Shown: piece after piece, positions 1 to 64,000 of the stretch
Layout of the letters: each line of letters starts with the position of its first letter
Position numbering within the stretch: the first letter of the stretch is position 1
Assembly (NCBI GenBank): GCA_002269645.1
Contig: NIVC01000464.1
Location: 248,001-312,000, forward strand
DNA length: 64,000 nt
Direction: 5' to 3'
From: Macrostomum lignano
Taxonomy: Eukaryota
The notes under the pieces: model-generated
The model's input: only the letters and a program-made list of their open reading frames with translations
What the model was told of the DNA's origin: nothing
The model's database searches: none
Program-made: the position numbers and the translations under genes

Positions 1-69
1 ACGCTTTTCGAAAGAAGTAAAACATTCGGCACAATTTGGTTTAGGAATTGGCAATGAAAAGTGCAATCG

Positions 70-2162
70 CTACTGGCTACCCGAGTGAGTTGCAGCCCAT
101 CGCTGCTTGACTTGCACAAGCCGGCTGTTCAACTTGCCAAGCCGCTGTCGATGCGCCGAGATCGCGTCAGAATTGGCAGAGCCATCCTCTGACATCATCG
201 CTTTGGCCAGTTTTAATGCACTCTCAGTGGCATCCAGAACATCATCAGGCGTTGCCTTAGAAACGGCCGTGTCAGCGGCTGTGCCAACATCTAGCCTAGC
301 CCGGAGCCGGCTCAGCCTATCCAGGTAAGCGGACAAGCGACCATCCCGATTCTTTGATGATCCGCTGTCGACGATTCTCAACTGAAGCGTCGGAGCGTCT
401 TCGTCCTCAGCCAGTCGCCGACGCGACGACTCCAGCAAGCTGCGCAGACGCCGAAGTCTGGCCAGCTCGGCCTCCTGGCCAGTGAGCAGCCGCTCGTGTA
501 GCGCCCGCCTACGCTGCAGCAGATCCAACAGTCTGGCCTGACGCTCTGCCAGGAGACGCAGACTAGCTAGACGCCTATCCAGCCTGCGCTGCTCCTGCTG
601 TCCAGCAAGCGTTGAAGCAGCCGCGGCAGCGGCAGACTCAATAGTAGTAGAGTCTGGCAAAGCTGAACTAGACGATAAATCGAATTCCTGAGCCGATTTG
701 GCTTCAGCTAGCCAAGTCTTGGCCATAGACAGCGTCCGCTCCGGGTCGTCCAGGTGAACGCGAAGTCGCCTACACTGCTCGGCCAGAACCGCCGATCGTC
801 CTGCTAGGCGCCCGCGTTCAACCAGGACTTGGCGGTGGAGATTGCGCACCCGTTGAAGCTCCGAGTATGAGGAGGTCGAGCAGCTCTCCAAAGCATCGCA
901 GTTCTGCTCGTCGCTGTCCGATTCAAAGTTGTCGCAGGCGTTGCTGGAATCAGATGAGAACAGTCGATCGGCAAGGCCGACAAGCGCCCGGTCTAAGGCG
1001 GCCTCAGCTTCGGTTAATGGGGCAGCTGGGCGAGCGCACAGCAGCGTAGGCGCCGGGCTGCCTTGTAGCAGCAGCCGCGAATGCAAGTTGCGCACCTGCA
1101 ATGTGTTTCGGTTATCAGCTGCCGAAGTTACAAAACAACTACTATTCCACTAAATACAATTTAGGAACGTCGTACTTCTTAACAGCAGTTTCAAAACTTA
1201 AAACGGTTAGACCTACTCTCAATTTGTTTGATTAATCTTTATAGCCTAGTGGGGGTTTTAGCCTAGTAGATAGAGCGTGGAACGCACGACTGAAAGGTCG
1301 AGGGTTCGATTCTCGACCTTACTCGGAACAATTTGTGTCCTTGAACACGCTTAAGTCTGTATACGTTAACTCTGCATAGCTTCAGTTCACCCAGCTGTAA
1401 AATGCATTAGCTGGGGTAATTAATTGAGGCTGTGTGTGGCGACCCCTCAGTCCTTGGACTGAACAGCCGTACGCAGCCTTCAGATGCGCCGCGCAAAAGC
1501 TGCGGCTGAGCTGTCGGTTGCACACCGGGCCTAATTGAGGCAGGTGTAATCAATTATTATTGACTATGACTATTTATTGGCTTACTTTGTTATTATCATC
1601 ATCTTAATTCAAAAGCATTCCGGATGCCAAATCAAAAGCCTGCTGACGAATTTGATGGAAAATCAGATTTAACAATTGCCTCAATTTTTTTAAACTGCCT
1701 TATAGGTAGAATAATAAGAAAAATTACTAAATTGAAAATAGAATTCACCTGTTTGGAAAAGCTATTTAGCGCCTCATGATAGTCGCGCTCCACAATTAGC
1801 TCTTCCTCTTGCCGTTCATTGCACTGATCTTCGCCATCAGCCAGAGTAGCAGTGGTTGCCAGGGCGGAAGCTGGCAACTCCTCAGCGCTCTTCAACGCCT
1901 TTAACTGACGCTCAAGTCGCACAGAATGCGCCAGTTCCAGCAGGCCAAACAGGGAACGCCTGGCGATGTTGGCGGCAACTGTAGCTGAGCCAAGACCGTC
2001 ACGTCCTAAGTTGGCAGCCCGCCAGACAAGCGGCAACTCATCAATACTGCGCCGCAGATGGCTGTCAGAATATTCAGCGTCATAGGCGCTGGAGAGAACA
2101 GCTACCTGACTGGCTGATACAGACACACCAACCGATTCCATGAAATGCAGGAAACTCTCCAT
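70..2162 (-). CDS. Coiled-coil / spectrin-repeat-like protein, last two exons (about 2162-1749 and 1095-70); 5' end not defined
   Basis: Two ORF-track ORFs join in phase 0 via donor CAG|GTGAAT (1749/1748) and acceptor TTGCAG|GTG (1096/1095), giving ...FSKQ-VRNLHSR... The sequence is helical, L/E/R/A-rich and heptad-like. Stop TAG at 72-70. An in-frame stop at 2192-2190 means the true start or an upstream exon is uncertain. Confidence 0.6.
1251..1560 (+). mobile_element. tRNA-derived SINE with CORE-like central domain, in intron, antisense to host gene
   Basis: A-box-like TAGCCTAGTAGATAG; B-box GGTTCGATTC inside a T-arm-like stem GGTCGAG/CTCGACC (1296-1318); then TGTGTCCTTGAAC...CTTCAGTTCACCCAGCTGTAAAATG, which resembles the CORE-SINE domain; short AT-rich tail. 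Confidence 0.6.
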
Positions 2163-3489
2163 TGAAGCCAGCAGTATATCGCTTCCATTTTATGAAAAAA
2201 ACACGATTGAATGATAAGGACAGGCTTTTTAAGCTAGTTTAGAATATATAGGCCTAGATACTTTACCAGAACAACAGCATGACATGTTTTATAAGAATCT
2301 AATTTCACTAAGGTTGTCTATTGTCTATTGACACTTTAATAATACTTTTTAATGCTATTTTAAGAAGTCATGTTGAAACTTTTGAATAGACTCACTGATG
2401 AAATGAGAAATTTGACTATAGGCAAATCTTGGCAAGAAATTCTTGATGGAAAGAACTTGACAAACAAGCGAAGCTATATGTTTGGCTTCTCTTTAAGTCC
2501 ATTAAAATAAGTCTTCTATGATTTAATAAAAAAGTTTTTAAAGATTGTAAATAGTATTTTTCAGCTAGGTCTTAAATTAAGATTACTAGTAGCATAATAG
2601 GGTTATACAAATCATTTAGGATTTTTACCCACATAATTTTGTCCAAGTTGGAGACAGTGTGACCAAAATTTAGGACATTTCATCCAATTTTCTTGGTATT
2701 ATAACAAGAAGTATTCTTGGTTGTACATATAAAAGTTTTTTAACAAATGAAATAGACATTCAACTTAACAGATTAAATTTATTAAAAGCGGAAAATATAT
2801 TTTTTAACCTTTGGTCACTTTGCCACTTAAATGAAAAGATGGTCTGTTTGTAAAAACAACCACCCTAACCTTTGCTGTGTATTGGAGCAGTGTGTGACAT
2901 ATTCTGCATTCAATGCAAATAACCCCATTGTAGGGCTGCAATTAAATTTTAATGATTCCCCTGGAACAGGGGGGTTGGGCTAAGTGTACATAATATAACA
3001 ATGTATAATGTAAACAGAGGCTAGGCCTATGGATAGCTAGGACTGTGTTGAGATTCAATACTTGTAGGTTTTATTATTGGTACCTTTCAATAAGGCAGCC
3101 TTGTATATTAGTTAGGCAATACAATTCAATGAATAAACTTGTGAGTCTCTTACTGTAGGCTTGCCAGTAAATATACACTCAATATTTCAATGCTTTAAAT
3201 TAGAAAATTTCAAACACTATATATTCTTTGAGTTTTAAACTCTGAGAAGAGAGATTTATAGTTCTAGAAAGATCTTACAACACTTAGTTTGGGGATAAAA
3301 GTTGTTTGTTTTAAATAATAAAAAAGCACAGCATTAAAGAAACTATTTCCATACTTAGTCTTAGCTTTCTTCAAAGATTGTAGTCATTTTTGCAATAGGT
3401 CAGACATTAGAGTCAAAGATAAAGTTGGGCAGTTGCATACACACATTCAAACCAGCTATCATTTAGGTAATTTCAATAATGGAGATTGA

Positions 3490-4722
3490 CAGAAGGGAGA
3501 GAAAAGGGGAATAAGGTAGGAATGAAAAGGGAGAGAGAAGAGAAAAGAAGAAAAAAGAGAAAGTAGAAGGTAGAAAGGAGAGATATGAAGGTAGAGAGAG
3601 AAGAGAGAACAGAGAGAAAAGAAATGAGAAAAAAGTAGCCTAGAAAGTAGAAAAAAGAAACTAGAAAGGAAAGAGAAGAGAGTAAAGATAAGAGTGTAGA
3701 GGTAGAGATGAGTTAAGAACTCAATTTAAGTCTTGATTGGCTGCAATGATAAAGATAAGCCGAATATTAATTAAATTGATGAATTTTAGCTTAAAGGAGA
3801 TGATATATGGTGGATTGCAGTTTAACAGAGAGGATTTTTTATATCTATTTCACAAATAGGATTTTGATAGATTTCTGTTTTATATAAAGGATTAAAGGGT
3901 AAAATGAAAGTGAATAGAGGAAATAAAAGAGGAAATAAGAAATAAAAGATTTGATAAGAAAGAACATAAGAAGAGAGAATGAAAGGGAGCAAATAGCCTA
4001 GGGCCTAGAGAAAAAAGGGAATGGAAACAAAGAAGAGATATTAGAGTTAAAGAGCGAGAGAGAAAAAGAAGAGATAGAAAAAAGAGAAAATATAAGGAAT
4101 AAGAAAAGAGAAGGTAGAGAGAATATAGGATATAATGACTAAATGCATATTATAGGCCTAGGCCTATGATTAGGATAATAGTAGGGCTTAGGCCCCTAGC
4201 TAAATTTAAGATATAAAATCCTAGCTAGGGGGGCCTATTCTAATAATATAATAAATAAACAAAACCTATTAATGAGTAAAAGTAATACAATAGGTTAGAT
4301 CTATTCAAAGGTTAGCAAACATTTATCTAAAGGCCTAGATAAGAAATTCAAATGATGCTTGCAGGCTAGATGAGAGTAGAAGAGAAGGAATAGAATCATA
4401 GATAAAAAGCAAGAAATAGGATAAGGGAAAAGATAAATGAGAAAAAGGGAGGAAAGAGAGAAGAAAAGAAAAGGGGAGAGGAAAAGGGAAGGGGTAAAAG
4501 AAGAAGAAGGAAAGAGGAGAAGGTGAAGAGGGAAGAAAGGAGAAAAAGGGAAGGGAAAGAAAGAAAGGAGGAAAAGGAAAAATGAGAGAAGGAAGAGAAA
4601 CAATAAAAAAGGAAAGAGGAAAAAAGAATGAGAAGGAAAGCCTAGGAAGAAGAAGGAAGGAATAGGAAGAGAAACAATAAAAAAGGAAAGAGAAAAAAAG
4701 AAAGAGCTGAGCAGAGACAAAA
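3490..4722 (+). repeat. Purine (GA)-rich low-complexity tract
   Basis: Long A/G-only stretches at about 3490-3720, 3900-4130 and 4370-4720; source of the F/L/S-rich spurious minus-strand ORFs. Confidence 0.85.
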
Positions 4723-5279
4723 GGCAATCCTACACTTCCGTTCGGTAAATTATTTTAACATTTGAATTCGTACCACCAAGTCAAATGACGTTGATTGGCA
4801 ATGTGTCTATGGCCAAAAGTTTGAGCAAACAGAGTTTAAGGGGGGTGTCAGTTTAAAGGAAGCTGTTGCTTGTGAGCTGCTTGTTTTTTGAGCTTCAATT
4901 TCTCATATCTTCCTGTCTTCAGTGCCATGGCTGGGCGACCTGCAGCACCCGGGTTCATCATTCTGTTAAACGAGGTTCAAAACATCGCCAAGCTACTCAA
5001 TCTCAACATGTCACTACGGGATCTGCACATCATCACCCAGGACACGCTGTCTGCAATGCAGTGGGGCTATTGTCCATTTGGGGCTATCCTGTACTAGATT
5101 GGACATTATTATCCATTGTAGACACCTTAATGACCTGCAGCCACTCTAAGTGACTATGCACTCTAACAGACTGCTACCATGTTCCACTGTTTCAGTTTTG
5201 TTTGGTTACATTGTTATTTAACACGCCTGTTCAAAATTCAGTGTCAACATAATTTACCAAACGGAAGTGTAGGATTGCC
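4723..5279. mobile_element. Mutator-like (MULE) non-autonomous element / MITE, 557 bp
   Basis: About 46-bp TIRs (GGCAATCCTACACTTCCGTT.GGTAAATTAT...) at both ends; perfect 9-bp TSD GAGACAAAA at 4714-4722 and 5280-5288. A 9-bp TSD is characteristic of Mutator. Confidence 0.85.
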
Positions 5280-6489
5280 GAGACAAAAACCTTGAGCAAG
5301 CCAAATTGCTTTTATAAAGTTTCAAAGGACCTGACGACCAGATAGAAAGGCTTTGAGAGCTACGTAGTTGCAGACCAGAGTTTGATAACCTTTAGTCAAA
5401 GGCCCATATACTTATAATTATATAGAATAGGGCCTATAGATAATGAATTTCAAAGAAACTATTTATACTGGGTTTAACATCATTAAACGTTAGGCCTATA
5501 GAAAAAATTAGATATAGGGGGCCTAAATCAAGGACTTCTAGACTAACAGGACGTAAAACTCAAAGATCGTGCAATTTTTTGGAGGCCACGATTTCCTGGA
5601 AAAAATACACTGCGAAGATAGGAAAAAATCAGTTTTTCGTCACAAAATCTGTGATTGTATTTGATCTGGGGCAGTGAAGACTACCATTCTTTTAATTTAA
5701 CATGCACAATATGTTACTCTATTATATTTTCATATAGCTGTGTAGTGAAGTTTTCATTTTCATATTGTTTTCACTTTATTTCATAAGCCCAAAGTTGCAA
5801 ACTCACAAGTGGCATTAGCCAAATATCAAATTCAAGAAAAGAAAAGCTATTCAAATTTGTAATATAATAATATTTTTAGCCTTTAAAATAAAAGTTATAA
5901 AAGGACTAATCAATGTTTTTTCTTATAGATACCTAGTAAAAATGGTTAGGGTCTATTTTTGTGATTGTCTATTCTTCTTAAATCTTAGTCCTAAATATAG
6001 GCTTGGCTTAAAAACTGATAATACAGCTTTCTCAAGCCTAGGTAACCAACCATATGAAACTATTTATTGGTAATCTATATATAATAAAAAAATCTAAATT
6101 TATACTAATCTCTAAGTCATTGTCTAAATTTAATTACTTATTAATATTAGGCTAGATAGTGTAGTGATAGGTCTAGTTCTAGTAGGCCTACGAATTAGTA
6201 TAGTTACTAAACCTACAATAATAGCTTAAGACTAAGAGTACCTACATGCAATGTTTTTATACTTTAATTTTAAAAAGAACAATACAAAAAGTTTGGCTAA
6301 TGCCACTTGTGAGTTTGCAACTTTGGGCTTATGAAATAAAGTGAAAACAATATGAAAATGAAAACTTCACTACACAGCTATATGAAAATATAATAGAGTA
6401 CTTACTTACTTACTACTGACGGGGGGCGCAGGCGCCGCGAATAGGCCGCGAGGCCCCTATCGCAACCCCAAGGTAAAAGAGCACAAGGA

Positions 6490-11594
<5,105 letters not shown>

Positions 11595-12839
11595 TTAGCA
11601 GCCACCTGCCCCGCAAAAAAGCAGCAGGGGGGATCCGTCCCCCACCAGCAGACCAAGACGAGGAAGCTAGCCGCTTCCACGCCAGGCCAGAACGAAAAGG
11701 AGGGGGAAGAGCCTCCTCGAAAAACGAAAAGCTGGCGGATGTCACAGAGTCCCTCGGTTTAAGTTGCCGTTTGCCCCCCATATAATAGAGTAACATATTG
11801 TGCATGTTGAATTGAAAGAATGGTAGTCTTCACTGCCCCAGATCAAATACAATCACAGATTTTGTGACGAAAAACTGATTTTTTCCTATCTTCGCAGTGT
11901 ATTTTTTCCAGGAAATCGTGGCCTCCAAAAAATTGCACGATCTTTGAGTTTTGCGTCCTGTTGGTCTAGAAGTCCTTGGCCTAAATTTGTCTTTAAATAT
12001 AGATATGCAGGCCTACACAACAGCATTTATCAGCCTGTTCTAAATAGCCAAATACAAGGAAAGCTCAGAGTACGAGCGGCCACAAAATTTGTTTGAATAC
12101 TTTGTCTGAACTGAATGATTAATGAATGTCTTGATTTAAGACTTGAGTTTACTGGACTGCAGAGCAAACAATAGGCCTACTCCAGTCTCAGTCGATTGAC
12201 AATGACAATATCTATCTCAGGACGCGAGGTCTGACTCTGAGGACGGGGGGGGAATAAAGGTGGTTATTACTTATTTGAGGGGTCAAGGGACCTTTCTTTC
12301 TTTTGCTAGTAGACTAATAGTCGTAGTAGCCTACGATCAATGAGAATAGTGGCTCAGGCTGAACAGCCTGTTTGGCCAAAACGAGTTAATCTGTATATTT
12401 TTATTTTCTGATAATCTTTGTTGAATAAACGAATATTTTCTATGAAACTATTGAACTTGAATTTGTTGGCATTGTAATCAAAATTGTATGTTCTTTTCGG
12501 CCGAGTTCCCATCGGTGCCAGATATTCCGGAAATGCAAGTCGATTTAGACAAATTAGGGGTGCGATGGGAACTCCAGCTGCTGAGTTCCTCAGGCTCAGG
12601 GGTAGCTGTGGTCGTGGCTGAGTGGTCAAAGATAATGCTGTCCTTCAGAATGCAGGGCACACAGGATTTTTTTGCCAAAATTGTTTTTTAGTAGTTCGCT
12701 GCACTAAAACCGCTATAATTTGCCGAGAAAGGCCCTGAGACTTCCAGACTTGATTACAACAACAACAAAATACGCTGTCAGGATGGCAAAAGTCAGTGTC
12801 ACAGGGCGCGCTTCATGGCTTGGGCGCGAACAAAGGCCG

Positions 12840-13623
12840 TGTGACGTTGTCAGTTTAAGGTGGTCCCGAAAAGGGCCGTTGGACTGCTGTTCTCCATAGT
12901 CATTCAACCCTTCAGTTTCACCGTTTCAACTAAACTTTTCCATTCGTTTATTGCGACGTTTACTTGTAGTAGTGCCCAACGATTTTGTGGCAATTTCTAA
13001 TTCACTGTATATTTTGCTATCCTCTCTCGCGACCGTATAAAATTGGCACGATCGATAATTTTAAGTTCTCTCGCCAGCCAATGAAATCACTCGTGCTCGC
13101 GCTACCCCCCTCTGCGCTCTTTTATTAAACCCCCCGCCTGGCGGCGGGCACCCCTCACGCTTTTTCGTCTCTCCTGTCCCGTTTCTTCTCTCCTTCCCTG
13201 GCTGTCTTATCTGTTTGTCTGGCTGCCTCGAGCCTCCTTTTCTCACCACGGCCCCTCTGTCTGGGCCAGCCTGCTCACACACTTACTTGACTGTTTCACG
13301 CCACGACCGACGCCAAACTCGCCACTACGTTTCACTGCCTTCACTGTGCTCATAGCCGCTGCTCACGTCACGTCGCCATTGTGTCATTCGCCTGCCACTT
13401 GACTTCATATCCAATTTATATTCAACCCATTGTTGCAGCCGCCAGTGCCCAGAAAGCTATAGTCTGTTTATTGCCAGTAACAACCAAACTTAATACTGAT
13501 ATTAACAATAAAGACAACTACGGCAGTTCCTGCCTTTATCGCCAAGTGCTCCGCTACAAAATCCGCTTTACAAGAATTGACTTCAACTTATTTTGGGACT
13601 AAAACGGCCCTTTTAAGGGTCAC
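12840..13623 (+). mobile_element. Dispersed repeat of about 780 bp, probable solo LTR (copy A)
   Basis: Begins TGTGAC and ends GTCAC; TATAAAA at 13036 and AATAAA at 13507; diverged inverted copy at 31884-32616. No clear TSD found. Confidence 0.55.
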
Positions 13624-13639
13624 CGCATAGCTGGCCGCT

Positions 13640-14095
13640 ACGCCAATAACGTGACAGCCGCGCCACCGGCAGTGTCCGGGGCGCCGGCGTCAGCCAGCAG
13701 ACAGTCGACATAACGCCGAGTTCGCGCTTGACCTCGCCGGTAGGGTGCCTGCAGCGTGAGCAGCAGCACCTATAGCCTGCACCGGCTGTGGGCAGTACGA
13801 CTCGGCGCGGATGAGATGGCCTGCGAGCTGGAGTTGCCGACGGCGCAGTAGATCACTTGGACGTGGCAGGCCAGCGCGACGATAGTGCCGCGTTGATGAC
13901 TCGCTCGACGCCGATGTTGAAGGCGGCGCGCAGCAGGCCAGCGTGCGCCGCATCGACTTGCTGTTCGAGTGAGTCCGTCAGCGTCCAGGTCTCGGCGTTG
14001 TACAGCAGGACGGTCTCGATAACCGCCTGGAACAGCGCCGCCCTCTGGCGGTCCGTGTCGCAGGTCCTCGCGAGCGTCTGGAACCAGACCGCCGA
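13640..14095 (-). mobile_element. RTE-type LINE 3' fragment
   Basis: Encodes LFQAVIETVLLYNAETWTLTDSLE...RPSDLLRRRQLQLAGHLIRAESYCPQP, with frameshifts. Confidence 0.8.
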
Positions 14096-15897
14096 GGTAG
14101 ACGAACTGCTGACTTGATTAGCTAGAACTAAATGTAGTCTGAAACCTATATTGGTTTTAAATCGCTCTGGATTAGATCAATGAAAATGCAATCCAAGGTC
14201 ACGAAGTCTTTGGAGAAAAAATGATTTAGCTAGTATACTTCGCTCGATTTACACGCGTCAAATGGTGTTGATTATTACGGCAAAAGTTTATTTTGAAGAT
14301 TGGCTTCACGCAAAACTAAATATAATAAGTTGTACGCAATTAACTTTTGGCTTGCCAGCTTGGTCAGGCTTCGAGTATAATAAAAATGGGGGGCTGTGTT
14401 AATTGGTGTGGGTCGAGATTTTATAATTTCCGATAGAGTCATGGCCAAGACTCAGAAAACGACATGCATATATACGCTATAACAGTAGATGCGTAGCAGA
14501 TCTAAAAGCTTCGTGCATGGGATGTAGCAGTCACTCAGATAAACTTTCAATTTACTTGCCAGACTCTTTCAACCATACACGTTCGTGAACGCCGTTTAAC
14601 CGTTACACATAGCTGTAATTTACAATCACGTAAATCCCCCGAAGCTTCTATAACTGCATGAGCTGCTCGAAAAATGGGGAGCAGACAGAAATACAACGGG
14701 CTCAGCAGGGCAGAATCGCCTCTGGTAAGACGATTCTGTCTACAGCCTGCAACGCACCATCTCTACCGCTGCGCATAATGCCACGCCAGAGAATGTACAT
14801 TTGTCCGCTCGAGTGAAAGCAGGCAACGAAACCTACAAGCAGTGGATGCCCTGGATGAACACAGAAACAAGCATGCAGACGCCGCCATTCCCACTGCTAT
14901 AGGCCGTCTGACGCAGTCTGAGATGCCATTTTCAGCATGAAGGATAGTTTCGTCAGTTAGACAGCCATGCAGCTTTACATGTAGCACCAACTGACATTGC
15001 GGAGCTTTCCCAACTGTCACGTTCGCAACCGGCAAAGCGCAGGATTTAGACTGACGAGTGACGTTCGGTCGTTTCTCTTTGTATGATACATGTACACACG
15101 TACAAATGTACACGAACTGAAATGGCGTGTTTTTTGAGGACATGCGATTTGCAGCATTTCCTGCAGCAAGGCATGTACACTTTAGCTCCAAGCCCTATAA
15201 ATGTATTTATGTACATTAGGCGCGTTGTTTCAGGCGGTCGAAGCACGTTGACGAGTTAAACGCGGCAAACGTTGAACTGCTGAGATGTTTTAGAAGATCA
15301 GCAACCTGCAGTGAGTAGCCAACTGCTGACTATTGCAGGTACATTTACTCATACTCTTAGGAAGTACATGATGTACATGAATACTGATATTTTATCATCT
15401 GCTAATACCCATGGTTACTACCTAAATCCAATAGATTCTGTCCGGAGCAAGCCATGATATGCCTATTGCGACTCTCTTTGATTTTTGTACGAGTACATCT
15501 CTCGTACACTGTAGATTCTTAATATATTTATATGAAAAATATATAGCGAATAGCAGATTAAGGGTAAAATATAAACTAAAAAACTATAACTAATCCATTC
15601 TCATAGCTTTAGGTGGAAAAACAATTAAACAACTAATTAACTGGCCGAAATTGATTCAACATTAGTGCATGCAATTGATGAATTAATTATCTACTCGAAT
15701 TACATGCAATATCAAAAATATCAATCAAATCAACAACATGAATAAAACCGCGTTTCATATTCAGCTAATGCTTCAATCAAGGCCTAGCTAGAGTATAGTA
15801 GGTGGCTGTTATTAGCTACGAACAAAACTACAATCCGTTGCATACAAGAACGTCAGCCCACGTTTTCGACATCTTATCGACGTATCTGGCAAACGGG

Positions 15898-16136
15898 CAG
15901 GGGCGTCGCCACGTGGGGGGGGGGGCAGGGGGCCGACATCTAAAATGAGTGCCTGCGGCGCTAAAATGAGTGCCTGTGGCTCTAAAATGAGGGTCTGTGG
16001 CCTCTACTAAATGCGCTAAAATAAGTGCTAAAAACACCGATTCTGAAAATGATGTACATGTAGGATAGTCATGTACATGTACATGTAGAATTCTTGGCTT
16101 TGTCCCCCCACCATAAAATCCATGGCGACGCCCCTG
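15898..16136. mobile_element. hAT-type MITE, 239 bp
   Basis: TIRs CAGGGGCGTCGCCA / TGGCGACGCCCCTG; 8-bp TSD CAAACGGG at 15890-15897 and 16137-16144. Confidence 0.88.
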
Positions 16137-16569
16137 CAAACGGGTACCTTTACATTACACCGACGCTCAGTCGACGAAGGCCGTCGAGTCGTTAGCCAGA
16201 GTGATGTAAACAGACCCATTTTCCAGCAACATCCATTGCCGCTGGAACGTTGCACATGTATACTTTAGCTAGAATAATTGACAATAATATATTGCTGCAT
16301 ATGTTGTATTCGAATAGTTAAGTCGGCCAGCACCTGGAATAATGTGTATACATGTACTGTTACGTAAGCGTTGTGTGTAATGGTTTTGATATTATTGCCA
16401 CCCACTAGAAGATAAATTATATTTCTCAAATATAAACTAGACAAAATAATTTTATTACTAACTAGTGATTTATGAACTAAGGAAATTTTACCTATTTGAT
16501 AATAAATATGATGCGCGCTTATTGCAATACGGTCACTCTTCTGTCAACCAACCGATATGAATGGCTCGA

Positions 16570-19500
16570 TCAGAACCTCGCCAGCTCCTGCTCAGCAGCC
16601 GCCAGCTTCTCCATCCTGTCTGCCAGGTGTCGCCTCTTTGCGCTAATCAGGGGATTCTCCTCGCGCAGCTTGTCGAACAGCGGCTGCGGCTCCGTGACGA
16701 GGACGATGAGCGACTCGCGCAGCTTGTCAGACATCTTGTGCAGCATGTAGTGCATGACTGCCAGGGTGATGGTGTCCTGCAGGCGCCTCACAGCCACTCG
16801 AATGTACGCCTCGGCTCCTTCCAGCACTCGCTGAGTGTTGCGCTCGACGATGTCCTGCATTGTCGCGGCCGGCTTCTCCGAGCTGATCGAAGCCTCCCCG
16901 CTCTTGCCTCCCGACTCCGGCTTGCGGTGCTGCAGGCGGAGCTTCTCGTTGTACGGCCTGCAGTGGTGGCGATGGCGGAGACGGTTCTGTTCAGCGAAGT
17001 GAGACCCAGGATTCTCTCACATTGGATTTAAGACTGCAGAGAGTATGCAGAGCCCGATTGCTGTTGGGGGCAAAGCCATGGATCAAGCCATAAGGGGCAG
17101 AGCAGCTCGATCAGCGGTAAACGCATCTGACACTCCTGGTTCGATTCCGTGAGCCACCACTTAGCGGGCATTGCATTTAATACCGTTACAGTCTGCAGAG
17201 ACCAATTGACAAACGAACAAGCCATTTATGAATATTTCATTATCGCGTTTTGATATCAGAATATACGTTGTGATTTAACCTCAATAGATTGTTATAGCTT
17301 TTCAGATATTGTAAGCTGCTCGTAGAGTAACTGAGAAGAATTATTGCACCGGTTGCTACGAGTACCAGCTGGACCAGCTGGACAGCTGCTTGAATTGGAA
17401 TTGCAGCTATTGGGCCAGATGATGTTGGTCTATACCCGATCTGACAAGACAGCATGCAGTGTATCTTTTGTATTCCTAGCGCTGCACTCGTATGCTAAAA
17501 TTTAGCGACGAATGCAGATGGTTAAAGGACAAGTCGCGTTGTGGCAATAAAATTTGATGTCACATCTGATCTTGCATCTACGATATGCACCTGCGTGTTC
17601 GAGCGTATACAGCGCTGATATGCAGCACAGGCACAGATTATTAAAGTCAATTCGTATGTATGTGTATTTTACTGCCATAAGCGGATGCTGGATTGCCTGA
17701 CGGCAGCAGCAACGCGAGTCGGCCTCATGCTGAACGCGCGGAAGACGGTAGAGCTTCATGGTGCCCTCCGACCTGCCTGCCCAGATCAACTACCGAGACG
17801 CTGCCGGGGGAAGCAATCATGCTTACCCTCTACCAGCGGTTCCTGTACCTCGGCGTTCTCGTGCCGGGCATTGCCGAGGACCTGATGAGACAACGAGGAC
17901 TAAGCCTGGGCCGCGTTTCGTTCTTTGCGCTCCGTGCTACATTCTGTGGCCCTGGATGACGGGCTCAGGGCTCGGCTGTTTCAGGCAGTCGTTGAGACTA
18001 TCTTGTTGTTACAACGCCGAAAACTGGACCCTGACGGACGCCTTGGAGAGGCAGCTGGACACAGCGCATGCGGCCATGCTGCGTGCGGAGTTCGGAGGGC
18101 GAAACGGTCCAGGTAGCGAGACCAACGCCGCACTCTACACAAGGGCACTTCTGGATGCGGCCCTCTGACCTGCTGCGCGGGCGGCGACTTCGACTGGCAG
18201 GCCACGTCATTCGGTCGGAGGCCCGCTGTCCTGAGCCGACAATCGAAGTGCTGCTGCACAAGCTGTAGGGACCGCGCAGGCGAGGCCAAGGGCGAACGGC
18301 GAACGGCGAGATGTCCTGACAGGCTTTTGACCGATGCTTACTCCCGGACCAAGCTGGAGGTTTTTATAGAGCTATGGTCCAGAGACGCGCTCTCTGACTT
18401 CTCCACCCTTTCTGGCTACTGCGTGACTGACGGGTGAAGTATTTTGTTGTTGTTATTGCTGTTGGTTTACTGCATTCAATTTACTACATGTGAACACAAA
18501 CATTCGATATGTGCATGTAAAGTAATTTAAATTCAATATCCAATTTGACTTACAGTGTGTAGGATAAAGTTACAAGTCAAGAAGCCAAGCAGATAAAACA
18601 AAAATGGTGTTCAAAACTACATTATAAATCTGCACTTACTTGTCCTTTTCCAGCAGGAAAATTCTGTCCTGCGTGAAGACGAACTCCTCCTCCGTGAAGA
18701 TGTTTTTGATTTGCTCCCTGGCAAGATCTACCTGCCCGGTTCTGATGCCCTCGCACACCTCCTTGATGAACTGGTTGAACGTTGGATAGTCGCCAAAGAC
18801 AAGATCAGCGAGGGTTCGCATCGTCTCGTCGACCTCCTGATTGACAGAGACCAAGAAATTGCTGCAGGGCTCCCGGACCAGCTTGAGAAAGTGGTTGCGC
18901 ACGAGCCGCTCCACCACAGGGTACACGTTGTCGAATCCTGGCAGCTCGCAGCCCCTCTGCTCCTCGATGTCCTTCTTGGCCGCCTCCCACATCGCAGTCA
19001 CTGTGTAAACGGGAATATAGCATTGCAACTGATAGTGATTCTGTGCTGTAATGTCACTGTGTAAACGGGAATGGCATTGCAACTGATAGGGATTCTGCGC
19101 TGTAATGTCACTGTGTAAACGGGAATGGCATTGCAACTGATAGGGATTCTGTGCTGTAATGTCACTGTGTAAACGGGAATGGCATTGCAACTGATAGGGA
19201 TTCTGCGCTGTAATGTCACTGTGTAAACGGGAATGGCATTGCAACTGATAGGGATTCTGTGCTGTAATGTCACTGTGTAAACGGTAATAGCACTGTAATT
19301 GATAAGAATTCTGTGCTGCACTGTCAATGTGTGAACGGGAATAGCATTGTAACTGATAGGGATTCTGGGCTGTACTGTATGTCAAGTGAATTTAATTTAG
19401 CCCTCCCACCATGAATTCTATATTTACTGCGAGATAGAAGGAGTACATCTCAAGAACCTCTAAAAGTTCCGGTGTTTTGTATTTTAAACAAAGCAGCAAA

Positions 19501-21458
19501 AAGTTTCTCTTTGCGCATATGGAGATACGAGTCTTCAAATCATTAGCCATTTAATGCGGCTGTTACATGTACGCCCTGAGTACTAACTGAATAACTTAAT
19601 CATATTTTAGAACTCTTCATCTAATTTCTCATAAATGCAGCATCTTATATTAAAAAACTCATATCGATAAGAGCGTATCGGTCGTACCGTCACTGCGATC
19701 TGAGAAGGCGCACTGCTCAATCTCGTCAGCCAGTGTCTCCCAGTGCTTGCGGCAGCGACCAAACAGCCTGTCTGGCTCGTGACGATGCGTTCCAGTGGAA
19801 ACATTGGCGAAATCCGTTGCAAATTTGTTGAGCATCCTTGCTAGAAGGCCTTTCATTTCGTCATTGTGTGCAGGAGGACCTTCGCCGATGGATTCCAGTT
19901 GTTTGCATATATCCTCTCTTTTCACCTTTCAAAAACAAAATTATTTTTGCTATTTACCAAAACAAACCATTTTAAGTGCACTGTAGTCATACTGTTGCAA
20001 TTACCAAAACAGTATATACCTGGATCTCTCTCATCAGCTCAGGGATGTTGTGCTTGATAGCGTCGTAGAGCTCGCTGCTCAGCTTCACCGCCAGAGTCTT
20101 GGTTCCGTACTCAAATTTGTCCAGAGCCCTGAAGTGCCGATGGGTCCGGAAGAACACTTCCTCCTCCCTAGCAGCCTGCTGCAGGCTCATGTTGTCCTTC
20201 AACTGCTGTGGTGTTCGGCACCTCACGGAGACATAGCCCTTCTTCAACTTAATCTTCCGGTTTTGCATGAGCGCCAGGACTTCTGATTCGGAGCCTGGGT
20301 TGACCAGGTCAGGACAGGTGAGAACTCCGATTGTCCGCTTCGATTCCGGGTCGACCTCTTTGGCTAGGGAGAGAGCCTCAACTGTCTCGATGTCTACGTG
20401 GCACGGGATGACAACCAGTATGATGACTTCTGGCTTTTGTATATAACTCATGATGAGAGATTTCGTTATGCCCGCCACGGCATATCCAGAATCGGCAGAG
20501 AATCTGTTTAGTAATTTGTGCATACAACATTGCAGTTAAAACATGCGAGTGTTCGGCTAGTTGTACTCTAACATGTAGAATAGATAAAAATGAAAAATGA
20601 CTCACCGAGCAATCCCCGGCAGATCAATCAGCGTCAAGTCGGGCGCCTCGGGGCTCTCAACCCAGAGCTCAATGATGTGCTCAGATATCTCCCCAGGAGA
20701 ACTTGTCATCTCATTTTGAGCCTCTCTGATTGCCTGTCCAATCTCGGGGGATGTGTTGAGGTTCTTTTCTTGATTCTGTCCTGACTTCGTTTGGTATCTG
20801 GAGAGAACAAAGTCATTACTTATGTTTCAGTTTTTTGGCGGCTGGATTCTGCTAAAACAAAATGACCCCCAGCTGTCGTTTTGTGTTCATCAGGGTGGTC
20901 TACTCGTTAGCACATTGCAGAGTATGTACATCCATGTATCATGCCTCCAATATATCAGAAAAAGCCTTACTTAATCCGTGCCGACCATCCAGGCTCATCC
21001 CTGCTCCGCATGCTGAGCATTAGAGGGCACCGGGTTACAATGCCTGTTCCGCGTGGAAGCTCAACGCCCGAAATGGCCTCGAGGACGGAAGACTTGCCGA
21101 CAGACTGGTCGCCCACAACTGCGATCGCCGGCAGCCGAATGTCCCTCTGCAAGCCTTGAGCTCGAAGACAGTCGATGGCATCCAGGCAAGGCTTCAGGCA
21201 TTCTCGGAACGCCTTTCCCAGCTCAGGAGAGAATGCGCCGTCTTCGGCGGCTGCCTGGTCAGATGACGGAATTGGTTGCGATTTTCGTCCGCCGTATTCA
21301 ACACTGCTGCCACTGCTGCTTCCTCCGTCGATGCCCGAATCGCCATAAGTTGATGCGGAGCTTCTGGAGCCAAAACCTTTTCCATCGCTATCCACTTGCA
21401 ATTTTTGATGCGACGAAGCCTGGCTTCCACTTCGAAAGGCTTGCGACTCTGTTTGCAT
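16570..21458 (-). CDS. MX: Mx-like dynamin-family large GTPase, paralog 1 (MxL-1); 6 exons, 716 aa, apparently intact
   Basis: Exons 21458-20971, 20797-20606, 20503-20020, 19925-19688, 19000-18640 and 16957-16570; all GT-AG with consistent phases; sum 2151 nt. G1 [10 protein letters not shown]2 [12 protein letters not shown]3 DLPG, G4 TCPD, stalk RGCELPGF and FTQD, C-terminal GED. No PH domain or PRD. Confidence 0.9.
17680..18462 (+). mobile_element. RTE-type LINE 3' fragment in MxL-1 intron 5
   Basis: [51 protein letters not shown] motifs across frameshifts; (TTG)n-like tail; absent from the MxL-2 intron. Confidence 0.8.
19001..19390 (-). repeat. 54/56-bp minisatellite (about 7 units) whose unit contains the exon-5 splice acceptor, MxL-1 intron 4
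   Basis: Minus-strand unit CCCGTTTACACAG|TGACATTACAGCACAGAATCCCTATCAGTTGCAATGCCATT; the true acceptor CCCGTTTACACAG|TGACTGCG is the last unit. Confidence 0.92.
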
Positions 21459-22529
21459 TATGGGAATTCAGTGCCAGTGGCCAGAAACATGTGTAGCTAT
21501 CTAAAGAGCACAGCTAAAATGCGATGCTTGTGTAGCCTTGTTCTGCCTTTAAATATACAAGATTTTGTGGCGAGCACTGTACTGCACTGCAACTGCATGC
21601 CGTTTACTGCAATTTTATTCTGTTTACAGAGCAGCCAGAGTTTTTATCTCATCTATAAGTTAAGAGTTTAAAAACAAGTACGATGGCAAATTTGCAAAGT
21701 TGCACAAAAATTGCACGTCTTTACAACACATCGTCGGTATATTTGTTAAATGTATGCAAAAGCCATATCATTTTATTTTGATCTTTGTCAAGGATGTCAA
21801 TTAAAATTTGTGGCTGAAAACGCGTTCCACATATAGTCACGTCTATTACTATGCATCTTTTGATAGCGTTCGACTACTGTGGGTTGTCGACGCTAGCCTT
21901 CCAGCAGAACCTGGAATAAATTACTGACGCAATAATTTTTTGGCATGCATCGTCAGCTACTGTATCATTCCTTTACGAATCTACATGTAAAGATTTTACC
22001 GCGCATTTGCTGCTTCATGAAGCCAAACTGGTGAAAGTCGGTAATGATCCCTGAAACTAACGCTCTTCTATAGGATCAATTGGTTTGCATGCAAAATGGG
22101 GACTTCGATCGTTCCAGAGGGAGAAGACCACCGACGCATCAGATAGAACACCGCCGGTGCATTCAAAATATGCTGTGAACATATCGCACACGGTGTGCCC
22201 GTCCAATTCCGCGAGTTCATAGCTTTCTGGTGTGTGTAAGCGTCATTTTAGAGCCTCAATGTACCGTCTCTACTCACTGCAGTACTCAAATCGAATTTTT
22301 TAATAGTTTATTTATTGAACCTAGGCTCAAACATGGTCAAACTTTGATCCGTGGCATTCCGACCTTACAAGAAATTACATGTTACATGTACTTGATTCAA
22401 TACCCCGCTGTGTGGCATTCCGTCGACTCGACATAGATTCGTTGTCTGGACGTCGAATTCACGTCGAATTTTAAAAAAATGTGTAAGTTTAGTCAGTGTT
22501 CTAAAATGAGATAGAAGCCAAAAAACATT

Positions 22530-23830
22530 ATTTAATTTATTTGCTTTTCTTCACGTAGTGAGTCAAAGGCAAAGCTAGCGCTGGACCTAAGCTGTAACGT
22601 CATTGCACGCAGGAGGTGTCTATCAAGGCTGATCCAGCGCTTCACTGTGAGGATCTGGGCGCCGGATGGACCCTCTACTACACATCGGCAGGAAATGGTG
22701 TCGGCCAACACCCGCTTTCGCAAGACACCCGGTTGGCTCGCGACCTTCGTGGGCTGCAAGCGGAGGCGGAGGAATGCGCGCGGCCGCAATGCGACGCAGA
22801 GGCAGGCACAGCTGGATCAAATGCTTGTGCGTCTTTTTGAGCGCCGCCGTGCTGTCAACTGCCGCACCATCACGCCGCTCTGCGGTCTGATAATCGGCAT
22901 CTCGTCTGCGACCTGCATGTACGCGATCTGCTTCACCGTCCGCGGAAGCGGCCAGCGCAGCGCTACTACCGTGTGCGCAAGGAGACCCAGGCTTGTCGCC
23001 ATTTCACTAGCGCCTTCGTCAGCGCGCTTGGCGACAGGTGCGGGCCCGCTGAGTACACGGAAGTAAGTGTCACGGTTAGAGCCACGGCAGAGCAAGCAGT
23101 CCAGCTGAGGCGACCGGCTCAACGTCGGCAGCCGGTCTTGCAGGATGACCCTGCGATTCGGCAAGCGACAGCAGAGCTGGAGAGGCACCGTTGGAGCAGG
23201 CGGCCAACTTGCCAGGCCGAGGAGGCTCTGGCGGCTGTCTACCTGCAGCGGCAACAGGCTGCTGTTGACGACGCCATCTAGGCCGTCACCGCCGGTGGAC
23301 CCGACGCCAAAGGGCATGTGGCTTGGTCCGCCATTAACGTTCTGATGGGGCTGAAGCGGCGCATCCCGCTCAACCTGGCTGGCGACACTCCGGATGAGCG
23401 CAGAAATGAGCTGCGCGAGTTCTTTGCCGCTATCTTCAACGCGCCGCCCCCCCTGCAGCTAAACGATCTGAGGCTGCCGCCGGGGAGGCCTTTGCTGGCA
23501 GAGGAGAATTTTAATGTAGCTCCAGTCAGCACAGCCGACGACGTTGTGATGCTCGCCCTGAGGACTCCGGGCGGCAAAGCGCTGGTTCCAGACGAGGTGC
23601 CCATTGAAGCGCTGGGACTAGCACGGCACGAGCCTATCGGATTTCTTTGAGACATTAAGTGCTTCATGCAGATACGTTTGCGCCGTTCCTGTTCGTCCTG
23701 GTGCTTGACTGGGTGCAGCAGACTGCTTTCCTTTCTAACGACGACGGCTTCCTGCTGCAGCCACACATGGGTCGACGCCAACCAGAGAGGCGGCTAAGCG
23801 TGCTTGGCTACGCCAACGATCTCGTCAAAT
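22530..23830 (+). mobile_element. Degenerate, internally deleted RTE-type LINE (endonuclease and RT remnants)
   Basis: GAGWTLYYTSA..GVG (APE region), GGKALVPDEVPIEAL, DTFAPFLFVLVLDWV...RLSVLGYANDL (RT YADD region). Confidence 0.75.
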
Positions 23831-24429
23831 GTTTTAGAATAATGTGTTGCGGGGGTGTGCCCCTCTGACGATGACTATGATCGTTGATGTTTCTGTTGAA
23901 TCAAATAAGTCGAAGGTTCGATTTGTTTCTCTCGATCTCTAACCTTCAACAAGATGTTTATTACTAATCAATGTTAGTAGCAATTCCTAATAGGATATTG
24001 ATCACGCAATTACGCAAATTTGTTAAGCAATTCAGTGAAAATGGAGCCACAGGCTACTTATCGATATTGTTGCACGAATTGACGTTTGTCCGGATTTATC
24101 TCTGTTAAATCGGGATATTAGAGTTCAGGCCCGATTGTTGGGGCAAGCTAGCGGAGCAGTTGAGGAGGCAAAGAGGCGGAGAGCCGAGAACCGGGAAAAA
24201 CTGGAGAGAGGCTTCATTCTCACTGAACGCTAGTATATTTATGATTTCTATAACGCATTTCATTGGTGTTCGCTTCACGCAATAGGATCTTTACTGGTGC
24301 ACAAGCATGTGCTGTACTTTCCTGATTGAAAAACCTTCTGAAGTTCGCATTAGACTAAAAAATAACATTGGGCATAACATGCTTAAATTAAGATCACTTC
24401 ACTCGCCCCGTTGTCCTCGACCCTCGAGG

Positions 24430-24690
24430 GCGCCCAGTCAGTGATTGAGACCGTCCTGTTGCACAATCCTGAGATTAGGACGCTGACGGATTCGCTCGAA
24501 TAGCCGGTCGAAGCGGCGCATGCTGGCCTGCTGCGCGTCGCCTTCAAGATCTGCTACGAGCACGTCACCAGCAAACTGTTGCGCCGTCGGCGGACTCTAA
24601 CTGGCAGGCCATATCATCTGAACAGAGTCCTAAGCTGCGCGCAACTGGTGCAGGGAGGCCGCTGCTGCTGACGTTTTTGTTGTTGTTGCT
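24430..24690 (+). mobile_element. Short RTE-type LINE 3' remnant
   Basis: Nucleotide similarity to 13640-14095 (GAGACCGTCCTGTTG.ACAAT...ACGCTGACGGA.TCGCTCGAA...GCGCATGCTGGCCTGCTGCGCG); GTT-repeat tail. Confidence 0.6.
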
Positions 24691-25892
24691 AGCTCAAACC
24701 TTCGGCCTCCATTGCTGCAGCTCCTTCTTCAGTACTCCAGGGACGCCCTCCCGTTGGTCCATAAATCCGATGCATTGGTCCATGGTCTATAGGTCCTTCT
24801 GCTTCTCAGTGTAGGGCCCAGTGTAGCACCGCGCTGATGGACCTTTTGGTTCGGCCTCTACTTTTTTCATGCCGGACCCTTTGCGGGGGAGCTTCTCGGT
24901 TGCTATAGCTGTCGGACCATTTATAGCTTATGCCACGGCCCCGGTTGCTATTCTTTTGGCTGGCTGTTGGGTTGGAGTTACGGCCCAGCAGCCTCTCACC
25001 TAGTCCCCACTCGCTTTTCAGCGACTCATGAAGTATTCTATTACTTCTAACGCGTTCGTTTGATGCTGCTGAAACGCCAACCGAGGTTATTACCGCGACT
25101 TAATCATACATTTTCAGCACCATAACTTCCGGTGCCTCTCACTCCAACAACCCTGCCGCCACTCCAGATAATACCGATGTTAGCAAAGTGGCTGGAAAGC
25201 AGGGTAGCGGGTCTCAGATCTTTAAGAGGAAGGCCTTATCTGTCCGCCTCTGAGGAGGGTTAGGGACTAAATTAGCGATTACATGTAGTCTCGCAAGATA
25301 CACACTGCACTGTGCAGGCTCAGAGCAGTCTGCTGTGGTCTAAGTTTTGTCTCAAATTTAGTCTTAAGCTCCACAGAAAATGTCAACCCAAAACTCAAGA
25401 ATTAGGCATTATTGTTGTAGTGTTGTAGACTGCGTAGCACATGTACATGTACCAACCTGCTGGGGTAGCGAGGTACAATGTAGATGGTAAAAGATGAATT
25501 GCAAAGTGCACCAGGTCAGGTAGGTCCGACTTCCGCCACTCTCAAACGTGCCGGTCGACCTTCTGTCTCGATATCGGTTGTGTGCAATTCGCTACGAAGT
25601 AAGATCGAATGATAAACATGAATGGACTGTTGCATAGTCTCCATCAAATTTTAGAATCATTTTGACATGAGTGATCGACTCGGCGAGTTTCAGAGTATTG
25701 GTTCGAAACTTAAAGAATATACGCTCGTATAAGGCATGGTTATATACTAGAAATTTCTGCCTTTTATTTCGATTTTTACTTAAAATGGTGTAGGTTAAGA
25801 CACACCGTTAGTACACCCTTAAAACAAGCATATTTTTTTCGGCAAAAGCAACAGACAAAACTATTTTTGTTTAGAGTAAACATATTTAGTAC

Positions 25893-26105
25893 TGAAGCGG
25901 CTTGCAAGTGGAAGCTTGAAAAGCAGCAAGCGAGCAAAAGATCTTGTGTATATTTGTTTAAGCATAGTCTTTATACTTGAGAGAATAGGGAGGTGTGAGT
26001 CAGAGCGAACTGGCTGGCTGGGCAAAGCTCCCCAGCAGCCAGGCGTGCAGGGGCCTGTGCACAGGCGGGCCCCGCACTCGACCGTGCACCAGTCTGGCCA
26101 CCACA
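25893..26105 (-). repeat. 3' LTR of Gypsy element (213 bp)
   Basis: Direct repeat of 29988-30198, with 4 substitutions and 2 single-base indels by manual comparison. Confidence 0.92.
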
Positions 26106-26126
26106 GAGCTCGCCCCCAGCACCGAG

Positions 26127-29100
26127 CTATTCGGCCAAGGCCGCCGGGCTCGGACGGCACCGGCGGGGTGGCAGTCGGCGGCTGGGGAAAGCAGCAATGC
26201 GTTGGGCCGCCGGCGGAATGTCGCCAGATGAAGAGGCGGGGTCGGCGGCAGAGTGCGCTGGGGGCGGCTCAGCGGGCAGCCGCGGCGGGCGGCCTCTCGG
26301 TCGCAGGGCCGGCGTCGGGAACGGGTCGACCGCGTCGATGACGGCTGGCTTCAGTCTCTCCACTGACACTCGGTCGCGTCGAGTGCCCAGATCTAGCAGG
26401 AAAGCTTTGGCGTCCCGCTCGAGGACCTTGAACGGGCCGTCGTAAGGTCGCTGCAGCGGAGGGCGGTGGCGTCGTCGTCGTCGTCGGACAAAAACGAACT
26501 GGCAGGCGTCGAGGGCGGCCGGCCAAGCTGTGGGGCGGCTGCCGTGACTGGATGTCGGCGTCGGCCGGAATGCCTGGACGGCACCGCGGAGCCGGGCGAG
26601 GAACTGGTCGTGGTCGCCGGCCGGCGGGCTGGGCTGCAGGCACTCGCCAGGCACGCAGAGGGGCGCTCCGTAGACCAGCTCGGCCGACGATGCCGGCAGG
26701 TCCTCCTTGGGGGCCGTCCGGATGCCAAGCAGCACCCAGGGCAGCTCGCTGACTTAGGCTGGTCCGGCCAGTCCCGCCATGAGGGAGGATTTCTGCTGCC
26801 GGTGGAAACGCTCGACCAGCCCGTTCGCCTGCGGATGGAAAGCCGTTGTCCGGTGGAGCTGCATTCCGAGGAACCGTGAGACGTTGGACCACAGCTGCGA
26901 CGTGAACTGCGAGCCGCGGTCCGAGGTGATGTCGCTTGGCACTCCAAACCTGGCGATCCAGTGGGCGATGAAGGCGGAGGCGCACGCGGCCGCGGAGGTG
27001 TCGGTCATCGGGATCGCCTCCGGCCACCGGGTGAAACGGTCCACGATGGTCAGCAGGTGCGTGAAGCCTTGCGAAGGCGGCAGCGGCCCCACCAGGTCGA
27101 CGTGCACGTGGGCGAAGCGCTGTTCCGTGACGCGGATATTGCAACGAGCGGCGACGTGCCGGTGCACCTTGGCTGTCTGGCAGGCGACAGAGGACCGGGC
27201 CCACCGGCTAACGTCCTAGTTCATGCCGGCCCACACGAACTTGGCAGCCACGAGGCGCCGCGTGCTGCTGACGGACGGCTGGGCGAGGCCGTGGATGGCG
27301 TCGAAGACGGGGCGTCTGAAATTCGGCGGCACCAACGGGCGCGGCCGGACTGTGGAGATGTCGCAGAGCAGGGCGAATCTCCGCTCCGCTATAAAAGGGG
27401 CTACAGCGGCTCAAGTTGTAGGCTGGCGTCTGCCTGACTGGCCGTATCGGCCGCCTGCGCCTGGGCCATGGATCCACGCGAAATCCACGCCGGGGAGCAG
27501 CCGGGGCTGCACAGAAGAGACCGTGCAGCGGGACAGCGCGTCTGCGACTGAGTTGTCCTTGCCTGCCACGTGCTGGATGTCCGTGGTGAACTCGGACACG
27601 TAGGCCAGGTGGCGCTGCTGTCGGGCGGACCACGGGTCGGACATCTTGGACATGGCGGCGACCAGCGGCTTGTGGTCCGTGAAAGCTGTGAACGCGCGGC
27701 CCTCCAGGAAATAGCGAAAGTCCCGGACCGCCAGGTATAGGGCGAGCAGCTCACGGTCGAATGCGCTGTACTTCTGCTCGGGCGGGCGCAGCTGCCGGCT
27801 GAAGAAGGCGAGCGGCTGCCAGGCGCTGCCAACCCGCTGCTCGAGCGCTGCCCCGACCGCGGTATCGGAGGCGTCGACGGTGAGGGCGATGGGCGCGTCT
27901 GGCCGCGGATGTACCAGCATGGCGGCGGAGGCCAGCGCCCGCTTAGCTCCGCGAAAGCGGCGGTCAGCTCGGGCGTCCACCGGACGAACTTCTCCTTGCC
28001 GGCCGTGGCCGCATGGATGGGGCGTAGCAGCTGGGCGGCGCGCGGCACGAAGCGGTGGTAGAAATTCACCATGCCGGCGAACTCCTGCAGGCCCTTGACG
28101 GTGGCTGGCGGTGCGAATCTGGCGATGGCGTCGACTTTGGCGGGCAGCGGCACGGCTCCCTGGGCGCTGATCCGGTGGCCGAGGAAGTCGATCTCGCTGC
28201 GGCCGAACTCGCACTTCGCCGGGTTGACGATAAGGCCGTTGTCCGCCAGGCGCTGGAAAAGCGTCCGCAGGTGCTCCCGGTGCTCTTGCGGGCTGTGGCT
28301 AGCGACCAGGAAGTCGTCGATGTAGGCGAAGACAAAGTCCAGGTCTTGGCAGACGGAGTCCACCAACCGCTGGAAGGCCTGGGCGGCGTTCTTGAGACCG
28401 AATGGCATTCGCAGGAACTCGAAGAGGCCGAACGGGGTGGTGACGGCGGTCTTGGGCACGTCGGCTGCGGCCACGGGTACCTGGTGGTAGCCACGAACCA
28501 GGTCGATTTTGGAGAAAACCGAGCAGCCGGCTAGGCGCACGGAGAAGTCCTGGATGTGCGGCACCGGGTAGCGGTCGGGCACCGTGGCGTCGTTTAGCCG
28601 CCTGAAATCGCCGCAGGGCCGCCAGCCACCGGAGGCTTTTGGGACCATATGCAACGGCGAGGACCAAGGGCTGTTGGACCGACGAACGATGCCGAGCTGC
28701 TCCAGGAGCCGGAACTCCTCCTTGGCCACCGCCAGCTTGTCCGGTGGCAGGCGGCGAGGGCGGGCATGGACCGGCGGGCCCTGCGTCGGGATGGTGCTCC
28801 ACCCCGTGTTGTGGCTCAGCCCGCTGGAAACTGGGCTCAGTGAGGGCGGGGAACTCGGCCAACAGCTGGCTGTACGAGTCCGCAGCGGCGGCTGCGGCGA
28901 GTTGCTGTCCGGGCCCCGCGCCGTCCAGCAGGTGCACACTGGCGAGCGAGCGGGCGTCCAGGAGGCGCCGGTGCGGCAGGTCCACCAGCAGGCCGTGGTG
29001 CCGCAGAAAGTCGGCGCCGATCAGCGGGCGGGAGACTTCGGCCAGAAGGAACGGCCAGGAGCAGCGCCGGATGCCTAGGTCCAACGTGAGCTGGCGGGTG

Positions 29101-29957
29101 CCGAAGGTTCGGATGAGGCTGCGAAAAGCGGCGGGCCTGGTGAGTGCAGGCGGGCGTCGGAACCAGCGACGGGGAAATTGCTGACCTCGGCGCCGGTGTC
29201 GACCAGGAAAAGCCGGCCCGTCTGCACATCCGGGATGAGGAGCAGGCTGCTGCTGTTGCCGGCTGTCGAGCTGTTAACTGACGGCCGGCCTGCCCGTTTC
29301 CCGAAACGACGGTGAAAGAAACACAGGCCGTCGTCCGGGCGGTGCTGCTGGGGCCGTCTCTGTCTGGCGCCCTTGCTGGCCGCAAAGACTGCCGGCTGGG
29401 CTTGCTGGGCCGGCTCTACCGCCTGGACGGAGGCCGGCTCTGGACGGAGGCCGCCACGAGCTGCGGCCGGCTGGCCCAGAGCTTGTCTGCCTCCTGCGCT
29501 GCTGCCCGGGGGTCCGCGAAACTGACGGTTGTCATGGCCATGCGTACTTCCGGTGGCAGCTGCTGGCGGAACAGCTCCTCGAATAGCAGGCAAGGGCGGT
29601 GGTTCCCCAGCAGGGCGAGCATCTCGTCTATCAGCTCGGAAGGCCGCCGGTCGCCGAGGCCGGACATGCTTAGCAGGCGATTGGCCCGCTGCTGAGGAGT
29701 CAAATCGAAAGTGCTGTTGAGACGCTCCTTTAGCTGAGCGTACTTGTTCGCCTCCGGAGGAGCCTCGAGCACATCGAGCAGGCGCTCTGCTTTCTGCTGG
29801 TCAAGAGCTGCGACCAGATGGGCGTACTTGGTCTCGTCCTGGGTGATGCCTCTCAGGGCCTGAACTGAGCTTCGGCCTGGATGAACCAGGCTCGAGGCTG
29901 GGCCGCCCAAAATGTGGGCAGCTTCAGGGACACAGCAGAGTCGGTTTTTTGGGCCAT
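26127..29957 (-). pseudogene. Gypsy gag-pol, frameshifted and with in-frame stops
   Basis: gag VSLKLPTFW..QAEAQF/LRGITQDETKYAHLV; protease FLVDTGAE; [21 protein letters not shown]; RNase H TVDAS, DRELLA, TDHKPL; integrase HVDLVGPLP, DRFTRWPEA, GLVERFH, PYDGPF. These are spread over several frames, with stops near 27218 and 26754. Confidence 0.88.
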
Positions 29958-29987
29958 TGCACGAAATGGCTGCGTAGGGCTCACCAA

Positions 29988-30198
29988 TGAAGCGGTTGCG
30001 AGTGGAAGCTTGAAAAGCAGCAAGCGAGCAAAAGATCTGTGTATATTTGTTTAAGCATAGTCTTTATACTTGAGAGAATAGGGAGGTGTGAGTCAGAGCG
30101 AACTGGCTGGCTGGGCAAAGCTCCCCAGCAGCCAGGCGTGCAGGGGCCTGTACACAGGCGGGCCCCGCTCTCGACCGTGCACCAGTCTGGCCGCCACA
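29988..30198 (-). repeat. 5' LTR of Gypsy element (211 bp)
   Basis: Direct repeat of 25893-26105, followed on the minus strand by the PBS. Confidence 0.92.
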
Positions 30199-31883
30199 GT
30201 ACATTTGTAGCTTAAAACTTTTAAGTGTTTATAAAAACTTTATTAAAGTAGGGTAGGTCTAAAAATTTTATTAAAGCCAAGGCCTGCTCCTCAAAATTCC
30301 AATTAATAATTGCTCATATTGTCTTTTTAGGTAATAATAATAATAAGAATATTTTTGCACTTTTTGCAGCATTATTATTATTATACAATAAAGTCAATTT
30401 AGACCTACCCTACCCACTTGGCTACTATCACAAAGCAATAGGCCTTTGCTAGTTTTTTAGAAGAAAACACAACAGAACACAAAGACACAACACAAGCCTG
30501 CTACCATAGCCAACTAGGTTACAATACATTAAATTTACAGGTAATATCTTATAGGGCCAGCCTTACATGCTACCTCTCTATCCAATCTATAGTCTATATA
30601 TAATAGGCCAACTCTATGATGTAGATTTTACTTATAATGTCATCATATCACACAACAGAGGCACAACACAAGACTAGGCTTAGGCCTACAATAAAATAGG
30701 GGCTAGGCTAGGCTACTGAAACTGAAATTAAAAGCACTAAATTAATATTATTAGAATAATTATTTGGTTAGCTTTTACAGGCTTAGCCTTTTAATTAATG
30801 CTGATTATAATTATGACGAGTTCATAACTATTACAACAAGTCAAGTAGGGAGAGCTATACTTCAGGCTGTATGGCTAACTTATGATTATAGAAAACATGT
30901 CGGACGTTTTGCAGCATTTTTGCTCAAAGCAAATCTTAATACATCGCTTAAACAAATTATAAACATTTTCCTTAAAAATGCTGCTAAAACAAATCTTTAC
31001 AAAATATGGCTATCCAAACTGTAGTTATTGGCTCATTTCCTTTATCGCTAACACAAAATTATAAAACAGTTAAAGTTCACAATCAAATTGCAATTCGTCC
31101 AATTTAATATTCTAAGTATCCTACTGTAAGTAGAGGGTAAAGCATTTTAGTAGAATTGCAATAATTACAAGTGACTTGCACAAGTGAATTGCAATTTAAC
31201 AAATTTTAGGGAAATAAAATTGCAATTACGGCAATTATTTCAATTTTATTGCAATATTCCCAATTTCATCGCAATCCGGGTGTCTTGGGTGCGCCTTAAT
31301 TTATTTCATATATATTTGTATTATCTATTGCGCAATAAAAGTAATTAGATATATTATTGAAACTGAATGGACTCGAATTCTGGAACGACTACGCTAACTC
31401 TACTGCTACCACGGCGCCTAGGAACCCAAACACCAAACACAGCGCATTCGCGTATTAGAATTAACATACAGTAAATTTGCGATAGGAATTAACATACAGT
31501 AAAACAATAGTAATCGAGTACGTACAGTAAGTATCGCGGAAAAGGAAACACACTACGGAATAAGTACTGACTAAAATAATTAACAGATAATTTTCACTAG
31601 GGCCTAACGCATGATACATTATAAAAAGTACATACATTCAAATGATATATAAAAATGACAATTAAAATTTATTATCGATATTTTGTTCCATAATTTGCAG
31701 CACTTACAATCACGTTACACTGCAGGGCAGGGGACACTACACTGTACTGTAAATATAGCTATACTCAAAGTAAAATATTGTTTTGACTGAGTTTTTCAAA
31801 TTTTCATTGATATTACGACCTACTATATGCTTGTTGGTAATTAGTAAACTGAAAACATCTTGTCACGTTATTTGATGTTGTCC

Positions 31884-32616
31884 GTGACCCTTAAAAGGGC
31901 CGTTTTAGTCCCAAATGAATCGAGTCAAGTCTTGATAGCGGATTTGCGTAGCGGAGCACTTGGCATACAAGGCCGGAAACTGGCCGTAGTTGGTTATTAT
32001 TGTTGAGATCAATATTCGATGCGGTTAATATCAATATAGAACTTATTGCGCTTTTGGGGCACTGGCGGCTGCAACAATGGTTTTGAATTGAAGGTGAGTT
32101 AGAGATTGTAGTTGAGTGGTAGGCGAGTGATGCAAGACGATGCAACGTGGTGAGTAACGGCGATGAGCACAACAGTGGCAGATGCGTAGTGGTGAGATTG
32201 GCGTTAGCCGTGGCAGACAGTGGCAGGCAGTGTAAACAGGCTGGTCCAGACAGAGAGAAGGAAAACAAGGCCGAGGACAGGCCGGGAGGAAGAGAGAAGC
32301 ACAGATAAGGACGGGAGTGAGGAGTGCCGCCGCCAGGCGGGGGGTTTAATAAAGGAGCGCAGAGGGGGATAGCGCGAAGCACGAGTGGTTTTCATTGGCT
32401 GGCGAGAGAACTTAAAATTATCGATCGTGCCAATTTTATACGGTCGCGAGAGAGGATAGCAAAATATACAGTGAATTAAAAATTGCCACAAAATCGTTGG
32501 GCTCTACTATAAGTAAACGTTAAAATAAACTATTGGAGAAATTAATATGAGAAATTACAAGGGAAAATATAGTCCAGCGGCCCTTTTCGGGACCACCTTA
32601 AACTGACAACGTCACA
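31884..32616 (-). mobile_element. Dispersed repeat, probable solo LTR (copy B)
   Basis: Reverse-complement homolog of 12840-13623 with the same ends (TGTGACGTTGTCAGTTTAAGG...CCCTTTTAAGGGTCAC). Confidence 0.55.
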
Positions 32617-32853
32617 ATCTTACACATCTAGCACGTAGCAGATAAAGTTTTTTGAAAATTAGAAAATCTGAGTTTTACTATTTTGGCTAGGCTAACCAAG
32701 ACTATAGGCCATACCAACCACAAGGCTAGGCGTAGTCTTTAAGCCTAGATGTCAAACAGCACAATTCTATTATTAGGTTTTTATGATTATGATTGGCCTA
32801 CTGTTATATTACTTAAAAGCATTGTTATGATCTTTAGCTCTATCCCTATCTAA

Positions 32854-33707
32854 TAGTGTTCCGCCGCCGCGAGTTTTGACCTCCGTAACCGTAACCGTAG
32901 CCGTAAGAAAGAAGCAACTTCCGTAGCCGAATTTTGCCGTCATTACGGGCTAAAAAAGTCCGTAACCGTAATTTGCCGTAACCGTAGCCGTAATGTATAA
33001 CAAAAATTGATATTTTTGCATGAAAAGTGGGGCTGACAGAAAAGGACAGATAAAAAGGATAAAAGGATAGCAATAAAACGTACTTGTTGTTTGTTCATGC
33101 ATTAATATTAATTTATTTTTTTCGTAATTATAATATCTTTATCTAAGTATTCTATAGCATTGTTGTATGCAATTGTGTGCTTGGTGCCTTTTTCAGTTTT
33201 CTGTGTTGTGATTCTGTTTTGTTTCGCTACAATATGCTAAGGAGCTAAATGCTACATATGGCTAAGAAATAAGAATGCCAGATTCTTAGTCTCTTGCAGG
33301 CTTTGACTGGCTCTCTCTGTCTCGCTGCTATCATGCTATCGCTATGCTATGCTATGCCGTATGCCTAATGAGAAAATTTGTGAAAAAATTCATTTTTCGT
33401 TTTCAAAAAGTTTCGTAGATATTTAGAAACTTAACAAATGTAAAAAATAATAATAACTAGTAAAACAAAATGAAAACTGGTTGAAGTTGATATGAAAAAA
33501 TTTTCTTTTATAACACTAAACAGTTAAAAATAAATAATTTTGTTACGGCTACCAATTACGGCAAGTCTAGAAAAATCTCCGTAATCCGTAACCGTAACCG
33601 TAAGCTCAAAATATGTCCGTAACCGTAATCCGTAATGAAAATACGGCTTCAAAAGTGTCGTAGCCGTAATTTGCCGTAGCCGTAGCCGTAATTACGGCGG
33701 AACACTA
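32854..33707. mobile_element. hAT non-autonomous element (854 bp) with CCGTAA/CCGTAG subterminal repeats
   Basis: TIRs TAGTGTTCCGCCG / CGGCGGAACACTA; 8-bp TSD CTATCTAA at 32846-32853 and 33708-33715; clustered CCGTAR motifs near both ends. Confidence 0.9.
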
Positions 33708-36136
33708 CTATCTAAGTTAATGATGATAACACATTTACTATTCTATTGCAGAGTTTATTCATAATGAAAATAAACAAAACATTTATATATAGGTTGAGTT
33801 GACATTTGATTGGGTCTTTCAAGTAATAATATTTTTTTATTATCTTTCTTTATTATCTTTACTTTGTTAACAAAAGATAAGATTTCATTATCCTTACTTT
33901 AAATATTTTAAAGAGATCCGTTTTGGACTTCTTCAAGTTTATGTTGATAAAATACTTCCAATTTTCTGATTTTTCTGAAATTTTCACCAGACACTTGGTG
34001 AATGCCCAAAATGATAAAAAAGCAAAAAATCACAAAAAACTACATTGTGGTGATGCAATCTCAGTTTAATAATTGACTATGGTGTCAATGAGAATTCAAT
34101 AAATAAAATTGTTTCAATGAATTTTGTATTTAAAAATAAGCATTTTTCGAAACAAAAAAATAAGTTAACTTGTTTTGTGAATATAAAAATTAAGAAATCT
34201 AAAGTAATATTTATCATTTTCCAATTATAATATATAGTGAATATAAATTACTTTATCAAATTTGATATTGAGTTTTGTTATGATGTTAAATAATTGCCTT
34301 ATCATAGTTTCTTTGTTTTAAAATTTGCCATGTCTATGATGCGCAACAATATTGTCTCCCGCATTCTCATTTGTTGCTACCTTTGCCATTGTAGTCAACA
34401 TTAATACTTCTTGCCAAATGATGTCTTGCCAGCTGTTTCTCAATGATGTCTATCAAGGTCTAGGTCTTAGCATTGTACAATAAGTTATGAAAAGATTATT
34501 AGATATGGATATGGTTATAGATAGGCTATGGGAAACTTTAAGAGATTCAGCTACGAGTCTCTTCCTCGTATAGATATAGGAAGAATTTGGTTATGATAGA
34601 ACTCTATTAAAAATAATGATAAACATATCAAATATTAAATGCATTTAGTTTTGTTTCCATGGGTTTAGATAAAGAAAAGATATTATCATTCAAGTCAAAA
34701 AATAAAGATTTGTACTAAAATTTATATTACTCGTATATATAATATTATGCCTATTCTTTTTGTCTGTAAAAAGCCAATAGCTAAATGAACTTTATAGAAA
34801 AAATTCTATATACTTAAGTAATATATAATCTAGAAAAAGGTCTTAAAATAAAAATCATCATAATTTATATAGTGAAAAAATTTGTTATTTATCTTTTAAA
34901 AATGTTTTTAGTGCTATATAATTCATAAATCTATGGAATGACCTATTCTGAACTTCTGAACACCTTGATATATAATGCTAGCTATCTACAGAGAGCATTG
35001 CAAGCATTTGACTATTTCAAGCTCTTGCTTAAACCTAAAGATTTAAATATAAAACATTCCAAAAAGAAATTTAAAAGTTAAGCCATAGAAGTAGTTGTTT
35101 CTTTCTTAAATCAAGTTGTTATTCAATTGTGTTAACTACAAATTTTCTTGATATTTGATATTGAGGTTTGTATAGTATGTATTAAAATGCTTAAAAATAG
35201 GCCTGCATAACATAATTTGTAAATATGTCTAGTAACTACAAGGGTTATGGTAAGGAAGAATGATATTCATAATAAATTGAAACTTATAAAAGTAGATTAG
35301 CATGCTGCATTTAAAAATCTTAGAATTGTAGCATCTGCTTTTTACTTTTACTTTGACTTAAAAATACTAAAATAACTTAGATTATCATTTGCATCAATAC
35401 AAATATAACAATGAAATATATATTAGAACTCAATATTTCCATGTAGTTGTAAAGTGCAGAAATTATTAAAAGTTGAGTTTAAACATGTGTAACAATTAGA
35501 ATAGTAATAGTCACATTGTAAACTATTCCAATAATTAATGAATAACTCATGGAATATATGGTGCATTTTGTAATAATCAATAATTTAGGAAAATTGAAAA
35601 AAATTAGTAGAATATATTGTTTTCAGAAGGCACTTTGTCATTAAAGCTAATGTCATAAGCAATAAATACTATTTGATAATTGGCTAACACACTTAATGTA
35701 CTACATAGCCAAATATATAGCATATATAAGGTTATAACTTAATATTATAATACAATGTTCAAGTTATGACTTCATACCTATAATGCTTAACAAAGTTTTT
35801 TTCACAAGGCAATGTGTCAAGGTCATATAAAAATGGTGTTAATATCAAAACTAGGACAAAATTTTTGCTGACTTTTAATGCTAAAAATCATTCAATCGTC
35901 ACTCATATACATATGAAATATTTTAGACACCTTGCAAAGGTTTGCCAACTGTGTTCAAACCTAGCCTGAATCTAAGGTTTTTTTATGAAGAATTGTCTTC
36001 TCTTATATAACAGCTGCAGGTATTTCAGCTTTCCTTTCTCTGCCTAACTTCTCTAACTAATACTGTATCTAATACTGAATAAATTGCAGATCAGTAAAAT
36101 AAAAAAATAAGCATCAATTCGCGATTATATTTCAAA

Positions 36137-36759
36137 ATGAGTCAACAGTCAACAATGTCTATAACACTAGCGCCCAATGCCACTGAGCTCCGCCTAGTGC
36201 TAATACCTGTTGATCGCAGCCGAAATAGTGAGCGAGCGCTTGCCTGGTATGCTGGCAATCTGGCCCAGCGCCGGGACCAGGTGCTGTTTGTGAACGTGTC
36301 CGAGCCGCCCGAGGTTAGCAGCGCTACTCAGACTGGGCTGGCTGGCGCTCAGGATGTCTACCAGCGGGCTATTGGCAGCGCTATTGAAAAGGGCCGCGAG
36401 CTGGCTGAACAGGTAAACTGCTGTTTGTACTTGCTGAGTCTTGTGCAGCTTAGCTTGAAGATCTTATTGGCATTTTAGACTAGATAGATAGATAGATAGG
36501 TAGGTAGGTAGGTAGGCAGGCAGGCAGGTAGGTAGGTAAAGGTAGGTAGGTTGTTAGGTAGGTAAGTAGGTAGATTGACAGACATACACAAACCGACAGA
36601 CAGGCAGACAGACACAGACAGACGGAAACAGACAGACAGACACTAAGACAGACAGACAGACACACACACACAGACAGACAGACAGACACACACAGACAGA
36701 CAGACAGACAGACACACACACAGACAGACAGACAGACAGACACACGCATAGACAGACAG

Positions 36760-36790
<31 letters not shown>

Positions 36791-37129
36791 ATGCACCCGA
36801 TAAAAGCTAAACTGCTCATGCAGGTGCGCCGCCGCTGGATGGAATTCGGCATGCACCGGGCATTCAAGGAGCCGAGATTTCTGGAGCGCCTATCGAAAGA
36901 CCCCGGCCCGGCCATCTGCCAGGTGGCCAAAGACGAGGGCGTCAATCTCATAGTGATTGGCAGCAGAGGCATGAGCCGGCTGAAGCGAACATTCCTCGGC
37001 TCCGTATCCGAGTATGTGCTGCACCACGCCAAGGTGCCAATTGCTATTGTGCCGCCGCCCAAGCAGCAGAGCCTTGAAGCTATTCGCCAGGCTAGTCAGG
37101 ATACTGCCTCTGGTGACGGCCAAGAGTGA
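36137..37129 (+). CDS. Universal stress protein (UspA-like), 2 exons (36137-36412, 36824-37129), 193 aa
   Basis: N-terminal LIPVDRS..SERAL.W; C-terminal DLIV-like [37 protein letters not shown] with a G-2x-G-9x-GS motif; phase-0 GT-AG intron. Confidence 0.92.
36478..36790 (+). repeat. Compound microsatellite (TAGA/GGTA/CAGA/CA) in the USP intron
   Basis: Tetranucleotide and dinucleotide runs visible directly. Confidence 0.95.
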
Positions 37130-38247
37130 GCAGCCTAATGATTATTTTGAGCATGGTTGGCTGCCTTTGGGTGCGAGACATGGCCTTTGGAGTAAACAGA
37201 GAAGCAATTAATAAGAAAGAACACTACAGTGACACTAAACACTCACAGAATGTACAGCGGATTCTGGCTTTCTAATCGTCTGGCATAACCATATATTGGT
37301 GCCAGAAAGAAAGGGTTGTACAGATATTATGGTATCACTAATTAGATCACGAGGTATTTGCTTATGTTTAGATAATTTAACTAATTAAATAATTTAGATA
37401 TAGTTACTCACAATGTTTACCCACACTGTCCAGGGGGATTAGTGATATTTTGTAGGCAAGCCCAACCGGCTAAATTCTGTCCACTAGGCCAAAACAATCA
37501 GTGGCAACTCAGTGGCATAATTTGACGCGAGTATCAAAAGCGCAAACTTGTTTGAGCTATAAACAGAGACAAAAAGATAAAGAAACAGTTGGAGACAGTT
37601 TAAGGACATGGACTAAAGTTCCATTCTCTATGATTTAAATTTTTTATGCTTTTAGCTCTGTTTTGAATTCATGACACATTTTATAAAATCGTGACATTGA
37701 GTGAAACAATAAACTATTTCAATATAATTTATTTTCTATGCTATAATTTTAGGATTAACCAGGATTTTTCGCGCAATTTTTTGTTTCTGTGCTACGTTTG
37801 AGAGCTGTAGTTCTTGATTTGAGTCAACGTTGCTCAGACGAATATTCATTCAACTTGTTTTTTACAATTCGACGAAGATATTACTCGTATATTTTACTGA
37901 TTCTCGGTAAATATTGAATAATAAGCAACTATATTGTTTATACTTTTTTATTAGGACATAGTTAAGATAGTCTTTTTGAATGCTGATATTATCTTTTTTC
38001 AGAATTTTCTTTTCTAGTCTACAAAAATTATAGCTTTCTGTTGTGCTCACAGATGCCAGAATGACTGGATTTGTGGCTTGATTAAAGTTGTGAAAAAGCA
38101 CAGCGTCTACTCTTTTCAGTAGCTTGTCTATGCATTGTCACTAAATTATGTGGCAAAGAAAACTTTCTTTCCTCAAGGTTTATGGCCTCAGGAAGCATAT
38201 GGGATTAAGAATGAACAGCAAGCATTTAACTACACAAGTGGACGCAA

Positions 38248-38492
38248 GACGGACGAAACTCAGCCTAGAGGATAGTCCCAATCTAGCTCAGCCAATGAGA
38301 GAGCAGTAAGGAGAAAGGGTCAAAGTCAGACGGACGAAACTCAGTCTAGATGGCAGGCCCAATCCGGCTCAGCCAATGAGAGAGCAGTAAGGAGAGAGGG
38401 TCAAAGTCAGACGGACGAAACTCAGTCTAGATGGCAGGCCCAATCTAGCTCAGCCAATGAGAGAGCAGTAAGGAGAGAGGCCAAAGTCAGAT
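38248..38492 (+). repeat. Three tandem 81-bp units, each with a CCAAT box
   Basis: GCCAATGAG at 38291, 38372 and 38453; TATA-like TATAAAG about 70 bp downstream of the array; possibly an LTR U3 remnant. Confidence 0.8.
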
Positions 38493-39202
38493 GCAAGCCG
38501 TAAGAGGAAAGCCCAACTGTTTATCGGCCTGACTGGAGCGCCTGCCCTTTAATTAACTATTATAAAGGCAAAAAGCACTAATTTAGATAGCTCGTAGAGT
38601 AGATAAGCGCATCGTTTGCGAGTGACATAATCCAGTTATTCTAGAATCTGTGGTTATGCGTCACATCTATTAATTGTGCTTTTTCCTAAAGAGTTTTATT
38701 TAGTTGTTGACTGTGATTTCTCTAGTTGTTCTAGTCTAACTTGTGCTTTTATATACACACATGTTGTTTTGCACCTGTCCTATCAGCACAGCACGCGGTT
38801 TTTTTAATCAGTTCTAGCTTCACTGAAATTTCATAATCCGGCTTTCGTTTTGTTTGTTTGTTCTTTTGCAATGCAGTGAACTGTTTCTTTTAACGTTGTC
38901 GTGCACATATACGAGAAATAATTTATATGGCAACGAATTTTAGTCTTTTTTCTGATCCTCAAAGCTATAGTTTGTGTTTTGTGTACCTTACTTTTCTATT
39001 CAGTCAGCCAATTTCCGTAATTACGTTTGTAATTAGATTCCTTTTCCGCTCACTAAGCCTCTTTTAGTTTGTTGGAATATTTCCAATTATTACTTCTGGG
39101 ATTAGCTATTGTCAGCTTCAAAGCTCTCGTCTTATAGACCCAGTGCCCTCCTTAGTCGGTCGTTTTTCGTTGAAATAGTTAAAGTAAATGGATGAGTCAC
39201 CT

Positions 39203-39920
39203 TCTGTACCCCTGAGATCTATTTGAGGTTCCCCTTTTGTACCCCTAAGATCTATCTGAGGTTCCCCTTTTGTACCCCTAAGATCTATCTGAGGTTCCCC
39301 TTTTGTACCCCTAAGATCTATCTGAGGTTCCCCTTTTGTACCCCTAAGATCTATCTGAGGTTCCCCTTTTGTACTCCTGAGATCTGTCTGAGGTTCCCCT
39401 TTTGTACCCCTAAGATCTATCTGAGGTTTCCCCTTTTGTACCCCTGAGATCTGTCTGAGGTTCCCTTCTGTACCCCTGAGATCTGTCTGAGTTTCCCTTC
39501 TGTACCCCTGAGATCTATCTGAGGTTCCCCTTCTGTAACCCTGAGATCTATCTGAGGTTCCCCTTCTGTAACCCTGAGATCTATCTGAGGTTCCCCTTCT
39601 GTAACCCTGAGATCTATCTGAGGTTCCCCTTCTGTAACCCTGAGATCTATCTGAGGTTCCCCTTCTGTAACCCTGAGATCTATCTGAGGTTTCCCTTCTG
39701 TAACCCTGAGATCTATCTGAGGTTCCCCTTCTGTACCCCTGAGATCTGTCTAAGGTTCCCCTTCTGTACCCCTGAGATCTATCTGAGGTTCCCCTTCTGT
39801 ACCCCTGAGATCTATCTGAGGTTCCCCTTCTGTACCCCTGAGATCTATCTGAGGTTCCCCTTCTGTACCCTTGAGATCCACCTGAAGTTTCCTTCTGTAA
39901 CCCTGGGATCTGTCTGAAGT
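39203..39920 (+). repeat. 33-bp minisatellite (about 21-22 units) just upstream of XRN2
   Basis: Unit TGTACCCCTGAGATCTATCTGAGGTTCCCCTTC with variants; ends about 145 bp before the XRN2 ATG. Confidence 0.95.
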
Positions 39921-40065
39921 TTTACTGAGATTCCAAGGTTCCCTGCAGTTTGAACAATTTATTTACCTAATATTCATGCTGCCCGAATCGCACGGACAGA
40001 CAAGAGATCAGTCGCACAGTCAGTAATTAGTTCAGCATTAACTCAGCAGCTTCAGTCAGCTAATC

Positions 40066-43000
40066 ATGGGAGTACCAGCCTTCTTTCGCTGGCTAAGCCG
40101 CAAATTCCCATCAATTGTGGTGCACTGCGTCGAAGAAAAACAGCGCGAAGTGGACGGCGAGACCGTGCCAGTTGACACCAGCCGGCCTAACCCGAACAAC
40201 TATGAGTTCGACAATTTGTATTTGGACATGAACGGCATCATCCATCCGTGCACTCATCCTGAGGATAAGCCGGCGCCGCGTAACGAAGCCGAAATGTTTG
40301 CCGCCATCTTCGAATACATGGATAGAATATTTGCTATTGTTAGGCCTAGGCGCGTTATCTATATGGCTATTGACGGAGTGGCGCCGCGGGCTAAGATGAA
40401 TCAGCAACGTTCGCGCCGATTCCGCGCGGCCAAGGAGGCCAGGGAGAAAGCGATTGAGCTAGATCGGCTGCGATCGGAGCTCACAGCCCAGGGTATGACC
40501 CTGCCGCCGCCTAAAGCGCCTGAGGAGCATTTTGATAGCAATTGTATCACGCCTGGCACTCCGTTTATGGCGCGTCTGGCTGTGGCGCTGCGGTATTACA
40601 TTCACGACAGGCTGCACAACGATCCGGGATGGCGCAATCTGCAGGTCTTCCTTTCTGACGCAAATGTGCCAGGTACAGATGGCTATATGTCCTAATCTGC
40701 TACTTTGCTAGTAGAGCAGTAGGATAAAAACCATTAGATAGTCCTGTGTGAGCGGGTGTATAGTATTGTAGGCAGGCATCACAGATACTTTAATATTAAT
40801 GTATTTTTTTATTGAAGCGCACTTTAAGCGACATTGTCACACAACCGGCGAGAGGCATTGCTGCCCATTCCGCCGACTCCCCTGAGCAGGCACACAAGCG
40901 CGCGGATACGCACTCGCACAGGCACACACTCAGGACTGGAGTGTACAGCAGCCCTAACTTTATTTATTGTTAGGCATGTACACTTCAGTGTACCTTGGAG
41001 GTTGGCTTGTATCAGAGCCAAGCCGAGATTCCAATTTATCCCCAAATTAATATGACTGCAGCACAATGGATCGAGTCTGGGCCGCTGGCACATCAGTGCG
41101 CCTCGCTAGACCACTGGGCTACGGCCGCCCCCTGTCCCCTCTAATAAAAAATTTAGCTATATTTTTGTCTTACACAATGCTCTCCTCACAGGCGAAGGCG
41201 AGCACAAAATCATGGACTTTATTCGGCGCCAGCGCGCCCAGCCGGCGCACGATCCGAACACGCGCCACTGCCTTTGTGGCGCCGATGCCGACCTGATCAT
41301 GCTGGGCCTGGCCACTCACGAGCCGCACTTCACCATCATTCGCGAGGAGTTTGTGCCCAACAAGCCGAGACCGTGCGACCTGTGCGGCCAGCTGGGCCAC
41401 GAGGCCAAGGACTGCCAGGGCCTGGCCAGGGACCAAGCAGCTGCCGAGGCGCCCCCAGTTATGGCCTCTGAGGCCGATTTCATCTTCATTCGTCTGCACG
41501 TATTGCGCGAGTATCTGCAGCGCGAATTAAAAATGGATGGCCTACCGTTTGCTTACGATTTTGAACGGGCGCTTGACGATTGGGTATTTATGTGCTTCTT
41601 TGTTGGCAACGACTTCCTGCCGCATCTGCCTAGTTTAGAGATTCGCGAGGGTGCCATTGATCGGCTGGTTGGAATCTACAAGAGAGCTGTCTATCAGGTG
41701 AGGCTCACTGTACTGTGCTGGTCTCCACAGTATGAAAATTTATTCATTCATCTGTACCAAGGATCGGCGAACTCCTGCCCTCGGGATCCTTTGCCCGCCA
41801 ATACTGTACGCCCTGACCAAGAGTCTTGGCAAATTTACTGCTGCGCCAGACTTCGCCCGAACCCTACTTCCATAATTTTAGCTACGTAAAACTACTAGCA
41901 TAATAGTAGTATCTGATAAAATTGCAACTAATATTTTAGTATAAAACTTAATCATGTATATGATAAAAATTTGCTTTAACACAGACAGGCGGCTGGGTCA
42001 CGGACTCCGGCCACGTGCACCTGGACCGGGTGCAGCTCATTATGCGCGAGCTCGGCCAGATGGAGGACGAAATATTCAAACGCCGGCGCAGCTCCGAGAT
42101 GAATTTTCGTCGACGTCGCAAAGCCGACAAGCAGGCCAAACTGCGGCACACAATGATGGAGAGGGGCATGGCTGCTCCGCTTGGCAGTGGCCGGTCTAGC
42201 GGCGCTGCAGACCAACAGCTGTCGTCTGGACAGGCCATACGGGCCCTGATGCGGGAGAGCCAGATGGAGTCTCTTCAGGCTGAGCGGGACCGGCAGCAGC
42301 AGCAGCCGGACTCTGATGAGGAGGCCGATGCTAGAGATGAGGTATGATTGAATTTGGGGTTTATATGCTTTGGATAGTGTCATTTGACTGTCAGTGTCAT
42401 TTGACTGTCAGTGTCATTTGACCGTCAGTGTCATTTGACTGTCAGTGTCATTTGATTGTCAGTGTCATTTGACTGTCAGTGTCATTTGATTGACAGTGTC
42501 TATAAAAAGGCCTCCTTGTTGTGTTCAAAAGAACAACCATGTACACTATAAGATGGCCAATAAATTTCATCACGTGACTGGCTTTTACACCCTTATTATC
42601 CATCATCACTCCTTATGTTTGCACTGGCGTTAAATACGAGTAAGGGAATGTTCTGTTTGCAGTGATAGTATGTTATCATATACTTAGATTAGGCTTACCA
42701 ACTAAGACCATAGGCTTTTATTAATGCCCAAACATCACCAACGCAGGTCCGCCTGTGGGAGGACGGCTGGCGGCACCGCTATTATAGCAGCAAATTCGGG
42801 GTGGCACCGCAGGATAGTCGCGATTTCCCGCTGCTAGTTGCCAGCCATTACGTCAGGGGCCTGTGCTGGGTGCTGCGCTACTATTACCAGGGCTGCGCCT
42901 CCTGGACGTGGTACTTCCCCTATCACTATTCCCCATTCGCTTCCGACTTCACCAACGTGGCTAGCGTCGATGTGGACTTTGACAAGACTGCAACTGAGCC

Positions 43001-44078
43001 TTTCAAGCCGCTGGAGCAGCTCATGGCTGTGTTCCCCGCTGCTAGCGGCTCCCACGTGCCGCCATCTTGGCGCGGACTAATGAGCGATCCCGACTCGCCT
43101 ATTATCGACTTTTATCCCATCGACTTCCGCGTCGATCTCAACGGTAAAAAATTTGCCTGGATGGGCGTCGCTCTGTTGCCATTTGTTGACGAGGCGCGCC
43201 TGTTGAAAACGCTGGAGTCAGTCTATCCCAGCCTCCTGCCAGACGAGGTCGAGCGCAACGTGCGCGGACCCGATCGACTGTTTGTTCGATCGACGCACCC
43301 AGCCGCCGCTCTCATCCAGCGCTTGTATGCTGCCGGCAAGAAGGCTCAGGTGGAAGACATTGAGACCAATGCCGATGCCAGCCTCACCAGCGGCGTTGGC
43401 GGCATCTACAAGCCGGATAAGCTGGCCTATCAGCCTGGCGATGATGTGCCTTCGCCAATTGCTCTGCCACAGTTCAAAACTCTGGCGCAATGCCAGGTGG
43501 CCTCCTGTCGCTATTCGGATCCCGTGTTCCCGCGCGGCCACGTGTTCCCAGCCCGTCCGCTGCCGGGCGCCCGGCCACCGCCGGCCACTCTTCGGCCGGA
43601 GGACCTGGAGCCCGGCCGGCAGTGGATGCCGAATCTTGGCCCGGGCCCCAACGGCGGTCACCGGCCGCGACAGTCGTTCGACTCTGCCGGGCCGATGCGC
43701 CGGATGGCATCGGCTGAGCTGGGCTCCGCTGAGCGATTCAACACCAGCCGGTATGGCGCTGTGCCTCCGCCTCAGCTGATGCAGCAGCAGCACAGAATGC
43801 AGCCTTCGGGTCGGTCTGTGCCGAATTTGCATCACCAGCACAATCAGTGGCCTGGCCAGTCGCCTTACCCGTCTCAGCAGCAGCAGCAGCACTATCAGCG
43901 GCAATTCCAGCAGCCACCACGGCATCAATTCTATCAGCAGCAGCAGCAGCAGCAGTACCAGAGCCCGTATCCGCCGCAATACCAAACTGACTGGAGAAGT
44001 GGCAGAGGCGGCGGCAGAGGTGGTGGCTACAGCGGCGGCGGGGGCGGTCGGGAGTCGCGCCGCTACCAGCCTTACTAA
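40066..44078 (+). CDS. XRN2: 5'-3' exoribonuclease 2; exons 40066-40672, 41192-41697, 41985-42341, 42747-44078; 933 aa
   Basis: [92 protein letters not shown] knuckle [42 protein letters not shown]; intron phases are consistent. Confidence 0.96.
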
Positions 44079-44154
44079 CTGATTTCTGACTTTGCTTTTT
44101 TTGCTTTCAGGGTCCTGTATGTGCATATATTAGAGTGCATTTGCAGTGCCGCAA

Positions 44155-44326
44155 CATACGTGCGCAACCTTGGGAATCACTCGGCCGTTTCTATTGGCAA
44201 CACACGCATGTAAGTCGCTATTGGCTGAGAGCAGTCACGTGACTACTATTCCGTCCAGTAGCGACTTACATGTGTGCGTTGCCAATAGAAACGGCCGGGT
44301 GAATCCCTAGGTTGCGCCCAAGCATG
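44155..44326. mobile_element. Palindromic MITE (172 bp, 8-bp TSD) downstream of the XRN2 stop codon
   Basis: About 63-bp near-perfect inverted arms (44162-44224 / 44257-44319); TSD TGCCGCAA at 44147-44154 and 44327-44334. Confidence 0.85.
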
Positions 44327-45098
44327 TGCCGCAACCAATGATGCATCAATATAATACAACTATGGGCTTTGGATATTGCGGCTGACTGAGCGGTCGGAGA
44401 GTACATGGCTTTTCATTTGATTTTATTTGGGCCGTGGGGATGAAAGTTCAAGGTATCTGCAACCTGGAAAAACCTGATTGTAATTGTGTCATTTTGCTTT
44501 TCACTATATTTGTGTTTCTGTTGTCAATTTTAATTATAATTTATAGCTTTGATAGGCAAGTTCCTCTTGTGTAGCCGCCGCTCAAATCCAACTTGGTCTA
44601 TTGTTCATCTTCTATTGTTTTCTCTGCTTTGTTAATCTGTTACGCTACTGACAGTTGTCCGTCTAATTTGATCGTTAATTTATTAGCTGCTAAAGCAGAT
44701 TCAATTCGTATGCTGTTTTGTGTGGCTTTTTTATTTCCTGTTTTAAATTTGTTTTTCTTATCCAACATGTCTTTTATTTTGCGAAGTGTAAAATAATATT
44801 GATGCGCCATGTGTGTCATTTCCGTTCGAGAATAAACCGATGCGAGATGCCATGTCGCTCAGTTGAATTCGATCAGCTTGTGCTAGGCATCATGGATGTG
44901 TAACCACTTTTTGAGTCGTTTAATTCTATTTATTTCTAAGTTATTTTTAACTCAATCCAACTAGCGCAAATAAGGATCGCTGTAAGGATTATTTAGGGAA
45001 ATTGAGTATTTCACTTTAAAATAATGAACCAATTGTGCGACCGGGTCTCAATTGAGTTACTCGTAGCTATCAGCCTCGAAGACTGCAGCCTTGTGTAA

Positions 45099-45630
45099 CC
45101 TGCACCACCTCTCCAACCCTTCAGTCAATCACTGAAGCCTCCACTGAGACCTGAACCACCTCTGCAGCCCCTCAGTCAGTCACTGAAGCCTCCATTGAGA
45201 CCTGCACCACCTCTGCAGCCCCTCAGTCAGTCACTGAAGCCTCCACTGAGACCTGAACCACCTCTGCAGCCCCTCAGTCAGTCACTGAAGCCTCCATTGA
45301 GACCTGCACCACCTCTGCAGCCCCTCAGTCAGTCACTGAAACCTCCACTGAGACCTGCACCACCTCTGCAGCCCCTCAGTCAGTCACTGAAACCTTCACT
45401 GAGACCTGCACTGCCTCTGCAGCCCCTCAGTCAGTCACTGAAACCTCCACTGAGACCTGCACCACCTCTGCAGCCCCTCAGTCAGTCACTGAAACCTTCA
45501 CTGAGACCTACACTGCCTCTGCAGCCCCTCAGTCAGTCACTGAAACCTTCACTGAGACCTACACTGCCTTTGCAGCCCCTCAGTCAGTCACTGAAACCTT
45601 CACTGAGACCTACACTGCCTTTGCAGCCTT
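45099..45630 (+). repeat. 51-bp minisatellite (about 10 units) between the convergent XRN2 and ETHE1 3' ends
   Basis: Unit ACCTGCACCACCTCTGCAGCCCCTCAGTCAGTCACTGAAGCCTCCATTGAG. Confidence 0.95.
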
Positions 45631-46000
45631 GTGTCACTGTCAATAAGCATTGCAAATGACAATTAAAAAAATATTTATAATATTCGGTGAAAGGCACATC
45701 TAATATCTGGTGCAAGTTATACACGAAAGAAATGTATCGTTTATATTGTCAGTATTTGAGCGACTATAGGCAAAAATTGCTATTTAGTTAAAAATATTTA
45801 ATTAAAAACCTCTGATAATTATTCGTAAACTATTTGGCTAACTAATAGGCATATCGGGTTTAAGGTTTTAGAAAAAATCTGAATTCACGCAACCAATATT
45901 TTCTTATTTGACATATAAAGAGTTTTGATAATATCGAATACGCATACGAAGTCTAATGTATCGTGTTCCAATTGGTCAATAAAACATTGGTATCCAGCGG

Positions 46001-47024
46001 TCAGTCTTGCAAACCGCACACCATATTCGCTGGCAGGGCCGCATCGATCTGCTTCGGATAGGGCAGGTTCAAGTTGTTCATGATGTCAACGAACTCGCTT
46101 TTCGTCTTAGTCAGCCGGCTGTTGAACTTCTTCTCCTCGGCTACTGTGGTGACAGTCTGGCCAGTGTAGTCGTGAGCAGGATAGAGCTGGTAGTTGTCAG
46201 GCAGGCTGAATATCTGCGAGTGCACGGACTCGTATAGGCGCTCTGGCGAGCCCTGCTGGAAGTCGGTTCTACCGCAGCCGCGAATGAGCAGCGCGTCGCC
46301 TGTGAACGCCATTCGGTGGCTGTGCAGCACGTAGGTGAGGCAGCCGTCCGTGTGGCCGGGCGTCGAGCGGGTCTCCAGTTGCAGCTTGCCAAAGTCGATC
46401 TGAAACCATTAAATTCTTCTCTATGATTCAATGATTCTCTATGAGAGAGCCCAGTTACAGATAAAGGTCAATGAAGATTTTCCTTCAGTAATTCCTCGTG
46501 GAGAGCCTCATACAGTTATTAATGAAGGTCAATGAAGATTTCATTTAGTTATTCCTCGTGGAGAGCCTCAGTTACGGTTGAAGGTCAACTGATTTCCTTC
46601 AGTGTCTTGCTGAAAATTTGCTAAAAATCTTATCTATCATCTAAGGATCAGTCTCGTATCCAGGTACTCGTGATTTCGGCAAATTGAAATTTTGATGGAT
46701 GTGAAAGAATGAGAAATTCACCTTATCCCCATGCTTCACTCGGACATTAGCTTTCGCTTGGCTGGCCTCCGCGATGACGCTTTGACACCCGGGAATCAGC
46801 GACTTCAGCTTGCCCGAGCCGGTCACGTGATCAGCGTGCACGTGCGTGTTGATGGCGAATTTCAGGACCAGGCCCAGCTGCTTAACGATGCCAGCGTCCC
46901 GATCGACAGTTTCAATGACGGGATCGATCAGCACGGCCTGTTTGGTGACCTCGCAGGCCAGCAGGTACGAGTAAGTGCTGCTCTTGGACTCGAACAGTTG
47001 GCGGAAAATCAGCCCGGCGGACAT
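46001..47024 (-). CDS. ETHE1: Persulfide dioxygenase (metallo-beta-lactamase fold); exons 47024-46722 and 46399-46001; 233 aa
   Basis: [79 protein letters not shown]; phase-0 GT-AG intron. Confidence 0.95.
46440..46692. repeat. Dispersed repeat with about 57-bp internal units, ETHE1 intron copy
   Basis: GAGAGCCC(C)AGTTAC...GAAGGTCAATGAAGATTT units plus a shared tail GCTGAAAATTTGC...CGTGATTTCGG.AAATTGAAATTT; direct homolog at about 47820-48116. Confidence 0.8.
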
Positions 47025-47819
47025 TTTTTTCCGATGAGTGCTGCTTGTTGAAGTTTTGATTTTACAGAGAAAGTTGGATTCTAGGTTTGGCTAAAAGCTG
47101 TTGCTAGTTATAGTCGACAATCAGTTAGAGCTTATGTAGAGAACTCAAAGGGTCAACCGCATCTGTGCAGTTCTGCAGAACTTTACAGTGCGTGGCTCAC
47201 ACCCCTTCTTGGCCAGGATTGGTGGGGCGCCAGCAGGAGAGAGAAAAGAAGTGAAGATATAATTGCTACTTTACTGCCAATGTACACTCAAATAGTGCTC
47301 AATACAACCGTTATTGCTTCTCTCTCCATTTGTTCGTAAAAGCGGTTTTAAAATAGGACGCTATGGAATGGGTTCAGTGGAATGTCTTTTGCCCTTTAGT
47401 TGTTACCTTACCTTAAGTGGTTAGACTAAGGCGTTAAGCATTATTCTTCCATCCAGCTTTAAAGATATTTAAACTTTGTCAGATTACTTGAAAGTTAAGC
47501 AAACCATTTTAGAAAATGTTGATGTCTATGGCCGAATAATCATTTTCTTTCCTTTCCCGTCTATGTCTATGGGCAACACTAGATCTACTGTTGTCAAATA
47601 GGAATTCCCAACATGGTTTGCTTAAATATCAAATCAACTTGGAGCTATATTTAAGTATATTTAGCTTATACCCAAAGATATTTCATACTCTAGACTAGAT
47701 GGACTACTTAATGCTGAGCAATAGGCTGAATCCGACCGTTGATTTCGATGAACTCATTAAACTAGCATAATTGATTAGCAATGGTACTCATAGATTAGCT
47801 AGCATGTAACTGAGTTGAA

Positions 47820-48116
47820 CGAAGTTACGGATGAAGGTCAATGAAGATTTCTTTCTGTAATTCCATGCGGAGAGCCCCAGTTACGGGTGAAGATCAATGA
47901 CGATTTCCTTCAGTTTCCTCGTGGAGAGCCCAGTTACATGTACGTGTGAAGTTCAATGACGATTTCCTTCAATTTTCTTGTGGAGAGCCCCAGTTATGTG
48001 TGAAGATCAATGAAGATTTCTATCAGTTTCTTGCTGAACATTTGCTGAAAATCTTATCTATCTTCCAGGGATCAATCTCGTATCTAGGTACACGTGATTT
48101 CGGTAAATTGAAATTT
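47820..48116. repeat. Dispersed repeat with about 57-bp internal units, copy upstream of ETHE1
   Basis: Same units and tail as 46440-46692, in the same orientation. Confidence 0.8.
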
Positions 48117-50039
48117 ACTGAGTTGAACGAAGTTACATTCCAAGTTAAAATTCTAAGCACATTACATGTGCACTTATGCCCGGCACTGATGTCATTGTGT
48201 CATGCTGTACGCTCATTATTCCACGCTTAGGGATCATTATTTTAGGCTTCTAAAAATACATTCATGAGACAATGTGTTTGTGTATATGGTTTTGTCATAG
48301 ACAATGATAAATTTTAGTCACTCGTGGCTTCGCCACTCGTGAAAATTTTATCATTGTCTACCTCCAAAACCATATACACAATCTATCATTATTCCACACT
48401 TTTTCATCATGTTGCAATTGGCTGTTTTGAGAGTTATTTTACCATAGGCAACTGTGATGTGTGTTTTAGTTAGACCATAGACAACACTCTGATGAGTGCT
48501 GATTTTGCGTGCGTCTTGCCAGAAAGCAGGGGAGCAAGCATGCAAAAGCTATTTGTCTTGTCAAGCAACTATGGCTAGTGTTTCTCGTTAAACAGCCGCG
48601 CCGCGCCTATTAATTAGAAACATCTTTCTGTCTTTGTTCATTGCCTCCAATTTGCCTTAATTATTCACTTTGCCAACACAGCTTGCTATAAAGTACATAG
48701 TGTACTCTGACCCAAAAATTACAATAATAGCTAAACATTTTGCTCCTGAATCATTAGTCAAAAGATTCATTGATCTGAACTACTGCGACGGAAAATCATT
48801 CTGGTTGTCAATCGTGTGGTTGAATACTCTTGAATTCAACCACGCTTCACACAGCATTTTAATCCGACTAATCCTCCTTTTCAGAGTGTTTCTGTCTGCG
48901 CTGCTCTGCTCCCTTATACAGAGTATGCTTCGTAAGCTTAGCTGTTAAAATAAGTTAAATATTATAGTGAATGGACTAGCCATCAGCGCCCCCCGTTGCG
49001 AAGCCAACAAATGGAATACAAATTTCTGAATAAACTACATGTAGCTTCTGACCTCAGCTTTGATGTCGCACCAATTTCCCCATAAGCCTTGAAATCTCAG
49101 CAATTCCAACAGTAAGCCTTGACATCTGTTCTCGAGCAAAGTCATGGTTGACTTAATGAGTGCTCGCAGCCTTCGTGAAGGAGCCACTCTGAATTCTGAA
49201 AGAAATCGAGAGAAAGGCGCCGAAAGAACAAAACTGTACTATAACTGTTTTCTTCAGAAATTGAAACAATGATAAAGAAAATTCAAAGCTTAGATAAGAA
49301 TTGTCGGCTTTTTTCTGCTTGACCGAGAAATCAGATCTTGCAAGTGCGTTACAGTCGTCGCTTATCATATCCGAGCACTGAATCGCGGCTTGGACCAAAA
49401 TACATTGGTAGATCTTATCTGTTCAAAAGAAGCAAAACTTCTGCTGCCGTATGCGCTGTGAATGCACTGTCAGTGGGGTTGGCTGAATGCGCTGCTGTTT
49501 GCAGACGCTCGAGCTTTGAAATTTCAACTATTATTCAGTTATTCGTTTGAATAAAGCAGGGAATCCTATTGGCTTTCCCTGGAGGCTTCCCCGGAATAAA
49601 GACTCATCTGATCCTATCTATTGTTTTAAATTTTATGTTCGAAGATCTAACCTGTCTGTCTGTCTGTGTGTCTGTCTGCGTGTCGAAAGTTCAGTGAGTT
49701 TTCACTACTACTACTTTTGAATTCTTTGATTGCTACTTCTAGTATTATGTTGTGTTCAGCTATTCAGGAAAATTTTTCACAAGCTATATTTTTTGCTCAT
49801 CAAATTGTAACTTTTCAATTTTTCACAGGGAGGCTGTGAGCGCTGTCGCAAATTAAGTATGCGGCAGTCGACCCGCAGCCAGTGACAGGGCGAGCAGTCG
49901 TGCCCATCACGCTGACCCCAGAGCACTCACAGGAATATGTACGTATCGGCACACGCTCACAATGGTGTACAACGGCCTTTTTGACCTTTTTGACATTTGA
50001 CTTTCTAATCGTCAGAAATGCACACTCTGTGCGCCTTGG

Positions 50040-50050
50040 GGCAGACAGAC

Positions 50051-50115
<65 letters not shown>
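50040..50115 (+). repeat. (CAGA)n microsatellite, possibly within a Helentron-associated non-autonomous element
   Basis: CAGA run followed by TCTTGAGCTGCTC..CCCTAAAAAT; an inverted (CTGT)n run at about 49652-49678. Confidence 0.75.
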
Positions 50116-50116
<1 letters not shown>

Positions 50117-53100
50117 GTCAGACGCGTTACCCTCTTGAGCTGCTCTGCCCTAAAAATTTACGTGTAGTCGAAAAAAGCAAATTAAATTTCATTTAGCTAC
50201 ATGCATACTCGTATTGTGTACGCAGAAACCGCAGGAATTCGAAGACAGCCATAGCTAGACAACAGTCTTGGTGTCGAGTTACCAATTTTTGGCAGGACCC
50301 ACCCGCCATATTTGTATATTTGATGCACGCGTCTTAGAGAAGCCTGTAGATATGCATCAGAACGCTTGCCATACTTGGCCGCAAGTTACATTACTAGAAT
50401 ACTAACGGAGAGAACTGATAAAAACGCGCACTGACCGCTGAGGGGCATGAATACACAGTACTGGATGCATAACAGTGAGCGCGTGCATCTGCAAAATCTA
50501 AATATGAAGCATTGCAAAATAAAACCACGCACCATTCTGACTTTGCTATTTATTTATAAAAGCTATGCGAGCTCCAATTTAAGATTTTCAGGGTATAAAA
50601 ATTTACTGCCGGTCAATAAGGCTAACGTGTTTGTTATAGCTTCCTTTGCATATAATCTTGAAACTTGTGTGCCGCAATCCTGCCGTTATGGCCCAGAGCT
50701 CCGGAGCAAGTCAAAGCGGTGAGGAATCCTTCGAGCCAGAACTCAACAAAGCGTTTCGAGATCGGCTCAAACCATGCCTGGACGCCATAGACTGTCTGCG
50801 GGCTCAGGGTCTGCAAAAGGACGTCCGACTGCCGGCTATTGCCGTTGTCGGCGACCAGTCGGTGGGCAAGTCGTCCGTGCTCGAATCCATCTCTGGCATC
50901 GACTTGCCCCGCGGTCTGGGCATCGTCACCCGCTGCCCGCTGATGCTGAGCATGCGGAACCGTGAGGAGGCCGGCTGGTCTGCCAGAATCAAGTGAGGAT
51001 CAGGAGTTGCCTGCTCAATGTCTGCAACGACTTTTGATTGAAATTGAATTTTTATTGCATTGATTATGACTTGAATTTATGATTACAGATATAAAACAAA
51101 AACAGGCGAGGGCAGGGAGAAGAAACTTACTGGGGCAAGCGAAGTTGGCCAAGCGATACGCGATGCTCAGAACGAGATGACCAACTCGAGCGGAGAGGTC
51201 TCCGAGCAGCTAATCGAGCTGTGGGTTGAGAGTCCCGAGTCTCCGGACTTGACACTGATTGACCTGCCGGGAATTGCCAGGTAATATCGGATTTGAAATG
51301 CTTACATTTTTGTCTAGCAGCAGCAGGTGTGTGCTTTGCATGCTATTCGGCGACGTTGCTTGCAAAGCAGGACACAGTTGTAGCTATTAGTAGGGAGACT
51401 ACCTGCGAAAAGAACTGGCGTCTAAAGTCCCAAACCCTGCTGAATGACGCCCATCCATAGTGTGAGAAGTTCAGTAATGATCAGAGTAAGGGGGTGGGTA
51501 CTATGGTATGGTAGAGTAGCTTAGTTGGTTAACGCGTCTAACGTTCGAGCCGGCCATTCCGTGCGCGGCCACGTGATCATTCGGAGTGCAGTGCTAATTT
51601 TCGGCGGTGCTCAAAGACACCCTAGGGGCTGTGGGTTGATTGTCACCTTGATTTGCGGCGATGCTCACAGACACCCTAGGGGCTGTGGGTTGACTCTCAC
51701 CTTGATTTGCGGCGGTGCTCACAGACACCCTAGGATCTTGTCAACTATAGACAAGCGTTAGCTGATGACACTTGTTTTCTTGCCATACAATTGATTTAAT
51801 TGGCGAAGTCTGGCGAACTATCATCCAGGTACTCCATCGACGGTGGCGGAGCCATAGCCGGTCTAACCAAGTCCCTCATCCTGAGCTACATTGAAAAGGA
51901 AGAAATTTTAATACTGGTTGTCATCCCGTGCCACGTAGACATCGAGACAGTTGAGGCTCTCTCCCTAGCCAAAGAGGTCGACCCGGAATCGAAGCGGACA
52001 ATCGGAGTTCTCACCTGTCCTGACCTGGTCAACCCAGGCTCCGAATCAGAAGTCCTGGCGCTCATGCAAAACCGGAAGATTCCGTTGAAGAAGGGCTACG
52101 TCTCCGTGAGGTGCCGAACACCGCAGCAGTTGAAGGACAACATGAGCCTGCAGCAGGCGGCCAGGGAGGAGGAAGTGTTCTTCCGGACCCATCCGCACTT
52201 CAGGGCGCTGGACAAATTCGAGTACGGAACCAAGACTCTGGCGGTGAAGCTGAGCAGCGAGCTCTACGAGGCTATCAAGCACAACATCCCTGAGCTGATG
52301 AGAGAGGTCCAGGTAATTCGCCATGACACCCGGGCAAATAAAAACATTGGAGGCGGGGGCAAGTAGGTCAGTTGTAAACGTGCCCGGCTCTGACTCGGTT
52401 CGATTCTGTGCGCAGCCACATCTATTTGATCAAGAGAGTGTACGAGCCTGACGATTAGAAAGTCCGTGTGAGCGTGTGTATGACGATTTCGCCAAAGGCG
52501 TTGCGCCAAGGCGCCTGCAGCCCTCCTCAATAAATAATTCAAGAATCAAAGTGATGCTAGGACCTGTAGCTAAAATTTCAAAGCCGTACGTGCCTCGGTT
52601 GTTTCGTTAAAATGCGCACCTGTGTCCTGAAAATCGCGGCCAACAGCTTTTTTATTATTATTGTGGTCACCCATGCTCATTTCCACACACGTACGCTACT
52701 GCCTTTTTAGATGAAACGCGAGGATATCTGCAAAAAGTTGGAAACCATGGGCTGCGGACCGCCCGACTCGATTGAAGAAATGAAGAATCTGCTGGTCAGA
52801 ATGATCAATAAGTTCACGACGGACTTCGCCAATGTTTCCACTGGAACCATCGTCACGAGCCAGACAGGCTGTTTGGTCGCTGCCGCAAGCACTGGGAGAC
52901 ACTGGCTGACGAGATTGAGCAGTGCGCCTTCTCAGAGCGCAGTGACGGTAAGACCGATACGCTCTTATCGATATGAGTTTTGTTAGGATATGAGACGCTA
53001 TTACAATAAAATAGGTGAATAGTTCTAAAGACTACTAACTTATCGTCGGACGAGTATCAGGACGTATCGGTTGCACTCATGGCTAATGATTTGAGGACCA

Positions 53101-53263
53101 GAAATTTAAATACACTTTACTCCGAAACACCGTAACTTTTAGAGGTTCTTGAGATGTACTCAAAAAGTACTCATGACTCATGATTACTTCTTGAGATTTA
53201 CTCATGAATTTAGAATTCATGATGACATAGCTCGATTAAATTATGCTGGCACATCTACATCTG

Positions 53264-54179
53264 CAGCACAGAATCCCTATCAGTTGCAATGCCATTCCCG
53301 TTTACACAGTGACATTACAGCACAGAATCCCTATCAGTTGCAATGCTATTCCCGTTTACACAGTGACATTACAGCACAGAATCCCTATCAGTTGCAATGC
53401 TATATTCCCGTTTACACAGTGACATTACAGCACAGAATCCCTATCAGTTGCAATGCCATTCCCGTTTACACAGTGACATTACAGCACAGAATCCCTATCA
53501 GTTGCAATGCTATTCCCGTTTACACAGTGACATTACAGCACAGAGTCCCTATCAGTTGCAATGCCATTCCCGTTTACACAGTGACATTACAGCACAGAAT
53601 CCCTATCAGTTGCAATGCTATATTCCCGTTTACACAGTGACATTACAGCACAGAATCCCTATCAGTTGCAATGCTATTCCCGTTTACACAGTGACATTAC
53701 AGCACAGAATCCCTATCAGTTGCAATGCCATTCCCGTTTACACAGTGACATTACAGCACAGAATCCCTATCAGTTGCAATGCCATTCCCGTTTACACAGT
53801 GACATTACAGCACAGAATCCCTATCAGTTGCAATGCTATATTCCCGTTTACACAGTGACATTACAGCACAGAATCCCTATCAGTTGCAATGCTATTCCCG
53901 TTTACACAGTGACATTACAGCACAGAATCCCTATCAGTTGCAATGCCATTCCCGTTTACACAGTGACATTACAGCACAGAATCCCTATCAGTTGCAATGC
54001 CATTCCCGTTTACACAGTGACATTACAGCACAGAATCCCTATCAGTTGCAATGCTATTACCGTTTACACAGTGACATTACAGCACAGAATCCTTATCGAT
54101 TACAATGCTATTCCCGTTTACACAGTGACATTACAGCACAGAATCCCTATCAATTACAATGCTATTCCCGTTAACGCAG
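53264..54179 (+). repeat. 54/56-bp splice-acceptor minisatellite (17 units), MxL-2 intron 4
   Basis: 16 copies of CCCGTTTACACAG|TGAC (one with ACCG) precede the terminal acceptor CCCGTTAACGCAG|TGACTGCG at 54179/54180. Confidence 0.95.
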
Positions 54180-54926
54180 TGACTGCGATGTGGGAGGCGG
54201 CCAAGAAGGACATCGAGGAGCAGAGGGGCTGCGAGCTGCCAGGATTCGACAACGTGTACCCTGTGGTAGAGCGGCTCGTGCGCAACCACTTTCTCAAGCT
54301 GGTCCGGGAGCCCTGCAGCAACTTCTTGGTCTCCGTTAATCAGGAGGTCGACGAGACGGTGCGAACCCTCGCTGATCTTGTCTTTGGCGACTATCCAACG
54401 TTCAACCAGTTCATCAAGGAAGTGTGCGAGGGCATCAGAACCGGGCAGGTAGATCTTGCCAGGGAGCAAATCAGGAACATCTTCACGGAGGAGGAGTTCG
54501 TCTTCACGCAGGACAGAATTTTCCTGCTGGAAAAGGACAAGCAAGTGCAGATTTACTAATGCATTTTTGAACGCCATTTTTTGCAACTTTATCAAACACA
54601 CTGTAAGTCAAGTTGGATATTGACTTAAATTAATTTATGCATGCACATCCTGAATGTTATAAGTTAAAGAATACCAGTTCATATGTAGCTAGTTAAATTG
54701 AATGCAGTAAAAATGGCGTACATAGGTGCTGATGACATGCCTTTTATTATCTGTGCCGGTGCTGGATACACTCGAACACGCAGGTGAATATCGTAGATGC
54801 CAGATCAGATTTAGCATCAAATTTTAATGCCATAACGCGTCTTGTTCTTATATATTTGTGTATTCGTCACTAATTTTTTAGCGTACCGCTAGGAATACAA
54901 GAGAGTGGCTGCAGGCTGTCTTTCCA

Positions 54927-55905
54927 GGGGTCTATGAAATTTGCTTGCGAGAAGTTTGCTTGCCGAACTTTGCTTGCCGAACTTTGCTTGCAGTAAATTT
55001 GCTTGCCGAGGTTTGCCACCTAAAGTTTTCTTGCGGAACCCTAAAGAAACTATTTTTGAGCTCTTGTATTTCTAATTTTCATTTTCTAAGATTGTTGGAA
55101 GTCGCTTATAGTGTTATTATTTTGTACGAGGATATGATGGATTTGAAAAGCCTTAACGCAGAAACTTTCGAAACTCCACGGAACTTTCGGTTCTATTTTA
55201 ACTTTTGTTCCTCGGTGACAAGTACACGACACTAGTACTCGTGCAAATCCGCCAGTCCAAGTGCGTTTACATTTTTATGTACACTAATTAGTATATGCAA
55301 TATTATACATTAGCATCACTACAATTATCATACCTGCTCAATCGTGCTGAAATCAGGAACTACAAAGATTTATACTGTTACTGATCCCTTTCTTCTACCT
55401 ATACTAAATCTCTAATCATTCTATATAATAAATTCTTAGAATGAAACTCTATAAGCCTAGTTTGAAAGCTTAGTGTCAAGTCAGTTTACGTCGACGCTGA
55501 TAAGAATCTACTTGCAAAGCATCTGTGGCAAGTAATAATTGACTGACCAACTTCACAAGCAATCAAAACAAGCAAGCAGACAAGAAAATAATTCGGCAAG
55601 TTAAAACCATGCAATTGTGATTGCGAATTTCTAGGAAGCGAACATCAAAATTCCGCAAGCAAACTTCGGCAAGCAAATTTCCGAAAGCAAATTTCCGCAA
55701 GCAAATTTCTGCAAGCAAAAGTCCCGCAAGCAAACTTCGGCAAGCAAAAGTCCCGCAAGCAAAAGTCCCGCAAGCAAACTTCGGCAAGCAAACTTCCGCA
55801 AGCAAAGTTCCTGAAAGCAAACTTCGGCAAGCAAAGTTTGGCAAGTAAACTTCGGCTAGCAGACTTCGGCAAGCAAACTTCCCGCAAGCAAACGTCGTAC
55901 TCCCC
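54927..55905. mobile_element. Foldback-like non-autonomous element (979 bp) with about 13-bp subterminal tandem repeats, MxL-2 intron 5
   Basis: Imperfect TIRs GGGG..TA.GA..TTTGCTTGCG; inverted arrays of GCAAGCAAA(C/T)TTC at about 54940-55015 and 55646-55890; flanked by TTTCCA / TTGCCA. The MxL-1 intron has a single TTGTCA at the homologous site. Confidence 0.75.
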
Positions 55906-58399
55906 TTGCCAGATCAGGAATAAACCAACATCATCTTGAACTGCATGCTATCACCGAATAAATTGAAAGTACGCGAGTGCTAAAAAATGTCCGATTATTG
56001 AGGCTAAGGATTGAGCGATCCAGCTGGTAGCAACAATAATTTTCACAATTACTCCACGAGCAGCTTACAATGCATGGAATATATATTTGTTTGAGTTTGT
56101 GAGCCCCCCCCCGTGAGTCGAGAGTTTGCCCCCAATCGGGCTCTGCAGACTGCAGTATTTTAACAATGCCCGGTTAGAGAATCCTTGGTCTCACTTCGCT
56201 GAACAAACCCGTCACCGCCATCGCCACCCCCGCAGGCCGTACAACGAGAAGCTCCGCCTGCAGCACCGCAAGCCGGAGTCGGGAGGCAAGAGCGGGGAGG
56301 CTTCGATCAGCTCGGAGAAGCCGGCCGCGACAATGCAGGACATCGTCGAGCGCAACACGCAGCGAGTGCTGGAAGGAGCCGAGGCGTACATTCGAGTGGC
56401 TGTGAGGCGCCTGCAGGACACCATTACCCTGGCAGTCATGCACTACATGCTGCACAAGATGTCTGACAAGCTGCGTGAGTCGCTCATCGTCCTCGTCACG
56501 GAGCCGCAGCCGCTGTTCGACAAGCTGCGCGAGGAGAATCCCCTGATTAGCGCAAAGAGGCGACACCTGGCAGACAGGATGGAGAAGTTGGCAGCTGCTG
56601 AGCAGGAGCTGGCGAGGTTCTGATCGAGCTGATTCATATCGGTTGGTTGACAGAAGAGTGACCGTATTGCAATAAGCGTACATAATATTTATAATCAAAT
56701 AGGTAAAATTTATCTAATTATTAATCAAAGTTTTAGTGTCTATTTTTCTAGTTTATGTTTGACAAATTTAATTTATCTTCTCGTGGGTGGCAATAATATT
56801 CGGAAAACCATTACGCACAACTTCTATTCTCTACTCTTGGCCGTACACATAATATATTCCAGGTGTTGGCCGACTTTATTAACCGAATGCCACATACAAT
56901 AGACTATTTTCAATTTACCCTCGAGCTCCCGTGCAACAACCCGACGTCAAGCGGCTTTTCCGCTTTTGATAGCCACCCACTATACGGCTCTGAATGTGTT
57001 TCTTGACCTAATGAATTAAATATTTATTTATTCGCGTTGTTTAATATATTTATATTCTTGATGTTAAGTCGTGTAGCTAATTCTTGCATGTAGCAATTTT
57101 GAATCAATTTGATGAGTTATTTGTTTGTTTAGAGATCAGAGATTAATTTATACAGGGGTCGGTAACCTTCTTTCACCTCAAGTGATTAAAATTTGAATGG
57201 GACGGGCAGAAAGGTCCCTTAGTGACTGAAGGCCAGTCACAGCTGAAGCTGAAACTTCAGCCAATTGAAGTTCACTAGATGAGATATTGTGACTCTATGC
57301 TAAACAACTGGAGACACTTCCTATCTTCCTATAACTTGTCATTACGCCTAAAACTTGAAAGCCTTTGATGCCCGTAGTCACAAAGCAAAAAAGTACCTGT
57401 AATTACAGTTGTCCCTTCACTAGTTTTAGTTGTCCCTGAGTCCCTCTGCTTAAAGCTTCTCAGCAAGTTAGATTACTTTTACAAAGGTAGACGCACACAT
57501 TACTACTAGTGGTTCACTAAGTATATAGACTGATTAAGTTTGATAGCTGGGCACTTGCCTTTTAAACCTTATTAATAAATAATTCGCTGATCTAATTCTT
57601 CAATTTCAACCTATTGATAGCAGGTACGCTGTAACAGCAGAATAATTAATTCTAAATGACCGTCTGCTCCTGATTTTTAAAAAGTCAATTAGCTATATAT
57701 ACTGTCAAGTTTCTCTCAACGAAAACATTGTTATAGCGATCATAGCATTGGAAGTCATTTATAAGCCTGCAGCATGACAGATCAGCAGCATTTCAAATGG
57801 TTCGGCAATCCGCCATTTCGATGCTCCTTTAAATTCCTTAGCCAGCGCCTCCCAGAGTTGACGACAGCCGGCCAACTTACCAGCTCGTTTGACACCGCTG
57901 ACGACGCCTCCGTCTGCAGCGACGCCGCGGCGCAGCAGGACTTGATGGACTCTGAAAGTGCTGTGCCGTCTGGTTCGCAGGACTTCCAGCTGAGCATGCA
58001 GAAGATTGGCTGGTTCTATCAGCGGGACAAAGGCTGCTACTCTCGGTGTCCGAAGAATCAGCTGAAGGAGGACATTCTTCAGAAACCTAACTAACCAAAA
58101 CATCGAGTTTAAATGTTTAAAAAGTTTAAAGGCTCTAAAAAATTGCCCTCATTTTGTCGAATGTCAATTCTTGTTAGACCTCCACCGCGCTACTGAGGCC
58201 ACTTATACATGCAACGTGTAAGCTTAAATAAACTTTCTACAGGCTAATAATTTTTAGTTATGCTTACAATGTAGGCAAATTTTACGTGAAAGACAAGGCA
58301 GAGACGAGAATTTTGATGTAATGTACATAACTTTTAGAACAAAAAATACGCTGTCAGAGTCCTTCGATGGCAGCATCACATGCAGCTAGAGCAAACCTC

Positions 58400-59050
58400 T
58401 GGTGGGCAAGGTCGCAAACCAAGGCCGCGCCATCGACCGAATCCACGGCACCAACTTCAGCCAGCAGGCAGTTGACGTAACGCCAACAAGTGCGCGCCTG
58501 TCCCCGCCGGTAAGGTGCCTGCAGCGTCATCAGCAGCAGGTCCTACAATGGTTGTGGGCAGTGCGACTCGGCACGGATCATATGTTGCCTGTCTGGATGG
58601 ACCAGGCCGGCGCGGCGATGCAGGCACCTTACCGGCGCCGATCTTGTTGTACAGCAGGACGGTCTCGACTGGAACAGCGCCGCCCTCTGGTTGTCGGGTA
58701 GGAGCCTCGGACTGGTGCAGGACTGCCCTCGCAGAACAAAAGGCAAATCCAGGCAAGCCCGCAGCGACGCCTCAGATCCTTGTGGACGCCGGTAACCAGC
58801 AGACCGCCAAGATAGATAACAACACGGAAGCTCGATCGGTTGTCTGTCCATCTGCGCCTCGGCACAAAATTGCAGCCTTTATGTCGTCCACAAGGCGCAG
58901 AGCGCGACGTTCTTCTGTGTGTTGACCACACCAGGCCGACACTCCCCACAACAGCAATCAGCTTGTCAAGTTGTCGCTGGTCATGCCTTCGACAGTTGAG
59001 GACAGCAGGGCGAGATCGTCGGCGTAGCCAAGTACGCTGAGTCACTCTCT
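58400..59050 (-). mobile_element. RTE-type LINE 3' fragment (RT C-terminus)
   Basis: SVLGYADDLALLSST at about 59040-58996, then LFQ..PVETVLLYN, and GHMIRAESHCPQPL. Confidence 0.8.
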
Positions 59051-61043
59051 CCAGAACGTTGCATCCAGGCCATTGTAGATCCTATACCTGCATGTACAGT
59101 GAGACGTACTCTCAGAAAAAAGTAGCAGTTGCACTGAATTTAATGACTTGCCCCTTAGTAAATGTTTTAGACGGAATATGGCGCCAAAGTGAAGCCCATA
59201 ATTTTAGTTCTGTGCCCCGCCCCCTCACCATGAAATATTTTTATTTTAAAATTTTGTTTTTGTACGTATAGTTTTGATTAATCTTGATTGATAATTTACA
59301 CGTATGTGTAGGAAATTGTTTTGAAACTAGCTCTTCGTAATCGCGGTCTAATAATGGTGAGTGGTTTTCAACATTGTGACATTTCGGTCTTAAGTTAATT
59401 AGCCACGCGTGTTTAGGGAGCTCCCATCTCTCCTCCTCGATAACCGCGATTGTGGCTTTCTACTATTACTAATAGAAACCAGAAGAGGAACATTCCTTCT
59501 GCATTCATGACAGTCGCCCTTGAATTACAGAATAGAAGTTGTACGACAAAGTGGAGCGGTCGGCATGGAAACCGAACAGCTGCAGAAGTGCACGCGTCAG
59601 CGCTCATTCAAAGGCTGCTCTACTACAACTCAAGCTACTTTCTTCATAGACGTGGAACATCTCAGTCAGAGTTTTCTTTACTTCGCATTGGGTTTGCTTA
59701 AATCGAAAAGAGATTCCAGGAAATCTGGTGGCCAATTCAAATTCACCAGGATCGTCAATTTCAAATCTCCAACCGAACGTAGGCCTACGTACTATTCCAA
59801 TACCACATCCACAATCAGTTTCGGGGCAATGGGCATACTTACACTTATCCACATGATATTGCATAACTGTTTATACTTTCTGACATACACTCGATCTCAA
59901 TGTATTTACCATATTTAGCATATGGTAGGCCTACTTTTTGTTTTTAGCATGTGTCTGTCAGTGTCAGTGCCATGCCCATGCAGCATTGCAGTCCAGTAGT
60001 AAGTAGCACAGAAAATTTCCAACTGGACCTCCCCCCATTGTCCATATCTGACTCTCTTGATGCGGCTCTCATACCTTGGTTGGAGATTGAGTGCCTCTTG
60101 ATGAATCTTTTGTTTTGCCTTGGACTTTTAATTCATATCTATGAGTATGAGTGTAGGCCTATGAGGCTATGACTAGATGTATTTTTATAATTTAGCCTAG
60201 CCTAGGCCTATCCCAATATAGGCCTAATAATGCTGAATGCTGCACTACAGGGCCTAGCCGCCTAGATGTAAATATGCATAAGCTAGGCCTACATATGATA
60301 GAAGTAAAAAATAAATTCACTTTGGGTTTGGAATTGCATTGCAACATTAAAAAGTAATAAAAATAATAATCTAGTTGTTTTTTTTCTTTTGTATTTTATT
60401 ATTATCATTATTAAACAGATGCTAGTGCAGGGGTCAGCAAAGCATCTGGCGAAATCCAAAAACGTGGGATAAAACAGTAAAACAAATCTGCGGACATTCG
60501 ATGGAAAGTAATGTATCTAAAAAAGGTTTTTGAAAGATAGATAGGTCCTTAGAAAATAGTTCTGGATAAAAACTATTGTTTTCATGCTTTATATTGTTGA
60601 ATAAATAAGAAAAAACCACAAAAAAGCATTTTGAAAGTCCGAGTTGACCGATTTGCAATTTTTTGTTTCACTTTTTTTCATTATTAAACAATTAATTTTA
60701 AGACTTGTAGGCCTTAGAGAAGGCTAATTTTTTTACTACTTACAAAACAGAAAGTAATCTGTGTTTTACTTTTTATTCAATTCAAAAAGATGAAGTATTT
60801 CTAAGGATTTCAAAGTTTTTCTAAAACCATATAAACTCGCAAAAATTCATACTAATATAAAGTGCAAAGTTTGCCAGCAAACATCTTTTTCTAAAAGTAA
60901 ATATATCGCTAATTCCTTGTTGCAAAATAATCTTTAAGTTGTTTTCTTTCATTTAAATATCAACTTGCATAGTATTAGTATTTGTAATATGCCTATATTT
61001 AGACTTAAAAATTTTGGGTAAAAAATGGTACCACAAAATGTGA

Positions 61044-62100
61044 ACCCGGCATCCAAATCAGATGCTTACTGTATGCTCATTAAGCGACGAAGAACAATGA
61101 AATTACACTAAAACATGTATCATCGCGGCGTGTATGCAGGAAAAAAAGAATTTTCCAAATCGCTTCAGTAGAAGCTGAGTAAAATGCAATTTTCCAATCC
61201 TTATGGGAATTCCAATGTGTTACCCGGCTTCCAAATCAGATGCTTACTGTATGCTTATTAAGCGACGAAGAACAATGAAATTACACTAAAACATGTATCA
61301 TCGCGGCGTGTATGCAGGAAAAAAAGAATTTTCCAAATCGCTTCAGTAGAAGCTGAGTAAAATGCAATTTTCCAATCCTTATGGGAATTCCAATGTGTTA
61401 CCCGGCTTCCAAATCAGATGCTTACTGTATGCTTATTAAGCGACGAAGAACAATGAAATTACACTAAAACATGTATCATCGCGGCGTGTATGCAGGAAAA
61501 AAAGAATTTTCCAAATCGCTTCAGTAGAAGCTGAGTAAAATGCAATTTTCCAATCCTTATGGGAATTCCAATGTGTTACCCGGCTTCCAAATCAGATGCT
61601 TACTGTATGCTTATTAAGCGACGAAGAACAATGAAATTACACTAAAACATGTATCATCGCGGCGTGTATGCAGGAAAAAAAGAATTTTCCAAATCGCTTC
61701 AGTAGAAGCTGAGTAAAATGCAATTTTCCAATCCTTATGGGAATTCCAATGTGTTACCCGGCTTCCAAATCAGATGCTTACTGTATGCTTATTAAGCGAC
61801 GAAGAACAATGAAATTACACTAAAACATGTATCATCGCGGCGTGTATGCAGGAAAAAAAGAATTTTCCAAATCGCTTCAGTAGAAGCTGAGTAAAATGCA
61901 ATTTTCCAATCCTTATGGGAATTCCAATGTGTTACCCGGCTTCCAAATCAGATGCTTACTGTATGCTTATTAAGCGACGAAGAACAATGAAATTACACTA
62001 AAACATGTATCATCGCGGCGTGTATGCAGGAAAAAAAGAATTTTCCAAATCGCTTTAGTAGAAGCTGAGTAAAATGCAATTTTCCGATCCTTACGGGAAT
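61044..62100 (+). repeat. 178-bp tandem satellite, about 6 nearly identical units
   Basis: TCCAAATCAGATGC recurs at 61052, 61230, 61408, 61586, 61764 and 61942. Confidence 0.95.
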
Positions 62101-62629
62101 TTGTATGTTTAAATAATAAACTTACGTTGAATACAATTTATTGCAAACGAACTCTACAAAATGCACGTTGTCAAGAGTAACGAAAGTGATAAACAAATAA
62201 AACCTTAAAATAATGTTAAATATGTTGTAGAATTATAGAGTGTAACATTATAAGATAGTTAAAGTTAATAAAATACATTATTATAGCTTTTCAATCATTT
62301 TCATTAGACTCATTTTAGGTCGTAATTAAACTTACCGTTTTAACAAATCATTTTATTAAAAATAAAGCTATACGAAAATAATTTGTGCTTTAATAGACTT
62401 TTTAACGTTTTAAAAACTTGAATAAATTTATTTTATAGCTTTATTGCTTTCAAATTGCCAAAAAACGAATTTTCATAAAACTTGCCCCCGATTTTTGGAT
62501 TTCCCCATCTACTAGTAAAAAAGTAGAGTCTAGATTGTCCAGCCAAGCTGCAGACTGAGAGGTAAGGTGTCAAAGGCCCAGAGGCAGAGCCTATGGCCTA
62601 TAAGTAAATGAGAAAAATATCAATCAAAG

Positions 62630-62940
62630 TGGTGCAGCGCACCTGGCCCCAGTGGAGTCTCCCACAAGGTGGGCTGAGCAGCAGGTCAGCAAGCAGGGAC
62701 CCGGTGTGGCAGCCCTGTGCATAGGCTTGCCAGCAATGGCCAATTAATATCTAGCATTGCCTCTGCAAAGTATAACCTAGAGCTAAGGGCAATATGTAGG
62801 TCCAGGCTACTAGCTTAGCATTGTTCACATGCTTAAAGAACTGGATACCCAAGGCATTGCATAGGAGGTAACAATAATAGGCCTCTAAGCTCGCCTCACA
62901 GCTAGGGTCTGGATTATGTAATAGTGTACACTGGAACAAA
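62630..62940 (-). mobile_element. Highly decayed RTE-type LINE remnant
   Basis: Minus frames give LFQCTLLHNPD..SLE and ILIGHCWQA...LLLS...GQVR, collinear with the younger RTE fragments; strongly CpG-depleted. Confidence 0.45.
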
Positions 62941-64000
62941 AATCCTATCTAAGCTAAATATATGCCAACATATGCCAAAACAAAAAATTTCCCTAAAATG
63001 TATGCCAAAAGTTCTTCCTAAAAAGGTTATTTGGTTTTCACAAGTAGAGTTTTCTAAGAAAGGCTCTTGTACGAATAGTCTTAAAATTTAAATATTACAA
63101 ATATTTTCATTTTAAACAAACTTAAATTAAACCTACAAAAAATCATGCAAAATTTACATTCTTAGCAATCATTTACACTAGTTTTATTTATTGTTAATTC
63201 TAAAAAAGCAAAAAGTTTTTCACTGACTTTCTAGGGCGCATGACCAAGACCGCCACATACCAAGACCGCCACAGCTCTTACTGACTATTGGAATTGAGGG
63301 GAAGTTACCAATCTTCTAGCATTGCTATTGGTTATGATGGGTTGTGGAGTTAGATGAGGAGGAGGTGTCCCAAGATTGGTCACTAATAAGATGAATAAGT
63401 GGCCCAAAATGATTTTAAGCCAACTAGGGCAATTTTAACAATTCAAATTAAATGAAAAAACAAGGAGCCTGGCTCACTCACCTACCTGGCCAGGCTGGCC
63501 TGCTCACTAGTTCCTCTCTCGTGGCTTTGTCTTGTTGGCTCTCCCCATCTCACCCCTCATCGGCACGTTTATGACAGATTTCTCCAAAAATGACGACAAA
63601 ATGTGTCATGAAGTCATTTTTTGGTACTGATGTCATTTTTTATGTGTCATGAAAAATGACAAACGTCCTTTTTACAAATTAATCTGAAAAAATGAAGCGC
63701 TTTTTCACCGGCTAAGTATTACTGAAGTTTCAAAACTAGTAGTATGATATTAAAGGAGTTATTAGGGCATGAAAATATGACGGGAACAAACAAAAAATAC
63801 GGGTGATTGCACATACGTAAAAAATGACAATTATATGACACACCTTCCGGCTTGAAAACAGTTTACTATAGTATACCAAATTTTTCAGTATTTTTGTTTA
63901 AAAAACATTGTAGATGCATAGGTGCATAGTAGTTATACAGATAACTCAATAAAAAGTATTTTGTAGATAAAAAATAGTATATATTTCTTTGAACGAAAAA

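What the first reader, a model, noticed from the sequence alone, without database searches (positions are those of the whole stretch)
53264..54183. Intronic minisatellite made of tandem copies of the Mx exon-5 splice acceptor: six in-frame alternative 3' splice sites
Seen: each 54-bp unit contains the pyrimidine-rich acceptor and the first 4 exon bases (CCCGTTTACACAG|TGAC). There are 16 such sites before the terminal acceptor at 54179/54180. The unit is a multiple of 3 and has no stop in the exon frame ([18 protein letters not shown]). The last six upstream sites (first at 53855/53856, exactly 324 nt upstream) are therefore in frame and would insert 1-6 Cys-containing 18-aa repeats into the stalk, about 13 residues before the RGCELPGF (MxA YRGR/L2 oligomerisation) region. 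The upstream sites end in the ACACAG acceptor used by MxL-1, while the terminal one has drifted to AACGCAG. Inference: a repeat-encoded, copy-number-variable splice-isoform dial on an antiviral effector. It requires the exon-4 frameshift to be an error or polymorphic.
Basis: partly seen in the sequence, partly recalled or inferred. Interest (0 to 1): 0.85.

Follow-up and report, generated by a model that had tools for sequence, protein, structure and literature searches.

The report
Splice-acceptor minisatellite in flatworm Mx gene
A 54-bp tandem repeat at the end of an intron in a Macrostomum lignano Mx-like gene copies the intron's splice acceptor 16 times, but the available gene models use only the last copy, so it looks like an ordinary intronic repeat and not an isoform switch.

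Summary
Window 53264-54183 holds 16.9 copies of a 54-bp unit. There are 16 upstream ...ACACAG|TGAC sites plus the terminal acceptor at 54179/54180, and the last six upstream sites are in frame.

The window is Macrostomum lignano contig NIVC01000464.1. The gene is a published type of flatworm Mx orthologue, BOX15_Mlig022940g1.

The "splice-isoform dial" is not supported:
- RNA-seq-guided GenBank models of this copy and of an intact second copy (g2, 17.9 units) both join exon 4 to the terminal acceptor.
- The inverted paralogue in the window carries the same array, but all its upstream sites are out of frame and run into a stop.
- The array grows in 218-bp blocks (54+54+54+56), which is not a multiple of 3.
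- Ten of the 16 upstream sites here also give premature stops.
- This copy has a 1-bp deletion in exon 4, so every acceptor gives an immediate TGA.
- About half of the introns in the Mx paralogues examined carry minisatellites.

The closest known kind is the donor-side minisatellite that spans an exon-intron boundary (F7, IFI6 6-16, CBS, LMNB2, PDGF). This array is the acceptor-side mirror image. Low-level use of the nearest pseudo-acceptors in g2 remains untested, because no reads could be examined.

The parts
53264..54183 (+). 54-bp minisatellite, 16.9 units with lengths 54,56,54,54,54,56,54,54,54,56,54x6. It fills the 3' 74% of intron 4 of MxL-2 and reaches 4 nt (TGAC) into exon 5.
53855..54179 (+). 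The last six units. Their upstream AG|TGAC sites (AG ends 53855, 53909, 53963, 54017, 54071, 54125) are in frame with exon 5. The region ends with the terminal acceptor AG at 54178-54179.
53309..53800 (+). Ten distal pseudo-acceptors (AG ends 53309 to 53799). With the phase-1 join, each reads into a TGA after the next 56-bp unit (stops at 53420-22, 53638-40, 53856-58).
52711..52947 (+). MxL-2 exon 4. It has a 1-bp deletion (CC here, CCC in copy g2) at 52847-52848. This shifts the frame so that the exon ends in phase 0 and the next codon is the TGA of whichever acceptor is used.
52948..54179 (+). MxL-2 intron 4 (GT...AG, phase 1 in the intact copy), 1232 bp.
54180..54540 (+). MxL-2 exon 5 ([23 protein letters not shown]...), followed by a GC donor (GCAAGT). 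The annotated CDS of BOX15_Mlig022940g1 ends at 54182, on the TGA at the start of this exon.
50688..56623 (+). MxL-2 (BOX15_Mlig022940g1), an Mx-like dynamin GTPase gene with 6 exons: 50688-50992, 51089-51280, 51829-52312, 52711-52947, 54180-54540, 56236-56623.
18997..19378 (-). The same 54-bp array (7.0 units) at the same intron-4/exon-5 boundary of the inverted paralogue MxL-1. The terminal unit is 56 bp, so all five upstream AG sites are out of frame.
16570..21458 (-). MxL-1, an intact 716-aa Mx-like gene with 6 exons: 21458-20971, 20797-20606, 20503-20020, 19925-19688, 19000-18640, 16957-16570.

Best explanation
This is a neutral, or at most mildly costly, intronic minisatellite. It arose by tandem duplication of a roughly 54-bp segment made of the last 50 nt of intron 4 and the first 4 nt of exon 5 of a Macrostomum lignano Mx-like gene. 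Any duplication spanning that boundary leaves the exon intact and pushes a copy of the acceptor into the intron. The array then grew by unequal exchange in 54-bp steps and in 218-bp four-unit steps.

The upstream copies are pseudo-acceptors. The spliceosome uses the terminal copy, which is the only one followed by the real exon 5. If an upstream copy is used, the outcome depends on the gene:
- In MxL-2, the six proximal sites would add 18 aa each.
- In MxL-2, the ten distal sites would give a premature stop.
- In MxL-1, all sites would give a premature stop.
- In the copy in this window, an exon-4 frameshift gives a stop at the splice junction whichever site is used.

Shown: the anatomy, the frames, the presence of the array in the paralogue and in the second copy, and the annotated junctions. 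Inferred: the mode of origin and the silence of the pseudo-sites.
For: Array and frames.

The 218-bp higher-order period (54+54+54+56) fits best, with 97% matches and 0% indels. Growth therefore ignores the reading frame.

The window is NIVC01000464.1:248001-312000. The GenBank CDS of BOX15_Mlig022940g1 runs from 50688 to 54182, ending on the TGA at the terminal acceptor. The conceptual splice reproduces the 406-aa product exactly.

The intact copy g2 (L003) has 17.9 units with the same last six. Its 655-aa product reads ...SERSD|[10 protein letters not shown], so it uses the terminal acceptor. It also uses the non-canonical GC donor of intron 5, which argues that the model is transcript-based. 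The GenBank annotation is a StringTie/TACO RNA-seq-guided assembly (PMC5730564).

MxL-1 carries the array at the same boundary, with all upstream AGs at 56+54k nt, ending in ...AIFPFTQ*. Exons 5-6 of MxL-1 versus MxL-2 show 11 synonymous and 2 non-synonymous differences (dN/dS about 0.05-0.08). They are therefore translated in the frame that only the terminal acceptor provides.

Base rate: simple and tandem repeats make up 15% of this genome. The window has 25 arrays covering 8.7%. About 16 of 30 introns in six Mx-paralogue gene copies carry minisatellites, and the homologous intron 4 of a more distant paralogue is filled by a 9-bp x255 array.

The repeat peptide has no Pfam match above threshold, and its only database hits are weak (22-37% identity) matches to unrelated repeat proteins among 1.84 billion representatives. 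There is no Rfam match and no unusual RNA fold.

Precedent: donor-side minisatellites that span an exon boundary use only the authentic site or the one or two nearest pseudo-sites (PMC1557585).
Against: No RNA-seq reads could be examined.

The pseudo-acceptors are nearly identical to the terminal one. They differ at positions -4 and -7 only, and MxL-1 itself uses the ACACAG form. Nothing in the sequence explains why they would be silent.

In the AlphaFold model the junction lies at a loop/helix boundary (residues 402-407, block pLDDT 68), so an insertion there is not obviously destructive.

The negative protein word search is weak evidence. A control-like query that should have found exact matches returned nothing.
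Confidence: 0.68

Rival explanations
1. Leaky or constitutive use of the one or two pseudo-acceptors nearest the exon, as at the IFI6 6-16 and CBS donor-side minisatellites. In the intact MxL-2 copy (g2) this would give minor isoforms with +18 or +36 aa at the L1-like loop of the stalk. In MxL-1 the same leak would give premature-stop transcripts. Any functional consequence would be incidental.
For: The pseudo-sites are near-identical to the authentic acceptor, and MxL-1 uses ACACAG as its real acceptor. The six proximal sites of MxL-2 are in frame and open. The junction maps to a loop/helix boundary in the model. Precedents exist in which two proximal pseudo-sites are used (PMC1557585). Annotation filtering could hide such isoforms.
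Against: None of the seven gene models from two assemblies contains an insertion. The two exon-proximal units have diverged most, including loss of the Cys, with no sign of coding constraint. In MxL-1 the same leak would be purely wasteful, yet the array persists there.
Confidence: 0.2
2. The array is a selected, copy-number-variable dial that sets how many 18-aa Cys-containing repeats are inserted into the Mx stalk, tuning oligomerisation or antiviral specificity.
For: There are six in-frame sites. An intact copy exists. Copy number differs between the copies: 16.9, 17.9 and 7.0. The insertion point is next to loops that form an oligomerisation interface in human MxA. That last point rests on recalled knowledge of the MxA stalk structure and was not tested here.
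Against: The in-frame property is absent in the paralogue with the same array. The higher-order unit of 218 bp shifts the frame. The copy-number difference between g1 and g2 is at the 5' end, among out-of-frame units, so it would not change the possible isoforms. Unit-to-unit changes in frame A are mostly non-synonymous. An open frame over 18 codons is expected by chance with p of about 0.42 per frame, and two of the three frames are open. All annotated transcripts use the terminal site.
Confidence: 0.06
3. The acceptor array attracts spliced-leader trans-splicing, which is common in M. lignano. This would give 5'-truncated mRNAs starting at exon 5 that encode a stalk/GED-only fragment.
For: 38.8% of M. 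lignano genes are trans-spliced. The array offers 17 acceptors in a row. An ATG lies 9 nt into exon 5 (MWEAAKK...).
Against: No evidence at this locus. No such short protein appears among the models seen. This is pure speculation.
Confidence: 0.03
4. The array, or its length, is an assembly artefact of a repeat-rich, redundant long-read assembly.
For: The assembly is redundant and repeat-rich. Copy g2 has an odd extra 5' unit that is identical to the variant of its own penultimate unit.
Against: The same array, with the same unit order, is found on two contigs that differ by 2.3% in flanking sequence. A differently organised array sits at the same boundary in the paralogue.
Confidence: 0.02

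Closest known systems
Human F7 intron-7 37-bp VNTR (PMC1557585)
   Same: The terminal monomer of the minisatellite spans an exon-intron boundary by exactly 4 exon bases, so the splice site is reiterated identically in the intron. Physiologically only the site abutting the exon is used and the others are silent pseudo-sites. Copy number varies.
   Different: In F7 the reiterated site is the donor (5' splice site) and the array follows the exon. Here it is the acceptor, with its pyrimidine tract, and the array precedes the exon. F7 has 5-9 copies of 37 bp. This array has 7-18 copies of 54 bp with a 218-bp higher-order structure. Splicing behaviour has been tested for F7 and is untested here.
Human interferon-inducible 6-16 (IFI6) and CBS intron-13 minisatellites (as summarised in PMC1557585)
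   Same: [quoted passage not shown] 6-16, like Mx in vertebrates, is an interferon-induced gene.
   Different: They lie on the donor side, and pseudo-site use is demonstrated by transcripts. No transcript with an insertion is known here.
LMNB2 and PDGF intronic minisatellites (as summarised in PMC1557585)
   Same: The monomers are long (81-100 bp), the arrays have 10-18 copies, and only the authentic site is used.
   Different: They lie on the donor side and are in mammals.
Animal Mx proteins; M. lignano Mx orthologues (PMC11789081)
   Same: The host gene has Dynamin_N, Dynamin_M and GED domains. It matches human Mx1 and Mx2 structures at about E=1e-104, against about 1e-50 for dynamin-1. M. 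lignano is reported to encode at least six Mx proteins.
   Different: Flatworms are not known to have an interferon system (general knowledge, not checked here). Antiviral activity of these proteins is untested.

Membership tests
Minisatellite spanning an exon-intron boundary and reiterating a splice site (F7 / IFI6 6-16 / CBS / LMNB2 / PDGF type) | Head-to-tail array of several to tens of monomers, each tens of bp long, inside an intron | tested here: met
   54 bp x16.9 with 96% matches. 17.9 units in copy g2. 7.0 units in MxL-1.
Minisatellite spanning an exon-intron boundary and reiterating a splice site (F7 / IFI6 6-16 / CBS / LMNB2 / PDGF type) | The monomer next to the exon includes a few exon bases, so the full splice-site sequence recurs in every monomer | tested here: met
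   The array ends at 54183, 4 nt into exon 5. 16 upstream ...ACACAG|TGAC sites.
Minisatellite spanning an exon-intron boundary and reiterating a splice site (F7 / IFI6 6-16 / CBS / LMNB2 / PDGF type) | The reiterated site is the donor (first monomer spans the exon-intron junction), as in all five described cases | tested here: not met
   Here the last monomer spans the intron-exon junction and reiterates the acceptor. It is therefore filed as a variant, not a member.
Minisatellite spanning an exon-intron boundary and reiterating a splice site (F7 / IFI6 6-16 / CBS / LMNB2 / PDGF type) | Only the exon-abutting site, or that site plus one or two neighbours, is used in mature mRNA | tested here: inconclusive
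   RNA-seq-guided GenBank models of g1 and g2 use the terminal site. No reads were examined, and the annotation was filtered against repeat-overlapping transcripts.
Minisatellite spanning an exon-intron boundary and reiterating a splice site (F7 / IFI6 6-16 / CBS / LMNB2 / PDGF type) | Copy-number polymorphism among alleles (VNTR) | tested here: inconclusive
   16.9 versus 17.9 units between two 97.7%-identical copies in one assembly. Whether these are alleles or duplicated loci is unknown, and no population data are available.
Mx subfamily of dynamin-like GTPases | GTPase domain, middle domain (stalk) and GED, without PH or proline-rich domains | tested here: met
   Pfam Dynamin_N 5e-41, Dynamin_M 4.5e-47, GED 3.4e-12 and nothing else significant. 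The AlphaFold model has mean pLDDT 83.
Mx subfamily of dynamin-like GTPases | Closer to Mx than to other dynamin-superfamily clades | tested here: met
   PDB best hits are Mx2 and Mx1 at about 1e-104 over the full length, against dynamin-1 at about 1e-50. Database hits after M. lignano are Mx proteins of fish, lancelets and acorn worms. The published phylogeny places M. lignano proteins in the Mx clade.
Mx subfamily of dynamin-like GTPases | Antiviral activity or inducibility by infection | not testable with these tools
   No expression or functional data were accessible.
Regulated tandem alternative 3' splice sites giving in-frame isoforms | Two or more of the tandem acceptors are used in mature mRNA | not testable with these tools
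   No read-level data. None of the seven gene models has an insertion.
Regulated tandem alternative 3' splice sites giving in-frame isoforms | Frame preservation conserved across paralogues or orthologues | tested here: not met
   In MxL-1 all upstream sites are out of frame (+2) and end in a stop. The higher-order unit of 218 bp is not a multiple of 3.

The most novel reading that the evidence does not exclude
In the intact MxL-2 copy, the exon-proximal pseudo-acceptors are really used. This would produce a ladder of Mx isoforms with 18-aa insertions at the L1-like loop of the stalk, whose range depends on the repeat structure. It would be a natural acceptor-side counterpart of the IFI6 6-16 minisatellite, in an innate-immunity GTPase of an animal without interferon.
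Probability: 0.12. Interest if true: 0.6.

Novelty: new variant of a known kind. Interest (0 to 1): 0.3.

Why it matters
As it stands this is a curiosity in a genome where tandem repeats fill many introns. Its main value is as a natural test case for 3' splice-site choice: 17 nearly identical acceptors in a row, of which apparently only the last is used. That mirrors the F7 intron-7 system, which was used to study 5' splice-site choice, and M. lignano is transgenesis-competent, so minigene tests are feasible. If the proximal sites were used, it would show how repeat instability can create length variation in an Mx stalk loop. Nothing found here indicates that this happens.

Tried and rejected
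- Protein word-index search with the repeat peptide in both open frames found no hit. A later junction query that should have found exact matches also returned nothing, so this negative carries little weight.
- An exhaustive HMMER search of 1.84 billion representatives with the six-repeat peptide gave only weak hits (22-37% identity) to unrelated repeat proteins such as bacterial Ig or LRR proteins. The repeat is not a known protein repeat.
- Rfam scan and RNA folding of the array gave no family and z = 0.39. This rejects an intronic structured-RNA cluster.
- Exact-pattern scans of the metagenome and viral collections for the unit found nothing. No eukaryotic genome collection was available, so a dispersed, transposon-borne origin of the unit elsewhere in the M. 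lignano genome cannot be excluded. It is absent from the other ~90 kb of M. lignano DNA read.
Look-up of the contiguous ORF 53615-54559 found nothing.
- A manual branch-point search (yUnAy) in the unit found only TTTAC/TTAAC, 5-6 nt from the AG. That is too close to be informative, so no claim is made.
- The idea that an insertion would break a stalk helix was rejected. The model puts the junction at a loop/helix boundary.
- The inference that the array predates the MxL-1/MxL-2 duplication was rejected as unsafe. The 3' half of the genes, from mid-exon 4 onward, has been homogenised (dS 0.06-0.08, against saturated dS in exons 2 and 4), so gene conversion could have copied the array.

Full report
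**What is in the sequence**

Tandem Repeats Finder reports an array at 53264-54183 with period 54, 16.9 copies and 96% matches. An even better fit is a 218-bp period with 97% matches and no indels.

Cutting the array at every ...CAG|TGAC gives 16 upstream sites plus the terminal one at 54179/54180. The unit lengths are 54,56,54,54,54,56,54,54,54,56 and then six of 54. The 56-bp units carry a TA insertion. Together with the C/T variant at unit position 38 they define a four-unit higher-order repeat (54+54+54+56 = 218 bp).

The array ends 4 nt inside exon 5 (TGAC). The last six upstream sites are in frame and open, reading [18 protein letters not shown]... into [10 protein letters not shown]. 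Five points need correcting:
- Ten of the 16 upstream sites are not usable in frame. Each reads ...AIFPFTQ and hits the TGA that starts the unit after the next 56-bp unit.
- The two exon-proximal units have lost the Cys.
- The junction is 15 residues, not 13, before RGCELPGF.
- The direction of "drift" of the terminal acceptor is uncertain. A more distant paralogue has CCCGACGCAG| at the homologous site, so ACGCAG may be the older form.
- An open frame over 18 codons is expected by chance in about 42% of frames, and two of the three frames of the unit are open.

**Where it is**

The best protein matches identify Macrostomum lignano. The window is contig NIVC01000464.1, positions 248001-312000, of assembly Mlig_3_7.

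The gene is BOX15_Mlig022940g1, called MxL-2 here. It has six exons and Dynamin_N, Dynamin_M and GED domains. It matches human Mx2 and Mx1 structures at about E=1e-104, against about 1e-50 for dynamin-1. M. lignano has been reported to encode at least six Mx orthologues (PMC11789081).

An inverted paralogue, MxL-1 (21458-16570, minus strand), is intact at 716 aa.

**The frameshift**

In this copy, exon 4 has CC where the second copy has CCC (52847-52848). The exon then ends in phase 0, and the next codon is the TGA that begins every repeat unit and exon 5. Every one of the 17 acceptors therefore gives ...SAVT-stop.

That is exactly the 406-aa GenBank product. Its CDS ends at 54182, on the TGA at the terminal acceptor. 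The same frameshifted reading appears in a protein model from the older assembly (P0128). However, the indel is in a short homopolymer and the two assemblies may share reads, so its reality is not settled.

**A second, intact copy**

BOX15_Mlig022940g2 (PAA74204.1, 655 aa) lies on NIVC01000971.1 and is 97.7% identical in DNA. The DV1 assembly is known to be redundant.

Its array has 17.9 units, with one extra unit at the 5' end and the same last six in-frame units. Its product reads ...SERSD|[10 protein letters not shown], so it uses the terminal acceptor. It also uses the non-canonical GC donor of intron 5, which an ab initio model of the same gene avoided. This fits the statement that the GenBank annotation derives from an RNA-seq-guided StringTie/TACO assembly (PMC5730564).

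One caveat applies. [quoted passage not shown]

**The paralogue is the key control**

MxL-1 has the same 54-bp array (7.0 units) starting and ending at the homologous positions of its intron 4. Its terminal unit is a 56-bp one. All five upstream AG sites therefore lie 56+54k nt from the exon, out of frame, and read into the TGA at the exon start. Its internal organisation also differs, with a two-unit alternation. The in-frame run is thus an accident of where the last 56-bp unit sits in MxL-2 and is not a conserved property.

Between the paralogues, exons 5 and 6 differ by 11 synonymous and 2 non-synonymous changes (dN/dS about 0.05-0.08). They are therefore translated in the frame that only the terminal acceptor gives in MxL-1.

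The same calculation shows a mosaic. Synonymous divergence is saturated in exon 2 and the first 135 nt of exon 4, but is 0.06-0.08 from mid-exon 4 onward. Gene conversion has therefore homogenised the 3' halves. The array may have been copied from one paralogue to the other, not inherited from before the duplication.

**Base rate**

Simple and tandem repeats make up 15% of this genome. The window has 25 arrays of period 7 or more, covering 8.7%.

In six Mx-paralogue gene copies, roughly 16 of 30 introns carry such arrays. These usually start or stop 14-100 bp from the splice sites. In the next-closest paralogue, the homologous intron 4 is filled by a 9-bp unit repeated 255 times. The present array is the one case among these that reaches across a splice site.

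**Other checks**
- The repeat peptide matches no Pfam family above threshold. Among 1.84 billion representative proteins it gives only weak matches to unrelated repeat proteins.
- There is no Rfam family and no unusual RNA fold.
- The unit is absent from the metagenome and viral collections.
- An AlphaFold model (mean pLDDT 83) places the junction (D406|V407) at the boundary between a short loop (402-405) and helix 406-421. This is 15 residues before the RGCELPGF loop. An insertion there would not obviously break the stalk, so structure does not argue against isoforms.
- From recalled knowledge of the MxA stalk, these loops correspond to L1 and L2, which contribute to an oligomerisation interface. 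That correspondence was not tested here.

**Most likely explanation (confidence about 0.68)**

This is a neutral intronic minisatellite born from a duplication spanning the intron-4/exon-5 boundary and expanded by unequal exchange. The upstream acceptor copies are pseudo-sites, and the terminal site is the one used.

The closest known kind is the donor-side minisatellite whose first monomer spans an exon-intron boundary. In F7 intron 7 the monomer is the last 4 bp of exon 7 plus 33 bp of intron, and only the authentic site is used. In IFI6 6-16 and CBS the two nearest pseudo-sites are also used. In LMNB2 and PDGF only the authentic site is used (PMC1557585).

The present array is the acceptor-side mirror image, with the same 4-nt exon overlap. 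My literature searches found no described acceptor-side case, but that is not proof that none exists.

**Rivals**
- Leaky use of the one or two nearest pseudo-sites, giving +18 or +36 aa in g2 and premature stops in MxL-1 (about 0.2).
- A spliced-leader trans-splice landing pad (about 0.03).
- An assembly artefact (about 0.02).

All can be settled by counting junction reads in existing RNA-seq data or by RT-PCR across exons 4-5.

**Verdict**

The feature is real and accurately described. Its anatomy is a new variant of a known kind. The functional claim is unsupported, and the paralogue comparison and the 218-bp growth unit weigh against it. Interest is modest.

Noticed in passing
window 16570-21458 (-) versus 50688-56623 (+): The two inverted Mx-like paralogues, about 29 kb apart, are a mosaic. 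Synonymous divergence is saturated in exon 2 and the first 135 nt of exon 4 but only 0.06-0.08 in exons 5-6, and the last 100 nt of exon 4 differ at 1 base. Gene conversion has homogenised the 3' halves. The tract boundary lies at the very site of the g1 frameshift.
   Followed up: partly
window 54541-54546; L003 near 13887: Intron 5 of MxL-2 has a GC donor (GCAAGT) where MxL-1 has GTAAGT. The GenBank g2 model uses it. The older ab initio model (P0002) skips 15 residues to avoid it.
   Followed up: partly
window about 25893-30199: A GC-rich (67-69% GC) retroelement lies between the two Mx paralogues. It has a reverse-transcriptase ORF (RVT_1, E=4.6e-34) on the minus strand and is flanked by ~214-bp direct repeats 97% identical.
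   Followed up: partly
L002 13650-16190 and 16240-16290: In the next-closest paralogue (BOX15_Mlig002592g1), the homologous intron 4 is filled by CCCTCCTCT x255 (2.4 kb). Its exon 5 appears to carry a 1-bp frameshift (RGRELV-DLTTPSQ... instead of RGRELPGFDN...), which truncates the annotated protein to 444 aa. Frameshifted Mx copies may be common in this assembly, either as real pseudogenes or as indel errors.
   Followed up: partly
window 51597-51734; L003 10886-11023: A second, unrelated tandem repeat that also has a 54-bp period (2.6 copies) sits in intron 2 of MxL-2 and is conserved in copy g2.
   Followed up: no
window 45098-45628: A 51-bp x10.4 array between the ETHE1-like and XRN-like genes has an open frame encoding a proline-rich repeat (PLQPLSQSLKPPLRPAP...).
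   Followed up: no
window 61037-62101: A 178-bp satellite, 6 copies at 99% identity.
   Followed up: no
L003 12602-12655 versus 13418-13471: The extra 5' unit of the g2 array carries the same four substitutions as that array's penultimate 3' unit. This could be a long-range exchange within the array or an assembly quirk.
   Followed up: no
window 40066-44078 (+) and 46001-47024 (-): The neighbouring genes are an XRN-type 5'-3' exoribonuclease (XRN_N, XRN_M) and an ETHE1-like metallo-beta-lactamase-fold gene. The same order is kept upstream of copy g2.
   Followed up: partly
tool behaviour: The word-indexed protein search returned nothing for a 124-aa query that is contained exactly in proteins it had returned earlier. 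Cluster 2 also lists four unrelated 38-51-aa metagenomic peptides as members. Negatives from that index should be read with care.
   Followed up: yes
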